Positions 1 to 64,000 of a stretch of 64,000 nt of DNA are shown one piece after another. How positions within the stretch are numbered: position 1 is the first letter of the stretch; each line of letters starts with the position of its first letter. The DNA lies in the IMG/VR virus record IMGVR_UViG_3300010354_000081, positions 1,465 to 65,464 of that record. One strand, given 5' to 3'. The notes below the pieces were generated by a model. The model worked only from the letters and a program-made list of their open reading frames with translations, searched no databases and had not been told where the DNA came from. The DNA comes from a virus. Lineage: Duplodnaviria > Caudoviricetes. Both the position numbers and the translations under genes were made by a program.

Positions 1-340
1 GCAATCAGCAGACCACGTTCGTCCGTCCAAGCAGCGATTTGAATCACTGCGTTCTCAAGCGAGGTTTCGTTGAGATCGGTTGGAGTAGTTGGGATGTTGC
101 TGTTTACACCACCAGACACCAGCGGGTGCTCGTTCGAGAACAGTGGCTTGCCATCACCGCCCGGATAGGACGCCGAAAAACCGTTGTTCAGAACTGCTGC
201 TGCCTTCACCTGCTTGGTATACGACATGGCACGAGCCAGCGCCTTGGTATAACGAGCCGACAGGCTGTCATACAGGTTATCTTCGATGGCCTCTTCGGTC
301 AGCGAGAAACCCAGAGCGATGGTTTCGTGGTTGTATCGAG
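1..340. repeat. Terminal redundancy, imperfect copy of 63661-64000
   Basis: By-eye alignment: about 24 substitutions in 1-228, no indels, 229-340 identical. Confidence 0.97.
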
Positions 341-566
341 CGGTCCATGCTTCCTGCGCATTGTCATACGCAATTGCAGAACCTTCGTTTTTGACCGGGG
401 CTGCCGAAAAGCCGGACAGCTTGGTCTCTTCTTCGAACGAACGCTCGGAAGTCTCGGTTTCGTAGATTTCCTTGTGTTCTTCGCCGTAGCGAGCGTACTC
501 CAGACCAAACAACGCGTTCAGGCCGGGGAGTAGCTCTTTCAGTAGTTGTGCGCGTGAAATAGCCAT
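1..566 (-). CDS. Major capsid protein, Mu gpT-like family (5' part; continues at 63660 across the circular junction)
   Basis: Manual translation from ATG at 566: MAISRAQLLKELLPGLNALFGLEY...; the frame is open to base 1 and matches the ORF at the right end; full length about 301 aa; follows the scaffold and decoration genes. Confidence 0.9.
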   Translation of the reverse strand, partial: MAISRAQLLKELLPGLNALFGLEYARYGEEHKEIYETETSERSFEEETKLSGFSAAPVKNEGSAIAYDNAQEAWTARYNHETIALGFSLTEEAIEDNLYDSLSARYTKALARAMSYTKQVKAAAVLNNGFSASYPGGDGKPLFSNEHPLVSGGVNSNIPTTPTDLNETSLENAVIQIAAWTDERGLLI

Positions 567-576
567 GTTTTACTCC

Positions 577-1224
577 TTAAGCACCGGTAGCGTTGTAGTA
601 CGAGTGGAAGCCAAAGTTAAACTTGACAATCAACTCGGGGTACACAATGTTCCCGCTGGAAACATAGGATGTATCCGGCACCAGATCAACGATACGCATA
701 GCGTAGGTTTGGGTCGGGTTACCAGAATCCCAATAAACACCGATACGAGAATCACCGGAAACGGTGTCACCCGTGTTCAGAATGAGTTGGACGTTGTTGC
801 CCAAAACAGTCTGTTGCAGCGGGGTAACGGTAAGGCCGGTGCCGTCGATAACGGAGCCAACGGAAACAACCTTAAACAGTGCATCTGGATCGTCAAGGAT
901 GTACGCAAACGCATCAGTGACGCCTGAAGCAAACCCGGGCCAAAACTGGCTGTAGGTCGGCTGTTTAGTTGTAGGATTGGTGTAGCGGCAACCTAGAAAA
1001 ACGCCAACAACACCCGGGACGGCAGAAGTATCGGTGTCGAGCGTCGATTTAATGATCGTGCCGCTGGAGGTGATCTGGACAACATCGCCGTTATATAGCG
1101 GAGTGTTGTAGTTCACACTAGCAGTAGTGATCGCTAATTGACGGTTCGCACCAGCAAACACCTGCCCACCGATCAAATTGATCGGCTGCAAGCCATAAGG
1201 CTTGTCAATGGTAGGATAAGCCAT
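577..1224 (-). CDS. Putative capsid decoration/minor head protein
   Basis: 215 aa, beta-rich, immediately upstream of the capsid gene, AGGAG RBS. Confidence 0.6.
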   Translation of the reverse strand: MAYPTIDKPYGLQPINLIGGQVFAGANRQLAITTASVNYNTPLYNGDVVQITSSGTIIKSTLDTDTSAVPGVVGVFLGCRYTNPTTKQPTYSQFWPGFASGVTDAFAYILDDPDALFKVVSVGSVIDGTGLTVTPLQQTVLGNNVQLILNTGDTVSGDSRIGVYWDSGNPTQTYAMRIVDLVPDTSYVSSGNIVYPELIVKFNFGFHSYYNATGA

Positions 1225-1241
1225 GTAGAACTCCTAAGAAT

Positions 1242-1691
1242 TTAGTTACCTTTACCAAAACTATGCGAAGATTTTCTCTCCTTAAAGAGAGGCATCCTCG
1301 GATCGCTTTGACGCATCAAGTTATTGTCCACCGCTTCCGTCTGAGCTTGAGTTTGGTTCCGATAGTAATCAGAACGCTGATCGACAAATTCTTCAGGAGC
1401 CTTGCAGAGCAGTAACCCACCGATCTCAATATTGTCTTTGAAGCGACTATTGGGATCGATTAGCAGTTGGAATTTAGGTTGCTCTTCAATACGAACCGGT
1501 TCCCATCCCTCACGGAGTTTTGTCGAGAGGTTGCGGGGGTCCGCTTGACCAAGCATGGATACACGTATCCAGCGATAAGCATACCCAGCCTGATGATCAG
1601 GCTCAGGGAGAAGTTCGGGCGGCATCCACTGCTTAGGACGTTCGCTCATTTCTCGGGTTGCTAGTTCGCGTTGCAATTTATTTTCAGCCAT
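1242..1691 (-). CDS. Conserved head-module hypothetical protein
   Basis: Start MAENKLQ overlaps the scaffold gene stop; YRWIR...REGWEPV...IGGLLLCK motifs. Confidence 0.7.
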   Translation of the reverse strand: MAENKLQRELATREMSERPKQWMPPELLPEPDHQAGYAYRWIRVSMLGQADPRNLSTKLREGWEPVRIEEQPKFQLLIDPNSRFKDNIEIGGLLLCKAPEEFVDQRSDYYRNQTQAQTEAVDNNLMRQSDPRMPLFKERKSSHSFGKGN

Positions 1692-2679
1692 TTTGGGCCT
1701 CCAATTTTCTGAGTTCAAGGGCGTATTGTTCCGGGGTTAGTCCCAACTTCTTTGCTAGTGCAACTTGGCTCGATCTCAGCTTTATCTTGTTAGAAGCTGT
1801 GCTACGAACCGCTGGGGCTACCACTGTGCTCGGCTTTGTGCGAGCAGGCTCGGACCGCACCTTGTCCTCCGGCTCCTCAACATCAAAGTATTCAGGAAAC
1901 CGCTTGCGGATTGTTCTGTCCAACGCCGCGTAATATTCGTCCGATCCAATTACTACCTCGCCCGACTTTTTGAGTTTTTCGTGGACTCCCAAAGCCGTTG
2001 CGGTCATCTCATCATCTGCTCCGTACCAAGGGTTGCGGTTTTGCCACGCTTCCAACTTGGGGTTTAGAGGACGAGGGGCAGGTTGTTGGACCTGATCTGG
2101 TTGCGGTTGTACCGCATAATTTTCCTCTTGTAAAGTAGGCATCCTAAAGCTTTTGGCTTGCAACATTCTGTAGTTTGCAACCTGAAGCGCTTGTTGCGCC
2201 TCGACCAACTTGTCTGAATCCCCACTGTCGTAAGCTTCTTTGTACGCCCGCTTTGCCATCTCCATCTCAAGAGTGGCGGCATTGTTAAGAACAGCGGCGT
2301 ATTCTTTACCGCCGGTATCAAGAATGGTCTTGATCCGTCGGTTCTCTTCCATTAACTGTTTGGCAAGAGCAATAGCTTCCTGCTGCTCTCTGTACGCGGC
2401 CTCTTTATCGCGGCGCTCGTCGTGCCAAACCTTCTTCATCTGCTTGAGCTTCTCCTTGACCGCATCGTCGTACGAGTCAAGTTCATCCTTCTCAAGCTCT
2501 TCTTTTAGATTCTGAGGTAGCGGCTGTCTGCCCCGGTCTTGCGGCGGGGTATCGTCTTCAATCTCGACCTCAAAACCCTCCGGTTTCTCATCTTGCTGCA
2601 TGGAAACACTGAGTTCCTCCTTACCGCTCTGAGGCTTCTCATCGGGAAACTGGAAATCTTCTTTCTCAAATTCAGGCAT
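1684..2679 (-). CDS. Putative capsid scaffolding protein
   Basis: Acidic N-terminus, coiled coil, C-terminal AKKLGLTPEQYA helix; lies between portal and capsid genes. Confidence 0.7.
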   Translation of the reverse strand: MPEFEKEDFQFPDEKPQSGKEELSVSMQQDEKPEGFEVEIEDDTPPQDRGRQPLPQNLKEELEKDELDSYDDAVKEKLKQMKKVWHDERRDKEAAYREQQEAIALAKQLMEENRRIKTILDTGGKEYAAVLNNAATLEMEMAKRAYKEAYDSGDSDKLVEAQQALQVANYRMLQAKSFRMPTLQEENYAVQPQPDQVQQPAPRPLNPKLEAWQNRNPWYGADDEMTATALGVHEKLKKSGEVVIGSDEYYAALDRTIRKRFPEYFDVEEPEDKVRSEPARTKPSTVVAPAVRSTASNKIKLRSSQVALAKKLGLTPEQYALELRKLEAQNG

Positions 2680-2691
2680 CTCGTCCTCCTG

Positions 2692-3111
2692 TTATTTACG
2701 GCGAATACCGCGTGGGTCTTCAACTACTCCTTCTACGGAGTCGTCGTTAATCATCCTAAATTCACGTCCGTGAATTACCAGCCGGGAACCAGCGTTTGGA
2801 CGCACCAAAACAAAATCTCCCGTCTTGCACCAAGGTCCTGTAGGGAATCTGTTAGTATCTTTGTAACAATCTGGACCCATATCAACTACAAACAAAACAG
2901 TGGTTAACAACTCCTCGTAGTGAAGGGTTGTATCTGCTTTGATAATTCCATTGTCAAACTCTTTCTCGATCTCAGGTATCGCACACAGGATTCTGTATCC
3001 CGAGGGTTTAGGGAGTTGTGTCGCCTTCTCCGCATCTGTAGCGTCAATACGGTACGCCCCCACAACCTGCGGGTTACTGGCGTCTGTAGCCAGCAAAATT
3101 GAATCAGTCAT
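2692..3111 (-). CDS. groES: Co-chaperonin GroES-like protein
   Basis: P.GYRIL...GII....VVDMGPD..K.GD.V....G......G.EFRMINDDSVEGVV, typical Cpn10 pattern. Confidence 0.8.
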   Translation of the reverse strand: MTDSILLATDASNPQVVGAYRIDATDAEKATQLPKPSGYRILCAIPEIEKEFDNGIIKADTTLHYEELLTTVLFVVDMGPDCYKDTNRFPTGPWCKTGDFVLVRPNAGSRLVIHGREFRMINDDSVEGVVEDPRGIRRK

Positions 3112-3292
3112 CTGAATCCTCCAAGTTTTTCTTAAGGTCTAATGTGTAGCCTCTTGCAATGAGCAGACCCCGAATCTCACCACAAACTGATTTGTACTCC
3201 TCAAAGCTAGTCGCTCGACCGGCTGCCAAGTGCTCTTTGAGCTGAGTAATTTTCTCGTCCGTCTGTTGGACAAGTAGTTCTAAAGCATCCAT
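3104..3292 (-). CDS. Small conserved protein between portal and GroES
   Basis: 62 aa, EEYK..CGEIRGL motif, translationally coupled on both sides. Confidence 0.7.
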   Translation of the reverse strand: MDALELLVQQTDEKITQLKEHLAAGRATSFEEYKSVCGEIRGLLIARGYTLDLKKNLEDSDD

Positions 3293-5817
3293 TACTTACC
3301 TTTCGTCGGTTTAGGTGTATTGCGCTGCATCTCCTGTTGATGCTTTTGCGAAGAAATCTGCTTAAGCATGTCCACACCCATCTTGACGGCTTCTTTCTCA
3401 CGAGTGCCTCGTGACTCAACCGCCATACGCAACGCCTCGGCTTTGCGATTTGCCTCCATCTTCTCCCGCTCAAGCTGTGTCTGTGCAGCGATCCGTGCAG
3501 CCTCAATCTGTTGCTGCTGCTCTTTGAGCTTGATGTCAGCCATATCTTTGGTTTGCTTGCGCTGCTGCTCAGCCTGCTTCAACTGCAACTCTTGCATCTG
3601 CATCTGGACTAGTGGGTCTTGTGCTTGCTGCTGAGCCTGCTGCTGAGCCACCTGCGCAGAGTTCTGCTGGAACAGTTGTTGTGCTGCTTGCGCCAGCATC
3701 GGTGCCAACCGTGCTTCAACTTCTGGCTCCATACCCTTCTCTTCACCAGTCTCATCCTTCTGAGGCGGTAAGTTAAAGCCAAGCTGTAGCTCGATCTGCT
3801 TGCGGTACTCCATACCAAGATGCTCATTGATATGCGCCATCATTGCTGCTTGCATCTGCTGCGCCATCGGGTTGTTCTGCAACAACTGACCAATCATCGG
3901 GTCCTGCATCGCTGTCATGTGCACGGTGATGTGAGCGCGATGATCTTGATAGCTAAATGCTTTGACAGGTTTACCCATCAAGACGTTCTGGTTCTCCGTC
4001 ACTGGATCAGTTGGCTTCTGGTCCTCATCCATCGGGACTAGCTTCTGCGCATCTTTAATACCCAACACGTCTAACATCTGGCGATGTAGTAGTGGCATGT
4101 TGTACAGGGTAGGTGCAGACTGCGCTAACTGAAGCACTGCTTGATACTGGATAATCTTCTGCGCCATAGTGCTGGCGTTGGGGTCAGACACCGGTATCAC
4201 GTCCACGTTGTCGTAGTCGCTACGCTTAGCGCGACGTGGGCCTTCTTCTGGCTCGTAGTTGTACTCGTCAGGCGTGTATGCAGCAATAATCTCTTTTAGC
4301 AGACCCAGTTCCTGCTTCATGCTGTAGTGCACGCGAGCCTGAACTGCTGACATTGTTTTTAGTGTGCGCTCTAAAATTGCCAGCGTGGTGCCTACAGGAG
4401 CTTGCGCCGACATGTCACTGATCTGGAGATCAGCCGTGTTAGCAAATCTGCGACCTTCCTCAATAATAGTTTGGAAGAGTTGGTACAAAGTCTGACTTGG
4501 CTCTTTGTATGGCAGTGGCAACAGGTTGTCTTTAATAGAGCCACTCGGCACATCGACATCACGGAACTCCCCCGGAGCGATAGGTGTGTCGTCGCCCTTA
4601 ACTCGCAAGCCTCGTGCTTTAAAGCCACCCGGCAAGTTAGCCAGCGTACCTGCGTCAACCAACTGACGAATTAGTGACGTGCCTGATTTAGCAAACGCAC
4701 CAACTAAGTGGATCAGACCAAAATAATAGAAGCCAAAGCCCGGCACGTAGCCGTAGTGTACGAAGTGCTGACGCTTCTGATGTGTGTCGTCATCTGGCTC
4801 CCAGTTGCGACGAATAGCTAAAATTTGCGAAGAGCCTTTCTCAATCGTCACAACATACGGCAGTGCAATACCGGTGATGTTCCCGTCTTTGTCTTTGTGC
4901 TCGAAGCCTTCTAAATCCAGCTCGACGTGCATCTCAAGAATCTTATAGCGATGATCAGTCGTTGCTCTAAAGCCCAGCTTCTCGGCGATCTTCTTCTCAA
5001 CCTCATCTAAGATATTGTTCGGCTCACCGAGGTCTACATCACGATAAAAGCCTGCGTGCTGCAAGCGAGTCAACTCATTCTCAGTCTTACGCATCACATG
5101 CGTTACACGCTCTGCTGACTCCAAATCACTCGCGCCATACGGCACCACGATATCTTCTGCGGGCACATACATCGACACCTGCCGCTCGATATGCGGGTCG
5201 TAATAAATCTTTTTAAACGCATTACCCGCCAGACCCAAGCCCCACAGCATGCGCTCATGCTCAGGGCGGTACTCTTTCATCACGTCCATCAACTGGTAGT
5301 TCATATCAGCCTGCACGCGCTGCGCTGCGTCTTTCTTCTCAGGCGTCTCTTTACCAATGATCTGTGTCTTAACCGGACCACTTGCAGGGAATGTAGAGAG
5401 CATGGTCTCAGACTGAAACTTCACCAGTGCTTCAGACAGCAGTGGGTGATACACACCACACGCACCTTCCCACGGCTCGGCCCGCTCTTCTAACTTCATA
5501 CCCAAAAGCTCAAGGCCATCTACGTAAGTCTGTATCCAATCTTTGCGACTGGCGATGTCCTCGTCATAGTCACCAATTAACTCAGAGGCAAGTGACGCTA
5601 ACTCTTTGTCGTCGATATGCTCAGCAAGGTTAGCGTTGAAATCCTCTTCATCTTCTTTGCGTGGCTCAATCTCAATCTCAAGCCCGTCCATACCAATCGT
5701 TACCGACTCAGGGTCCTCGATCTCAATCTCGATGTCAGGTTGAATGGATTGCGCAATGGCGAGATCGTCCTCAGTCAAACCTTGCGGCGCTTGGTTTAGT
5801 GCCTTATCAATAGCCAT
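3292..5817 (-). CDS. Portal protein (P22-like)
   Basis: 841 aa following TerL; PWEGACGVYHPLL, GFGFYYFGLIH motifs; Q-rich C-terminal coiled-coil barrel. Confidence 0.88.
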   Translation of the reverse strand: MAIDKALNQAPQGLTEDDLAIAQSIQPDIEIEIEDPESVTIGMDGLEIEIEPRKEDEEDFNANLAEHIDDKELASLASELIGDYDEDIASRKDWIQTYVDGLELLGMKLEERAEPWEGACGVYHPLLSEALVKFQSETMLSTFPASGPVKTQIIGKETPEKKDAAQRVQADMNYQLMDVMKEYRPEHERMLWGLGLAGNAFKKIYYDPHIERQVSMYVPAEDIVVPYGASDLESAERVTHVMRKTENELTRLQHAGFYRDVDLGEPNNILDEVEKKIAEKLGFRATTDHRYKILEMHVELDLEGFEHKDKDGNITGIALPYVVTIEKGSSQILAIRRNWEPDDDTHQKRQHFVHYGYVPGFGFYYFGLIHLVGAFAKSGTSLIRQLVDAGTLANLPGGFKARGLRVKGDDTPIAPGEFRDVDVPSGSIKDNLLPLPYKEPSQTLYQLFQTIIEEGRRFANTADLQISDMSAQAPVGTTLAILERTLKTMSAVQARVHYSMKQELGLLKEIIAAYTPDEYNYEPEEGPRRAKRSDYDNVDVIPVSDPNASTMAQKIIQYQAVLQLAQSAPTLYNMPLLHRQMLDVLGIKDAQKLVPMDEDQKPTDPVTENQNVLMGKPVKAFSYQDHRAHITVHMTAMQDPMIGQLLQNNPMAQQMQAAMMAHINEHLGMEYRKQIELQLGFNLPPQKDETGEEKGMEPEVEARLAPMLAQAAQQLFQQNSAQVAQQQAQQQAQDPLVQMQMQELQLKQAEQQRKQTKDMADIKLKEQQQQIEAARIAAQTQLEREKMEANRKAEALRMAVESRGTREKEAVKMGVDMLKQISSQKHQQEMQRNTPKPTKGK

Positions 5818-5826
5818 GATTAGTCC

Positions 5827-7341
5827 TTAGTAGTACGGCTGATTGCGCCGCCTGAAAAATTGTTGTTCCTCATCCTCATCCAAGAGGGTGCGTATATACC
5901 CACCACGCCTAAACCGCATCAATGCCAAAGACACCGAGTCAACGTAGTCGTCGTGCTCCCCCGCAGGGAAGCTTGCTACCTCATCAATTACTTCCTCAGC
6001 CCACTGTGTATTGGGTGCCCACACGCGGCCTGACGCGAACAGGTCAGAGACCGAGTTAAGTCTTGAAATTTTATCGTTACCCCTGACAGGCGTGTACTCC
6101 TGCACAGGTATGCCCATTGCTCTCATCTCGTAGATGAGGGGGGCACCTGACGCCTTTTTCTCCACAATGATGGAGTCCGGGTCCCACTCTCTGTACTCCT
6201 CAACGGCCTTCTTTTTGAGGGACGGGAACTCAAGTCGATCCCTAAAAGCGTTAAGAAGAATAATGTTGGCCTGTTTGACGCCGGTATCATCATCCATATA
6301 AAAGACGCCCCACGTCGTACAGGCACTATAGTCAGCGCGATTCGTTTTTTCGAACGCAGTATCCCAAGCTTGGAGGACAAAATCGCAGTGCGGCGGGTGC
6401 TCATCCTCCCACATCTGCCACCACTCCCGTTTAACAATAGCCGAGGACTCAGAAGTGGGGTTCTGCTGGTACTGAGCCATCCATTTAGAGTTGGGAAGTT
6501 CATTTTTGAGCGCCTCTAGTTCTTTTTTAGACCAAAACTGGGGCCAAAGCGGTTCTCCAGACTCAAAAAGCGCGGGAAATTCAATAACTTCCCAGTCTTC
6601 TCCGCTTCTTTGGATAGCTGACTTCAAAACTTGACCCGTTAAGTCCTTTTTAGACCACCGAGTCATCACAATCACAATCGCACCGCCCGGTTGCAGACGC
6701 TGACGAGGGCCAGATGTGTACCACTCGTAGGTTTTATCGTAGATTTCGGGGTTCACTTCGGCGAGTGCAGCCTCTTGTTCCGAGTGAGGGTCGTCAATGA
6801 TGAGTAGATCAGCGCCTTTACCGGTAACAGCACCACCGACACCAATAGCAAAGTACTCACCAGCGTAATTTGTAGCCCAACGCCCAGCGGCTTTCGAGTC
6901 TGCTTGTAGCGCAACATCGGGAAACAAGTCCTTATAACGGTCTGAATCGACTAAGTTACGCACTTTCCGACCAAAACCCACCGCAAGTTCTGCCGTGTGG
7001 GATGTTTGAATCACTTTTTTGGAAGGAAACTTGCCCAGAAACCAGCTTGGCAACAGATATGACGCGAATTCGGACTTGGTGTGCCGTGGTGGCATGTTAA
7101 TGATGAGTCGTTTGGTCTTGCCCTCAGCCACCCGCTCAAACGCTCGTGCCATTTTCTCGTGGTGTTTGCCATGAATGAAGTTAGGCCAGACATATTTGAC
7201 GTACTCCATAAAGTTACTTTTAGCGACATCTTGCGCTTTGGCACGACGGGCTTCGGCAATTAGGGCACCTACCTTCTGTTGGACAGGGGCTGGTAGGTTG
7301 GGTAACGCCGCTTGAGCTTTACGAAGAAGTTCCGGGTTCAT
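5827..7341 (-). CDS. terL: Terminase large subunit
   Basis: INMPPRHTKS Walker A variant, LLIIDDPH Walker B, WDTA and HDDYVD nuclease motifs. Confidence 0.95.
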   Translation of the reverse strand: MNPELLRKAQAALPNLPAPVQQKVGALIAEARRAKAQDVAKSNFMEYVKYVWPNFIHGKHHEKMARAFERVAEGKTKRLIINMPPRHTKSEFASYLLPSWFLGKFPSKKVIQTSHTAELAVGFGRKVRNLVDSDRYKDLFPDVALQADSKAAGRWATNYAGEYFAIGVGGAVTGKGADLLIIDDPHSEQEAALAEVNPEIYDKTYEWYTSGPRQRLQPGGAIVIVMTRWSKKDLTGQVLKSAIQRSGEDWEVIEFPALFESGEPLWPQFWSKKELEALKNELPNSKWMAQYQQNPTSESSAIVKREWWQMWEDEHPPHCDFVLQAWDTAFEKTNRADYSACTTWGVFYMDDDTGVKQANIILLNAFRDRLEFPSLKKKAVEEYREWDPDSIIVEKKASGAPLIYEMRAMGIPVQEYTPVRGNDKISRLNSVSDLFASGRVWAPNTQWAEEVIDEVASFPAGEHDDYVDSVSLALMRFRRGGYIRTLLDEDEEQQFFRRRNQPYY

Positions 7342-7915
7342 CTATATCCCCCGCCCCACCAAGTTCTTCCTCGACATCGATGTCGGCAATGCTCTTGGGG
7401 GTCTCTTCCGTATACGCCACTTCAGTAGCGCCGCCATATAACTCTAAAGTCTTGAGCAAGTCTGTCTCAATATCTTGCACCGTGCGATGCGTAATGTTGA
7501 TATCTATGCGCTCAGAGAACAATCCAACACCTGCAATCCTTCCTAAGTTTTCCAGTGCCTTCATGCGCTGGCGAGGATCAGGGTCAACGGACTCAACAAT
7601 CAATTTGTTGGTCACATAATTTCTAAGGCGGCGGGATACGTCCAAGACCTCCTGATCCCACTCATTAAGGATGGCTTCGAGGTTTAGGATCGTACCCGGC
7701 GTTACGTGTTTTGCGGCTGGGATTTTTTGGGCAGCGAATATCGCATGTGAACTTGCTTTGTCCTCGGGGGTAATTTCTACCTTTGCCCCTTGGCTTATAA
7801 GTTCCTGAACTGTTTCGAACAAGGCGTGCGCCTTCTGACGAAAGTCGTCGATTTCCTCCGGTGTGGTGTCGAAGGGAAGTGGAATTCCCACTTCAGGCGT
7901 TGCGAGTATAGGCAT
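7319..7915 (-). CDS. terS: Putative terminase small subunit
   Basis: Overlaps the terL start; helical; RMKALENLGRIAGVGLFSERIDI C-terminal motif. Confidence 0.7.
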   Translation of the reverse strand: MPILATPEVGIPLPFDTTPEEIDDFRQKAHALFETVQELISQGAKVEITPEDKASSHAIFAAQKIPAAKHVTPGTILNLEAILNEWDQEVLDVSRRLRNYVTNKLIVESVDPDPRQRMKALENLGRIAGVGLFSERIDINITHRTVQDIETDLLKTLELYGGATEVAYTEETPKSIADIDVEEELGGAGDIDEPGTSS

Positions 7916-7950
7916 GTGTTCCGTAGCGTTTGTGGCCCAGATTGTCCGCG

Positions 7951-7979
7951 AAGATAAACACCTTGTGTAAAGTTGTCAA
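7951..7979 (-). promoter_or_regulatory. sigma70-like promoter for the packaging/head operon
   Basis: TTGACA-17bp-TATCTT on the - strand, 36 bp upstream of terS. Confidence 0.65.
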
Positions 7980-8353
7980 TATATATCCCCGGTGGGGTTG
8001 CAGGGGACCCAAAAAGACAAGGGGGGTGTTTTGCTATTTTGCTACTTAATTTAGCTACGCAAATTTTGAGGGGGGTGGGGGTCGCCTCGCCTATCCTTGA
8101 CGCCTTGTTGTTAACTTAACAAGTTACGACCCCCTGACTTAGTGTAACCGTTTTGGGATTTTGTGATTGGTTGTGCAAATTACTAAGGCAAGGCATGCGA
8201 TGGTACCAAGCTGACAGATTGGGGGGTGGGGTGTCGTATTAACACCTGTTAACAAATTGATGGGCGTACCCCTCAGAAAATGCTTTGAATTTTAGAATAG
8301 TTTGGTATCCTACAAGTGCAGTACACATTATCAATAACCGAATGGAGTTAACC

Positions 8354-8863
8354 ATGAATTACCAAGCGATGACCAAAGCCGTTACCGATGCAATCAAGGG
8401 CGAGATTAACACTGTTAATAAATGGAAAACCGCAGGTGCGCAGGTATGCGAATTCTTTGGAACCGAAACGGCGCTCAACGAAGTTAAGGCGCAATTCATT
8501 GCGGACGCGATTATTCCCGCATTGAAACCGGCGCATCAAAAGGCTTTGGGGATGGAATTAGCGCGCAAGGGCAGCAAAGAATATAACGCATTAGACGACG
8601 AGCAGAAAGATATCTGGTATGCGTTTAATCAGGCCAAAAAGGACGCGAGGTCTACCGCGCATACTATGTTCTCGCGTGTTGTTAGCTATGCTTTCCCGAA
8701 GGAAAAGACCGAGACCGAGACCGAGACCAAATCGACGAAAACCAAAATTGTCAATTTGATCAATGACGCAATCGGCAAAGCGGAAAAAGATACCGCTCCG
8801 GACTATGATGCGGTTTTGTTAATCCAGCAACTTCGCGCAGCACTGGCAACTGCCAGCAAGTAA
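8354..8863 (+). CDS. First early gene, hypothetical helical protein
   Basis: GGAG RBS before ATG 8354; followed by its own terminator. Confidence 0.8.
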   Translation: MNYQAMTKAVTDAIKGEINTVNKWKTAGAQVCEFFGTETALNEVKAQFIADAIIPALKPAHQKALGMELARKGSKEYNALDDEQKDIWYAFNQAKKDARSTAHTMFSRVVSYAFPKEKTETETETKSTKTKIVNLINDAIGKAEKDTAPDYDAVLLIQQLRAALATASK

Positions 8864-8879
8864 TTTGCCCCACTTGGCA

Positions 8880-8904
8880 GCCCCGACTTCGGTCGGGGTT
8901 TTTT
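8880..8904 (+). terminator. Rho-independent terminator
   Basis: CCCCGAC-TTCG-GTCGGGG followed by TTTTTT. Confidence 0.9.
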
Positions 8905-9020
8905 GTTGCCTGTGATTTCCGATCCTTTTGATGATAGTAGCTACCCTGAGAGGCTTGGTGGTGATGATGCAGCAGCTCAATTTATTAACAGGTGTTAATG
9001 CAATATGTTGCATGAAGCTT

Positions 9021-9333
9021 TGTTCCGCGTTGTTCCGCGTTGTTCCAGTCGCTGGAACAGGCAAAACCGTTGGTACGCCTACGTTTTGGGGGTTTTTTAT
9101 GTGTTTGTTCCGTTGTTCCACATATATACCCCCCCTACCCAAACCTGAGATTGCACTTTACAATGTAAACCAATCCTGCTTTGTAAAGTTCGGGAGCCTT
9201 GCGGCAGGTGTGTAATAACCGGAACACTGGAACAAGACCGACAAATATTCGCCCAACACATTGATTTCAAAGGACATTCATGCGTATAAATAACCGGAAC
9301 AAACCCGCCAAAAACGGAACAGAACTCGGAACA
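9021..9333. other. Putative replication origin (inverted iteron array)
   Basis: TGTTCC at 9021, 9031, 9041, 9106, 9114; GGAACA at 9054, 9221, 9229, 9296, 9316, 9328; central 9-bp inverted repeat 9155-9163/9181-9189. Confidence 0.6.
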
Positions 9334-9342
9334 ACCCAACAC

Positions 9343-9564
9343 GTGAAAACAAACACGATTTTTTGTTGCTCATGCAGCTCATGTGGCGCAGATATTGAGC
9401 CACCAGAACGTCGTCGTATAACTTCTTTATGTAAGGAGTGTGGTGAGGTAGAGGCAAGGAAGGTGCGCCACTGCATTGTTCCGATGCACAAAAGCAACTA
9501 CGTAGTCGTAACTGACCGCGATTTATTAACAGGTGTTAATCAGAAGGGAGGGCTAGTGAAATGA
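9343..9564 (+). CDS. Small Zn-finger protein
   Basis: CSSC...CKEC pairs and PMHKSNY motif; start uncertain (GTG 9343). Confidence 0.6.
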   Translation: MKTNTIFCCSCSSCGADIEPPERRRITSLCKECGEVEARKVRHCIVPMHKSNYVVVTDRDLLTGVNQKGGLVK

Positions 9565-9665
9565 AGCTAGACGAGAACGAATGGGCAATGATCGCCGCTG
9601 CATTTCTGGGAGCCGTGCTTGGTGCGGTGCTGGCTGTGCTGTTAATACTTTATAGGAGTTTCTGA
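9561..9665 (+). CDS. Small membrane peptide
   Basis: MKLDENEWAMIAAAFLGAVLGAVLAVLLILYRSF; GGAGG RBS; ATGA overlap with the upstream gene. Confidence 0.6.
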   Translation: MKLDENEWAMIAAAFLGAVLGAVLAVLLILYRSF

Positions 9666-9751
9666 TGGACAACTTAGACGTTGTTGGACTGATATGTTTC
9701 TGCGTCCTGATGGTTGTGTTTGTGATGGACTACATCGGGTTGCTGCAATGA
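9665..9751 (+). CDS. Small membrane peptide
   Basis: MDNLDVVGLICFCVLMVVFVMDYIGLLQ; TGATG and ATGA coupling, AGGAG RBS. Confidence 0.55.
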   Translation: MDNLDVVGLICFCVLMVVFVMDYIGLLQ

Positions 9752-9954
9752 AACTAATCGACAGGAAAACAGGTAAGCCCGTGCAAGTTGGGGACAACCT
9801 GATCCGCAAGAACTACAAAGGGTTCAAGCATCGGTACGAGGTGCTAGGTATCAGCAACGAGTCTGTATATGTGCGGAAGCTCGGAGCCAACGATGCTTGG
9901 GTGTATCTAAATGTGCAACCAGAAGCCCTGCAATTGAGTTGGGTGATGGTATGA
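9748..9954 (+). CDS. Hypothetical early protein
   Basis: MKLIDRKTGKPVQVGD..., coupled start and stop. Confidence 0.65.
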   Translation: MKLIDRKTGKPVQVGDNLIRKNYKGFKHRYEVLGISNESVYVRKLGANDAWVYLNVQPEALQLSWVMV

Positions 9955-10085
9955 GCGAAGCCGAGTGGGATGAGTACATCGACGTGCTGTACGAACAGTG
10001 GGTGGCTAGGCACGAAGCGTATGCGTTCGAGGATAACTATGAGCCATTCGAAACAATCAATCCAAAACAAGTTAACAGGAGTTAA
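9951..10085 (+). CDS. Small acidic early protein
   Basis: MSEAEWDEYIDVLYEQW..., coupled to the upstream stop. Confidence 0.5.
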   Translation: MSEAEWDEYIDVLYEQWVARHEAYAFEDNYEPFETINPKQVNRS

Positions 10086-10089
10086 TAAA

Positions 10090-10518
10090 ATGGGATACAG
10101 ATCAACGGTTGGGATAAGGGTACAACGCACCGATCCAGATGCACCGGACATACCTACGGTGCTTGCGCTTGCCAAAGCCAAAGGAATCATTTCTGACAAC
10201 TTCTTTGAAGCGAATTGGCACAAGGACGCAAGTGGTTGGGATGCTGACAACTTTGTGTTCTACAACGAGGACGTCAAGTGGTACGACGGGTACGAGTCTG
10301 TCGATGGGGTAAACAAGCTGTATGCGTTCTTTGAGGAGCTAGATGATGACGAGGGTAAGTACAAGGGTGCGTTCTGTCGGATTGGTGAAGACCCGACCGA
10401 CGTGACCTCAGAACACTTTGGTGAGGACGGGTGGGAGTTGGTGTGCGTGACCCGAAACATTGAGATCGAGCTGGATTTGCTTGGGGATCGACTTGAGTTA
10501 ACAGGAGTTAATAAATGA
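10090..10518 (+). CDS. Acidic hypothetical early protein
   Basis: MGYRSTV...KWY...RIGED motifs; AGGAG RBS lies inside a palindrome copy. Confidence 0.8.
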   Translation: MGYRSTVGIRVQRTDPDAPDIPTVLALAKAKGIISDNFFEANWHKDASGWDADNFVFYNEDVKWYDGYESVDGVNKLYAFFEELDDDEGKYKGAFCRIGEDPTDVTSEHFGEDGWELVCVTRNIEIELDLLGDRLELTGVNK

Positions 10519-11384
10519 AGAACTACTACGAGCAGTACAAGAACCTGCACGACTCGATCATACCGATACGTGGCAGGGCAGTCGAAGCCCGACCCATTGG
10601 TGAGCGGCGCAGAGATTGGGAGTTGATCGAGATGGACAAAGATGTTGTGGCATGTCGCCTACACAACACGCAAGTCGTACGGTATTACCCAGACGGACGG
10701 ATCGGGTTGCAGTGTGACGGCTGGCAAACCCCATCCACTGCGGACTTCATTCATACCCACTCGCCGTGGCAATGCTTCAAACGCAACAACAAGTTGTGGG
10801 TGATGGTGCCAAGCAAAGCCGAGAATTCGTTGATCGAGAAGTATCTGCACTATCCCATACCAAAGGAGGGCGAGTTGATATTCCAACCAACAGAACATGG
10901 ACAGTGGGAGCCAGTGTCCGAGGTTGTCGTACAGAAACGAGTTGTCAATCGTGAGAAAGCAAAAGATGCACGTGCCCCATACCAGCCGTTCTTGCAGTGG
11001 GCTAAGACATTCATGCAGTTGTCGGACGGGTGGATCATGCACGATACAAGGAAGGCAGTCATTCCGATGGTGGATGGGTACTTTGTTTATCGGGAGTTTT
11101 CCGAGCCGGTGATGTTGAACATGGCGAAGTCGGGTGACGATACGCAGTACTTGGGGGCTTTGTGCGCGGTGCTGTGTGACGGTAGCAATGCAGTCGGTAC
11201 TCGGATAGCGGACAGGCAGGTGCAGAGTGTTGGTGGGCATTCTTATTCAATAACTTATTATGACTTGCAGTTTTCGTATGACCTGCTGAAGTCCCGACTC
11301 TATCGGATGGTGGAGAAGGTGTCGTACATATACGACAAGGTGGACGTGCAAGTAACGGAGAGAACGCAGTCGAACATCTTCTAA
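10515..11384 (+). CDS. Hypothetical early protein
   Basis: 289-aa ORF with RBS, coupled start. Confidence 0.8.
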   Translation: MKNYYEQYKNLHDSIIPIRGRAVEARPIGERRRDWELIEMDKDVVACRLHNTQVVRYYPDGRIGLQCDGWQTPSTADFIHTHSPWQCFKRNNKLWVMVPSKAENSLIEKYLHYPIPKEGELIFQPTEHGQWEPVSEVVVQKRVVNREKAKDARAPYQPFLQWAKTFMQLSDGWIMHDTRKAVIPMVDGYFVYREFSEPVMLNMAKSGDDTQYLGALCAVLCDGSNAVGTRIADRQVQSVGGHSYSITYYDLQFSYDLLKSRLYRMVEKVSYIYDKVDVQVTERTQSNIF

Positions 11385-11388
11385 ATAC

Positions 11389-11417
11389 TTGACATGGGGT
11401 AACTATTATGTTATAAT
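11389..11417 (+). promoter_or_regulatory. Consensus sigma70 promoter
   Basis: TTGACA-17bp-TATAAT with extended -10 TG. Confidence 0.9.
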
Positions 11418-11469
11418 ATGTCTTACAGTGGTAGTAGTAAGAAGTAAATCAACCTAAAAGGAGAAACAA

Positions 11470-12558
11470 ATGAGTGCAATCAACTTTGGTCAGTCCGTAT
11501 CGCTCGTCGAGTTTGCGAAGGCTATCGGGCAGGTGGGTCGTGATGTGACGGTGATCGGTCAAGGCGAGCCGGGGATTGGCAAGTCCTCCATGCTGAAAGT
11601 TCTTGCTGCGCAGTATCCCGAGTATGCGATCTCGTACATCGACTGCACGTTGCTGGACTTGGGTGACTTTGCCCTGCCATATACCGAGACAGTGGAGAAC
11701 GAGTTAACACCTGTTAACAAAATCACGAAGTTCGCACCGAACGCACGGTTCAAGATGCACGAAGGCAAGCCGGTGATCGTGATGCTTGACGAGATTGGCA
11801 AGGCAATGAAGGCAGTCAAGAATGTGTTGCTGACTTTGATGCTGGAGCATCGCATCGGTGACCACTATCTGCCTGAAGGGTCGATTGTGTTTGGCACGAC
11901 AAACTTAATGTCAGATGGTGTCGGTGACATGCTCGAAGCACATGCAAGGAATCGTGTGTGCTTGGTGACTGTGCGCAAACCTGATGCAGACGAGTGGATC
12001 GAGTGGGCAATCAGCAACAACGTCGATCCGACGATCATCGCGTGGGTCAAGCAGTTCCCGCATGCACTGGCAAGTTATACCGATCTGTCGCAGAAAGAGA
12101 ACCCGTACATCTTTAACCCAACGCGGGCTGGTTCCGGTGCGGTGGTTACACCAAGAAGTTTGGAGAAGGCGTCCTTCATCGCCAAGCAACGTAATGAACT
12201 GGGGGATGCGCTGACTATCTCTCTGCTGACTGGGACTATCGGTGAGAGTGCGGCGCGGGACATGCAAGCGTTCTTCACTGTGGTGGACAAGTTGCCATCG
12301 TGGGATGCGATCTTGAATGATCCGAAAAATGCCAAGCTGCCCGAGGATACGGTTGCCAAATGTATCTTGGTGTTCTCTGCGGTGACACGAGTAAGCAAGG
12401 ACTCGCTGGACAAATGGATGCACTACTTGAAGCGTATGGACAAGGAGTGGCAAGCCCTGTTTGCAACCAGCGTGATGAAGTCATCCGACAAGCAGTCGTT
12501 CTGTGTGATGAACAAGGAGTTCAAAGACTGGGCGTTGGAAAACCAGTGGTTGTTCTGA
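11470..12558 (+). CDS. MoxR-related AAA+ ATPase
   Basis: Walker A GEPGIGKS, Walker B IVMLDE, TTN sensor, TPRS motif. Confidence 0.88.
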   Translation: MSAINFGQSVSLVEFAKAIGQVGRDVTVIGQGEPGIGKSSMLKVLAAQYPEYAISYIDCTLLDLGDFALPYTETVENELTPVNKITKFAPNARFKMHEGKPVIVMLDEIGKAMKAVKNVLLTLMLEHRIGDHYLPEGSIVFGTTNLMSDGVGDMLEAHARNRVCLVTVRKPDADEWIEWAISNNVDPTIIAWVKQFPHALASYTDLSQKENPYIFNPTRAGSGAVVTPRSLEKASFIAKQRNELGDALTISLLTGTIGESAARDMQAFFTVVDKLPSWDAILNDPKNAKLPEDTVAKCILVFSAVTRVSKDSLDKWMHYLKRMDKEWQALFATSVMKSSDKQSFCVMNKEFKDWALENQWLF

Positions 12559-12582
12559 CAACAAATTAACAGGAGTTAATAA

Positions 12583-13785
12583 ATGGCTACAAAATTATCT
12601 GCCGAACAGCGTGTGCAACGAGCGCACGTGGCACTCATGAAGCATCCGAACTATTGCTTGTACTCGGGCATCTTCATGCTTGGTAAAACAAGTGTGGAGG
12701 ATGATGTGCCGACTGCATGTACAGATGGAAGAAATGTGAAATACGGACGTACATTCACAGACAAGTTGTCAGAACCCGAGCTACGCGCAGTGATCTTGCA
12801 CGAGAACTTGCACAAAGCGTTCCGGCATCTAAGTACGTGGAAGCATCTGTACAAGGAGCATGCGCAGTTGGCGAACATGGCGTGTGACTACGTGATCAAC
12901 CTGATGATTGACGATTCAGATCAGTCAGGTCAGACCGTGAAGTTGCCCGACTGTGGCTTGCTTGACCCGAAGTATCGTGGCTGGGATTCGCAGCGTGTGT
13001 TCAACGACTTGAAGCAACAAGCGGACAAAGGCTCGGTGCATGTCAAAACCAAAGGCGATCAGGTGGGGCGTGATGTACCGGTAAGCGATGTGCCATCGCT
13101 GGATGATCATGACTGGGATGGATCTGAACAGATGAGCAATGAAGAGAAAGAAGTTCTGGCACGTGACATTGATCAGGCTCTGCGACAAGGCTCGATACTC
13201 GCTGGCAAGATGAAAGGCAACATGCCGCGTGAGATCAAGGAAGTGTTGGAAGCGAAGGTCGATTGGCGTGATGCACTGCGCGAGTTCGTCACATCATTCT
13301 GTATGGACAAGGATGAATCGACATGGCGTCGTCCTTCTCGGCGGTGGATAGGACAAGATGTTTACATGCCATCGTTGATCGGTGAGTCGGTCGGTCGCAT
13401 CGTGGTGGCTATCGACATGTCAGGCTCTATCGGTAACGAGGAGATCGGTCAGTTCTTGGGTGAGATTCGCAGCATCTGTGATCGGGTCAAGCCAGAGGGT
13501 ATCGACGTGCTGTATTGGGATACACGAGTTGCGCAGCATGAGAAGTATGAGCAAGACCAACTGGACAACTTGTTGTCGAGTACCAAGCCAAGAGGTGGTG
13601 GGGGTACGGCTCCGAGTTGCATCCCGCAGTACATGGCTGACAAGAAGATCAAGGCTGAGTGTGCAGTAATCCTGACCGACGGTTATGTGGGTGGGGATTG
13701 GGGTAATGACTGGCAGTGCCCGACGCTATGGGGTATCACGTCGGATCAAGTAAGCGCGGTAGGTAAGACGGTTCGTATTAGTTAA
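12583..13785 (+). CDS. Metallopeptidase-like + vWA protein (DUF2201-type)
   Basis: TACTDG, HENLH (HExxH), N.ACDYVIN; MIDAS DMSGS, GGGGT, LTDGY. Confidence 0.88.
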   Translation: MATKLSAEQRVQRAHVALMKHPNYCLYSGIFMLGKTSVEDDVPTACTDGRNVKYGRTFTDKLSEPELRAVILHENLHKAFRHLSTWKHLYKEHAQLANMACDYVINLMIDDSDQSGQTVKLPDCGLLDPKYRGWDSQRVFNDLKQQADKGSVHVKTKGDQVGRDVPVSDVPSLDDHDWDGSEQMSNEEKEVLARDIDQALRQGSILAGKMKGNMPREIKEVLEAKVDWRDALREFVTSFCMDKDESTWRRPSRRWIGQDVYMPSLIGESVGRIVVAIDMSGSIGNEEIGQFLGEIRSICDRVKPEGIDVLYWDTRVAQHEKYEQDQLDNLLSSTKPRGGGGTAPSCIPQYMADKKIKAECAVILTDGYVGGDWGNDWQCPTLWGITSDQVSAVGKTVRIS

Positions 13786-13813
13786 CACCTGTTAATAAAT
13801 TAAGGAGAGTGCC

Positions 13814-14680
13814 ATGATTCAGAATAGCGCAATGTTGGTTGACCTGAACATCTCAGTGTGGACAGGTCGCAAGCAAGACAAGCGTGTGTCGGAAGAGATC
13901 GATGCCGCCAAGAGTACCAAGACGAAGGCTGGGAACTATCATAAGAAGCTGCTGGCAGGTACGCAAAAGCTCGACGATTTGCAGAAACTTGTTACTGGGA
14001 TTCGTGCATGGCACTACGCGCAGACGCTGCCGTGGTCGGATGGTGGCTCACGCCTACTACCCATGAAGAACTTCTTTGACTACAAGGCAACACTCAATGA
14101 CCTTGAGACGCAGTTCAATGAGGCGGTGGAAGCGTTCTTAACTGACTATCCAACACTTGTATCCGCAGCGGCGTTTCAGTTGGGTGACTTGTTTGACTCC
14201 GAGGAGTATCCGAGCGTGGATAGGTTGCGCGATAAGTTCCGGTTCCGGTTCGTGTTCCTGCCTGTGCCTGACGTGGGTGACTTCCGTGTTGATATTAACG
14301 AGCAGCACAAGGAAGAACTCAAAGCGCAATACGAATCGTTTTATGAGAACAAGTTGTCAGAAGCAATGCAAGACGCGTGGTCCCGGCTTCACGAATGTTT
14401 ATCCAAGATGAGCGAGAAGCTGGCGAACGCACCATCCCCGAGAATGACGAAAGACGGTGAGGTGTACACGCAGATATTCCGCGATTCGCTGGTGACTAAT
14501 GCGGTGGAGTTGTGCGAGTTGCTGACCAAGCTGAACGTGACGAACGATACCAAGTTGGAGAACGCACGTAAGACGTTGGAGTCGTTGATCGTAGGCGTGT
14601 CGCCCAAAGACTTGCGTGAGGATGAACACATGCGGTTGGATGTGAAGTCGAAGGTCGATGAAATCCTGAGCATGTTCTGA
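13814..14680 (+). CDS. Helical protein, DUF3150-like
   Basis: WTGRK.D, TLPW...G.RLLP, YP...L..KF motifs; typical third member next to AAA/vWA pairs. Confidence 0.55.
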   Translation: MIQNSAMLVDLNISVWTGRKQDKRVSEEIDAAKSTKTKAGNYHKKLLAGTQKLDDLQKLVTGIRAWHYAQTLPWSDGGSRLLPMKNFFDYKATLNDLETQFNEAVEAFLTDYPTLVSAAAFQLGDLFDSEEYPSVDRLRDKFRFRFVFLPVPDVGDFRVDINEQHKEELKAQYESFYENKLSEAMQDAWSRLHECLSKMSEKLANAPSPRMTKDGEVYTQIFRDSLVTNAVELCELLTKLNVTNDTKLENARKTLESLIVGVSPKDLREDEHMRLDVKSKVDEILSMF

Positions 14681-14714
14681 CAATAAGTTAACACCTGTTA
14701 ATAAGGAGAGTGCG

Positions 14715-15512
14715 ATGTTGAATTTAGTTAACCCCGAAGATGCCGAAGGCCAAGAGATACTGAGTATTGTGAAGGAGTATCGCAAGTCGCAGGTCAGTCG
14801 GTTCCCTGTCGATGTTAAGTTTGGGCAGCAGTTCGCTCGGTTCTACGACACTCGGCACCCAGAGAAATCAATCGCTTCAGTCTTTCGTGGGAAGGATGAG
14901 AAGGGTAAGGAGTTCTGGGGGATTGAGTCTCGACTGATTGAAGCGACGCGGTTCACTGGCGCACGTAGGCATCAGAAGCGCACCACAGATGTAAAGAAGT
15001 TGCTGCGTTACATGCAGGACTATATTCGCACGGTGGCTATCTCAGAGATGGCAGCTCGGTGGCACAGAGATTTTGAAACGTCGATTCGAGATTGGATGTA
15101 CTCAGCAGACAAACTTGTTCGTGATCACTGCACGGTAACGAGAGACGAGTTGATGCGAGAGATACTCCGACTGCAAGCAACTGGCTACACACCACAGACA
15201 GAGAGGTTCGCACAGATCGTTCAGTCGGGCGTGCCAGCATGGGAAGAGAAGATGCGGCGTGAGTCACGCAAGGTGATGCAGGTGTATGTGCATGTGAATA
15301 CTGATGATACGGTCGAGGTGTTCTGTCCTGACAAGTTGGGCTACGCAGGTATCCAAGAAGGCAACAACTTCTTCCAATCGCTCGACGATGCCCCAGTCGC
15401 CATACGACAACAAATTGCCATGTTACGCATGATGGAGGCGAAGGTGTTCGTTCCCGAGGTTGGTGTGCGGGTCACCGATACAGGCTATTGGATTGAGGTG
15501 ATGAGCGAGTAA
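14715..15512 (+). CDS. Hypothetical protein
   Basis: 265-aa ORF with AGGAGAGTGC RBS. Confidence 0.8.
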   Translation: MLNLVNPEDAEGQEILSIVKEYRKSQVSRFPVDVKFGQQFARFYDTRHPEKSIASVFRGKDEKGKEFWGIESRLIEATRFTGARRHQKRTTDVKKLLRYMQDYIRTVAISEMAARWHRDFETSIRDWMYSADKLVRDHCTVTRDELMREILRLQATGYTPQTERFAQIVQSGVPAWEEKMRRESRKVMQVYVHVNTDDTVEVFCPDKLGYAGIQEGNNFFQSLDDAPVAIRQQIAMLRMMEAKVFVPEVGVRVTDTGYWIEVMSE

Positions 15513-15530
15513 AAATTTTTGTTGTGGGGC

Positions 15531-15559
15531 TTGACAATGTTCGAGTCTATTTATAAATT
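15531..15559 (+). promoter_or_regulatory. sigma70-like promoter
   Basis: TTGACA-17bp-TAAATT in an intergenic gap. Confidence 0.6.
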
Positions 15560-15580
15560 GTAGCCACAACGAGGATTATT

Positions 15581-15853
15581 ATGGATCGAAGATTTGTTAT
15601 CTGGGTAACAATAGACGAGCGCGGTGATTCGATCAGTATCGTTGCGCGAGATAACGAGTCGCTTGAAAACGTCACCATCAAGGAGTTTCACGTTGCGCCT
15701 AAGTTCGTGGTCGAGCGGTTCGCTATGCTTAAGTTAACAGATGTTAATAAATCTGATAAGGGAGAAATTATAGGTAGAAGGCTGCAAGACAACATAATCA
15801 TCATCTACATTACGTACGATGAATTCCAACAAATAAAGGAAGAGTGCAAATGA
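15581..15853 (+). CDS. Hypothetical protein
   Basis: 90-aa ORF, GAGG RBS. Confidence 0.7.
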   Translation: MDRRFVIWVTIDERGDSISIVARDNESLENVTIKEFHVAPKFVVERFAMLKLTDVNKSDKGEIIGRRLQDNIIIIYITYDEFQQIKEECK

Positions 15854-16239
15854 AAAACAAATTATCAGTTCGTGAAGCAGTAACTAAAGTCATCAAAGAG
15901 AACGGTGCTTTGACACCGATTGAGATAATCAAAAATATCGCAAGACCGAAGGCACAAATTTATACGGCTATCTCAAAACTGAAAAGCTACGGCTACATCA
16001 CTCGCCTTACCGATGGGCGATACGCAATAACCGATGCACCTGCATTGACCGCTATGAAGCCTGATATTGAGCCGATAGTTAAGAAGGTACAGGCCATGAA
16101 CACAGAAAACCGACTTGCGGCGGCAAGAGCTGAGATCGACAACCTGCAACACAAGCTGCAAGAGCTGACAATTAAGTATTACGACACGCTTGCTGTTTTG
16201 AAGTATTTGGAATCTAAACTAATCATTACGAAGAAGTAA
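15850..16239 (+). CDS. Winged-HTH protein with C-terminal coiled coil
   Basis: GALTPIEI...KAQIYTAISKLKSYGYI....GRY pattern. Confidence 0.65.
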   Translation: MKNKLSVREAVTKVIKENGALTPIEIIKNIARPKAQIYTAISKLKSYGYITRLTDGRYAITDAPALTAMKPDIEPIVKKVQAMNTENRLAAARAEIDNLQHKLQELTIKYYDTLAVLKYLESKLIITKK

Positions 16240-16241
16240 TC

Positions 16242-16574
16242 ATGCCAACACCTGAGAGCAAAGTTAAGGACAAGGTGAAGAAGTTACTAGCTGCGCATGG
16301 AGCTTACCACTTCATGCCAGCTACGCATGGTTATGGGTCATCGGGTGTGCCTGACATTGCAGTTTGTCTGCATGGTCGGTTCATTGGCATCGAGTGCAAA
16401 GCCAATGGCGGCAAGGCCACCGCTCTCCAACTGAAGAATTTGCGGGAACTATCATCGGCAGGGGGCATAGCCGTGCTTGTCGATGAAACCGGATTGGACG
16501 ATTTGGAAGCTTTATTAACAGGCGTTAATAAATTAAACGATGGCATTTTTCTTAGTTTTTTGAAAGGAGACTGA
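16242..16574 (+). CDS. VRR-NUC / PD-(D/E)xK nuclease (resolvase-like)
   Basis: TPE, GVPDI, IECKA, T.LQ motifs. Confidence 0.85.
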   Translation: MPTPESKVKDKVKKLLAAHGAYHFMPATHGYGSSGVPDIAVCLHGRFIGIECKANGGKATALQLKNLRELSSAGGIAVLVDETGLDDLEALLTGVNKLNDGIFLSFLKGD

Positions 16575-16575
16575 C

Positions 16576-16758
16576 ATGTTGAAAAACGGATACTTCATTA
16601 AAGAAGACCCTCCCAAGATAGGCGCACATTACATGCCGTCTAACAAGCCAACAAATTTTAGTAAGGAAGAGCAGTTCATGCAGAACGTCTTGCTAGGCGT
16701 ACGTGAGCAGCGCCAATCCTTCATGTCAAAAATCTTTGGGTTCATGATTCGCATCTAA
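16576..16758 (+). CDS. Hypothetical protein
   Basis: 60 aa, AGGAG RBS. Confidence 0.65.
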   Translation: MLKNGYFIKEDPPKIGAHYMPSNKPTNFSKEEQFMQNVLLGVREQRQSFMSKIFGFMIRI

Positions 16759-16770
16759 CTGGAGAAAGAA

Positions 16771-16977
16771 ATGCGCCCACCGTTTTTGCTTGTTGATACG
16801 ATGATTCAAGAATTAGGTTTGAAGAACGACGCTAACGTGGCAAAGTTACTAAAGATTCCACCAAGCACCATCAGTAAATGGCGGCACGGTACGGCAAGCG
16901 TATCTGGTGAGAAGGTATTGAGGGTATACGACGTGACAGGTTGGTCAATCGAAAAGATTAGAGGACTATTGCCATGA
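16771..16977 (+). CDS. XRE/Cro-like HTH protein
   Basis: NDANVAKLLKIPPSTISKWRHG helix-turn-helix. Confidence 0.8.
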   Translation: MRPPFLLVDTMIQELGLKNDANVAKLLKIPPSTISKWRHGTASVSGEKVLRVYDVTGWSIEKIRGLLP

Positions 16978-17078
16978 TGCTCTTACTCGCAAGTATCGTA
17001 TTTATAGGCGTTGGTGTAGCAGTACTGGCGTTCGCAATCGTGCTTGTGACGTGTATGCTTTTGAATGAAGAACCTTAA
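16974..17078 (+). CDS. Small membrane peptide
   Basis: MMLLLASIVFIGVGVAVLAFAIVLVTCMLLNEEP; coupled start. Confidence 0.55.
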   Translation: MMLLLASIVFIGVGVAVLAFAIVLVTCMLLNEEP

Positions 17079-17088
17079 AGGAAACAGG

Positions 17089-17292
17089 ATGACTATTGAA
17101 GCAGTCAACTATAAAGTAATTTGGGAATGGATCAACGCAGTGTGGGCAAAATCATTTGTATCAGTTGGGTGTTTGTTAATTGGCTTAGGTGTTGGTGGGG
17201 TGATGGCAGAAAGCCGAATCGTATCTGACTGCAAGTTTGCCAATTCATTTCGCGTAGACATCCAAGCATTTAGCTGCCAGAGGAAGCTATGA
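17089..17292 (+). CDS. Small membrane protein
   Basis: One hydrophobic segment, AAGGA RBS. Confidence 0.6.
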   Translation: MTIEAVNYKVIWEWINAVWAKSFVSVGCLLIGLGVGGVMAESRIVSDCKFANSFRVDIQAFSCQRKL

Positions 17293-17483
17293 GTATCGAG
17301 ACGCCTGTGAAGGTACGGTTCTGCACGAGCTGCCAAGCAGACAGAGAAGAAGCTACTGGCGAGGTCAAAATAAAAGGCAAGATCAAACGCTGGATATGCC
17401 GAGCCTGTTTAGATCGCACGACTGTAAGTATTTACCGCAACGTAAGTAAGGAAAAGTACGATGTTAATTGCAAGAAAAGCTGA
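17289..17483 (+). CDS. Small Zn-ribbon protein
   Basis: CTSC...CRAC. Confidence 0.65.
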   Translation: MSIETPVKVRFCTSCQADREEATGEVKIKGKIKRWICRACLDRTTVSIYRNVSKEKYDVNCKKS

Positions 17484-17673
17484 ACGGTTCGCTAATTCAC
17501 TGCTTGAGATGCCGGTGGGGGAGAACGACATAGAAATAGCTGCGGTGCTAAGACACTTAGCTAAAGTTTATGAAGCCGCTTTCGATATGACGTACGCAGA
17601 CACACACGAACAAAGCAAGAAAGCTTATGTCGAAATGATTAACCTGATCAAAGGGCTAAAGCATGGCGATTGA
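17461..17673 (+). CDS. Hypothetical protein
   Basis: 70 aa in a coupled operon. Confidence 0.6.
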   Translation: MLIARKAERFANSLLEMPVGENDIEIAAVLRHLAKVYEAAFDMTYADTHEQSKKAYVEMINLIKGLKHGD

Positions 17674-17860
17674 TCCGAAGGACGAAAAGATTTTTGCGTA
17701 TATCTTGGAGCGGAACGCCCCCACCACAATCAAACAAGTTGTGAAGGCGCTTACTGTTAGCGAGACGCATGTGAAACGTGCGCTGGATCATTTCGTGTCG
17801 AATGGATTGGCAGAAGCAACCAAGCAGGGCAGCATTAAGTTTTATAAGGTGAGAGCTTGA
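17663..17860 (+). CDS. Small winged-HTH protein
   Basis: TTIKQVVKALTVSETHVKRALDHFVSNGL. Confidence 0.65.
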   Translation: MAIDPKDEKIFAYILERNAPTTIKQVVKALTVSETHVKRALDHFVSNGLAEATKQGSIKFYKVRA

Positions 17861-18069
17861 GCCAGCCAAGCAAAGGCAAGCTGGTTAAGTTGCAGCGGAC
17901 GCTGCGTGGTAGGTATTTGTTCACCGTAAAAGATGTTGCGCGAATACTGAAGCGAAGCATACGCAGCGCGGAGCGGTACATCGCCATGCTAAAAGAGCTT
18001 GATGTAATCGAACTCAGATTCCGAGGCGAAGATCGTTATTACTATTACCGTGTCAGGAGAAACAAATGA
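17857..18069 (+). CDS. Small winged-HTH protein
   Basis: TVKDVARILKRSIRSAERYIAML; TTG start. Confidence 0.6.
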   Translation: MSQPSKGKLVKLQRTLRGRYLFTVKDVARILKRSIRSAERYIAMLKELDVIELRFRGEDRYYYYRVRRNK

Positions 18070-18365
18070 AGTTGGATAAATTGGCGCAAGCGCTAAACAA
18101 TGTGCGCGACAAGTTCAAAGTCGATAGCACCGACCTGCTGATCCTTAACTCTGTGATCGAGATGAACAAGCAGGGTGACGTGCTGACCATGCAGCTAATA
18201 AAAAATTTTGAAGGCGCCTCCGAAGCTACAACACACGCACGTATGAAGAAGTTGGTGCAGTGTGGGCTGCTCTCACGAGTAGGAGACGAGGACAATCTGC
18301 GTATCAAGAAGTTGAAACCCACAAACAAAACAAACGAACTTGTCAGATACTTAGCGGAGATTTGA
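18066..18365 (+). CDS. MarR-like winged-HTH protein
   Basis: SEATTHARMKKLVQCGLLSR..DEDNLRIK. Confidence 0.7.
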   Translation: MKLDKLAQALNNVRDKFKVDSTDLLILNSVIEMNKQGDVLTMQLIKNFEGASEATTHARMKKLVQCGLLSRVGDEDNLRIKKLKPTNKTNELVRYLAEI

Positions 18366-18366
18366 T

Positions 18367-19380
18367 ATGGTGATGATTGTCCCAGAGGATGTTCCTAGGC
18401 ACAACACCGCGATAGGTGCCGATAACCTAACGCCCGGAGGAATCATTTCTTCAAAAGGCTACAAAACTGTAAGGGAGGCTTTTCAAGAAGTTTCTTTCAA
18501 AACAACGATGCTTGAGTATTGGAAAGGGCAGATTGAAACCGTGCAGGACGGGAGGTATAACGGATCAAAATATGCCGGAAGTGTTCTCAGGTCTGCCATT
18601 TTAGAACATCCAAAAATTTTATTGGAACATGAGGATTTTACGAATGTAAAAATTACTCCGCATTTTAAAGAGGTGCAAGCGATAAGGTTGCCTTTTCCTA
18701 AAATGGTGGTAGTTGTAGGAGAGCCGTACGACTATATAAAACGTCTCATACCCGAACAACACAAAATGACCGCAGATTATGGCGATGGGCACTTACGACA
18801 TTTCTATTCGTTTTACGCCAGCCAAGTCGGAGATCAGGTGCATATTGTTGTACCTATGGTTGATCCAAAGGTAAGCCGCGCAACTTTGGTGGAGATTCAT
18901 ATGACCTATGGGGAAACACCTACAGGGGAAGCAAAAATGGCGGTGTGGATACTTCCCGAACAAACTGCATGGATAGGTCAGCGGGACGTAGATTTTGTGA
19001 CACGTTATTTGGCTGAAGCTATTTATATGATGACGCTGAACCCTGCCACCACACAAGCGTACGTATCAATACCTACCAAAGAAGAGATCGAGAAAAACAA
19101 AAAACGAATCAACAGGAATAAAAAGCCATTGATTGAATTTAAACTGATTACAATAGATGGCAAAAAACCAGACCCGATCAAAGCGCCCCCGCTTGGCACA
19201 CATGCTTCACCAAGACAACATTGGCGGCGTGGGCACTGGCGGCATTACGCATCGGGCAAGACTGTGTTCATTGACCCCATGCTGGTTGGTGACGAGAAAA
19301 ATGGCAAGATCGTGAAGGACTATGCGGTAGGACTTTATGACGATGCTAAAAATAAACGAGTGCAACAAGGACTTCAATGA
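18367..19380 (+). CDS. Hypothetical phage protein with C-terminal SPR.HWRRGHWR motif
   Basis: 337-aa ORF ending in THASPRQHWRRGHWRHY...VG. Confidence 0.75.
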   Translation: MVMIVPEDVPRHNTAIGADNLTPGGIISSKGYKTVREAFQEVSFKTTMLEYWKGQIETVQDGRYNGSKYAGSVLRSAILEHPKILLEHEDFTNVKITPHFKEVQAIRLPFPKMVVVVGEPYDYIKRLIPEQHKMTADYGDGHLRHFYSFYASQVGDQVHIVVPMVDPKVSRATLVEIHMTYGETPTGEAKMAVWILPEQTAWIGQRDVDFVTRYLAEAIYMMTLNPATTQAYVSIPTKEEIEKNKKRINRNKKPLIEFKLITIDGKKPDPIKAPPLGTHASPRQHWRRGHWRHYASGKTVFIDPMLVGDEKNGKIVKDYAVGLYDDAKNKRVQQGLQ

Positions 19381-21200
19381 TCATTACCGTAGACTTTGAA
19401 ACGTACTACGACAAAGAGTTCTCCCTATCTAAGCTCACCACCGAAGAATACGTACGTGACGATAAGTTTGAAGTCATCGGTGTAGGAGTCAAGGTTGACG
19501 ACGAAGAAACGTCTTGGCTGACTGGCACTAAGGACGAACTCAGAAAGCTTTTGCGTCAATACGATTGGGCGAACTCATTTGTGTTGGCGCACAACACGAT
19601 GTTTGATGGAGCCATTCTGTCGTGGCACTTTGGCATTACCCCCAAAGGCTGGTTCGATACCCTCTGCATGGCACGTGCGGTAAATGGTGTGGATGCCGGA
19701 GGTAGCTTGAAGGCGTTGGCAGAACGCTATCAGATTGGTGTCAAGGGCGACGAGGTTATCAATGCGCTGGGTAAACGCAGGGTGGATTTCTCTGAAGAAG
19801 AGTTAGCCCGATACGGTGCGTACTGCCGCAATGACGTGGATTTGACACACACCTTGTTTAGTATTCTGATGGAGTCTTTTCCTAAGAAAGAACTTAAAGT
19901 TATCGATACAACGCTAAAGATGTTTGTAGAACCAGAGCTGGAGTTGGACACGGCGATGCTGGAGCAGCATCTTATAGACGTGAAGACCAAGAAAGAAAAG
20001 CTTCTGGCAGCGGCGGCAGCGGACAAGGACACGTTGATGTCGAACGACAAGTTCGCAGAGTTGCTTATTAGTCTGAAGGTGGAGCCGCCCCGCAAGATCA
20101 GTGCGCGGACGGGTAAGGAGGCGTGGGCATTTGCCAAGACAGACGAGGAGTTCAAGGCACTTACAGAACACCCCGACCCACGGGTGCAAGCACTGGTGGC
20201 TGCACGGCTTGGTACAAAAACAACTTTGGAAGAAACTCGCACCCAGAGGTTTATCGATATTTCCAATCGGGGCAAGCTGCCTGTACCCATCAAGTATTAC
20301 GCAGCGCACACCGGACGGTGGGGCGGTGATGACAAGATTAACCTTCAGAACTTGCCGAGCCGAGGGCAAAACGCAGGTAAGTTGAAGGCATCCATCAAGC
20401 CGCCGGAGGGTTACGTCATCATCGACTCGGACTCATCGCAGATCGAAGCGCGGACAGTTGCGTGGCTGGCAGGACAAGATGATTTGGTGGAGGCGTTCGA
20501 CAAGGGTGAGGACGTGTACAAGATCATGGCATCCGCTATCTACGGCAAAGAAGTTGATGACATCACTAAAGAAGAACGGTTCGTGGGTAAGACTACGATT
20601 CTCGGTGCGGGTTACGGCATGGGCGCGGAGAAGTTTCAGAACCAACTCAAAATCTTTGGTGTGGACATCCCGCTGGAGGAGTGTAAGCGCATCATCATGG
20701 TCTACCGTCAGACCTACGCCAAGATTCCAGCGCTGTGGCGGGAAGCTCATAATTGTTTAAGCGCAATCATCAGCGGTAGTGGGGCGACATTTGGTGCAGT
20801 GGATGCCGTGCAGTTCGACGCATCCGAGCGCGGGTTCCTGCTACCAAGCGGACTATGGCAGCGGTACGATGGGTTGGAGAAAGTCTACGACCCAGAGGGT
20901 AAGGAGCAATACCAGTACAAGACCCGCAAGGGGTTTGTGAAAATTTATGGTGGTAAGGTGGTCGAGAACATCTGCCAAGCTGTTGCTAGGTGTGTAATTG
21001 CAGAGCAGATGATTAAGATCGCCAAGCAATACCGAGTGGTGCTCACCGTACATGATGCTGTGGCGTGTATCGCACCGGTGGAAGAGGCTCGTGAGGCTAA
21101 AAATTATGTAGAAACTTGTATGCGGTGGCGTCCAGACTGGGCGGCCACACTTCCTTTGAACTGTGAAGCTGGTGTCGGAGATAACTATGGGGCAGTCTAA
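19377..21200 (+). CDS. DNA polymerase family A with 3'-5' exonuclease
   Basis: ExoI DFET, HN..FD, motif A DSSQIEAR, motif B KTTILGAGYG, motif C TVHD. Confidence 0.95.
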   Translation: MIITVDFETYYDKEFSLSKLTTEEYVRDDKFEVIGVGVKVDDEETSWLTGTKDELRKLLRQYDWANSFVLAHNTMFDGAILSWHFGITPKGWFDTLCMARAVNGVDAGGSLKALAERYQIGVKGDEVINALGKRRVDFSEEELARYGAYCRNDVDLTHTLFSILMESFPKKELKVIDTTLKMFVEPELELDTAMLEQHLIDVKTKKEKLLAAAAADKDTLMSNDKFAELLISLKVEPPRKISARTGKEAWAFAKTDEEFKALTEHPDPRVQALVAARLGTKTTLEETRTQRFIDISNRGKLPVPIKYYAAHTGRWGGDDKINLQNLPSRGQNAGKLKASIKPPEGYVIIDSDSSQIEARTVAWLAGQDDLVEAFDKGEDVYKIMASAIYGKEVDDITKEERFVGKTTILGAGYGMGAEKFQNQLKIFGVDIPLEECKRIIMVYRQTYAKIPALWREAHNCLSAIISGSGATFGAVDAVQFDASERGFLLPSGLWQRYDGLEKVYDPEGKEQYQYKTRKGFVKIYGGKVVENICQAVARCVIAEQMIKIAKQYRVVLTVHDAVACIAPVEEAREAKNYVETCMRWRPDWAATLPLNCEAGVGDNYGAV

Positions 21201-21867
21201 AGTGGCTTGGTCGTACTCATCGCTGGACTTGTTCAAGCTCTGCCCACACAAGTACTACCGACTGAGGGTTAAGAAGGATGTGATTGACCCCCCGCAGGAA
21301 CACCTGCGCTTCGGGCTGGACGTACACAAGGCGGCAGAAGATTTCATCAAGGAGGGCAAGCCCATCCCCCCGCAGTACAGCACCATGCTGGAGCCACTAA
21401 AACGGCTGCGCGACATGGAAGGTGAGAAGTTGTGTGAGCAACGCTTTGGATTAACCCGGGACCTGAAGCCCTGCAAGTTCGGAGCAAAAGAAGTTTGGTG
21501 GAGAGGGATCGCCGATCTGATCGTGCTACGCGGGGACAGAGCCTACGTGGTGGATTACAAAACAAGCAAGTCCTCCAAGTACGCCGACACCAAGCAGTTG
21601 GAGATACTGTCGCTGGCTTTGTTCAAGCACTACCCGCAGGTCAAGAAGATTAAGGCGGGGCTGTTGTTCGTGGTGGCAAATGATTTTGTAACAACAGAGT
21701 ACGAAAAAGACAACGCTGGAACCTACTGGACTCGGTGGATCGAGGATGTTAATCGGTTGGAAAAGGCCGTAGAATTAAATGTGTGGAACCCACGCCCCAA
21801 CTTCACCTGCGGACAGTGGTGCCCAGTTAAGGACTGCATCCATAACGGTAAGGGAGAATACCGATGA
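21187..21867 (+). CDS. PD-(D/E)xK Cas4/RecB-like exonuclease
   Basis: WSYS..C, G..VH, D...DYKT, Q, C..CP...C iron-sulphur cysteine pattern. Confidence 0.85.
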   Translation: MGQSKVAWSYSSLDLFKLCPHKYYRLRVKKDVIDPPQEHLRFGLDVHKAAEDFIKEGKPIPPQYSTMLEPLKRLRDMEGEKLCEQRFGLTRDLKPCKFGAKEVWWRGIADLIVLRGDRAYVVDYKTSKSSKYADTKQLEILSLALFKHYPQVKKIKAGLLFVVANDFVTTEYEKDNAGTYWTRWIEDVNRLEKAVELNVWNPRPNFTCGQWCPVKDCIHNGKGEYR

Positions 21868-22175
21868 GCAACGATTTGACGGTTCGTTTGAGCGATCTCC
21901 CACCGGAAGAAGGTGGCGCTTCTTTTATGGACGTGGGGTACTTCACTGATAAGGATACTGGCAACAGCGCACAGACGATGCTCACCCTGTCTGATTTTGG
22001 CGGTGCTGTCATAAACTTGTACATAAAAAATAAATACAACAGCGAAGAGATAGTTAAGATTGAAGACGTAGACACCATTACTGTTGAGTTCTACGGAAGT
22101 GCCGAACGGAGTGACTTTTTACGGGGGCTGCAAATGATTTTAGCCGCAGAGAAAATCACAGATATTCTTACGTAG
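21864..22175 (+). CDS. Hypothetical protein
   Basis: 103 aa, coupled start. Confidence 0.65.
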   Translation: MSNDLTVRLSDLPPEEGGASFMDVGYFTDKDTGNSAQTMLTLSDFGGAVINLYIKNKYNSEEIVKIEDVDTITVEFYGSAERSDFLRGLQMILAAEKITDILT

Positions 22176-22185
22176 CGAGGTTAGC

Positions 22186-22482
22186 ATGCCGTACAAAAAC
22201 AAAGAGGATCGCAACTACAAACGTGAATACGCTAAGTATCAGGGAACCGAAGAGCAGAAGAACAATCGGGTCGAGCGCAACGCTGCACGTAGGAAGTTGT
22301 TGAAAGATGGTAAGGTCAGTAAGGGCGATGGCAAAGATGTGTCGCACCGCAAAGCCATCGACAAAGGGGGTTCCACAAAAGATGGAGTCCGTGTAGAATC
22401 AAAGACAGCAAACAGATCGTTTCGTCGGGATAGCCAAGGGAACTTAGTTTCCGAGAAGAGCAAGCGCGAAGCGAAGAAGTAA
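22186..22482 (+). CDS. Small basic HNH-like nuclease
   Basis: RNYKREY...RNAARR...GDGKDVSH...KGG...NRS. Confidence 0.65.
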   Translation: MPYKNKEDRNYKREYAKYQGTEEQKNNRVERNAARRKLLKDGKVSKGDGKDVSHRKAIDKGGSTKDGVRVESKTANRSFRRDSQGNLVSEKSKREAKK

Positions 22483-22558
22483 GTAGTTTACAAAGTAAGG
22501 TTTTCAGTAGGCCGCGAGTGGAAATACCACTTTCGGCCTATCAGTGTCTGGAGAAAGA

Positions 22559-24106
22559 GTGCAAATCATCGAAGACAGAGCGCTGCTGTTGCGGGTAAAA
22601 GAACCTAACCGCATCACGACAGTCATACCAAAAGCAAAAATCCTCAACACAGGTGAGGTGCTTGTGAAGTGGGGTTTGGAAGAGGCAATGGTTCTTAAGA
22701 ACCTGCGCATCAAAAACGTACCATCCCCGATTAAAAACAAGTATTCGTGGCCCGGGCTGTATAAGCCGTTCGACCATCAAAAAGAAACGGCATCGTTCCT
22801 AACCCTGCACAAACGGGCGTTTTGTTTTAACGAGCAGGGCACTGGCAAGACATCGAGTGTGATATGGGCTACGGACTACCTGCTAAACGAGGGAGTCATC
22901 AAGCGGGTGCTAGTGCTGTGCCCACTATCCATCATGCAGTCGGCGTGGGAGACAGACTTATTTAGGTTTGCCATGCACCGCACCTGCGCTATCGCGCACA
23001 GCTATTCCAAAGAGAAACGTGTTGCCGCTATCAACAGCGAAGCTGAGTTCGTGATCATCAACTACGATGGGTTGGAGATCGTCAAGGAGGAAGTTGCTGC
23101 GGCTAACTTTGATTTAATTGTGGTGGATGAGGCTAACGCCTACAAAAATGTTCAGACGAAACGCTGGAAAACGCTGGCGTCAATCATCAAGCCATCGACA
23201 TGGGTATGGATGCTGACCGGAACCCCTGCGTCACAGTCCCCAACAGATGCCTACGGACTTGCCAAGATCATCAACCCAAGTGGAGTGCCTAAGTTTCAGG
23301 GTGCCTTCCGCGACATGGTAATGCAGCGCATTACACAATTTAAGTGGATACCCAAGCCACGCTCAGAGAAGATAGTGCATGAGGTTCTGCAACCCGCCAT
23401 CCGGTTTACCAAAGCAGAGTGCCTCGACCTACCGGAGATGACCTACGTAACTCGGGACGTGCCGCTATCTGCGCAACAGAAAAAGTTTTACGAGATCATC
23501 CGCAGGGACATGATGACGGTTGCCGCAGGAGAAGAGATCACTACGGTGAACGCGGCAGCAAACCTAAACAAGTTGCTACAGTTATCTTGTGGTGCTGTTT
23601 ACGCGGACACTGGAGAAGTCGTGGCGTTCGATGCCAAGACTAGGATGGCTGCGCTGTTGGAGGTCATTGAAGAAGCTAGTCACAAAGTCATCGTCTTTGC
23701 GCCGTTCAAACATGCTATCGAAATCGTTGCCGAAGAGTTAAAGAAAAACGGTATTAGCACAGAGGTAATTCATGGTGGCATCAGTGCAACGAGACGCACT
23801 GAGATATTTGCTAATTTCCAAACGGAGACAAATCCACAAGTGTTGGTCATCCAGCCACAAGCTGCTGCACATGGCGTAACGCTACACGCTGCGAACGTCG
23901 TAGTGTGGTGGGGTCCGATTACATCTATCGAAACTTATTTACAGGCGAACGCTAGAGTGCATCGGGCCGGGCAACGCAATCCATGCACAGTGGTACATCT
24001 TCAGGGGAGTCCGGTTGAACATCGAATTTATAAGATGCTATCGGAGAAGGTGGACATACATGCGAAGCTGATTGATCTCTATAAAAATGTGATGCAAGAC
24101 ACTTGA
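22559..24106 (+). CDS. SNF2-family (SF2) helicase
   Basis: QGTGKT, VVDEA, TGTP, HGVTL, QANARVHRAGQ; GTG start after GGAG. Confidence 0.92.
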   Translation: MQIIEDRALLLRVKEPNRITTVIPKAKILNTGEVLVKWGLEEAMVLKNLRIKNVPSPIKNKYSWPGLYKPFDHQKETASFLTLHKRAFCFNEQGTGKTSSVIWATDYLLNEGVIKRVLVLCPLSIMQSAWETDLFRFAMHRTCAIAHSYSKEKRVAAINSEAEFVIINYDGLEIVKEEVAAANFDLIVVDEANAYKNVQTKRWKTLASIIKPSTWVWMLTGTPASQSPTDAYGLAKIINPSGVPKFQGAFRDMVMQRITQFKWIPKPRSEKIVHEVLQPAIRFTKAECLDLPEMTYVTRDVPLSAQQKKFYEIIRRDMMTVAAGEEITTVNAAANLNKLLQLSCGAVYADTGEVVAFDAKTRMAALLEVIEEASHKVIVFAPFKHAIEIVAEELKKNGISTEVIHGGISATRRTEIFANFQTETNPQVLVIQPQAAAHGVTLHAANVVVWWGPITSIETYLQANARVHRAGQRNPCTVVHLQGSPVEHRIYKMLSEKVDIHAKLIDLYKNVMQDT

Positions 24107-24131
24107 CAAAGTAAAGTAGCATCACCATAAT
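24103..24131 (+). promoter_or_regulatory. sigma70-like promoter
   Basis: TTGACA-17bp-CATAAT upstream of the SSB/primase genes. Confidence 0.75.
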
Positions 24132-24163
24132 CGATCTGCCTTTTACAAACGAAGGAGAGTGCA

Positions 24164-24547
24164 ATGACTGACCCCATCAATGCCGATAGGCTTACAAAAG
24201 TCTACGTCAAGATACGAGAAAAGCGTAGAGAACTCGCCAAGCAAGATAAAGAACTCGAAGAGCAATTAGAAGCTGTCGCTACACAGTTGCTTGAGATTTG
24301 CAAAGAGCAAGGCGCTGCAACTATACGCACCCAACACGGTACTATTTCACGAAGAACTAATAAACGATTCTGGCCTACGGATTGGGATGCGTTTTATAAG
24401 TTCATCAAAGATCAAGACGCTATGTCACTGCTTTATCAACGCATCAATACAGCTAACATGGAACAGTTTCTTGAAGAAAACCCCGATCTACATCCGCCGG
24501 GGTTGAACGCGGATGTATCACAATCAATTGTCATTATCAAACGCTAG
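24164..24547 (+). CDS. Conserved replication-module protein
   Basis: YVKIR coiled coil, T.HGT, DW..FY.F, PPGLN motifs. Confidence 0.75.
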   Translation: MTDPINADRLTKVYVKIREKRRELAKQDKELEEQLEAVATQLLEICKEQGAATIRTQHGTISRRTNKRFWPTDWDAFYKFIKDQDAMSLLYQRINTANMEQFLEENPDLHPPGLNADVSQSIVIIKR

Positions 24548-24557
24548 GAGAGTGCAA

Positions 24558-25448
24558 ATGAGCAACGAACTTGCAGTATTTGACCAAGGGCTTCCGTCTT
24601 ACCTGAAGAACGCGGAGCTTGATGCAACCACTAAAGCTTTGATGGGCGGCGGTGGTGGTGAATCAAAACGTATTTCCATCAAGGGCGGCGTATGGCGCAT
24701 GATGGTGAATGGTAAGGAAGTAGCTAAGAACGAAGATCGCTCGATGAATGTTGTGATCGTCGCAGCGGCAGAGAAAGTATCAAGGACGTTTTATGCAAAG
24801 CAATTTTCAGAAGGAGGTGAAGTCACAGCCCCCGACTGCTGGTCAGCGAATGGAGAAATGCCAGACGCAAAAGTCAAAGAACCACAAGCCAAACGATGCC
24901 TCGACTGCCCCCAGAATGTTAGAGGCTCGGGACAGGGTGAAAGCCGTGCTTGCCGTTACAGTCAACGCTTGGCTGTAGTACTAGCCAATGATGTTAGGGG
25001 CGACATATTCCAACTGACTCTACCTGCTGCATCTATCTTTGGTAGCGGTGAAGCTGGTAAGTGGCCTCTGCAAACTTACGCCAAGATGATTGGCAGCAAG
25101 GGCGTACCCATCACCGCAGTTGTCACCGAGATGCGCTTTGATACTGACAGCGCTACACCGAAGCTGACGTTTAAGCCAGTGCGTGTACTGGAACCGCAGG
25201 AGCATGAGGCTGCAATCGCACAGGGTAAAACCCCCGCTGCACAACGTGCAATCACCATGACTGTTGCTGAGACGGATGGTGTCAAGGTTGCGGAAGCTGC
25301 TGCCGTTGAGTTTGAGACGGTGAAGCCAAAAGCTGCGCCTGTCGAAGTTGTAGTAGAAGAAGAACCTGTAAAACGCACGGCTAAGAAAGAAGAAGCACCA
25401 GCCGACAAGAAAGACCTGTCCAAAATCCTCGACGAATGGGATGACTAA
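24558..25448 (+). CDS. Putative single-stranded DNA-binding protein
   Basis: RISIKGG, PDCWS, C..CP.N..GS...RAC, acidic C-terminus ILDEWDD. Confidence 0.65.
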   Translation: MSNELAVFDQGLPSYLKNAELDATTKALMGGGGGESKRISIKGGVWRMMVNGKEVAKNEDRSMNVVIVAAAEKVSRTFYAKQFSEGGEVTAPDCWSANGEMPDAKVKEPQAKRCLDCPQNVRGSGQGESRACRYSQRLAVVLANDVRGDIFQLTLPAASIFGSGEAGKWPLQTYAKMIGSKGVPITAVVTEMRFDTDSATPKLTFKPVRVLEPQEHEAAIAQGKTPAAQRAITMTVAETDGVKVAEAAAVEFETVKPKAAPVEVVVEEEPVKRTAKKEEAPADKKDLSKILDEWDD

Positions 25449-25449
25449 T

Positions 25450-25680
25450 ATGCCTACCGGATACTCACTGCTAACCGTAGAAGAGATTCGAAGAGCTGAC
25501 CAAAGACTGCTTGGAGTGCAACTCGCACAGATTTGTCTTAGAGACGACATTCCTGTTACCGATGTTGCCGAGTTCTTTAGTGTCAGCCGCATGACCGTTT
25601 ACAACTGGTTCAAAGGTAAAGCGGTTGTGTCAGGCAAACATGCGGAGCGCATGAAGAAGCTAATAACAAAATTAGCTTAA
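25450..25680 (+). CDS. Cro-like HTH protein
   Basis: VTDVAEFFSVSRMTVYNWFKG; directly upstream of the primase. Confidence 0.8.
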   Translation: MPTGYSLLTVEEIRRADQRLLGVQLAQICLRDDIPVTDVAEFFSVSRMTVYNWFKGKAVVSGKHAERMKKLITKLA

Positions 25681-25691
25681 TTGGTTGTAGG

Positions 25692-25770
25692 GGGGCTAGG
25701 TTAGCTACCGAAAAGGGCGTTGCCGTCACGCCCCTGCCCATCCTCTTTTGACGGTTCGTTGAGGACGGCT
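25692..25770 (+). promoter_or_regulatory. Structured 5' leader of the primase-helicase (putative cis-regulatory RNA)
   Basis: GGGCGT/ACGCCC stem; CCGTCA (25723-28) complementary to TGACGG (25749-54); TCCTC (25741-45) complementary to SD GAGGA (25761-65). Confidence 0.5.
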
Positions 25771-28656
25771 ATGCTTTCACGCAAAGAATTTTTTGCACTG
25801 GTGTTACCACCTCTGGAAGAAGGTGAGCACTACTGCAATTGGGGTAATAGAAGAGATTATGTAGAAGAAGGTGGAGAACTTAAACCCAAAGATGTTGTCC
25901 GGCAACGATTTGCAGATAGCATCGACGTTCTCAGCACCCAAGCCGACGCGTTTCAAGCGGACGGGTTCAATGCTTTCTTTGGGCTGGCGAAGTTTGGTGC
26001 GGTAAAGAACGGTCGGTATGCGGTTAATGCGATTGCGCTCAAGTCATTTTTCTTAGACCTTGATTGTGGTGAGGGGAAGCCCTACGCCACGTTAGATGAT
26101 GGGTTAGTAGCGCTCAAGAACTTTTGCAAAGCCACTGGGCTACCGAAGCCGACGATTCTTAGGTCTGGGCGCGGTGCGCACGTGTACTGGATTCTTGAAG
26201 AGCCTCTCACCAGAGAGGAGTGGAAGCCATTTGCCGAGCAGCTCAAGACCCTTTGCAGCACACACAAGTTTGATATTGACTACGCTGTGCCAGCAGATGC
26301 GGCACGGGTACTGCGCGTTCCTGAAACCAACCACCTAAAAGACCCGACCAATCCGATACCGGTCGAGATTCTGTATCTGGCACCGCTGGTTCCGAACGAG
26401 CGTATAAAAGAACTGTTAGAGCCGTCAGATGCCATACTAGATACCGTTGCCAAAGAGTTTGGTAAGCGCCCCCTTGACGCAACGACCCTAGCTTTGATTG
26501 GCGCGAGTCAGTCACGCTTCAAGACAATCCTAATCAAATCGGTTGAGGGTAACGGCTGCGCACAGATCGTCAACATCTACGACAACCAAGCCACAATCGA
26601 AGAGCCGTTGTGGAGAGCCGGTCTGTCCATTGCCCAACAGTGCATAGACCGCGACAAAGCAATACACGTTATTAGCAAGGGGTATCCGGGGTATTCGTCT
26701 GAGAACACCGAGAAGAAAGCTAATGAGACGAAAGGCCCGTACACCTGCGATACATTCAAAAAGTTAAATCCAGTTGGATGCGAAGGGTGTACGTTAAAGA
26801 TCACCTCGCCGATTCAGCTTGGTAAAGAAATCGTAGAAGCAACAGAAGAGCAAAGCACCGTCATTGGCATCGAGGCACAGACTAAAGAGGCCAAGGAATA
26901 CGTCATCCCGAAACTACCATTCCCATTTTTCCGTGGCAAGAATGGTGGTGTGTTCGTCCATACCAAAGACAAGGACGGTAACGACATAGATGAAGTTGTT
27001 TACCCATACGACTTCTACGTAGTTAAGCGGATGACTGACCCTGATTTGGGGGAGACGTTGCTGCTACGCCTCCACCTGCCAAAAGACGGAGTGCGCGAGT
27101 TCATCATGCCTTTGGCTTCGGCACTGGCTAAAGATAAGTTCAGAGAGATCATCGCATCGCATGGCATCGCTGCGCTCAGTAAGCAGCAAGATACGCTCAT
27201 GTGGTACGTGACGAAATGGGTAGAGGAGTTGCAAATGAAGATGGGCGCGGAGAAAGCACACAAACAGTTTGGCTGGACGGAAGACCAGTCTGCAATCATC
27301 GTAGGCGACAGAGAGATCAAAGCAACGGGAGTAAGTTACAGCCCTCCATCTGCACCGACCCTACCACTGGTGCCGTTGTTCACACCCAAAGGCGACTTCC
27401 ATGTTTGGAAAGATGTAATCAACGCGTACGGCAGACCGGGGATGGAGGGCAGGGCTTTCGCTTTCTTCACGGGGTTTGGCACGTTGCTAATGCCGTTCGT
27501 TGCAAAGGGTGCGCTTGATGGTTTCCTTATTAACCTGATGAGCCGTGAGTCTGGTTCGGGTAAAACGACAGTACTCCATGCACTCAACAGCATTTACGGT
27601 AGGCCAAAAGAGTTGCTGCTATCCCCCAAAGATACGTACAACGCACGGATGCAGCGGTTCGGAACCCTGCAAAACCTTTGCCTGACGATGGACGAGATCA
27701 CCAACATGCAGTCAGAGCACATGTCACAACAAATTTATGACGTGACTTCTGGGCGGGGCAAGAACCGAATGAGTCGGCACGAGAACGCCGAGCGACTAAA
27801 CCACACCAAGTTTTCTAGTGGGTTGGTTACGTCAAGCAATCGGTCAGTGCCCGACATGCTGCTAAACATAAAGGGCTTTCCCGATGGCGAACTAAATCGT
27901 ATCTTGGAGATCAACATGAAGCCAGATACGTACAACGATCCTGCATGGTCAAGGAATCACTTTGGCAGACTAATGGCTAACTACGGGCATGCTATCGAGC
28001 CGTATTCGCAAGCGATACTAGGCCAACTCCCGATGGTGATTAAGAAGATAGAGGAGTTCGAAGCCAAGATAGATGCGGCTGCTGGCATTACGAATACAGA
28101 ACGGTACTGGTCAGCTATGGTCACAATCAATATAGCAGGTGGTGCTATTGCCAAGATGCTTGGCTTGCACGACATACCAATCAAGCCGGTGTTTGACTTT
28201 GGCGTTAACTTGGTCAAGGAGACACGTGTTCGCACCAAAGAGCTGATGCTGGATGCCGATGACTTTCTTGGTGGGTTTTTGCAGCGTCACTTTCACGAGA
28301 TTCTGGTCATCAATGGCAATCGCGACAAGCGCACTGGTGCAGAATATGGACCGATTCGTGAACCTCGCGGGGCACTGATCATACGATATGAACCGGACAC
28401 TAAACTATTGTTTGTTGTTACAAAGGCTTATAGGGACGACTGCTCCAAGCTGTTCATGAACTTTGAAGAATCTTTGATCCCTTATCGCAAGAACAAAGCG
28501 TTCGTGGAGATCAAGAAGAAGCGCATGACAGCAGGAACCGTCGCGAATATGCAAGCCCCAGTTAGCGCCATCTGCTTCGATACATCCAAACTGGAATACT
28601 TTAGCGAAACTGTGTTGCTAAAAAATGAAGATACTGGGACTGCCACTGCTGATTGA
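25771..28656 (+). CDS. AEP primase-polymerase fused to DUF927-type helicase
   Basis: FLDLDCG, SGRGAHVYW, ARVLRVP; Cys cluster GPYTC..C..C; Walker A ESGSGKTT, Walker B MDEIT. Confidence 0.9.
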   Translation: MLSRKEFFALVLPPLEEGEHYCNWGNRRDYVEEGGELKPKDVVRQRFADSIDVLSTQADAFQADGFNAFFGLAKFGAVKNGRYAVNAIALKSFFLDLDCGEGKPYATLDDGLVALKNFCKATGLPKPTILRSGRGAHVYWILEEPLTREEWKPFAEQLKTLCSTHKFDIDYAVPADAARVLRVPETNHLKDPTNPIPVEILYLAPLVPNERIKELLEPSDAILDTVAKEFGKRPLDATTLALIGASQSRFKTILIKSVEGNGCAQIVNIYDNQATIEEPLWRAGLSIAQQCIDRDKAIHVISKGYPGYSSENTEKKANETKGPYTCDTFKKLNPVGCEGCTLKITSPIQLGKEIVEATEEQSTVIGIEAQTKEAKEYVIPKLPFPFFRGKNGGVFVHTKDKDGNDIDEVVYPYDFYVVKRMTDPDLGETLLLRLHLPKDGVREFIMPLASALAKDKFREIIASHGIAALSKQQDTLMWYVTKWVEELQMKMGAEKAHKQFGWTEDQSAIIVGDREIKATGVSYSPPSAPTLPLVPLFTPKGDFHVWKDVINAYGRPGMEGRAFAFFTGFGTLLMPFVAKGALDGFLINLMSRESGSGKTTVLHALNSIYGRPKELLLSPKDTYNARMQRFGTLQNLCLTMDEITNMQSEHMSQQIYDVTSGRGKNRMSRHENAERLNHTKFSSGLVTSSNRSVPDMLLNIKGFPDGELNRILEINMKPDTYNDPAWSRNHFGRLMANYGHAIEPYSQAILGQLPMVIKKIEEFEAKIDAAAGITNTERYWSAMVTINIAGGAIAKMLGLHDIPIKPVFDFGVNLVKETRVRTKELMLDADDFLGGFLQRHFHEILVINGNRDKRTGAEYGPIREPRGALIIRYEPDTKLLFVVTKAYRDDCSKLFMNFEESLIPYRKNKAFVEIKKKRMTAGTVANMQAPVSAICFDTSKLEYFSETVLLKNEDTGTATAD

Positions 28657-28873
28657 GTGGGATAAATTTCAGCCGGGCACCTCATTCTTCGTGCCTTGTT
28701 TGGATCGCAAACTTACTCAGCGATTTGTTGAGGCAGAAGCACGACGCCTGAAATTAAAAGTTGTCTGTAAACAAGTAGTGGAGAAGGGGAAGTATGGCTT
28801 ACGGGTTTGGAGAGTTGAGGATATAATGCCCTCGCACTCTTCTTCTCCGCCACTCTCTCTGGAGAAGAATTAA
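28625..28873 (+). CDS. Small conserved protein after the primase
   Basis: W..F.PG.SFFVPC...GLRVWR; low-complexity tail overlaps the predicted sRNA. Confidence 0.7.
   Translation: MKILGLPLLIEWDKFQPGTSFFVPCLDRKLTQRFVEAEARRLKLKVVCKQVVEKGKYGLRVWRVEDIMPSHSSSPPLSLEKN
28799..28827 (+). promoter_or_regulatory. Putative promoter for the sRNA
   Basis: TTACGG-17bp-TATAAT; predicted +1 at G28834. Confidence 0.55.
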
Positions 28874-28899
28874 CCCCCGGCAAGTCCGGGGGTCTTTTT
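28834..28899 (+). ncRNA. Putative trans-acting antisense sRNA targeting AGGAGAGTGC ribosome-binding sites
   Basis: Promoter, 5' seed GCACTCTTCTT, 9-bp hairpin with CACTCTCT loop, terminator. Confidence 0.6.
28873..28899 (+). terminator. Rho-independent terminator at the convergence of the two arms
   Basis: ACCCCCGG-CAAGT-CCGGGGGT followed by CTTTTT. Confidence 0.85.
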
Positions 28900-31800
28900 A
28901 GTCCTCATCCTCATCCAACAAAGCCTCAATCTCTGGCATCAGGTTCTTATTGAACCGCACCCCATTGATCATATTCTTCTCGGCAGCTTCCCTAGCTCTT
29001 TCCGAACGTATCAAAGTATCGCGGGTAATCTTGGCTTTGGGGTCAATACGACGCTCATTGAACGCACTAATTTCTTCCCGTGCTTCGTCCATCAGATCGG
29101 AGTCTCCGGCACGGCGTGCCATGTCGTACTTGTTCAGCAGCTTTTTGCGCTTCTCCATGATCTCCCGCTCGAAGCCCTTCTTCATTGCAAGTTCTTCGTA
29201 GACGTTTGATAAGTGGGCAGGGGAGAAGCCGATGACTTGCATTAGGGAGTTGTATGTGGATATATCTTCTACAACAGGGTCTCCCTTAAGTGTCAACGCG
29301 CCTTCGTTTAAATATCGAAAACCTTTCATTGCGTTTCGTATGACGCTTGGCGTCATGGCCTCAATCCCACGCCAGACCTCACCTTCCGATACAAGCTTCG
29401 CGCCATTACCAACACCCACTGCAAACGACCCAGCAGGACCGAACGCTTGCTTCATGGCAGTCATCACGTAGCCATCTTCAGCAACGCCTCGTGGATCATC
29501 ACGGAAGATTAGGTCATTTGCCACGCCTACACGGTTAGCAATCTCCAAGTTGGTTGCGTAGTTAACAAGCCCTTTATAGAACAGCTCGTTCGTCCAGTTA
29601 CGCATCATCACGTCAAAGTCGTACGGCTCGTCATCGTCTCCTAGCAACGCGTTGATCATAGTCGCTAATGTAGACGTGGCCCCCATGAATGGAAGTCCTT
29701 TGATGCCAGCGAACGCCATCGCCATGCCGTAGATACCAATAAGCTGCCTAAAGGCTTCTTTGCGAACCGCTTGGCTTTCTCCTTTAGTTGCCTGATGGAA
29801 GGCACGGGCTACTACAAACGCGGTGTTCCACACAAAAGACTTGAACGTAAAGAAGATACGCCCTAACGGATGCTGCATGTAGCGCGGGGCAGTCGATGAC
29901 AGGCCGGAGGTGTTGATCTCTTTTACGGTATTTAAGGCGTAGCGGATCGCATCCTGCTCATTCATCCCGCTACCACGTGCCAGATCATATGCGGCGATAG
30001 CCGTAGCACCACGGTTTAAGACTTCAGTCTTACTAAACGGTATGGACACTACGTCCATGATCCGGGCTTTGATGCCAGTAAATTCAGAAGTTGTTTGGCG
30101 ACGCCCTTCCAACACTTCTCGTGCCATTGTGTGTTCTAGCTGCGCGTGGTCATTTAATACATCAAACAGCTTGGCATACTTGGCGGGTACTTTGTTGTTA
30201 AAAATGTAGTCGATTGTGGTTTTGGAAGCTGACGACAGTGCAAGGAAAGACTGATCAAACCCAAACTTGGCACCCAGAATCGACCACGAAAACATCGGTA
30301 ACGTAGTCAAGTTAATTAACGCTGACGATACGTTGCCTGCTATGTAACTGAGATAACTAATCGTTGTTGCCGCGCTGGTAAGTCCGTCATAGGTTGGGTT
30401 ATGGAAGAAGCCTGCCTGACTTACCACGTTTTGAGCAGCGGCGTATGCTCCAGCACCTTCTGGTTTTGTTGAAGCCTCGTTACCTTGGGTTGCAACCTCG
30501 CTCAAAGCACGGTCAATCTCAGGATTGTATTTACTGGACGCTAACTTACGTGCCCACTTGATCATCGTTTCGCCATACCCGCGCACGATGTCGCGCTCCA
30601 TGCCCCGAATATTGTCGGACTTCATGAAGTTCTTTGCCAAAGATTCAGCGGGGAACAACGCAAGATATGACTGATATATGTTGTCCTTGAGTGTCTGGCT
30701 GGCACCCTGCTTGTTCAACTCGCCCATCAACCCGACAATAAACGATGAGGAAGGCAGCGTACTCTGGTTAAAAGTGGCTTCGTTTAGGTTCCGATAAACT
30801 TTATGTGGTTTACCTTTGAGTTGCGTTTCGATAAACCTCTGCCGCTCACGTTGCGACTCAAACGCTTGTACTGCACGCTCGCCGTTTTCATCGTATTCAA
30901 CCCAGAAGTCGCCTCGGCGCAGGAACGGAATATAGCCAACCTGACGCTTACGCGCCTCATACTGGGCTTTTAATTTACGGCGAGCCGATGGGTCTTGAAC
31001 AGAGTTGATCAGGATGTCTTCGTACTCGTTAATAGCAGAGTCGTAAGCGCCACGAATGTCTTTATAAACTTGTTGTACTTCGGCAGGTAGCGCGTTGTAC
31101 ACATTCTTTAAACGGCGGTATTCGCTTTGTTGCGCAGGCGCTGGTTTAAATTTGGGATCGAGCAGGTCAACTTGTTCAAGTCGCGCATCAATCGCCATGT
31201 CATTCATACGCTGCATGGCCTGTGGGTTGCGTCTTTCTACACCCAAGAAGCGCTTGTAATTAGTGTTGATTACCTTGATGCGTTGTTCTTCCGTACCGTT
31301 GCGCAACTCCAAAGCATCTATAAGCTTTTGCAGGGACGGTAGTTCTTTGCGGTAGATAGTGTTGATGTTGTCTAAGCGCAGCAGACCCATTGCGATGGAC
31401 TGCGCGTCTCCCGGCACGTTCGACAAGTAGTTTTTGGTGCCCTCTACAGTCCTACCAGCGAGCGTAGGCATCGCCTGCCCGATACGACCAACTACACCAA
31501 ACCCTGTGTTTGCGCCGTTAGGAGTTCCCAAGAACAGCAGGTCTCCAACTGACGGGTCTACATCAGCCGAGATGTCCAGAGCATCACTAATTAACTTCAA
31601 ACCTTTATCGTATGCGTTGGTGCCTTTAGCAAATCCAAAGAACTCTGCCAGTGTCTGCATGAACCGCACAAACATGTTCTTGCTCTTGGGAGCCTTGATG
31701 GTCTTGAGCAGGGCTTGGAACTCAGGGTTACTTACCAGTTCAGCAGCAAACTCCTGCAAGTCTTGGGCACCGTACGCCGTACCCATCTGGTTTTGAATCT

Positions 31801-34800
31801 GCTCGAATAGGGCAGTTAACTGTTTGGTGACCGGCAGGTTAGGGTTGCGTAGCACATGGGATATGGCAGCGTGCATGAGTTCATGCAGCAGCGTGTGCTC
31901 GTTCATCCCCAACTCGGGGCTGATGGTTATGGTATTGGTACGTGGGTCAAAGGAACCAGCTTTTGGTGAATAAAGGATACGGCCTTCTTTCTGACCATAC
32001 GCCCCGCTATTAAATACAGACTTAATTTGAGCTGGATTAAAGGCTACTATTTCACTAATCTCATTGTCTCGATATTTAATAATTCCATCGTAGCCTTGAG
32101 CAGTGGCCCTACTCTTTACTTCGTTAGTTATATATCCTTTTTCGTCGTAAGCCTTTTCAACAATCCGCTCCGCCTTAGTACGGTCAACGCCAAGCCGTAC
32201 CAGTGCCTCTACCATCGGGTCTTTGGCAATTGATCCGTCAAGGACCAGCGGGTTTTTGATGGATGCGTACAGGGGCATGACGTTGCCATCGGCTTGATAC
32301 GGCTCAGCATATCCACTGGCGAACTCTGGGTTTGGTGTCACATAGATACCATTACCTAACGCCCCGCCTTCTTTACTGACTTTAAATTTATCGATGTCAG
32401 CATGCGTGCCGTGGTATACAACTAACGGATCGCCGTTCTCGTCAACAACCTTGCTATCACCAAACCAACGATAAAACGCATCGGGAAGCGCCATCGGGCC
32501 TTCTGGGTTGCCCACCACAATCTTAGTCTTGAGATTCAGACTCTTGATCTTGGACAAGATCATCCGCAGCGGCTTGCTGGTACTGGAGTTGCGTAGATGG
32601 TCGAGCAGGCCGTTGACGTTGCCGTCTTGTACAAGTTGTTTACCAGCGTCATTTAGTTCAGGCCCGCGATGCGCCGGTAAGAATAGTTTAGTACCTGTCT
32701 TCTCAAACAAGCGCTCGTTGAACTCATCAGCAAGTGCATCAAGTTCTGCTTCAGAAACAGGCGCACGACGAGGAGGTGCTTTTTTCTCAGCCTCGGTTTT
32801 TAGGTTGCGTACACGTTCCCTAGCGGTTTCTTCAAATTCTGAAACGGCTTCCCTATTGATGTTTGACAGTATCTGTTCTTTTTGGGCAGGCGTAGCTGTT
32901 TCAAACGCTTCAAGAAACGGAGCCATATCTGGCCCAGACTCCATGATGGCGTCGTTAATAACACCAAGTTCTTGCTGGTTGCGTGTGGCCTGCGCCCTTT
33001 CCGCAGGGGTAGCTGCCGGTGCATTTATTAAATCTTTTAGCCGAGCGTATTCATTTAGCAGGTTTGCCAGACGTAAGTAGTCATGCGCCGGTGTGCCACG
33101 GAAGTCCTCCGACGGCATTGTTTTAGGATTAATCCCTTCGGCAGAGGCAATCTGCCGCAACATGCCAGTTAGGATGTTGTTAGCACGCTCATCGTTTTGG
33201 GCTACGAAGTCGATCTGTTGCTGAACAGCCTTATCAACACCAGCTTCAGCTTTGGCTACATCTTGCGCTTCTCTAACACCTAGTGGACGCCCAGCAACCT
33301 CTTCTCCGACATCAACGTCTCCAGCAGCAAGTCCAGCCTCATCCAATCCTCCGCTGATAGGTTCTGTAACTTCTCCGGCACCTCGATCTCTGACTGCCTC
33401 TCTTCCATCAGTGATATCACTCGGAACGCCAAGCTCAGTTCTTCCGATGTCAAATTGTGCAGTTGGCTCACTTGGCACCTCCGTTGGGGCAACCTGAAAC
33501 TCAGGACGTTTCAAGAATTCTTCGATCTTGGCAGGAGCGCCCTCGGCTGGTTTGCCTGATGCGTAAGCCTCCAATACACGTTTAACTTCAGCAGCCTGTT
33601 CTGGATCAGATAAATCTTTACCAGCAAGCGGTCCATCTTCGCGCAGTATCTTTGCCGTACGACCAATCCCAAGTTGTTTGCCAAGCGCAGCAAGTCCGGT
33701 CTTGTCCGCGCTGATGATAGTTCCTTCTATACCAGAAGGAGTTGTTACTTTGGTGGGTTCGGCAACTGCTTCTTCAACTGCTGGTGCAGCCTCAACCGCC
33801 GGTGCGGGGGGCATGCCCGAGAACAAATCGCCCTGCCCAGTAGTTTTAATCTGTTCTTGAAGGTCGGCTTGTTGTTGCTGTGTAGCCGCGATTTCTTCAG
33901 GCGACAGCCCGGGCAGCGTAAGTTGCTTAGCACCCAAGAACTTCTTCAGATTATCCTGATACTGCTTTAGTTCAGTCGCTTCTTTCTTAGCTTGTTGGCG
34001 AGCAATGTTTACCGCACGCTTCTCATCAGCGGTTGCGGCTTTTTCGGCTTCTTTGGTTAGTTCACCTTCTGGCCCAAACATCTCCAGTTGCTTGCCACCC
34101 AACTTCTTTTTAGCACCTTCTTCAGCTTTCTTGGTAACTTCTTCTGGCTGGTATTGGGCTGTGTACACACCGGTTTCTAACCCCGGCAACTCCATCTGAG
34201 TTTTTTGCGCCTCAAGTTCAGCTATTTGCTGTTCTGCTTCAGTAACTTCACGGCGCAGACGAGCCGCATCTTCGACACGCCGTTCACGTTCAGCTTGTTC
34301 GGCTTGAACACGTAAGTCTTCCGCTCTTTCGCGTAGGCGTTGTACTGACCCACCTGCAACACCGAACCCACCACCAGCGATAGCACCACGCACGCTGGCT
34401 TCCATGATCCGATCCCACTCTTTGCTCTCAAATACTTGTGGGTTCTTAGCAACAAAGTTCTCTGCGGCGATACTGATAGCTTCTTGTGCGCCTTCGGTAA
34501 GACCTTCACCCGCAGTGCCTTTGATGAGGCCAGAAGTAACACTGCGTAGTAAACTACGATCCATGCCGGATTTCTCCAGCACTTTCTCTACGATGCCCAT
34601 CTTAAGTGGGCCAGTCATCTGCCGCGATAATTGCGCAGGGAGAACGGAATCTAAAGCAGCGGCACCAGCACCAAAGAGTAGCGACGTGCCGACATCCATC
34701 TCGCCGGTTTTCTCAAACACGTTTTGGAAAATCTCTGGAGCGTTCTGGGCGTACGACCCCAAAAACACACCCGCATCCGAACCAAGCTGCGCCTTAGCAG

Positions 34801-35377
34801 CAATCTGTGGGGCAGCACGTTTCATGCCCTCGGCGATAAAGGCAGTAGCAGCTTCGCCAACCAGACCACGTTCAGCAGCTTGGGTTGCAAGGGACTTACC
34901 TACTGTAGATAAAGCAGCACGCCCTGCAAAAATACCGCCCCCGACACCGGGGATAAGGGCTGTAGCGATGTTGGGGATTTGTTCGCCAATTACTTGAGCG
35001 CCAAATTGAAGTCCTTGATATATGGATTCAGGCTCTTTGTATGACTCGTAGATTGGGGGACGTGCCCTGAAAATCTCTTGCTGAGACTTAGCAGCTTCTT
35101 CCATTTGCTGCTTGGCGTAGTCTTCAAAACCAAAAGTCTTACCGAGCATGGCAGGGATAATGTCCCCACCAACTACGCCAAGTTGTTGCGCCCCACGAAC
35201 GGCAGACTCCCCTAACGTACCAAGGAGGCCGGGACCATATTCTTTACGTAAACGCCTGTTTTCGTCTTGCTCGTATAACTGACTGGCGGTTTGGAACAAC
35301 GCGTTCTTATCTGCGTTCTCTGGACCCTCAATCTGATACAACTTGCCGTTAGGAGCACGTACCTTATAGATAGGCAT
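28898..35377 (-). CDS. Large ejected/internal virion polyvalent protein with ADP-ribosyltransferase-like and zincin metallopeptidase domains
   Basis: 2159 aa; WFGDSKVVD..PLVVYHGT..GIYVT..GYDGII..EIVAF.P.QIKS (ART, ~31995-32480); HELMH at 31871-31885; last gene of the ejection cluster. Confidence 0.82.
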   Translation of the reverse strand: MPIYKVRAPNGKLYQIEGPENADKNALFQTASQLYEQDENRRLRKEYGPGLLGTLGESAVRGAQQLGVVGGDIIPAMLGKTFGFEDYAKQQMEEAAKSQQEIFRARPPIYESYKEPESIYQGLQFGAQVIGEQIPNIATALIPGVGGGIFAGRAALSTVGKSLATQAAERGLVGEAATAFIAEGMKRAAPQIAAKAQLGSDAGVFLGSYAQNAPEIFQNVFEKTGEMDVGTSLLFGAGAAALDSVLPAQLSRQMTGPLKMGIVEKVLEKSGMDRSLLRSVTSGLIKGTAGEGLTEGAQEAISIAAENFVAKNPQVFESKEWDRIMEASVRGAIAGGGFGVAGGSVQRLRERAEDLRVQAEQAERERRVEDAARLRREVTEAEQQIAELEAQKTQMELPGLETGVYTAQYQPEEVTKKAEEGAKKKLGGKQLEMFGPEGELTKEAEKAATADEKRAVNIARQQAKKEATELKQYQDNLKKFLGAKQLTLPGLSPEEIAATQQQQADLQEQIKTTGQGDLFSGMPPAPAVEAAPAVEEAVAEPTKVTTPSGIEGTIISADKTGLAALGKQLGIGRTAKILREDGPLAGKDLSDPEQAAEVKRVLEAYASGKPAEGAPAKIEEFLKRPEFQVAPTEVPSEPTAQFDIGRTELGVPSDITDGREAVRDRGAGEVTEPISGGLDEAGLAAGDVDVGEEVAGRPLGVREAQDVAKAEAGVDKAVQQQIDFVAQNDERANNILTGMLRQIASAEGINPKTMPSEDFRGTPAHDYLRLANLLNEYARLKDLINAPAATPAERAQATRNQQELGVINDAIMESGPDMAPFLEAFETATPAQKEQILSNINREAVSEFEETARERVRNLKTEAEKKAPPRRAPVSEAELDALADEFNERLFEKTGTKLFLPAHRGPELNDAGKQLVQDGNVNGLLDHLRNSSTSKPLRMILSKIKSLNLKTKIVVGNPEGPMALPDAFYRWFGDSKVVDENGDPLVVYHGTHADIDKFKVSKEGGALGNGIYVTPNPEFASGYAEPYQADGNVMPLYASIKNPLVLDGSIAKDPMVEALVRLGVDRTKAERIVEKAYDEKGYITNEVKSRATAQGYDGIIKYRDNEISEIVAFNPAQIKSVFNSGAYGQKEGRILYSPKAGSFDPRTNTITISPELGMNEHTLLHELMHAAISHVLRNPNLPVTKQLTALFEQIQNQMGTAYGAQDLQEFAAELVSNPEFQALLKTIKAPKSKNMFVRFMQTLAEFFGFAKGTNAYDKGLKLISDALDISADVDPSVGDLLFLGTPNGANTGFGVVGRIGQAMPTLAGRTVEGTKNYLSNVPGDAQSIAMGLLRLDNINTIYRKELPSLQKLIDALELRNGTEEQRIKVINTNYKRFLGVERRNPQAMQRMNDMAIDARLEQVDLLDPKFKPAPAQQSEYRRLKNVYNALPAEVQQVYKDIRGAYDSAINEYEDILINSVQDPSARRKLKAQYEARKRQVGYIPFLRRGDFWVEYDENGERAVQAFESQRERQRFIETQLKGKPHKVYRNLNEATFNQSTLPSSSFIVGLMGELNKQGASQTLKDNIYQSYLALFPAESLAKNFMKSDNIRGMERDIVRGYGETMIKWARKLASSKYNPEIDRALSEVATQGNEASTKPEGAGAYAAAQNVVSQAGFFHNPTYDGLTSAATTISYLSYIAGNVSSALINLTTLPMFSWSILGAKFGFDQSFLALSSASKTTIDYIFNNKVPAKYAKLFDVLNDHAQLEHTMAREVLEGRRQTTSEFTGIKARIMDVVSIPFSKTEVLNRGATAIAAYDLARGSGMNEQDAIRYALNTVKEINTSGLSSTAPRYMQHPLGRIFFTFKSFVWNTAFVVARAFHQATKGESQAVRKEAFRQLIGIYGMAMAFAGIKGLPFMGATSTLATMINALLGDDDEPYDFDVMMRNWTNELFYKGLVNYATNLEIANRVGVANDLIFRDDPRGVAEDGYVMTAMKQAFGPAGSFAVGVGNGAKLVSEGEVWRGIEAMTPSVIRNAMKGFRYLNEGALTLKGDPVVEDISTYNSLMQVIGFSPAHLSNVYEELAMKKGFEREIMEKRKKLLNKYDMARRAGDSDLMDEAREEISAFNERRIDPKAKITRDTLIRSERAREAAEKNMINGVRFNKNLMPEIEALLDEDED

Positions 35378-35390
35378 GACGTTCCTCTAA

Positions 35391-37058
35391 TCAATCTTCA
35401 AGGGAAAACCCAGCAAAAGGATTGCCTCCAGAAACGCCTAACTGCCGCTCTATGTATTGGTTAAGTCTATCTTCATAGGCTTTATTTACACGGGCATCAA
35501 AACTCGCATCTTCGCCGGGTCTAGGAGTTTTTGAAAGTTTTGCGGCTTTAGCCATATCCGCCCTGATTTGCCCTTCGTCCACATTCTTTATTGCTTCTTG
35601 GCGTATCCGGGCAAGTTGATACTGCGTAAGCCCCCCACGCCCTTCCCCACGAGCTTTTGCAGCAGCAAGATAAGCCGCATTACGATCCTTCGCAATTCTC
35701 TCCTGCGCACCAATCGTTTCTCTAGTCTTCCATACGTCAAAGGCAGCACTGTACTGTGTTTTCCACAAATCACGAGCAGCGCGTGTATCTTCTATGCCCG
35801 CACTCATTAGCGCGTTGGTGCCAAAATCATCACGCCTTTGGGCGGCGTCAGATGCTCTCATGAGTAGTTCATCCCGACGCTTGAGGTCATCACGATCTTC
35901 GGCACGACGTGCCTGTTCAATAAGCGCAAATTCTTTGGTACGTTCACGTTCAGCTTTACGCAGGTCTTTATAAGCTTCTTGGTAGTCAGCAGCACCTACC
36001 ATTGCGCCTTTACCAATGTTTTCCAACGCGTGCCGCGATGTGCCTGACATCATTGCCAAACCAGCTTTGAGCATAGCCATATATTTGGCTTGGTTTTTGT
36101 CAAGACCTGCCTGTATACCTTCGTCACGCAAGGCTTTTTCGTAACTTTCAAAAGCTTTACCTTGCAGGCGATCTTTTCCAAGATTCTCCATCAGACGTTT
36201 TTCTCGGTCTTCGCTTCTTGCCAAATAGCCCTTATCCCCTTCCATAAAGCCTTTTGTAATTTCTGTAGCAGTAGGGCCGGTGAGGGAAGGAGGTTTTGGA
36301 GGCTCTGAAATACGACTTGCAATTCCTCTATCACCAGTTGCACCTGATGGTGCTTTGGGTGCCGCACCAGTAGTCCCCTTATTAGCCGGTGGCGCTACCG
36401 CCGTTTCAGGAAGTTTAGCGTCAACTTTAGGAGCTTCTGGTTTAGCAGCGGCAGCCGCTTTTGCTTCATCTTGTCTACGAATTACATCGTAGTAAGGAGT
36501 CATGCTGGAAGAATCACCGCCGTAAAAAGCGCTAGGTATATAAGGTATTGGTACACCAAGAGCACGAAGTGGGCGAGTAATTACAGATTCAGCAGCGCCT
36601 GCAACGCCTCGAACGGGTAAGCTAAGTACATCCATACCCGCTGCTTTCATGCGGCGAAGTGTATCCATCATTTCTTCGCGGTCCATTTCTTCCTGCGTCT
36701 TAGGCACCAAACCTTGGTTCTGGAACCGCATGGGTTTCTCTACCTCGCCGCCCCCTTCAAACGCAACAATACCGCCGCCAGCCATATCCCGTGTAGGCGC
36801 TAAGTTACTAGGCAATTGGTCAATACCCGCAGCTTCAGCACGCTGCACGACACGATCCAGAATTGGGGGTTGAGATTTAGACTGCTGCGCTCCCCGTATC
36901 ATTGCGTAGGTACGCATGTGCTCCTGCATGTCCAGTTTTTCTTCAAGCAAAGGCGCCGCGATATACGCAGGAAGCGTTTTATTTTCCAAAGCTTCTTTAA
37001 GCTGCGCCACAGACATTTTTTCAGCCATAGCAATACGGCCTAATCCGGTTACGCTCAT
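35391..37058 (-). CDS. Putative DNA ejection/internal virion protein
   Basis: Helical Ala/Glu/Lys-rich 555 aa; MAGGGIVAF motif; gene position. Confidence 0.6.
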   Translation of the reverse strand: MSVTGLGRIAMAEKMSVAQLKEALENKTLPAYIAAPLLEEKLDMQEHMRTYAMIRGAQQSKSQPPILDRVVQRAEAAGIDQLPSNLAPTRDMAGGGIVAFEGGGEVEKPMRFQNQGLVPKTQEEMDREEMMDTLRRMKAAGMDVLSLPVRGVAGAAESVITRPLRALGVPIPYIPSAFYGGDSSSMTPYYDVIRRQDEAKAAAAAKPEAPKVDAKLPETAVAPPANKGTTGAAPKAPSGATGDRGIASRISEPPKPPSLTGPTATEITKGFMEGDKGYLARSEDREKRLMENLGKDRLQGKAFESYEKALRDEGIQAGLDKNQAKYMAMLKAGLAMMSGTSRHALENIGKGAMVGAADYQEAYKDLRKAERERTKEFALIEQARRAEDRDDLKRRDELLMRASDAAQRRDDFGTNALMSAGIEDTRAARDLWKTQYSAAFDVWKTRETIGAQERIAKDRNAAYLAAAKARGEGRGGLTQYQLARIRQEAIKNVDEGQIRADMAKAAKLSKTPRPGEDASFDARVNKAYEDRLNQYIERQLGVSGGNPFAGFSLED

Positions 37059-38449
37059 GCTTTCACCTTTTTCATGGTTTTGCGAATGAGAAGGTCATCA
37101 ATACCATCGTCATCCTTCGTCTCAATCTTGCCGCCTTTTTTCTTATTCATCATGCCATACATGGCAGCACCAGTTAAACCAAGACCACCGATCTGGGACA
37201 ACGCACTAGGCGCAGCCTGATATTGAGATACGGTAGTTGCAGGGGCTGCTTGACCACGTAGCAACGCGTTGTATGCAGCCAACTGTTGTGCTGGATATTG
37301 TTGCGCCAGAGCGTAGTTCTGAATGGATTGGTTGATGATGTCTTGCTCTGCGGCTCTTTGAGCTTGACCTTGTTGTGCTTGGAATCCCATACGTGCAAGA
37401 TCGGCTTCTTGTTGTTGTCTAGCGATATTCGCCATGTTTTGCGCAGATTGACCTGTTAAGCCATATCCTGCTTGTGCCCCCGCAACACCTTGTAGGCCCG
37501 CTTGTGCGCCTTGCATACCTTGCGCAGTACCAGCAAGTTGTTGCTGAACACCTTGGAGTGCTGTGCTAAGACCTGCTTGAGCGCCTTGGAGTCCTTGCAA
37601 ACCTGCCGTGGTGCCGAACTGCATGGACTGTATAGCTCTGTCATATGCAGACTGACGGCCTACATTCTCGATGTTTTGCAGTTGCGAATTCAAAGCACGC
37701 TGTGCTTCAGCCGCTTGGATAGCTTGTCGAGACCCACCATACGCACCGCTTCTAGCCGCTTGCGATTTAAGGTTCTGCATCTGGATGTCGTAATCACGGA
37801 TAGCAGCTTGCTTCTGCGTGTCGATTACGTTTTGCTGGTACGGCGACATGAAAGACTGAACAGTGCCGGGGGTAGTTGCCATACCCTCGTACCGACCACC
37901 CATACCAGCGGCCTGCATACCAAGGCCAGCACCCAGATTGCCGAACATACCGCCTCGACCTACAGCGAGTTGTTGCCCCAACTGACCTGCGCCAAACCCG
38001 GCCTGCCCGTAACCAAATCCTTTACTAGCGCTCTCAAGCCCACCTAGCCCAGCAATACCAGCAAGCTCGGAGCCATAACCAAAGCCAGCAGGCCGCTGCA
38101 TATTTGCGGACTCAGAAAATACTTGCTGTTGCATCGGACTAAAGCCAGCTACATAGTCTCTAGCATTGACGCTGTAGGGCACATACGGCTTGATGCCGGT
38201 GATATTAAAAGTACTAGCCCCACCATCGGTACCGGGAACTTCTTGGGTTTGGAAAAACTCTTTAGTTGCCCCGCCGAGCAATGCTTCTGTCTGTGGGCGC
38301 AGCCAGTCAGGAATGTTCTGCTGAGTCACCGTGCTAGTGGTATGCCCTCCGCCACCACCTCCGTAGATACGACCGCCCGGCTTGGCACGTGTTACCGAAT
38401 CCCCAAGCGGCTCACCAAAAGCTTCTAACTGGCGTCGTGAGTAGTTCAT
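37055..38449 (-). CDS. Putative DNA pilot/ejection protein (P22 gp7-like position)
   Basis: Leader then GGGGG; Gln/Gly/Ala-rich; MSPYQQNV and GAYGGSRQ motifs. Confidence 0.65.
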   Translation of the reverse strand: MNYSRRQLEAFGEPLGDSVTRAKPGGRIYGGGGGGHTTSTVTQQNIPDWLRPQTEALLGGATKEFFQTQEVPGTDGGASTFNITGIKPYVPYSVNARDYVAGFSPMQQQVFSESANMQRPAGFGYGSELAGIAGLGGLESASKGFGYGQAGFGAGQLGQQLAVGRGGMFGNLGAGLGMQAAGMGGRYEGMATTPGTVQSFMSPYQQNVIDTQKQAAIRDYDIQMQNLKSQAARSGAYGGSRQAIQAAEAQRALNSQLQNIENVGRQSAYDRAIQSMQFGTTAGLQGLQGAQAGLSTALQGVQQQLAGTAQGMQGAQAGLQGVAGAQAGYGLTGQSAQNMANIARQQQEADLARMGFQAQQGQAQRAAEQDIINQSIQNYALAQQYPAQQLAAYNALLRGQAAPATTVSQYQAAPSALSQIGGLGLTGAAMYGMMNKKKGGKIETKDDDGIDDLLIRKTMKKVKA

Positions 38450-38877
38450 ATTTTCACTTCCACTAAAGTAGTACGTGGCTCAAATCCGTACCGTTTCCAC
38501 AATCGAACTATGGCCTCACGACCATACCCTTGGATTTTTGTAGCCCCGCGTTGACGCAGAATTTCTTTTAGCTGCGCAAAAGTTTCTTTGTTAGAGATAA
38601 GCTTGCCGCCTATCAACGTAATAAAAGCGACCCGGTGCATTGGGTAGTTAGAGAAAGAAACTGTAGCCGCACCATGTATCTTTCCAGTCTCATCTGCTGC
38701 AACTAATAGCAGCCACTGCCCCGTGGTTAAGAATGACTGGATGTGATGGATGTTGTACCCCGGCTCCCAATCAACTTCCTCACCGCCTTTTGTTAATGCT
38801 TCCTGAAAGTACTCCTGCACCATAGGCCATACTTGGCTTATGTATTCCGTAGCGACTGACTGTACGCTTAAACTCAT
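38446..38877 (-). CDS. Acetyltransferase-like virion assembly protein (P22 gp14-like position)
   Basis: GNAT-like pattern ending G.GR..IVRLWKRYGF; precedes the pilot protein. Confidence 0.55.
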   Translation of the reverse strand: MSLSVQSVATEYISQVWPMVQEYFQEALTKGGEEVDWEPGYNIHHIQSFLTTGQWLLLVAADETGKIHGAATVSFSNYPMHRVAFITLIGGKLISNKETFAQLKEILRQRGATKIQGYGREAIVRLWKRYGFEPRTTLVEVKI

Positions 38878-40334
38878 CGCTTCAATAGCGCAGCAATACC
38901 TTCATCATTTTTAATTCTGCCTCCTCTTGCCGCAGCCGTACTTCCACCCGCTGTACTTGAACTTGCTGGCGCAGTATCCGCACTTGCAAATTCGTTGACG
39001 CCGCCGTATGCAAACGGATTAAATGACCCAAACCCATAGCCTAATTGCTGTGGAGTCATCATAGTCGTGTTGTACAGGGGTTGAGCAAACTCAGGCGACC
39101 TTGCGTAGTTCGTATAACTACTTAAGTAAATTGGCTGATTGTACTGACCGCTTGGCCCAAACTCTTGATAGCCGGGACGGAATGTCGCAGTGTACGCACG
39201 TTGAAAATCTTGCGATCTTTGGAACTCAGGTGAGTTTGCCAGCCTAGATACCAATCCCTGACCAGTCAGCCCACGAGTCATCTCTTGACTGTAATACGCA
39301 AGTCCTTCGGGGTCTGGCTGTCTATTCAAAAGCCTTTGATACGCCATGTTCACCAAATCAGAACGCGCATCAGGCCCTGCATAAAATGGGTTGTATTCTC
39401 GTCCACCAGTAAACGGAGCGCCTAAAAAACCGCCCGGACGATTGATAGCTGTACCTTGCCCAGTGCGAGCTGCTTCTTCTGCTGCCCTTCTAGCTGCTTC
39501 TTCTGCTGCCCTTCTAGCTGCTTCTTCTGCCGCCCTTCTAGCTGCTTCTTGTTGCGATACGTTTACGAGTGTTTCTCCTTTAGCTTTAGCTCCTTCACGC
39601 CACGCATTTAACTCGTCCTGCGAAACTTTACCATCAGCCGCAATTTGACTAGTCCACCAATCCAAACCCGCTGGGTCTGCTGGACGATTTAATTCGTTCG
39701 TATAGAGATTACTGATGTAGTTTCTTATGGCGTCAGTATTTCCTTCAAAGAGCGTAGCACCACCCGCATTAATCCAGTTACTACCACCGCCGCCACCCGT
39801 AGTAGTTGCAGTTCCACCACCCCCACCAGTGTTTGTAGTTGCCCCACCCCCACCCGTAGTAGTTGTAGTTCCACCACCCCCACCCGTAGTAGTTGTAGTT
39901 CCACCACCCCCACCCGTAGTAGTTGTAGTTCCACCACCTCCACCAGTAGAAGCCGCAGCCGTCGTGGTAGGTGTAAATGGAACATAGGCCGGTACGTCTG
40001 CCTTATATGCAGGGTTTGCCACCATATATTGCCCGGGACCCGCCATGCTACCGGTTTGGTAATAAAAGTCAGAGTCCTCTGGTGGTACTACTCCTGCGGC
40101 GGCTGGTACATACGCTGGACCCTTATATTCGGGGTTTGCCACCATAAATTGACCGGGACCTGACATGCTACCAGTTTGATAGTAATAGTCAGAATCCTCT
40201 GCTGGTACGCTGCCTGCGGGTGCTGGCTCGTTACCTACACCATAAATACGCCCATACCCACCCGGCTTTACACGTGTAGCGCAAGAGCCAAACGGCTCGC
40301 CCAAAGCTTCTAGTTGTCGTCTTGAATAGCTCAT
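38874..40334 (-). CDS. Repeat-rich virion-region protein with two DUF4214-like segments
   Basis: LY..ELNRPADPAGLDWW and AYQRLLNRQPDPEGLAYY..SPEF; G5T5 and RRAAEEAA repeats. Confidence 0.65.
   Translation of the reverse strand: MSYSRRQLEALGEPFGSCATRVKPGGYGRIYGVGNEPAPAGSVPAEDSDYYYQTGSMSGPGQFMVANPEYKGPAYVPAAAGVVPPEDSDFYYQTGSMAGPGQYMVANPAYKADVPAYVPFTPTTTAAASTGGGGGTTTTTGGGGGTTTTTGGGGGTTTTTGGGGATTNTGGGGGTATTTGGGGGSNWINAGGATLFEGNTDAIRNYISNLYTNELNRPADPAGLDWWTSQIAADGKVSQDELNAWREGAKAKGETLVNVSQQEAARRAAEEAARRAAEEAARRAAEEAARTGQGTAINRPGGFLGAPFTGGREYNPFYAGPDARSDLVNMAYQRLLNRQPDPEGLAYYSQEMTRGLTGQGLVSRLANSPEFQRSQDFQRAYTATFRPGYQEFGPSGQYNQPIYLSSYTNYARSPEFAQPLYNTTMMTPQQLGYGFGSFNPFAYGGVNEFASADTAPASSSTAGGSTAAARGGRIKNDEGIAALLKR
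39469..39550. repeat. 24-bp tandem repeat (about 3.4 copies; RRAAEEAA)
   Basis: gctgcttcttctgctgcccttcta repeated. Confidence 0.9.
39784..39948. repeat. 30-bp tandem repeat (about 5.5 copies; GGGGGTTTTT)
   Basis: ccaccacccccacccgtagtagttgtagtt repeated. Confidence 0.9.
39981..40220. repeat. 120-bp imperfect tandem duplication
   Basis: EDSD.YYQTGSM.GPGQ.MVANP.YK..AYVP occurs twice. Confidence 0.85.
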
Positions 40335-40343
40335 AGCAAATCC

Positions 40344-41306
40344 TTAAGCGGGCACAAATTTGCGAGGGTTGATCTCTCTACCTTGCTTTTTGTTGCCTGT
40401 ACGTGCACGGCGCACTTTGTCCATCATGTCGTAGAGTTGTTTGGCACCTGCATCAGTTGAGCCATTACCTAAATGCGACACCACATCAGCAGGAACCACA
40501 AACTCACCGTCAGCAAGCCGAGCAGGTTGGCGGCGACCAATACGAGCAGGAATCGAATCCGACATGCCATCTCCGGGTCCTTTCAACAGTCTGCCGCCAT
40601 CAGAGTAACCACCAAGATCAGCGATACCACCCCTTGCCATCATTGTAACGGGGGTACCAGTCAGCCGAGCCGTGCTGCCAAGATCAATATCGGTAATCCC
40701 ACCACCTCCAGCAAACGCGGGACGATACATTTCTGGTCTAAACCGGAATCTTTTTAGCGGACCATCGTACTCATTAGATGGGGCTGAAAAATTAGGCTGG
40801 TTAAATAGCGTATTGGAAAGACTACTGCCCGACATTGCAGCCTGTCCCGGGTTCTGAACGATGTAATTACCAAGTCGTTGCCCAAACTCAGGACCGCCCG
40901 GAGTGGACTTGAAGATGTCCATGAAACCAGTTTGTGGTACGACGTTCCCGGCAGTTTGGGTTATTGGTCCAACATTAAGCCCTGACTGCGCGTTTAACAT
41001 ACTTTGTTGCGCAGCTTCTCTTGACAGCCCGGCTGCCATAAGATCATCCAAACTACTTGCCGCAGCCGTCCCTACGTTGGCTCCTACATTCGCCCCGACA
41101 TTCGCCCCCACGTTAGCAGCGGTAGAACCCGCAGTACTAGCCGCAGTACCCGCTGCCTGCCCCCCTAAAGCTTGCCCAATGCCCGGCATAACTGCACCGC
41201 CCAAAGCTCCAAAGAGCGCTCCTTTTAGGGGGTCACCACCTGTTAGGGCTGATGTACCTGCACCGGTTGCTGCGCCAACAAGTAGCGCTGTTTCTAAGCC
41301 GCCCAT
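40344..41306 (-). CDS. Putative internal virion protein
   Basis: Gly/Ala-rich hydrophobic N-terminus; C-terminal GPGDGMSDSIPA...LADGEFVVPADVV domain. Confidence 0.7.
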   Translation of the reverse strand: MGGLETALLVGAATGAGTSALTGGDPLKGALFGALGGAVMPGIGQALGGQAAGTAASTAGSTAANVGANVGANVGANVGTAAASSLDDLMAAGLSREAAQQSMLNAQSGLNVGPITQTAGNVVPQTGFMDIFKSTPGGPEFGQRLGNYIVQNPGQAAMSGSSLSNTLFNQPNFSAPSNEYDGPLKRFRFRPEMYRPAFAGGGGITDIDLGSTARLTGTPVTMMARGGIADLGGYSDGGRLLKGPGDGMSDSIPARIGRRQPARLADGEFVVPADVVSHLGNGSTDAGAKQLYDMMDKVRRARTGNKKQGREINPRKFVPA

Positions 41307-41350
41307 AAGAGCCTCCTTAATTCGTAACTGGTCATATTATGTTTGAACTG

Positions 41351-42517
41351 TCAAGTGATTACAATGGTTGGCGTGCCTATTCGCCCATAACCAGAAACCC
41401 CGATTGGGGTGATTTCAGTTTTAGGATTAAACGAGGCAGAAACATAGGACACAGTGGCAATAATTGACGGGGTTGCTGGAATTGCCGGGGTTGTACCAGA
41501 TGCTGCAACTGCGGGAAGAGCTTGAACGGTTGTGGCTGTATTGTATGTATGCCACATGATCTCTATGTACTCGCCTGCCTCTAAGTCAATAAAAAAGTTC
41601 AAGGCCGCGACTAGGTGCCCGTCAATACTTCCGTGTTTGTTTGGAACTGAAAACTGACTATTGCTATTGGCTAGGTCAGCCGAAGCACTAAGCACACCGT
41701 TTTTTCTAAACCAAATATCTATGTCATGGATTTGAGAATCAGTATTTACCAACTGGGCGCTAAACTGAATATTGTATCTTCCAGAGTAAGTAACTACTAA
41801 CTTTGATGATCTAGTTCCAGTGATTGTTGTACTGCTTACAGTCTGTGAAACACTTACGGAATAGGTTCCCGTACCGCCTGCCGTGCCGGTTAACTGAGTA
41901 ACTATGTATGTATTAGCCGAAACCCCCGTTCCAGTAATAAGCATTCCGGGCAGTATTGACCCAGCACTATTGGCTGTAACGGTTAGGGTGGTTGTAGCTA
42001 TCGAACCAGTAAATGTGGCTGTATGGCTGCCAATACTGACCCCATAGGAATAGTCCGTGGTGTCATAGGTCAGCGCATAGGCTGTGGTTATGTTGCCGTC
42101 TGCCTGATTTAAGGTGCTAGAAAACGCCCCGTGTGGGAAATTGATTTGCCTGCCAGCACCGGTAAACAAACTGGCGTTGACGTTGGAACCAGTTAAATTA
42201 TTGAAAACACCATTCCCGCCTTGGAAGTTTGCAGCGGTGACCGTATTGGCCTGAAGCTGTTGTATGGTGGCAAATAGTGATGTCAGATTGGCAGTATTTA
42301 CATTTGTTGCGTTTACGTTGGTCGCGTCAACCGTATTAGCGTAGATCGTATCGAACGGTCCTGTGTAGGCTAGGGTGCGGATGATCTCACCAATGGCATT
42401 GTCGATTGTGTTGAAGTACAACCGCAAGACGTTAGTAAGCTGATCCTGATACCTAGCCTCATACTCGACAGTAGCTATCGGTAAGTTGGGAGCCTTTGAC
42501 GGGATGAGGGTAGCCAT
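41351..42517 (-). CDS. Tail-associated protein (needle/fibre-like)
   Basis: PNLP...LRLYF N-terminus, NAT repeats, beta-rich C1q-like C-terminus; follows the tail hub gene. Confidence 0.55.
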
Positions 42518-44625
42518 TACCTGCGACCATCCGGCTTGATGTCGATTCGAGGGGCACCCAACTGCCACGTAGCCCCAAGCTGATTGGACTCAACTTTAAA
42601 TGCCATCTGCCGCCCACGAACACGTACATATACGTACTCAGTAAATGCTTCGATTGGTACTGTTGCCGTGCGCGTCACCGTACCAGAATCAGAACCCCCT
42701 ACGGATGGTGGGTTAGTGTATCCAGAGCCAGAGTTCTTTAGCGGTATCAAAGTCATCGTCGCTTGCGGGGCGTTAGTAGTGGAGCCACGGAACGTAATGT
42801 CGGGCACGATACGCCAGATAAACCCGAAGTTATGCCCGTCCTCGATGTCAAATTCTGAAGACGTTATGTAGGCATTCATCGCAACCGGCGTGCCAGTAGT
42901 ATTGTCGTCCAGACCATTCTCGTGATACACCAAGGTGTTGCTATATGTAGCAGCAAGTGGGTAGTCAAGAATACCGCTGTCAAGCCATGCGGTGCGCCCC
43001 ATCGTGCCGTAGTACCAGATGTCTTCGAGGTAGTTGTACACGACATACTTGTCGATAACTGTGGAGTCAGCAGAACAATAGAACCACCAGACCTCGTTAA
43101 AGCCTTCGTTTGTACCCGCAAATATTTGCGCCGCTTGTGAAGTATTGATGTCGCTAAAAATATATTGCCGCAGATCGCAACGCAAAGTCTGCACCCGACC
43201 GTCATACTTGTAGAACTTATCTACACCGATCCAGTACACAATGCCGGAAGCAACCGCTACGCAGTTCTGACCTTGTATAGAGATGTTGTCCGCAAGAAGC
43301 TGGGCACTCCATACATAAGGCGGTCCAAGATACTGCAACGAGTACACAGTACTATCGGTGAACACTACAATCTCTTGACGTGTCTGTAGCGCCGTAACAA
43401 TCTCTGAGCCATGCGACAGCGTAAGACTACCTGCTTGTGTAGTTGCCGCTGGCGTCCAGTTAACTGCATCTTCCTGATCCGACCACCTAATTAGCATTGG
43501 ATTTAGCTCGGTGTCGGTGTAGTCGTTGGTTCCGAACGCAAACACAAACCGGAAGATGTCAGACACAAACACGAAGTTCTGTACCACCGGAACGTCCGAT
43601 GCCCCACCAAAGTCGGCTAAGTTAACCGCACGGGAAGATATGTACTGCGTACCAGACCCAGCACCACTAGTATTTACAAGCGCCCCAGTTGCCGTTGTGG
43701 AGACATTAAATACAGTAGTGCCCCCAGTAATTACACCGTTGCGTACGTAGTAAGTCGTGCCAGTTGTCAGCCCAGTAGGTAAAGCACCCGAAGTCTCAAG
43801 CGTAATTGGTGTACCGTCAAACAGTGGTACCGCTGCTGTAAGTACTGCTGGAGAAGCAACAGTGATGGTCACAACTACAGGAGTAGGGCCAATAGCGGTA
43901 ACCCAGTAATAAATAGCTCCACCGCGAGGGCCGAACACTAAATCTTGCCCAAAATTACTTTGGCTCCACAGGCTCATGGCACCAAAAGTTGTTTCTCCAA
44001 AACCCCAAGCGTCGCTTCCCCAGCCACCTGCGCCCCAACCACTTAAGGGTATAGCTGCCGCAGCACCTGTATTAATCTGGTACACCGCACGGACAGTAGA
44101 GCCTCCATTACCAGAATCCCCAGCGGTGGCGTTAACGCCCACAGTTATTGTGTAAGTATTGGCGCTAAGCACCGTGACTTGATGCTCGGTATTTAGAATA
44201 GCCGCAGTAATAGCCCCGCCCAAACTAACCGCACCGTTATAAGTAACGAAATCCCCTGTTGTGCAACCATGCGACGTGTCTGTAACCGTAATTACCGGGG
44301 AGCCATTACTTGCTGCAAACGGACCGTTTAGCGTCGCCGCAGCACGTATGGGGGTGATGTCGTAGTAGCCGCCACCCCGGGAAATATAAAACTTGAGGTT
44401 TGTACCTACGCCAATCAAAGTGACGAACTGAAGCGTAACCCACGCCCAAAGTGATCGGCACACTCCTAAAAACGTGTTTACACTTAGTGGCGTCCAACCA
44501 CCTACTTTTTCTGGCGTGCCTTGACGAAATCTGATCTTGTCGCAGTCGTAATAGCCCCCTTCGGTTGTATACCGTGTGTTCTCGCGGTTAACGCCGGGGC
44601 GGAACAATAACTTTTTGAGAGGCAT
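42517..44625 (-). CDS. Tail tubular/DNA stabilization protein (P22 gp10-like)
   Basis: 702 aa; RFRQG.PEK.GGW, IRWSDQE, RVRGRQ, PDGRR; beta-propeller character. Confidence 0.7.
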
Positions 44626-45099
44626 TTATTTCACCGTTTGTCTGGCCGCGTCATACTGGGCGTAGCATTGCTTGAGGGCGATTCTGAGTTCGTCGGCTTC
44701 TCTAGCGACCCTGACAAGAAATTCGCCATCCTCTCGGTAAAGCTGCTTTCCGGTACAGGCACTTGATCCAACGCCGGTGGTACTGGGCACGGTACTTGTT
44801 TGGGAGGTGGGGCGAGTTTGGCGGTCGCGCAGGCTGTTAGCAAGAGCGGTATTCCTAGCAGCAATTTCACGGATTTCACGATCTTTCTCCTGTCGCAACC
44901 TATCTGCACCCATCTGGAGTTGTTGCTGTTTCTCTACAGACTCCTCCATCGCCTTAACATACTGAACATACTGGGCAGTCTTTTCGTTATCCCACTGCTG
45001 TTGAATCTTGGCTCGCCCTGCCTGATTTCCTTGATAATACCCCCCAGTAGCCGCTGCGCCAACAGCTAAGACGAAGGCAAGTATCAGCCACGGGTTCAC
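44626..45099 (-). CDS. Rz: Inner-membrane spanin
   Basis: N-terminal TM, coiled coil, follows the endolysin. Confidence 0.8.
   Translation of the reverse strand: MNPWLILAFVLAVGAAATGGYYQGNQAGRAKIQQQWDNEKTAQYVQYVKAMEESVEKQQQLQMGADRLRQEKDREIREIAARNTALANSLRDRQTRPTSQTSTVPSTTGVGSSACTGKQLYREDGEFLVRVAREADELRIALKQCYAQYDAARQTVK
44631..44879 (-). CDS. Rz1: Outer-membrane spanin lipoprotein embedded in Rz
   Basis: GTG start with AGGAG RBS; lipobox LLLTAC; Pro-rich mature part; alternative frame inside Rz. Confidence 0.75.
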   Translation of the reverse strand: MKSVKLLLGIPLLLTACATAKLAPPPKQVPCPVPPALDQVPVPESSFTERMANFLSGSLEKPTNSESPSSNATPSMTRPDKR

Positions 45100-45581
45100 T
45101 TTGGCTCCGAGAAGTACAGGGCGATCTCATCGTTTCGACGCTTGACCAGCCCCGGCAAGACTTTGCCACCCGCCTTGGTGAACTTCAGGAACTCCTGCTT
45201 CACGCCGTCAAAGTCCCCACGGTTGTGCTTCTGCCGCAGGGTTGACCGTTGGAGAGTGCCTAGCCCAACATTGAATGCAAAGCTGACCAACGCTCCCAAG
45301 CGATTTTCGTTAAGATGGTCAGGGCAGTAACGAAGAACGCCAGCGACAAAGCGCTGTAAGTCTTTCTCAAGGATTTTATCCACTTCGTCTTTGCTGAATA
45401 CACGGAAGTCCTCTATCTTTAGTGCGAACTTGTCGCGTTGATCAATTGGCATCTTACCCTGCTCAGGGTAGAGCACATGCCCCACCCCGATAGTCCACAG
45501 CTTTGCCGGACACTTGTAGGGCTTGTACCGCACCCCCTCGTGATGCTTAATCATTGCAATTGTGGCAAGTGGTAGCTTCAT
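45096..45581 (-). CDS. Endolysin, GH24 lysozyme
   Basis: HEG....Y.C....WTIGVGH, ALVSFAFNVG, GLVKRRNDE. Confidence 0.93.
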   Translation of the reverse strand: MKLPLATIAMIKHHEGVRYKPYKCPAKLWTIGVGHVLYPEQGKMPIDQRDKFALKIEDFRVFSKDEVDKILEKDLQRFVAGVLRYCPDHLNENRLGALVSFAFNVGLGTLQRSTLRQKHNRGDFDGVKQEFLKFTKAGGKVLPGLVKRRNDEIALYFSEPK

Positions 45582-45648
45582 GGCAAATTAACTATCAAAT
45601 AAGCACACAAACCGACGGTAATTAACAGCTTGGCGTAGACCAGATAGA

Positions 45649-46161
45649 TCACTTACCAGCCTTGCTGTTACCACGGGAACCAAACCACATTGCGATGATC
45701 GTGCCCAAGAGCGCCATCTCATCCGCGTCAAACACAATCTCCATGATCTGAATCAACTCGCCAATGGAAGTCACCTTGTCGCCGTGTAGGAAAATCCACA
45801 GCATTGTCAGCAGGTTGATCAGGACTAGCTCAAACACAAAGATGAACGTGACAAACGGACGGGTAGCCGCCGTCATGTCCTTGACCCACTGGGATGAAGA
45901 CTCCAACAGCTTCTCTTGGTTGCCGTAGACCATGCCCATCTGAGCCATGTACTGCTGGTGATCCTGCTCGTCATTCTCGCGGACTTCTTCTGTTTTATCC
46001 GCCGGGGAATAGCCCTTGTCAGTCAGCCGGAGTTGCTGCTGCATCTGCATGTGCAAAATGTCCAATTCGTGCTTCTTATCCGCACGGTCTTGCAAAATGT
46101 CAAAGAGTCTTGGGAACAGAGCGACAATGTAGCCGCCAATAGTAGAGATCAGAGTCAGCAT
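45649..46161 (-). CDS. Putative holin
   Basis: TM segments, RPFVT and WFGSR motifs, upstream of the endolysin. Confidence 0.7.
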   Translation of the reverse strand: MLTLISTIGGYIVALFPRLFDILQDRADKKHELDILHMQMQQQLRLTDKGYSPADKTEEVRENDEQDHQQYMAQMGMVYGNQEKLLESSSQWVKDMTAATRPFVTFIFVFELVLINLLTMLWIFLHGDKVTSIGELIQIMEIVFDADEMALLGTIIAMWFGSRGNSKAGK

Positions 46162-46170
46162 GATTGCTCC

Positions 46171-46476
46171 TTATTTACCGTACATCCGTTCAATTTGTAT
46201 TTCTTTGCGCAACTCCCGCATCTTCTTTACTTCTTGTACCGCTGCCTGTGTTGCGTAATACATGTCGTAGTACATAAAGGCAAGAACTGGCATCACGATG
46301 AAGAACGTCAACAGCACGGCAAGCACCACGACAATCAGTGACCAAGGGACGTTTTCATCATTGTGCTTCTTGTCGTCAGCCACATCAGCCCCACTGCCCA
46401 CGCTACTACGAAAACCACGGCTGAAATCCACGTTAGCTTTGCCCTGATTTCCGCTATTCTTTTTCTGCGTCGCCAT
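46171..46476 (-). CDS. Single-TM membrane protein overlapping the upstream gene
   Basis: One long hydrophobic helix; true start uncertain. Confidence 0.6.
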   Translation of the reverse strand: MATQKKNSGNQGKANVDFSRGFRSSVGSGADVADDKKHNDENVPWSLIVVVLAVLLTFFIVMPVLAFMYYDMYYATQAAVQEVKKMRELRKEIQIERMYGK

Positions 46477-47021
46477 CTTGCGATTTGTATCAGTCTAAGT
46501 TCCTCGGCGTGGGCTGCTTCCTGCTCTTTGACGATGGTCTGCCACATGTCTTCAAACTTGCTCCAGAGTGACCCCAACTCCGGCGGCGCTCGGTACACCA
46601 TTGTCTCTCGTATCTCCGCCAACATAGCATCCAGCCTCGTCGTTATGATAATGCGCCGCAGTGCCCGTCTACCAATACTCTCGTCACCTTTGTATACCTT
46701 GCTACCTTCCATCTGTTCTGCCAGTAACGCCTTACTCAGAGCATCGTAGCTGTCCATCAACACACCCAACTGATCACCGATTTGGGTGTAAACGTCGTTG
46801 GGGTCAGACTTGGCTATCTCCTGCACCCTCTGCACTTCCGCGTGGTACTGCTGTTTCTGTATAGGTGTCGGGTCAACAATCTTGTTGTACTGCTCTTTCA
46901 AATCATTCAGCACGTCTTTGACGTCACCCGCTGCGCCCTTGATCTCTTTGTAAAGCTCACAGCCCTTCTTAACCGCCGCAACAGCAGCATTTGCAGCAGC
47001 GAGAAGGGTTAGCGGGTCAAT
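46335..47021 (-). CDS. Coiled-coil protein with C-terminal TM; probable ATT start
   Basis: Frame open to an in-frame TAA at 47027-47025; reads (I)DPLTLLAAANAAVAAVKKGCELYK... Confidence 0.65.
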   Translation of the reverse strand: MDPLTLLAAANAAVAAVKKGCELYKEIKGAAGDVKDVLNDLKEQYNKIVDPTPIQKQQYHAEVQRVQEIAKSDPNDVYTQIGDQLGVLMDSYDALSKALLAEQMEGSKVYKGDESIGRRALRRIIITTRLDAMLAEIRETMVYRAPPELGSLWSKFEDMWQTIVKEQEAAHAEELRLIQIARWRRRKRIAEIRAKLTWISAVVFVVAWAVGLMWLTTRSTMMKTSLGH

Positions 47022-47032
47022 TTTTTACCCCA

Positions 47033-47374
47033 TCAAGCGTTCAACGCAGTTAGTCTGCCCCAAACCCAAGCCGAAGCCGCAGCCGGATCGAACGGTATCG
47101 TAGCCTCTGGGTCATTAGGATTGGCAGGGTCAGGCTGTGTCCAATTTGCGCCAACTTGCGCCAGATAAGCCTGAAGGTCAGCTTGCGTAGGGATGACTTC
47201 CGCATCGCCTGTGTTGTTGTCCTCAGAGATGCCAATCATCACCATGTCTCGCGGAGAAGGCGTAGATGGGTCGCCAACGACAAAAACCCCACCGACACCC
47301 TCTGGGTGCAGGCAGAGAAAGGAAGGTACGGTGCCGTCAGCGTTAAGACGGTACTTGATGCATTGGTGTGCCAT
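47033..47374 (-). CDS. Hypothetical protein of the propeller module
   Basis: MAHQCIKYRLNADGTVP..., AAGGAG RBS. Confidence 0.75.
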   Translation of the reverse strand: MAHQCIKYRLNADGTVPSFLCLHPEGVGGVFVVGDPSTPSPRDMVMIGISEDNNTGDAEVIPTQADLQAYLAQVGANWTQPDPANPNDPEATIPFDPAAASAWVWGRLTALNA

Positions 47375-48089
47375 GAAAAGCTCCTTGTTGTGCATATTGC
47401 CCACTAAAACAATACGCCCCGAAGTGACCCAGTTCGCACCACGGAGCAACCCAAACCGTACCGCCGTACTGCCGGTACATATGACAAAAGTTGTAGTCTT
47501 CTGACAATAGCTCGTGATCGACGTTCTGTACTTTGAAGAAGTCGTAAACCTCAGCATGTACAGGGATCGTTGAGCCACCGTTCATGTAGTAACCCACATG
47601 CGGACGCAACTTCTCAAAGACATCACGGCGAATCAACATGAACCCAGTACCCGCATGTTTGACTTGGAACGGCTGGTTGGGATCAGTCATATCATGACCG
47701 GGCAACTTGTTCACATTGAACACGCCTGTCAACTTGTACAAGTCTTGGTAGCCTGCCTGCGCCCCTTTTCTGACCGCATCCCAATTGATGCCTTTCATTG
47801 GAACCGCGCCAGCGATGATCCCCTTATCCGCCTTGATCATCCGAGCAATGTCGTTCGGCACGAACTTCTGATCAGCATCAATGAACATCAAGTGCGTAGC
47901 ATCCGTATTCAAGAAGTGCCAAGCAATCGTGTTCCTGCCTCGCTGAATCAAAGATTCGTTACCAAGAAATATGCAGGTCAGTTTGATGTTGTACTGGAGA
48001 CAGGCTTCCTTCAAGGCAAGCAACGACTGCACATATTCCGTGCACATCATGCCGCCATAAGCAGGGGTGCCTATAACCAAGTGCATCAC
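47343..48089 (-). CDS. GT-A fold glycosyltransferase
   Basis: TPAYGG, ESLIQRGRN, FIDAD (DxD), GTGFMLIRR, LSEDY.FC. Confidence 0.88.
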   Translation of the reverse strand: MMHLVIGTPAYGGMMCTEYVQSLLALKEACLQYNIKLTCIFLGNESLIQRGRNTIAWHFLNTDATHLMFIDADQKFVPNDIARMIKADKGIIAGAVPMKGINWDAVRKGAQAGYQDLYKLTGVFNVNKLPGHDMTDPNQPFQVKHAGTGFMLIRRDVFEKLRPHVGYYMNGGSTIPVHAEVYDFFKVQNVDHELLSEDYNFCHMYRQYGGTVWVAPWCELGHFGAYCFSGQYAQQGAFHGTPMHQVPS

Positions 48090-48931
48090 GCCACCTTCTT
48101 GTCAGGGTCAGGTGCCTGCTCTAAGAGCGGCGTATTCGTCAACGACGAGCGATCAAATACCGAGAAGCCGCGACGCTTGGCGAAGGTCTCAGGGTCTTTC
48201 TCCCACTTGTCTGCACAAGCCTCTAGCCAGCGCATCGTCATCTCATGGGTCGGTGCCTGACCGTTAGAGATCAGTTGATTCTCCATGTTCAGGTAAGCAA
48301 AAACTTCAGCCTGAGCTTGTGCCGCATTGATGCCTAAGTCGAACAGGTAGATCAGGTTGCCCTCATCAATCATGCCGTTGCGGCTACGAGCAGCGTTCAA
48401 TGCCTGCTTCATACAAGTCATAATGTGGTAGCGAGACTCTTCGCGCTCGTAATCTTCTTCGGTGATCTCGTTCTTGCCTACCTTTTCCAGCAGTTGCTTG
48501 TGCTGGTTGACCATGAAGTTCATCTTACGCAGTGCGCCGTTCACATGGTTTTGCGTACCTTCGAGGTGGCTGTTGATTTCAAGGATTTCGATCTCTAGCA
48601 GTTCGCGGTCAAGCTCGTCAGTGCAGGATTCAAGTTCTCGTTGCTTCTTTTTCAGTTCGACCTGCTTCTTACGCATATTGACGTAGGCTTCTTGCAGGGC
48701 TGATTTGGTGCGATCAATCTCAGCCAAGGTATGCTTGATGGAGCGGATCGGGGTGATTGCCGTCACATCTAAAGTCACCTGCATGAACTGGGAATGGGAC
48801 TTGTGGAAGTTGCTGGTGTCCTTGGCAACCGCAGGCAAACGGTCTTGGATGTTCTTCAACATCAAGTTGTACTCTGGCTTTTTAACTTCCAAAGCCGTTT
48901 GCATATTGCTGATGATTAGATCGTTTGACAT
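48086..48931 (-). CDS. Coiled-coil hypothetical protein
   Basis: 281 aa, coupled to the glycosyltransferase. Confidence 0.8.
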   Translation of the reverse strand: MSNDLIISNMQTALEVKKPEYNLMLKNIQDRLPAVAKDTSNFHKSHSQFMQVTLDVTAITPIRSIKHTLAEIDRTKSALQEAYVNMRKKQVELKKKQRELESCTDELDRELLEIEILEINSHLEGTQNHVNGALRKMNFMVNQHKQLLEKVGKNEITEEDYEREESRYHIMTCMKQALNAARSRNGMIDEGNLIYLFDLGINAAQAQAEVFAYLNMENQLISNGQAPTHEMTMRWLEACADKWEKDPETFAKRRGFSVFDRSSLTNTPLLEQAPDPDKKVA

Positions 48932-48943
48932 TCTCTCTCCTTT

Positions 48944-50851
48944 TTATAAACCACCGTGGGCGTTGGAACAACTTGATTGGTCAATTATTGCGGCAGCCAA
49001 ATCGCCAAAATCGGTTGCGTTGCCTGTTGTGGCGATTGTGATGTAATCAATGATATTCACTTGTACAGAACCATTGTCTCCACCCCCAAACACACCTCTT
49101 GTTCCGCTTGATGTGCCAGTAATTCCATATCTGGCTGATGTCAAATCGCCGAAGTCTGTAGCGTTTCCAGTAGAAGCAATAGTTACGTAATCCACTACAT
49201 TTTGAGCCGCGAAACTTGGAGAAGTGGATAATCCACCGGCAAACACCCCTCGTGTTGAAGATGAGCAAGCAGCTAAATAATAACGAGCTACTGTTAAATC
49301 ACCAAAATCAATTGCGTTGCCAGTAGAAGCAATTGTGATGTAATCAATAATGTTGCTGTTTGGAGTGTTGCCGCCACCAAATAACCCTCGGGTTGTTGAC
49401 GAACATCCAGCCAAATAATACTGCGCTCTCGTCAAATCGCCAAAATCTAGGGCATTACCGACAGAGGCAATTGTTACGTAGTCTATGACATTTGATGCGC
49501 TTGCCCCAAACCCGCCACCAAAAATTCCTCTAGTTGATGATGCACAAGCTCCAAGTGCATAACGAGCTACAGTTAAGTCGCCAAAATCAGAAGTTTTCCC
49601 AAACGAAGAAAATTCAATGTAATCTATTACGTTTACGGCTGCCACGTTGTTGCTACCCAAAGCAAATAAACTCCGAGTAGAAGAAGCGCAAGCAGCTCCA
49701 GCATTTGCCGCAAATGACAACTCTCCAAACATCATTGCATTACCCGTTGTGGCAATGTTTACGTATTGGATTGAAGCTTGAATGAGACTGACTGTTAATC
49801 CACCCCCAAACAGCGCCATCGCAGCACTTGTCGGCGTGGGTTGGACTGCGGCAGCGGCGGAGGAGCAGCCAGCCAAATCTCTTCTTGCTTCCGTTAAATC
49901 TCCAAAATCAATAGCATTGCCTGTGCTGGCTATGGTGACGTAATCAATAATGTTTGTATTAGAGATTGAACTAGTGAACCCCCCGCCAAACAACCCTCTC
50001 GTCGCAGAAGCACAAGCACCTAAAGCATAACGACCGAGCGTCAAATCACCAAAATCCAAAGAATTGCCTAAAGTGGCGATTGTTATATATTGAATTACGT
50101 TTGAGTACGTGCTCCCCGTTGTTCCACCACCAAACAGTCCGCGTGTGTCTGAAGAACAGGCCGCCATTCTTGCTTCCGCAACAAGAACGTCGCCAAAATC
50201 CACCGCATCGCCCGCCGAAGCAATGGTGATGTAATCAATGACATTAGAATAAGATGCTGCCAAACCAGCGCCGAATATCCCCCTTGTGGAAGACCCACAT
50301 CCGGCTAAATATTCTCTTGCAACCGTCAAGTCGCCAAAATCTGTAGCATTGCCAGTTGAAGCTATCGTAATGTAATCAATTACGTTGCTGTTAGTTGGGG
50401 TTGACCCCCCACCAAAAACTCCACGAACATAATTTGAGCAGCCAGCAGCACGCTGCCTTGCAACAGTCAAATCACCAAAATCTACCGCATTCCCCGGAGT
50501 AGAAAAAGTTACATAATCAATGACATTAGTAACCGACTCCCCACCCGCAAAAACACCCCTGACAGAAGAAGAACAAGAAGCCAAAGCCCTTCTTTCAACA
50601 CTTGTGTCACCAAAATCGGTAGCGTTTCCTAAAGTTGAAATAATCACTTTGTCTATGACGTTGCTGCCAGCGCCACCAGCAAATAAACCAATCGGCGCAG
50701 CATTCCCCGCAATAGGCCACAGCCCTTGCTTCAACCAGAAAGCCACCTGATCCAGCGTCCATACACCTTTGGCTGCACCGTCTTGAAATGGGCCAGCAGG
50801 AGCTACAGGCACTGGCCTAATGATCCCAGCGTTCCAGTCTGCGATTCCCAT
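48944..50851 (-). CDS. Kelch-like repeat protein, 12 repeats (two predicted 6-blade propellers)
   Basis: Repeat G.FGGG...NVIDYITIASTGNA.DFGDL..AR..LA.CSSSTR. Confidence 0.8.
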   Translation of the reverse strand: MGIADWNAGIIRPVPVAPAGPFQDGAAKGVWTLDQVAFWLKQGLWPIAGNAAPIGLFAGGAGSNVIDKVIISTLGNATDFGDTSVERRALASCSSSVRGVFAGGESVTNVIDYVTFSTPGNAVDFGDLTVARQRAAGCSNYVRGVFGGGSTPTNSNVIDYITIASTGNATDFGDLTVAREYLAGCGSSTRGIFGAGLAASYSNVIDYITIASAGDAVDFGDVLVAEARMAACSSDTRGLFGGGTTGSTYSNVIQYITIATLGNSLDFGDLTLGRYALGACASATRGLFGGGFTSSISNTNIIDYVTIASTGNAIDFGDLTEARRDLAGCSSAAAAVQPTPTSAAMALFGGGLTVSLIQASIQYVNIATTGNAMMFGELSFAANAGAACASSTRSLFALGSNNVAAVNVIDYIEFSSFGKTSDFGDLTVARYALGACASSTRGIFGGGFGASASNVIDYVTIASVGNALDFGDLTRAQYYLAGCSSTTRGLFGGGNTPNSNIIDYITIASTGNAIDFGDLTVARYYLAACSSSTRGVFAGGLSTSPSFAAQNVVDYVTIASTGNATDFGDLTSARYGITGTSSGTRGVFGGGDNGSVQVNIIDYITIATTGNATDFGDLAAAIIDQSSCSNAHGGL

Positions 50852-51811
50852 TTATAGACCTCCGTGTGCGTTGGAGCAAGCTGCAAGACCATATCTCGCA
50901 ACAGTTAAATCGCCAAAATCGATAGCATTGCCAGTTGTATCTATAGTCACATATTGAATAACATTAGTTATACTACTTTGACCTCCCGCCCATACCCCTC
51001 TTGTTGCACTAGAACAAGCAGAGAGTTGGTCTACTGCGTTTATTAAGTCGCCAAAATCTATTGTGTTTCCTACGGATGCAATGGTGATGTATTCAATCAC
51101 ATTGGTAAATGCACTTCCCAAATCTGTAGTGCCGCCACCAAACAATCCTCTTGTAGAAGAAGAACATCCAGCTAATTTTTGTTTGCCCGTCAATAAGTCA
51201 CCAAAATCAATTGCGTTTCCGGTAGAGGCGATAGTTACATAATCAATTACATTTTGAACCGCCCCAAGATTTTGACCTCCAGCAAAAACACCTCTTGTAG
51301 TAGATGAACACGCAGCAAGACCTCTTCTTCTAACAGTTAAATCGCCGAAATCAATTACGTTGCCAGTAGTCGCTATTGTTATATATTCAATTGTGTTGTA
51401 ATTAACATTTCCATTTTCATCATATCCGCCGCCAAATAAACCACGAGTTTGTGATGAACATGCTGTTAAAAAATAATTTGTGACGCTTAAATCTCCAAAA
51501 TCTATGGCATTACCGACCGAAGCTATAGTAATGTAATCAATGACGTTGCGACCAGAAGGTGATATATACCCACCACCAAAAATACCCCGAGTAGAGGACG
51601 AACAAGAACTTAAACTATCTCTTGCTAATGTTAGATCGCCAAAATCTGAAGCATTGCCAGTAGAAGATAATAATATTCTGTCGATGACGTTTGATGCTGC
51701 TGTTGAATAGCCACCACCAAATACGCCATAAGGGAAAAAACTTGTCCAATTCCCCTGCGCCACCGCTTGATATACCGCTGGAAGACTCCAGACTCCGCTA
51801 TATGACGGCAT
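50852..51811 (-). CDS. Kelch-like repeat protein, 6 repeats
   Basis: Same repeat; N-terminal SGVWSL...GNW peptide; ends SNAHGGL. Confidence 0.8.
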   Translation of the reverse strand: MPSYSGVWSLPAVYQAVAQGNWTSFFPYGVFGGGYSTAASNVIDRILLSSTGNASDFGDLTLARDSLSSCSSSTRGIFGGGYISPSGRNVIDYITIASVGNAIDFGDLSVTNYFLTACSSQTRGLFGGGYDENGNVNYNTIEYITIATTGNVIDFGDLTVRRRGLAACSSTTRGVFAGGQNLGAVQNVIDYVTIASTGNAIDFGDLLTGKQKLAGCSSSTRGLFGGGTTDLGSAFTNVIEYITIASVGNTIDFGDLINAVDQLSACSSATRGVWAGGQSSITNVIQYVTIDTTGNAIDFGDLTVARYGLAACSNAHGGL

Positions 51812-51846
51812 TAGAGGCCTCCGTGATCATTTGACTTCTTTCTCAT
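51811..51846 (-). pseudogene. 11-codon minigene/remnant MRKKSNDHGGL
   Basis: Ends in the paralogues' SNxHGGL terminus; its TAA overlaps the next ATG. Confidence 0.55.
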
Positions 51847-51868
51847 GTAAAAAGCCGCCTAATTAGAC

Positions 51869-53074
51869 TCAAGGTTGTTGTGCTGGATTTCCATCACACG
51901 TAGCACAAAATCCAGCGTGTGTTCTAGACAAATCCCCAAAATCAATTGCATTTCCTGCGGAATCAATGGTTATGTAATTTATGTTATTGAACCCAACAGT
52001 CGTTTGGCCTCCAGCAATTAAGCCTCTAGTCGCGGTACAAGCCGCCGCCATGCCTTGAGCTGCATAGAGCATATCCCCAAAGTCTGTAGCATTACCAGTA
52101 GACGCCATGGTCACGTAATCAATTACATTGACTCGTGTTCCACCTGTGGTTCTTCCGCCAGCCCAAATACCCCGTGTTGCATTAGAGCAGGACGAAATGC
52201 GCTCTCGTTCTACTGTTAAATCACCAAAATCGATTGCGTTGCCTGTCGTAGCTATGGTTATGTAATCTAAAATGTTGTAATAGGCACCAGAAGCAAAATC
52301 ATTACCACCACCAAAAACACCGCGCGTTGATGTAGCACAACCCTGTGCCCACCCTCTTGCGACACTTAAATTGCCAAAACTTATAGCATTGCCCGTTGTC
52401 GCAATGGTTACATAATTCATTGTTGCAACAGAAGCGGTGCTTCCATTGTCGCCCCCCGCAAAAACCGCTCTAGTGTTGTTTGAACATCCAGCCATCGCTG
52501 CGATCAAGGCAGTTAAATCGCCAAAGTCCGCAGTTACACCACCAGCCGCATAAGTAAAATACTGAATCACGTTGGATGTTGTGTTATTTGCCGCCAGTAC
52601 GGCTCGTGTATTTGATCCACCCGCTGCGGTAGACGCCGTTGGCAATCCAGTTCCAAAGTCAGCAAAATCTATCGCATTAGACAAGCTCGTTACCGCAACA
52701 CGATCTATGACGTTGCCACCCGTAGAACCGCCAAACCAAAACGCATAGGGTGGCGCAGGCGTCACACTTCCACTCGCCGCGCTGAACGGACTTGGGCCAA
52801 ACGTATTCAACGCCCACACTTGGAACGTATACGCCGTGCCATTCGTGAGGCCAGTAACAGTAACCGGCGAAGAAGCGCCACTCGCAGTAATCCGATCAGG
52901 ATTGGAAACAGCGTAATACGCAGAAATAGCACTGCCGCCCACATTTGAAGGAGCGGTAAACGCAACAGACGCTTGTGCATCCCCACCCGTCGCCGTACCA
53001 ATCGTCGGCGCGTTAGGAACTTGCAGCGGATCGTAGCCCGGATATATGTATCCAGCAGGAGGACGTAGTGGCAT
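51869..53074 (-). CDS. Fibronectin III + Kelch-like repeat protein (6 repeats)
   Basis: P.APTIG...VTGLTNGTAYTFQVWALN..G.S (Fn3) followed by the repeats. Confidence 0.8.
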   Translation of the reverse strand: MPLRPPAGYIYPGYDPLQVPNAPTIGTATGGDAQASVAFTAPSNVGGSAISAYYAVSNPDRITASGASSPVTVTGLTNGTAYTFQVWALNTFGPSPFSAASGSVTPAPPYAFWFGGSTGGNVIDRVAVTSLSNAIDFADFGTGLPTASTAAGGSNTRAVLAANNTTSNVIQYFTYAAGGVTADFGDLTALIAAMAGCSNNTRAVFAGGDNGSTASVATMNYVTIATTGNAISFGNLSVARGWAQGCATSTRGVFGGGNDFASGAYYNILDYITIATTGNAIDFGDLTVERERISSCSNATRGIWAGGRTTGGTRVNVIDYVTMASTGNATDFGDMLYAAQGMAAACTATRGLIAGGQTTVGFNNINYITIDSAGNAIDFGDLSRTHAGFCATCDGNPAQQP

Positions 53075-53083
53075 GACGCCCCC

Positions 53084-53461
53084 TTATGAGTTTATTTCTT
53101 CCCAACTTGCATTCACGACCAAATCACTGGCAGTACCCGCTGTCGCACCAATCGACTGATTCTCTAGCAAGTAGAAAGATGTCGTCTTATCAGTCACGAT
53201 TAGCGTCGCATCAGCAGGTACAGATACGGTCGATACAATCGGGAACGCCGTGCCGCCTAAAGCAGCCGCGCTGTATACGCTGATCGTAATATCCGCAGCA
53301 TTCGTGCCGTCTACGTTAGCAACCGTGATCGAGTTGATCTTGTAGACCTTACCGCTTGATGCTGCGTTACTAGCAATCGACGTTGCGCTTGTCGTAGTCA
53401 AAGACGTTTGCGACGAATTACCAAGAATAGTCGTAACGTTTACGATGTTTGGGTTTGCCAT
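53084..53461 (-). CDS. Tail-fibre-associated small beta protein
   Basis: MANPNIVNV...VANVDGTNAADI...EEI. Confidence 0.65.
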   Translation of the reverse strand: MANPNIVNVTTILGNSSQTSLTTTSATSIASNAASSGKVYKINSITVANVDGTNAADITISVYSAAALGGTAFPIVSTVSVPADATLIVTDKTTSFYLLENQSIGATAGTASDLVVNASWEEINS

Positions 53462-53470
53462 GATGGTTCC

Positions 53471-54274
53471 TTATAGTCCGAAGATCATTGCGAATGCGAT
53501 GGACTGGCCTTTAGATACGCCAGCAGACGCGGGAGTAGTCCAAGAAAGACCGCCTGAACCGTCTGTTGTTAAAACTTGATTAGCGTCACCATCTGTAGTG
53601 GGCATTGTTAATGTATAGCTTGACGACAAAACAGCAGGGGCTTGAATAGCTACATATTCTCCGCCAGACGAATCTTGAAGTCTAAGATCACCTTGCGTTG
53701 TAATATCTACTTGTGTAGCAACTACCGTACTTGGGGTCGTAGCCCCTACTGTTCCGTTGATTGGGCCTGAGAATCCTGCTGCGGTTAACGTAGTTCCATT
53801 AAACGTCAGGTTTGCAGAGCCAGCTAAATTACCACTACTATTGTATTGAACTTGCGTATCAGAACCACCCGCTGAAGCACCCACCCGAACAAAATCTGAC
53901 CCGTTCCAAGCGCAAAGTGCTTTATCTCCTGCACCAACAGTTACACCCGTGGTTGCCGATCCTTTTAAAACTACCGCAGCATCAGACTGATTAATGACGA
54001 TATAAGCTTTAGACTGGCTTGGGGCAATGATATTTCTACTTACACCCGGTGTTCCTGTTGGGATAAGGATTGCGCATCGGGCTTCATTTGCCGCACCAGA
54101 ACCAGTGGTAGATAACGTCCAATTACCCGAAGTAACGGAAGCCGTGGCGGTTGCAGCGATAGCATCTTCAACTAGCTCAGTAATGCTGTCGTTAACAGTC
54201 GTGCCCCAAGTGCCTTGTAATTCCCCGGTAACTGGGAGGGCAAACCCCAGTAACGATGTATACGATGTAGGCAT
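53471..54274 (-). CDS. Tail fibre protein (proximal)
   Basis: GE..GTWG.T.N anchor; GGSDTQVQYN; YTLT.P..DG...QVL.TDGSG.LSW. Confidence 0.7.
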   Translation of the reverse strand: MPTSYTSLLGFALPVTGELQGTWGTTVNDSITELVEDAIAATATASVTSGNWTLSTTGSGAANEARCAILIPTGTPGVSRNIIAPSQSKAYIVINQSDAAVVLKGSATTGVTVGAGDKALCAWNGSDFVRVGASAGGSDTQVQYNSSGNLAGSANLTFNGTTLTAAGFSGPINGTVGATTPSTVVATQVDITTQGDLRLQDSSGGEYVAIQAPAVLSSSYTLTMPTTDGDANQVLTTDGSGGLSWTTPASAGVSKGQSIAFAMIFGL

Positions 54275-54285
54275 GTCTATCCTCT

Positions 54286-55371
54286 TTACGCTACTAATTC
54301 TTCCTGTTCGGTATTAACTGCATTCCAACCAGCGTTTTGACTGTTACCGATCACGCCCCACGCCACATTTTGGTAGTCGTTAATCGTACTCCAGCCCCTA
54401 AACACTATAGTACCAACTGCACCGGTGCCTTGAACACCCGTAACTAAAACGCTGTCATCAACTTCAAATCCAACTGCCCCGATAGCCCCTGTTGCAGATA
54501 CACTAGCTATTACTGGTATGACTACAGTTTCAGCATCTCCAACAGCTCCGGTAGCTTCAACCCCAGTAACAGATACATTAGCATCATACTGTGGGGTTAC
54601 GGCACCAACTTCACCAGTTCCTTGTACCCCAACTGCAACAATATCGATTGCTATTGCTACATCACCAACTGCTCCAGTTCCATCGACTCCAGTTACTTCG
54701 TGAGTAACAACTAAAATTAATCCAGAACCATCAACAAAACCTGCGGCACTTACACCATTTACCGGGACAACATCATCAACACGTATGGTTACATCATTTA
54801 CTGCACCTGTTCCAGAAACTCCCGCTGGTGTAACAGCTACCTCTAGAACAATAAACCCATCTACTGCTCCAGTACCTACTACCCCTGTTGGTACAACTAT
54901 TTTTGCGACATAAACAAATACGTCGCCTACTGCACCGGTTCCGACCAGATTGTCAGTGTCAGGAACAACAACGTCATCAACTTGTACAATGAACCCGCCA
55001 ATTTCACCAACGCCTTGAACGCCGGTTACTACTATTGTGTCACTGACGGATACAACTACATCACCTACCGCACCGCTACCAACTATACCGGTTGGATTTT
55101 GGATTACCGTAGGAACGATAAATCCATCTACATCCCCTGTGGCGCTAACACCAACCACCTGAGTTGTATCGCTAATGGATACAACTACATTCTCTACTGC
55201 TCCGGTACCTACTACTCCGGTAGGTGTTTCAGTTATTGCTATTAATACAGAACCTACCGCACCTGTGCCAGATACGCCATCCGTAATTGCATACGCCGGA
55301 GATACCCCACTCCATGTGTTGTACCCCCAAGCGCCACCACCCCAACCCTGATCCCAAGTTGTGGCTGCCAC
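54286..55371 (-). CDS. Val/Gly-rich repeat structural protein
   Basis: About 20-aa periodic GV.GTGAVG.V repeats; GWG..AWG N-terminus. Confidence 0.7.
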   Translation of the reverse strand: MAATTWDQGWGGGAWGYNTWSGVSPAYAITDGVSGTGAVGSVLIAITETPTGVVGTGAVENVVVSISDTTQVVGVSATGDVDGFIVPTVIQNPTGIVGSGAVGDVVVSVSDTIVVTGVQGVGEIGGFIVQVDDVVVPDTDNLVGTGAVGDVFVYVAKIVVPTGVVGTGAVDGFIVLEVAVTPAGVSGTGAVNDVTIRVDDVVPVNGVSAAGFVDGSGLILVVTHEVTGVDGTGAVGDVAIAIDIVAVGVQGTGEVGAVTPQYDANVSVTGVEATGAVGDAETVVIPVIASVSATGAIGAVGFEVDDSVLVTGVQGTGAVGTIVFRGWSTINDYQNVAWGVIGNSQNAGWNAVNTEQEELVA

Positions 55372-55383
55372 ATTGCTTCCTTA

Positions 55384-55845
55384 TTAGGCGATTCTAATAA
55401 TAGCGGTTGAGGCTGTTGCCGCCGGAAACTGAATCTGGAAGTCGCCCGACGATACTTGCTGGTCACCGCCAAAACTCAAAACCGCGCAGGCTGGATTACC
55501 AGAAGCTGTGTCGTTATAAATAATCCCGCCAGAAGTCGTAAACGTAGCCGATGTCCAAGTGGTGTTATCAAAGTCACATACTGCGGTCGTACCATCTGCA
55601 ACTGGTGTTACTGACGTCAGAGTATTGCCCCCAGTCGTATAGCCTGAGCCGTTAGGCAACTCATCACTGTTACTAGTCAAGTTGTCGTAACTAGTTGTTG
55701 CAGCGCCATAGGTGCCCGTTAGCACGCCAGAAGCTTTGCCAAGAGCTAACTTAAACGTGTTCCCACCGGGGTTAGAAAAATTGTGTACTGCTTTTAGGAT
55801 TTCGACTTTGAAAGAAGTCGGCATCGCTGTAGTAAATCCGGCCAT
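55384..55845 (-). CDS. Virion structural protein (paralogue of 56134-56550)
   Basis: TSFK.E...GY..GGNTLT...IYN...AVL.FG.D...FPA...AIIR. Confidence 0.75.
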   Translation of the reverse strand: MAGFTTAMPTSFKVEILKAVHNFSNPGGNTFKLALGKASGVLTGTYGAATTSYDNLTSNSDELPNGSGYTTGGNTLTSVTPVADGTTAVCDFDNTTWTSATFTTSGGIIYNDTASGNPACAVLSFGGDQQVSSGDFQIQFPAATASTAIIRIA

Positions 55846-55846
55846 G

Positions 55847-56134
55847 TTAGCCCTCCAAAAGTTTAGTTAATTCAGGGTGTCCCACATCACGGAGACGGTT
55901 AGCAATCGTAGTGTGGTTTGATCTAACGCATTGGTTACCGTAGTTAAGTAACACACCACGAATACTTTTCCTAAATGCTTCAGCTTGTTGCCGTAAAACT
56001 GGGTCTGCCGAAGCGCTTATGAAAATGATTCTATCCAACGTATTGTCCACCAACTCCTCTGGTGTGAACCCACGACCAGATACCGTAGTTGCTCTAATAT
56101 CTCCCAATAATGCGCCGCCATTTGCTGATAGCAT
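55847..56134 (-). CDS. Conserved hypothetical protein
   Basis: RGFTPEE...QAEAF; coupled on both sides. Confidence 0.75.
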   Translation of the reverse strand: MLSANGGALLGDIRATTVSGRGFTPEELVDNTLDRIIFISASADPVLRQQAEAFRKSIRGVLLNYGNQCVRSNHTTIANRLRDVGHPELTKLLEG

Positions 56135-56550
56135 TACGTCATCCTTATGATTGCACTGTTTGCTGCGTTCGCCGGGAACTCCACCGTAAAAGTCTGCCCC
56201 GCCACTATTTTGTCGTTACCAAAATCCAGCACCGCCACAGATCGATTTGCCTTACTTGCGTTATAAATTAAAGCCCCTCGACAAGTAAACGACGCATTTG
56301 CCCAACTCGTATTACTAAAACTTACATACACCGTGGTGCCAGAAGTCTGTACCGTTGCACCTGTTAGCGTATTCCCACCAGCCACGTACCCAGTTCCTGT
56401 TATCTCATTGGTAGTTATGTACGCAGTCGTGTCCGCGTTCAAGTCCGCATAAGCCGTATAAAGCGCGATCTTTATCGTGTCTGTAAGAAGGTCGTGAATC
56501 CCCTCGTACAGTTCAGCTTTAAACGACGTAGTTTGAGTTTGAACAATCAT
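56134..56550 (-). CDS. Virion structural protein (paralogue of 55384-55845)
   Basis: Same motif string as 55384-55845. Confidence 0.75.
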   Translation of the reverse strand: MIVQTQTTSFKAELYEGIHDLLTDTIKIALYTAYADLNADTTAYITTNEITGTGYVAGGNTLTGATVQTSGTTVYVSFSNTSWANASFTCRGALIYNASKANRSVAVLDFGNDKIVAGQTFTVEFPANAANSAIIRMT

Positions 56551-57230
56551 TTAACTGGGTACCTAACTTGACCATTACGATAAGCATCCTGACGGTTCTT
56601 ACCATCGCCGAGCTGTTTAGCCAGTGCTAATGCTTCGTCGTACCGTTGCTGATACTTCGCCATCAAATCTTGCTCGCCCTTCATAAACACATACGCTTCA
56701 AGCAACGAACCATACAGAAGAACTGAATCAAAGTTATCCCCAAGCCACGACGTGCCAGATGGGTTATTGACCGTATCAGACATCGAAACTGGGTAGTAAA
56801 AGTAATGCAGTTCTACTGTGTAGTTAGAGTTAGGCGTCGGACCCAAAATAAACGACAACTCATTGGTTGGCGTCACCGGAGGAACGCTCGTCGTCGTAGG
56901 GCCAAAAATAGCGTAGTACTGAGGGATGCCTGTCGCAGTTGTGCTGTTGGGGTACGACTCACGGATAAAGTTCACATCCTTATCCAAAAGGTAGTAGTAA
57001 TCCCCACTATCAATCACCGCCAAAGAAAACACCGACAAAAAGTCACTTGGAGCCGACAGATATTTATTACCTGAAGTTAGCGACCCCGTGACGTTTTTGC
57101 GTAGCGCTGGGAACTGTATCGAGTTGTAGATACGCTGTTCGGCATTCTGCACGAACGTGGCGAGTTCAGTCGCCGTGAACGTATTCTCGGTATAGTCCTC
57201 AATGGTTGCGGTTAACTGCGCGTAGTTCAT
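56547..57230 (-). CDS. Putative head-tail adaptor
   Basis: M.Y..L...I.DY.E, AE.RI, P.YY, PTP...Y, LLYGSLLEA. Confidence 0.7.
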   Translation of the reverse strand: MNYAQLTATIEDYTENTFTATELATFVQNAEQRIYNSIQFPALRKNVTGSLTSGNKYLSAPSDFLSVFSLAVIDSGDYYYLLDKDVNFIRESYPNSTTATGIPQYYAIFGPTTTSVPPVTPTNELSFILGPTPNSNYTVELHYFYYPVSMSDTVNNPSGTSWLGDNFDSVLLYGSLLEAYVFMKGEQDLMAKYQQRYDEALALAKQLGDGKNRQDAYRNGQVRYPVK

Positions 57231-57496
57231 CAGCCCATCTTCCCGCTAATCTTGCGTCCCTTAGTTGCTGCGCCATATCCACGCATCTCGCCAACACCGT
57301 ATGGATTGATCGGAGCGTAGTTGCCCTTGCTGATACCACCAGTAGACATGTTCATCTCAGTCATGCACTGGGCACCAGTTTTGTAGCCCAAATAAGTCTG
57401 AACCTCGGTGCTCTTTCCTTCCATAGTATGCGGCGCGGCATACGTAGTCGCAGGACCAACTTCTTTACCTTTGACCTTCATAGAATATTTAGCCAT
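57230..57496 (-). CDS. Small basic protein
   Basis: MSTGG and MRGYGAATKG motifs. Confidence 0.7.
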   Translation of the reverse strand: MAKYSMKVKGKEVGPATTYAAPHTMEGKSTEVQTYLGYKTGAQCMTEMNMSTGGISKGNYAPINPYGVGEMRGYGAATKGRKISGKMG

Positions 57497-57498
57497 GA

Positions 57499-57684
57499 TT
57501 AAAGCCCCGTAGCACGAACTTTGCGAACAGGCGACTTCTGGTTGGCAACCTTAGCCAGACCACGCCCGAGCCGTTTCATTTCCTCGTTAGTCTTACCACC
57601 AGCCCGCATCTTCTTAGCGTGCATGCGCTGCTCGTGTTTTTTGACCTCACCAACAGCCACCTTTTTCATCTGAGACGTCTTCAT
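57499..57684 (-). CDS. Small basic protein
   Basis: KHE.RMH, MRAGG. Confidence 0.7.
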   Translation of the reverse strand: MKTSQMKKVAVGEVKKHEQRMHAKKMRAGGKTNEEMKRLGRGLAKVANQKSPVRKVRATGL

Positions 57685-57692
57685 ATTAACTC

Positions 57693-58121
57693 CTAAGAAA
57701 TTGAGATTGTCGCATTACCCACCGCAGTTTGAGCCACAAGATCGTTTGGCGTTAGCCCTGCATCGTCACTTCTGGCTCCGCCCACCGGTGCCCAACCCCA
57801 CTGAAACACCCGACTACCGCCTTCAGGAAACCCAAACCCAAGCGGCGCTGTACTATTAGTCGTAAGCTCCTGTAGCCCACTTGTACCCGATACCCGATAA
57901 CTTACATCTGGACGCGGCTCTCTAACAGCTTGTGGATCATCCACCGGATACATCCCTAACTGCAACTGCGGGTGATCTGGGTCCCAACACGTTGGGCAAA
58001 CCTTAATCTTGTACGGGCGGGTCTTAACCGTCTGGATGCGTAGTTGCTTGAGCATATACCGCTGGGCGCAGCGGTCACACTCTGCAATCGCAAACTTACC
58101 AGAGGCAAACCGGTTTGGCAT
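57693..58121 (-). CDS. Zn-binding conserved protein
   Basis: CDRC...CPTCWDP.HPQL, DPQAVREPRPD. Confidence 0.75.
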   Translation of the reverse strand: MPNRFASGKFAIAECDRCAQRYMLKQLRIQTVKTRPYKIKVCPTCWDPDHPQLQLGMYPVDDPQAVREPRPDVSYRVSGTSGLQELTTNSTAPLGFGFPEGGSRVFQWGWAPVGGARSDDAGLTPNDLVAQTAVGNATISIS

Positions 58122-58124
58122 GAC

Positions 58125-59060
58125 TTACCCGTAATAAAACATGTTTCTTGGCACAATCCGTAGCGGCGCTGTATCCCTATCTTCAGCAGCCGCCAAGTCC
58201 CACTGCTCTTCGTAAGCGGCTTTTAGCATGGCTATGCGGTTCGGCTCAACCTCCGGCAGCTTCATGCTCAAGTAAAACGCAAGGCCCGCCACCATACACG
58301 GCAGCAGGCGGAATGGAATATCTTGGATCACGGTGCCGTTAAGTCCACCGTCTTGAATCCTACGCATCCTCCAATACACGAATGTGTACTGATCCCCCGG
58401 CGCATTAGGCGTAGGCCACAGGTTGACGCACGGCAAGTTCTGCACCGTCACGTAGTTTGCTGGGGAGGCGTTGTGGGAGGCTGCGGTTGTATTGTTCTGA
58501 CCCCGGGCACAGTTAACCAGCGAGTTACCGCTGATGTTAGGGTAGCTAATGACCTCGTTATCAAGCTTGATGAAGCCCGCTGCCGGAAGCCCAACTGTGG
58601 TGCTGAGTGGTATGGTTGTTACCACCGAGTCAATGTTCTGCGCCAAGGTAACCGTCGTCGTGTACTCAGCCCCTGTCTGACGGTTGAACCACAACTGGAT
58701 CGGACGCCCTTGTGCCAACTTGTTGGGTATCGAGGAGTAGGTAGGCTCAGCAATCCTGCTGATGTTGATGTCGATCTGGTCTAGCGTTGTGGGCTGCGTG
58801 CGGATTACGTGATCCAGCAAGTCGATTGTATCGGTCGGTATGGGGTAAATTGCCTGCCCAGTTACCAACGGGAACGACCCCTGCTCCACCGTCCAGAGGT
58901 TAAGCCCCCGGTTAGCCCACTCAATAGACATTAAGTTTAGCGACCGCCTTGCAGTACGCCAGTTGTACCCAGTACGTAACTCGGCACCGCACCGCTCAAA
59001 CGCCTCTTCGATGAGGTTATTGAGGTCTAAGTTAAACTCGGCTGTACCGGAAGTAGGCAT
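58125..59060 (-). CDS. Head-tail connector / tail tubular protein A-like
   Basis: IEEAFERCG, ARRSLN...EWANRGLNLWT, P.R.LPC.VAGLA. Confidence 0.7.
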   Translation of the reverse strand: MPTSGTAEFNLDLNNLIEEAFERCGAELRTGYNWRTARRSLNLMSIEWANRGLNLWTVEQGSFPLVTGQAIYPIPTDTIDLLDHVIRTQPTTLDQIDINISRIAEPTYSSIPNKLAQGRPIQLWFNRQTGAEYTTTVTLAQNIDSVVTTIPLSTTVGLPAAGFIKLDNEVISYPNISGNSLVNCARGQNNTTAASHNASPANYVTVQNLPCVNLWPTPNAPGDQYTFVYWRMRRIQDGGLNGTVIQDIPFRLLPCMVAGLAFYLSMKLPEVEPNRIAMLKAAYEEQWDLAAAEDRDTAPLRIVPRNMFYYG

Positions 59061-59293
59061 TATCTAAATCTCGCAGTCTTTTGTGCTATGCCCTTGGGCT
59101 GTTTAACAAACTGTTTGCCTTTCGCCTTACCTGCCCGCTTTGCCCTCGTTGTAGCAGCATACTCGGCTGGGCTTAATGCTTTGATCGCCTTCTCCGGCAG
59201 GTACCGCTCGCCCGTCTTTGACGACGGCTTGCCGCTCTTGGTGCGCCACTTCTGGTCACCCCAGTTTTTGAGCGACTGTTGCGGGGCTTTCAT
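59060..59293 (-). CDS. Small basic conserved protein
   Basis: QKWRTKSGKPS..TGERYLP. Confidence 0.75.
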   Translation of the reverse strand: MKAPQQSLKNWGDQKWRTKSGKPSSKTGERYLPEKAIKALSPAEYAATTRAKRAGKAKGKQFVKQPKGIAQKTARFR

Positions 59294-59559
59294 TTCATCT
59301 TCTTCAACGTCTGTGCCAGTCGTGCTCTTTGACCCATCTTGCCCGGAGCTTTAGCTGCCGCTGCAAGCTTCTTGGCTGGGATAGGTTTGTCGCCTTTAAC
59401 ACCTAGCGATTTACGCAACGCGCCGGGTTTCTTAATAGCGCCTTGAATCCACTTGTTTGTGGAGCCGCCCTTCTTCATGCCCTCAACCCCACGGCCTTTC
59501 AGCACGTCGGCCTGTGTCACTTTGCCATCACCGGTCAGATCAGGAAATTTACTAGCCAT
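59290..59559 (-). CDS. Small basic protein with EF-hand-like loop
   Basis: DLTGDGKVTQAD, MKKGG, WIQ.AIKKPGAL. Confidence 0.75.
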   Translation of the reverse strand: MASKFPDLTGDGKVTQADVLKGRGVEGMKKGGSTNKWIQGAIKKPGALRKSLGVKGDKPIPAKKLAAAAKAPGKMGQRARLAQTLKKMK

Positions 59560-59560
59560 C

Positions 59561-59974
59561 TCACACCATCCTTCCGCGAGTCTTACCACGCTTGGCAATG
59601 CCATCCGCACGGGCTGAGGCTGACTTCACTTTGCCGCCTTTTTTCATACCGCGAGCTTCACGACGTTCTTCGGATGCTGCTTCACGAGCGGCTTTTCTAG
59701 CCTCAACCATAGCCTCGGCGCTTATTTGCCCCCGAGTCTTAGATGGACTACCGTCTTTCCACGTCCCCGTCTCAGCATGCTCTTTTGCCGCCTTATCTGC
59801 TGCTTGCATTGCACCTTTGCTTAGCGATGTACCGTAATCATCTTCGCCGGTCAAAACGTCCTTAAGCTTACGTGGAAGATTTTTTTCTTCGGCATACAGC
59901 CCCAGCATGGACTTATCTTTTAAGCTTTCTTCTTTCCGAGTGCGTTTTGCACCGGGGGATTCTTTGTCAGCCAC
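59561..59974 (-). CDS. Small basic protein
   Basis: GTG start with GGAGG; MKKGG..SASARADGIAKRGKTRG. Confidence 0.7.
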   Translation of the reverse strand: MADKESPGAKRTRKEESLKDKSMLGLYAEEKNLPRKLKDVLTGEDDYGTSLSKGAMQAADKAAKEHAETGTWKDGSPSKTRGQISAEAMVEARKAAREAASEERREARGMKKGGKVKSASARADGIAKRGKTRGRMV

Positions 59975-60251
59975 GATAGCCTCCGCCCTTTTCCTTGTAC
60001 CGCTTTGCGAGTAGCTGTGCTTTTCTCGCGCTCCATTTTCCTGCGCCGGTGCCTTGTACCGCAGACGCCTTGATGCTCTCAAACAGCGACTTCCTCATAC
60101 CCGGCTTGGTGTAATTGCCCGCCTCGTTGACCTTGGAGACTTTGCCGCCCTTCTTGTACTGCGTGAAGTCGGTGCCATCCCGGCGAGGTTTTTTCTTCGC
60201 CTTGGGCATCTTGGAAGGGCTGATTGCACCCATGCCGCGTGAGGCCATCAT
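59967..60251 (-). CDS. Small basic protein
   Basis: YKKGG, NYTKPGMRK, WSARKAQ. Confidence 0.75.
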   Translation of the reverse strand: MMASRGMGAISPSKMPKAKKKPRRDGTDFTQYKKGGKVSKVNEAGNYTKPGMRKSLFESIKASAVQGTGAGKWSARKAQLLAKRYKEKGGGYRG

Positions 60252-60472
60252 ATGATTTTGCCTCTGGTCTTACCGCGAATAGCGCACCCATCGGCGCGGG
60301 CTGAGGCGCTACCACCTTTCGCCATCTTCTTTACGGGTTTAGGCATCGGCAATGGCTTAGCACCTTTTACCGAACCCATATCCGGGTCTACCGGAGGCGT
60401 ACCCGTTTCAGCCGTAAAAATCTCTGCTTCGCCTGTATCACCTTTGGGGCGACGGTTATCTTGCTTAGCCAT
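60248..60472 (-). CDS. Small basic protein
   Basis: MAKGGSASARADGCAIRGKTRG. Confidence 0.75.
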   Translation of the reverse strand: MAKQDNRRPKGDTGEAEIFTAETGTPPVDPDMGSVKGAKPLPMPKPVKKMAKGGSASARADGCAIRGKTRGKII

Positions 60473-60484
60473 TGCAATCCCCTA

Positions 60485-60871
60485 TCAGCAGGCTTTGCCG
60501 CCGTAACGCATCTTAGTCATGCCGCCTTTTTTCATGCCGGTCGAACCTGCCATCTTGACTTGCATGCCCTTGGTTTTGCCTTTAGTAGCAATACCATCAG
60601 CCGCTTTGTGACCAGCAGCCAGACCGCCCGAGGCCATCTTCTTCATGCCAGCTTCTTTCATCTCATGCTTGATCATGGACTTAGGAGCGCCTTTCTTCTT
60701 CATGAACGACACTTCCTTTTTCATCATTGCTTTTGACTCTTTCATTTCGCCTCCTCCGGCTTTGGTGAATTCGCGTCCTACGCTCATCGGCACGCCAACC
60801 TTCTTGGCAAAAGACGGACTGTGAGCGACAGCCCGCATAAACTTCTCTTGTTTTTCACTCTTAGCTGGCAT
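60485..60871 (-). CDS. Small Lys/Met-rich protein
   Basis: MASGG, MKKGG, MRYGG, ADGIATKGKTKG. Confidence 0.75.
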   Translation of the reverse strand: MPAKSEKQEKFMRAVAHSPSFAKKVGVPMSVGREFTKAGGGEMKESKAMMKKEVSFMKKKGAPKSMIKHEMKEAGMKKMASGGLAAGHKAADGIATKGKTKGMQVKMAGSTGMKKGGMTKMRYGGKAC

Positions 60872-60872
60872 A

Positions 60873-61061
60873 TCAAACCTTTATGACCCAACCTTTGCCA
60901 GCAAAAAAGCCGACTGCCAAAAGGCCAACGCCGATCAAAAACTTCTCAACGACGGTCTTTCCGACTTTCTTGTAGAACTCGGAAGACATCTCTTCAATGG
61001 CGATCTTTGCCGCTTCTTTGGCAATAGCCCGCTCACGTTCAGTTAATTCAATATCAGCCAT
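60873..61061 (-). CDS. Small protein with C-terminal TM
   Basis: 62 aa, hydrophobic C-terminus. Confidence 0.7.
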   Translation of the reverse strand: MADIELTERERAIAKEAAKIAIEEMSSEFYKKVGKTVVEKFLIGVGLLAVGFFAGKGWVIKV

Positions 61062-61062
61062 G

Positions 61063-61308
61063 TCAGCACTTCCAAGCTCTAAGTGATTTGTTAATACGGC
61101 TATTCGGATCGTTCGCGGTTTTGGCGCTTGTCAGTTTCTTTTTCATACCTGACATACGAGCGCAGAACGACTTCTTCCTTGCGCCGCCTTCCGGCTGGGG
61201 AGGTTTCAAGTTCATACCTTGCGCTTTCGCTGAGGCGCGTCCCTTGGCGTTCAATCCACCTTTGGGATTCTTTCCCTCTTTCCTCTGCCATGCCGGAGAC
61301 TTAGCCAT
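61063..61308 (-). CDS. Small basic conserved protein
   Basis: AWQRKEGKNPKGGLN, SFCARM, SLRAWKC. Confidence 0.75.
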   Translation of the reverse strand: MAKSPAWQRKEGKNPKGGLNAKGRASAKAQGMNLKPPQPEGGARKKSFCARMSGMKKKLTSAKTANDPNSRINKSLRAWKC

Positions 61309-61789
61309 AATAGACCGTCGCAGTAATGCTGTTTTCTAAATAAACCCGAACGCCATTAGGTGCAAGAATACCTTCGCCCGGAATGATATTAAACACATCG
61401 TTTGATGCTGAGACAGTACTCATTACCAGCACGTTGTTGTAGACAGTTGCCACACCAGAAGCATCTCCAGCATCTGCCACAGCCACCGTGAAAGTATTTG
61501 CATTCACGACATTTACGACTTTATAGAAATCGTCTGTCGGATTTGTCCCGCCTGACCAGTCAATAAACGCCCATTCACCGGCGATCAGTCCGTGATCTGG
61601 GGCTGTGACGGTAGCAGTAGTGGTAGAACGTGCGTACGTGCCAGCAATTGACGAGTTGTCGTACAACCCAACTAGGCCAGAAGTCGTAGTTGCCACACCA
61701 AAAAACACCGCTTTTACACGGGTTCGGAATGGAATCATTAAGCCAGACGTGTTCGCATATTGCGACCTTACGTCAGTTTGCATCCCCAT
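61301..61789 (-). CDS. Virion structural protein
   Basis: MQTDV...IPGEGIL...TVYYG, beta-rich. Confidence 0.7.
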   Translation of the reverse strand: MGMQTDVRSQYANTSGLMIPFRTRVKAVFFGVATTTSGLVGLYDNSSIAGTYARSTTTATVTAPDHGLIAGEWAFIDWSGGTNPTDDFYKVVNVVNANTFTVAVADAGDASGVATVYNNVLVMSTVSASNDVFNIIPGEGILAPNGVRVYLENSITATVYYG

Positions 61790-61946
61790 TTAGATTCTCC
61801 GTTTCTTCAGGCGCATCTAAGCGATTAATCAGCATTTGATACGCTGTTATCGTGGCTTGGGCTTGAATTAAAAAGGTTTGAGCCTTGTTTGCTTCTTGCT
61901 CCAAGTCACGAATCTCAGATTCCAAAAACTCCTTGGTTATCTGCAT
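61773..61946 (-). CDS. Small coiled-coil protein (not in the ORF track)
   Basis: MQITKEFLESEIRDLEQEANKAQ..., 57 aa, TAATG coupling. Confidence 0.65.
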   Translation of the reverse strand: MQITKEFLESEIRDLEQEANKAQTFLIQAQATITAYQMLINRLDAPEETENLNGDAN

Positions 61947-62542
61947 TAGGCAATGCTGGTGCCAACGGTGATGTAATGGGGAACACCGCCAACTAGGATT
62001 TTGATCCCTTTAGCAGTTCCACCAACAGTGCCGGTAGCAACAATAGTTGCGGCAGGGCCAGACTCGATGTTTAGAAGATTCTGAACTTCACCGGTCTGCG
62101 AACCGCTGTCGGTAACACGAATAAACGAAGAAGCTGAGCCAAGAGTTACGTTGGAGCTATAGTCGGTATCCAGTTGTAGAACAGCCAGTGTGCCGCCGGG
62201 GGTTGTTGCTGTACCGCCTAGTGTTGCACGAATTGCATTAGCCGCACCAGAGATTGTGCCACCCGTGTTAATCGAAGTGGAGATGTGTGCGCCGTTGATC
62301 GTGCCGCCAGTTGCACCGTTTGCACCCGTTACACGCGTTAAGAATCGTGCGGTTTCGCCAGAGCCGGTTGAAGTAAATGTCAGACGCTGATAGGTCAGAC
62401 GTACATCACCAGTTGTATTGGACGCGGTTGCGTAGGAGGAAGATACGTTTCCAGCAGTAGTTACTGCAATTGGATCGGTAGAAGTGCCGGACTCAAAGCC
62501 ATTATTCGATCTGACTGGTCCCGAAAATGTCGTGCGACTCAT
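61946..62542 (-). CDS. Virion protein (head fibre/decoration-like)
   Basis: MSRTTFSGPVRS.NGF N-terminus, Thr/Gly-rich, GAGGTG RBS. Confidence 0.7.
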   Translation of the reverse strand: MSRTTFSGPVRSNNGFESGTSTDPIAVTTAGNVSSSYATASNTTGDVRLTYQRLTFTSTGSGETARFLTRVTGANGATGGTINGAHISTSINTGGTISGAANAIRATLGGTATTPGGTLAVLQLDTDYSSNVTLGSASSFIRVTDSGSQTGEVQNLLNIESGPAATIVATGTVGGTAKGIKILVGGVPHYITVGTSIA

Positions 62543-62549
62543 TGAAATC

Positions 62550-62630
62550 ACCTCTCATGCGAGTTAGGCACGTTTGTCTGCATGACGTCTAGCCGGGACT
62601 AGTCAAACGCACCGGGGACCCCGGAATGGC
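62550..62630 (-). ncRNA. Candidate Mu-gpT-DE-like structured RNA
   Basis: Stems GGTGCGTTTG/CAAACGTGCC and CTAG/CTAG, pseudoknot TCATGC/GCATGA; downstream of a Mu gpT-type capsid gene. Confidence 0.55.
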
Positions 62631-62636
62631 CTCTTT

Positions 62637-63221
62637 TTACTCTTGATTTTGGGGGGTGTCAAGGAGCTTATTTGACTTCTTCAAGTTCTCTTCTTGCGTT
62701 ATTACACGAAGGTTCCAAGGCACGTGGAGACCGCAGACTTCATCCGAGATTAGAGGCACGATGTGATCGACAACATATCGCTCACCCGTCAATTTAGTTA
62801 ACTCCATAGCCCGAAGGTATAGTTGTCGTATGGTTAACTTATGCTCTTGGGTAATCCATTTTGGGGTGGCGTTGCGATGGCGGCGTTTGCGTACGCTAAC
62901 AAGAGCTTTATATAGTTCTGGATTGGCTTGCTTATATTTGTATTTGTACCGCAACGCTTCTTGTTTGGGGCGGGCATTTGCACGAGCTTTAACTGCGTCT
63001 TTATTTTTCTCGTAATACCGTCTACCTGCCGCCTTAGCCGCTTCTGACTTAGGTTTCTGACTTCGCTTTACATTGTCAAGCGCCCAGTCTTCCTTCATGC
63101 ACTCAACACAAGCCCCTTTGGTTTTTCGCAGGGCTATGTGTCCCCGTGTGCATGGTTTGCCTGTGTAGTAGTACTTGGCACCGGTGGCTTTGGCGGTAGC
63201 GCGGTCTGCTGGGTAGTCCAT
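62637..63221 (-). CDS. HNH endonuclease (free-standing, probably mobile)
   Basis: YYTGKPC.RGH...CVEC; VDHIVPL...CGLHVPWNL...N..KSN. Confidence 0.9.
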   Translation of the reverse strand: MDYPADRATAKATGAKYYYTGKPCTRGHIALRKTKGACVECMKEDWALDNVKRSQKPKSEAAKAAGRRYYEKNKDAVKARANARPKQEALRYKYKYKQANPELYKALVSVRKRRHRNATPKWITQEHKLTIRQLYLRAMELTKLTGERYVVDHIVPLISDEVCGLHVPWNLRVITQEENLKKSNKLLDTPQNQE

Positions 63222-63267
63222 ATTATCCTCCTGTCATTTGACACGAGTAATAATACATGTAGCGCAG

Positions 63268-63297
63268 AAAAAGAACAAGGGGGCCGAAGCCCCCTTG
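63268..63297 (-). terminator. Rho-independent terminator after the capsid gene
   Basis: CAAGGGGGC-TTCG-GCCCCCTTG followed by TTCTTTTT. Confidence 0.9.
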
Positions 63298-63320
63298 CAA
63301 ACCCTTGATTTATAAGGATT

Positions 63321-64000
63321 TTAGCCCTGCGAGCCGTACATTCCGAGCGGGTCACTCCACCCAAAGCTGTAGCGCTCACGAGACTTGTAACGAACGTTCC
63401 CTGTATCGAAATCCCCGTCCATTGAGTTCTGTAGAGGAACACGGACAAAGTGCTTCATACCGTTCGGTACGTCAGTCGTCAGGAACCACGCATTAGTGTC
63501 AGTCAAGAAGTGGTTAATGGTGTAACCCTCTGGGATCGAACCATTATTCTTGAGTGCGTTAATGTCGTTGTCTGCGGTACCGACGCGGAGTTCGGTTTCC
63601 AACAGACGGGTCGCAACGAACTGAAGTGCCGGGGGCACGATCAGTTTCTTCGGCTTAGCGGCGATCAGCAGACCACGTTCGTCCGTCCAAGCAGCGATTT
63701 GAATCACTGCGTTCTCAAGCGAAGTTTCGTTGAGATCGGTTGGAGTAGTTGGGATGTTGCTGTTGGTGCCACCAGACACCAGCGGGTGTGCGTTCGAGAA
63801 CAGAGCGACGCCATCACCGCCCGGATAGGACGACGAGAAGCCGTTGTTCAGAACCGCAGCAGCCTTTACCTGCTTGGTGTAAGCCATAGCACGAGCCAGC
63901 GCCTTGGTATAACGAGCCGACAGGCTGTCATACAGGTTATCTTCGATGGCCTCTTCGGTCAGCGAGAAACCCAGAGCGATGGTTTCGTGGTTGTATCGAG
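63321..64000 (-). CDS. Major capsid protein, Mu gpT-like (3' part)
   Basis: DERGL.I..KP.KLIVPP.L, NHFLTD..AWF, DFDTGNVRYK.RERYSFGWSDP. Confidence 0.92.
   Translation of the reverse strand, partial: RYNHETIALGFSLTEEAIEDNLYDSLSARYTKALARAMAYTKQVKAAAVLNNGFSSSYPGGDGVALFSNAHPLVSGGTNSNIPTTPTDLNETSLENAVIQIAAWTDERGLLIAAKPKKLIVPPALQFVATRLLETELRVGTADNDINALKNNGSIPEGYTINHFLTDTNAWFLTTDVPNGMKHFVRVPLQNSMDGDFDTGNVRYKSRERYSFGWSDPLGMYGSQG

Follow-up and report, generated by a model that had tools for sequence, protein, structure and literature searches.

A predicted small RNA complementary to a ribosome-site tag on early genes in an uncultured, apparently virulent phage family

The segment at positions 28834 to 28899 (+ strand) of the window, by which we mean the whole 64,000-nucleotide stretch of DNA analyzed here, probably encodes a trans-acting anti-RBS small RNA (sRNA), and its likely effect would be the coordinated translational repression of six or seven early-arm genes that carry a complementary tag at their starts. 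The core of the original prediction, namely an sRNA whose 5' end is complementary to a tag shared by gene starts, held up in the form of a conserved element, retained tags, co-loss of seed and tag, and cognate pairing, all of them read from sequence. From the same material we infer the production of the RNA, repression rather than activation, and the timing of its action.

The window covers nearly all of a 65,464-b virus record (IMG/VR record IMGVR_UViG_3300010354_000081; CheckV completeness, 100%). Its early/replication arm consists of the plus-strand genes from about 8.3 to 28.9 kb, whose products include an AAA ATPase, a DUF2201 protein, a DUF3150 protein, a winged-helix regulator, a family-A DNA polymerase, a PD-(D/E)XK nuclease, an SNF2 helicase, a Gam/gp157-like protein, an HTH protein, and a DUF927 primase. 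At 28.9 kb the plus arm meets a long minus-strand arm, and the sRNA element sits right at this junction. Neither the DNA nor the small 82-amino-acid (aa) open reading frame (ORF) that closes the plus arm had a match among 50,697 records of isolate phages, where the primase and polymerase found distant relatives only, such as Pseudomonas phage Rollin (28.5%), KPP25 (35.5%), and the Rhizobium RHph_TM phages (24 to 37%). Rollin has different small genes after its primase, with no sRNA element among them. A search of 185,579 bacterial genomes recovered no relative and no prophage form, only two weak partial matches (33% over 40 aa and 59% over 17 aa). With direct terminal repeats present in two relatives and no relative among those bacterial genomes, the phage family appears to be virulent. 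Relatives were collected from IMG/VR, with 28 loci found via the primase and at least 175 contigs via the small ORF, 80 of which were kept; the element itself was compared over 91 loci with complete downstream sequence, corresponding to 63 distinct versions.

The element as a whole (28799 to 28899, + strand) comprises a weak -35, a -10, a seed, a hairpin, and a two-way intrinsic terminator. The -10 hexamer of the predicted sigma-70-type promoter, TATAAT, is located at 28822 to 28827 (+), and a weak -35-like hexamer, TTACGG, at 28799 to 28804 (+), 17 nt upstream of the -10 and over the Leu-Arg codons of GLRVW. Across relatives the -10 reads TAnAnT, which was found at the expected place in 60 of the 63 distinct versions; T1, A2, A4, and T6 were each present in 60 of 60, and positions 3 and 5 were variable. 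At the level of sequence, this conservation pattern is that of a sigma-70 -10. One further version (L064) has a shifted CATAAT in place of the -10, and promoter, RNA, and terminator are all missing in two others (L116 and L117/L118). The TG of an extended -10 occurred in none of the 11 versions with a perfect TATAAT versus 25 of the 49 with an imperfect one (Fisher p 0.0016, a value that ignores kinship), a distribution that would look like the compensation expected in a working promoter. The -35 varied more (TTACGA in 15, TTGCGT in 13, TTGCGG in 11, and TTACGG in 8 of the 60 distinct versions, with others in the rest); in many relatives it reads TTGCGN, and its conservation is confounded by coding sequence. 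A consensus promoter scan of the window called no promoter at the sRNA site because the -35 TTACGG matches too few letters. Consensus sigma-70 promoters are used elsewhere in the phage, for instance TTGACA-17-TATAAT at 11389 to 11417.

The sequence GCACTCTTCTTCTCC starts at 28834, 6 nt after TATAAT, and the predicted sRNA would run over about 66 nt on the plus strand, from the +1 at G28834 to the end of the terminator U-tract at 28899. When refolded, the 66-nt RNA (-28.0 kcal/mol, z of -4.27, with 0 of 200 shuffles folding as well) showed the free 5' end (nt 1 to 6), the stem, and the terminator that had been proposed, the stem being of 10 bp. The positions given in the original prediction for the tags, the TATAAT, and the +1 region were likewise all found correct when the window was scanned again. 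The seed (28834 to 28848, +), complementary to the start regions, has a conserved core, GCACTCT (28834 to 28840), and its anti-Shine-Dalgarno (anti-SD)-like extension, TCTTCTCC, makes up the 5' arm of hairpin 1 (28840 to 28869, +; a 10-bp stem formed by 28840 to 28849 and 28860 to 28869, with a 10-nt loop). The 3' arm of the same hairpin, GGAGAAGAA, resembles a Shine-Dalgarno (SD) sequence. A second near-copy of the seed, CACTCTCT, had been noticed in the loop; it is present in the window, but the loop is not conserved in relatives, and we rejected it as part of the element.

Seed nucleotides G1, C2, A3, T5, C6, and T7 were invariant (12 sequences), and the seed was found in 58 of the 60 promoter-bearing versions, at a distance from the -10 of 6 nt in 46, 7 nt in 4, 9 nt in 7, and 12 nt in 1. 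Of the remaining two, one is rearranged (L009) and the other (L101) has a different 5' end (GUUUCUCC…). The stem of hairpin 1 varies by lineage (CUUCUC/GAGAAG, CCUC/GAGG, UCUCC/GGAGA, ACUUC/GAAGU, and CUACU/AGUAG), and in every one of these stem types the pyrimidines are concentrated on the 5' side, as would fit selection for a 5' arm that prolongs the seed with anti-SD sequence. The two-way intrinsic terminator (28873 to 28899, both strands; stem-loop at 28873 to 28893 and T-tract at 28895 to 28899) was called on both strands and also serves a convergent ORF of 2159 aa that ends at 28898; compensatory CG/GC changes keep its stem pairs in relatives. The 55 distinct RNAs compared were 40 to 70 nt long (median, 58), and all except one (54/55) combine a free 5' end, hairpin 1, and the terminator. 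At least five of the seven seed nucleotides were unpaired in 38 of 53 RNAs, and three or more were predicted to be paired in 15 of 53. The compared sequences indicate that the element is under selection as a promoter-seed-hairpin-terminator unit.

The promoter and the 5' part of the RNA overlap the last gene of the plus arm, a small ORF of 82 aa (28625 to 28873, +) with no Pfam or PHROG match. Its core (residues 1 to 64, to GLRVWR) is conserved across relatives, with a mean column identity of 79%, and its variable tail reads through the -10 and into the RNA. The site could then be only the 3' end of the early operon, that is, a terminator with an accessory hairpin or a 3'-untranslated-region stabilizer, with the conservation of the motifs coming from the coding of the ORF tail. 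This would agree with the -10 and the seed being in frame within the tail in the window and in many relatives (in most lineages the seed reads Pro/Ser-His-Ser, which may add some constraint), with the conserved Leu-Arg codons under the -35, and with the negative promoter scan. However, the stop codon of the ORF falls at 15 different offsets, from -5 to +55, among the 63 distinct versions, and in the L011 group (the single offset class of -5) the ORF stops before the -10 and the whole element is kept, so protein coding leaves the conservation of the -10 and the seed unexplained. Furthermore, insertions of 1, 3, and 6 nt in the spacer separating -10 and seed, one of them frame changing, leave the seed intact, its third-codon letters (xxG CAC TCT) never change although other synonymous sites of the ORF are free to vary, and T-A-n-A-n-T with TG compensation is a pattern of promoters, not of codons. 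We consider an explanation by the operon end alone very unlikely.

The partner of the seed is a tag at ribosome sites of the early arm. An exact AGGAGAGTGC occurs at 13803, 14704, 24153, and 24546, always on the plus strand; AGAGTGC is also found at 15841 and 22556, as part of AGGAAGAGTGC at 15837 and GGAGAAAGAGTGC at 22550, and the shorter GAGTGC at 11472 and 19358. AGAGTGC has 10 copies on the plus strand and one on the minus strand, and this lone minus copy is the seed itself. Within the early arm, 7 of the 15 plus-strand GAGTGC copies lie between -16 and +4 of a start versus 0.52 expected (binomial p 3e-7); GAGTGC is present in 7 of 34 early-arm start regions, where it shares first place among 6-mers with AGGAGA. 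A CU-rich RNA pairs with any purine-rich SD, which makes some of the duplex energy generic, and GCAC was therefore tested against all 256 tetramers by swapping the GCAC of the seed for each of them and scoring the duplexes over 73 start regions. GCAC ranked 1 to 2 of 256, tied only with its wobble twin GCGC, and reached -16.5 kcal/mol or less in 7 of the 73 start regions, the median 4-mer doing so in none. The enrichment at starts anticipated for such a scan was found, as the best plus-strand duplexes were the starts of the genes at 24164, 22559, 15850, 11470, 14715, 24558, and 13814. With one mismatch allowed, the 10-mer had 8 matches versus 3.57 expected, and 3 of 100 shuffles reached 8. We also considered dual in-frame start codons (GTG…ATG) as the purpose of the tag, an idea ruled out by an offset of 5 nt in four genes.

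All the candidate targets are plus-strand genes. The best predicted duplex (-21.5 kcal/mol) is with the start region of the Gam/gp157-like gene (DUF7307), AGGAGAGTGCaATG at 24153 to 24166, followed by that of the SNF2-type helicase, GGAGAAAGAGTGC at 22550 to 22561 (-20.7 kcal/mol), with the GTG start inside the tag; here the tag is kept in the relatives G003, G004, and G005 and varied in G001. The start region of a winged-helix (TrmB-like) regulator, AGGAAGAGTGCaaATG at 15837 to 15852 (-18.1 kcal/mol), keeps its tag in G003, G004, and G005. For the 265-aa gene of unassigned function, AGGAGAGTGCgATG at 14704 to 14717 (-17.7 kcal/mol), the tag is kept in G003, G005, and G002, with GTGT in G004 and GTGA in G001. 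The DUF3150 start region, AGGAGAGTGCcATG at 13803 to 13816 (-16.8 kcal/mol), is tagged in G003 and G001, and G002 has GGAGAGAGC; in G004 and G005 the contigs end there and the ortholog start was not recovered. A second gene of unassigned function (296 aa, with no sequence relative in the PDB) has AGGAGAGTGCaaATG at 24546 to 24560 (-16.8 kcal/mol), with the tag kept in G003 and G004 and absent in G005, G002, and G001. The AAA ATPase start, AAGGAGAAACAAATGAGTGC at 11457 to 11477, had been singled out for its match at 11472 and is indeed a weaker target (-16.3 kcal/mol); GAGTGC lies just past the ATG, and the full GGAGAGTGC precedes the ATG in the G001 and G002 orthologs only. Two of the genes initially named fared worse. 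The GAGTGC before the polymerase is where it was said to be, at 19358, but it precedes the start by 19 nt, and of the five compared genomes only one retains it, and SSB was dropped as a target, as no tagged gene matched an SSB family in Pfam or PHROG.

Across the five relatives whose sequence is complete or nearly so, orthologs of the genes at 13814, 14715, 15850, 22559, and 24164 retain the tag, and the intergenic flanks diverge. Among relatives the tag is gained or lost gene by gene, and the last-letter variants GUGU and GUGA touch only the pair with the first nucleotide of the RNA. GAGTGC was enriched at starts in all 14 seed-bearing arms (the window and 13 others), with 2 to 7 copies versus 0.16 to 0.55 expected. 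At the start of the Gam-like gene, 45 distinct loci had both seed and tag, 6 had the seed without the tag (three of these are GUGU wobble variants), 4 had neither, and none had the tag without the seed. The upstream sequence …ccttttacaaacgaaggag is widely conserved there, and AGTGC follows it in 45 of 51 distinct loci with the seed and in 0 of 4 without it. A tree of the neighboring 296-aa protein placed three losses of the seed (L009, L101, and the L116-118 clade), and the tag was lost each time; these are three independent pairs, one of them on a well-supported branch, too few for significance in a sign test. Two seedless arms had AGTG[CT] at 0 of 17 and 0 of 12 starts versus 3 to 7 of 17 to 50 in seed-bearing arms, the seedless arms being short (10.7 and 8.7 kb).

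Of the covariation of seed and tag anticipated in relatives, what was seen is co-loss, in the three independent seed losses, and true two-sided compensatory changes are few because the 7-nt core hardly varies. The single seed change, C4>U in L018/G001, leaves a G:U pair in place, GGAGAGUGC being unchanged. Beyond the core, each seed group tended to pair best with its own genes, since on the starts of a given group the group's 15-nt seed outranked the 17 from other groups (mean rank fraction of 0.32 and 0.28; Wilcoxon p 0.007 and 0.012, n = 18 seed groups, with p ignoring kinship). In the L098 group, each of the 16 nt of a UAGU-type seed has a partner in the group's Gam-like start, and in L017, G8 seeds are opposite a C in TCAGAGTGC.

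These patterns bear on whether the tag GGAGAGUGC could simply be an extended or enhanced RBS for strong initiation, the complementary RNA end being incidental or having some other partner, for example as a mimic of the 16S tail. With one A bulged out, GGAG plus GUG could pair with CAC-CUCC of the 16S 3' end, and the tag resembles the full SD complement, GGAGGUGAUC. Its fixed position, 1 to 4 nt from the start codon, its frequency in start regions, equal to that of AGGAGA, and the location of tagged genes downstream of the strongest promoters (11389 to 11417 and 24103 to 24131) would also suit such a role. However, the bulged pairing is weaker than the plain GGAGG used by other phage genes, and the final C of the tag misfits the 16S complement. 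The tag is gone exactly in the lineages that lost the seed, where the upstream AAGGAG is kept, and neither the rank of GCAC as a partner (1 to 2 of 256) nor the better pairing of cognate than foreign seeds would be expected from an RBS enhancer. We therefore regard it as unlikely that the tag is an enhancer and nothing else.

GAGTGC/GCACTC might also be a site acting at the DNA or protein level, recognized by a phage regulator, an RNA-binding repressor, or a nuclease, in the manner of RegA/RegB. The early arm does have a clearly DNA-type palindrome, TTAACAnnTGTTAA, with 11 copies in that arm of the window versus 0.41 expected, partly fused to ribosome sites, and most likely a DNA operator, and copies of an operator can mimic complementarity. 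This is the case in G006, which has the seed; here 15 bp, one of them G:U, can form between the hairpin loop, GUUAACUCCUGUUGA, and the TTAACAGGAGTTAAC present at eight starts. TTAACAGGAGTTAAC is a variant of the palindrome TTAACAnnTGTTAA, and because a palindrome copy looks complementary in either orientation, this apparent complementarity was discounted and the loop was not counted as a second seed. GAGTGC, on the other hand, is not palindromic, and every copy at a start is in coding-strand orientation with constant spacing to the start codon, which indicates the RNA level. In 46 of 60 versions the single inverted copy coincides with the predicted +1 of a promoter-terminator unit, and the extensions beyond the core vary by lineage and match the starts of their own genome. 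A DNA- or protein-level site thus seems scarcely probable as an account of the motif.

If the segment acts as a trans-acting anti-RBS sRNA, transcription would start from a host sigma-70-type promoter, mainly -10 dependent and situated within the last ORF of the early arm, in its dispensable tail; the long early transcript might supply extra copies of the RNA from its 3' end, and the RNA would end at the two-way terminator. The single-stranded 5' GCACUCU, together with the anti-SD-like UCUUCUCC, would pair with the tag (G)GAGAGUGC, which spans the 3' half of the SD, the spacer, and sometimes the start codon. The free 5' end may serve as a toehold that opens hairpin 1. Pairing would block 30S binding, with a joint drop in the translation of the tagged mRNAs, and the repression would deepen as the RNA accumulates. 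In the life of the phage this might amount to an early-to-late switch, to copy control, or to immunity, the functions put forward in the original prediction.

A duplex that covers the SD, spacer, and start codon has the geometry typical of repression, which counts against the possibility that the RNA is real and either has host mRNAs as its main targets or activates the tagged phage genes. The sequence evidence by itself sets no direction of regulation, and phage and prophage sRNAs acting on host genes are described in a review (PMC12197685). However, the partner of the seed is a phage-internal tag, kept and lost together with it, and we give this alternative little probability. A different and more far-reaching extension, which we find doubtful, is lineage-specific addressing of translation, with the RNA as a gated mimic of the anti-SD tail of 16S. 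The toehold GCAC… would recognize only tagged messages, hairpin 1 would then open, and the generic anti-SD would clamp the ribosome site. Since the extensions of seed and tag diversify by lineage, and a second address in the loop is possible (G006), such addressing could extend from one phage to another: whichever entered a cell first would silence early genes in any related superinfecting phage with the same tag, a heteroimmunity without lysogeny.

Should the anti-RBS sRNA prove real, an uncultured, apparently virulent phage family (at least 175 contigs) would be shutting down a defined, tag-marked set of its own replication and recombination genes by means of an RNA and not a protein. It would be a phage-internal sRNA regulon readable from sequence, with targets legible from genomes, and unusual in its apparently virulent phage family, in a promoter hidden in an ORF tail, and in the readable tag on the phage's own genes. 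Natural knockouts exist in the lineages without RNA and without tag, and the compact seed/tag pair is directly testable with reporters. The case would also imply that an sRNA gene can lie hidden in the tail of an annotated ORF and so be missed by gene callers and by searches for intergenic sRNAs.

The predicted RNA represents a new RNA family but a familiar kind of regulator. c4 of P1/P7 and the CI RNA of P4 belong to immunity circuits of temperate phages and are processed from the operon they control, whereas the RNA described here has its own predicted promoter, six or seven dispersed targets, and a 5'-terminal seed, in apparently virulent phages. According to a review, c4 is a short phage RNA in which short complementary stretches cover the ant RBS region in trans (PMC12197685). 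In both cases a short phage RNA would cover the RBS region of a phage mRNA, and the match of sequences would set the specificity between related phages. By function, P1/P7 c4 is the closest case; T4 RegA/RegB is close in logic. RegA is a translational repressor and RegB an SD-cleaving endoribonuclease, and they bring about a coordinated, post-transcriptional shutdown of many early genes through an RBS signal. Unlike in these proteins, the specificity factor here is a predicted RNA and the signal an explicit complementary tag. Phage-borne, trans-acting small RNAs active in lytic growth, with phage targets identified by interactome work, are described for ICP1/PLE (bioRxiv 10.1101/2022.04.08.487710) and lambda (bioRxiv 10.1101/2024.10.31.621285). 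They are experimentally supported and unrelated in sequence and architecture to our element, which is known from sequence alone. The accessible parts of the literature on phage small RNAs deal with other kinds and make no mention of a conserved multigene RBS tag.

The earlier remark that the element was not recognized as a described family agreed with the search of Rfam 15, in which no family reached its gathering score at the element in the whole window, C4 antisense RNA included, and none matched at the element in nine related loci (145,722 b); no Rfam family fits. Below threshold, anti-hemB (RF02837) aligned at 28841 to 28902 with 21.8 bits versus a gathering score of 49.5, and the Betaproteobacteria toxic sRNA (RF02278) at 28839 to 28900 with 20.2 bits versus 50, both alignments resting essentially on the terminator and the unconserved, window-specific loop. 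Like these two Burkholderia-type RNAs, the element has a pyrimidine-rich anti-SD hairpin followed by an intrinsic terminator, but its conserved seed is the 5' end and not the loop, and it has the specific GCAC beyond the anti-SD. C-rich sRNAs of the RsaE type are further bacterial anti-SD small RNAs with CU-rich motifs. The sole Rfam match was int-alpA, located away from the element.

In the related lineage L101 / G009, the -10 element (TACAAT) and the terminator are retained, and the predicted small RNA (28834-28899, + strand, in the window) begins with GUUUCUCCGUGG in place of the GCACUCU seed. The GAGTGC tag, the complement of that seed at translation starts, was found in 0 of 17 start regions of this lineage. 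GUUUCUCC is exactly complementary to GGAGAAAC, a form of ribosome-binding site that occurs at other window genes (those starting at 11470 and 18066). In the three loci L116, L117 and L118 (G010), the small ORF that closes the early arm runs directly up to the convergent gene's stop codon (…GAGGATTAATCCTC…), and the promoter, the RNA and the terminator are all absent between the two genes. These three are natural deletion variants that could serve as controls. In the window, the convergent 2159-aa ORF (28898-35377, - strand) has its 3' end within the T-tract of the terminator that it shares with the predicted RNA.

The early arm appears to be read by the host RNA polymerase, since near-consensus sigma-70 promoters lie on the + strand upstream of the ATPase (11389-11417, TTGACA-17-TATAAT with TG), the Gam-like gene (24103-24131, TTGACA-17-CATAAT) and gene 15581 (15531-15559, TTGACA-17-TAAATT); another is found on the - strand (7979-7951). 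The same arm carries a 14-bp palindrome, TTAACA-nn-TGTTAA, with 11 copies at up to two mismatches against 0.41 expected, in both orientations, between 8239 and 16528 (sites at 8239, 8985, 9526, 10072, 10498, 11704, 12566, 13782, 14688, 15734 and 16515). Three copies also serve as ribosome sites (TTAACAGGAGTTAATAA ahead of 10090, 10515 and 12583), and two lie directly 5' of the tagged starts 13814 and 14715. In relative G001, the palindrome has the co-varied form TTAAACATGTTTAA. The motif has the appearance of an operator to which a dimeric regulator of the phage would bind.

In G006, the record of locus L110, the loop of the RNA's hairpin 1 (GUUAACUCCUGUUGA) is complementary over 15 bp, with one G:U, to TTAACAGGAGTTAAC, which is present at eight start regions of the early arm of that genome; relative G008 has a shorter version of this complementarity, at three starts. 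The loop match in G006 may mark a second seed, or the loop may instead hold a copy of the operator palindrome.

An int-alpA RNA (RF02996) was detected on the + strand of the window at 25689-25754 (39.2 bits), in the gap that separates the HTH gene (25450-25680) from the ORF of the DUF927 primase, as well as in L110 (5090-5158, 40 bits) and L123 (5089-5155, 37.7 bits), all above the gathering score of 35.8. In this phage family, the primase gene probably has this RNA as a conserved leader element.
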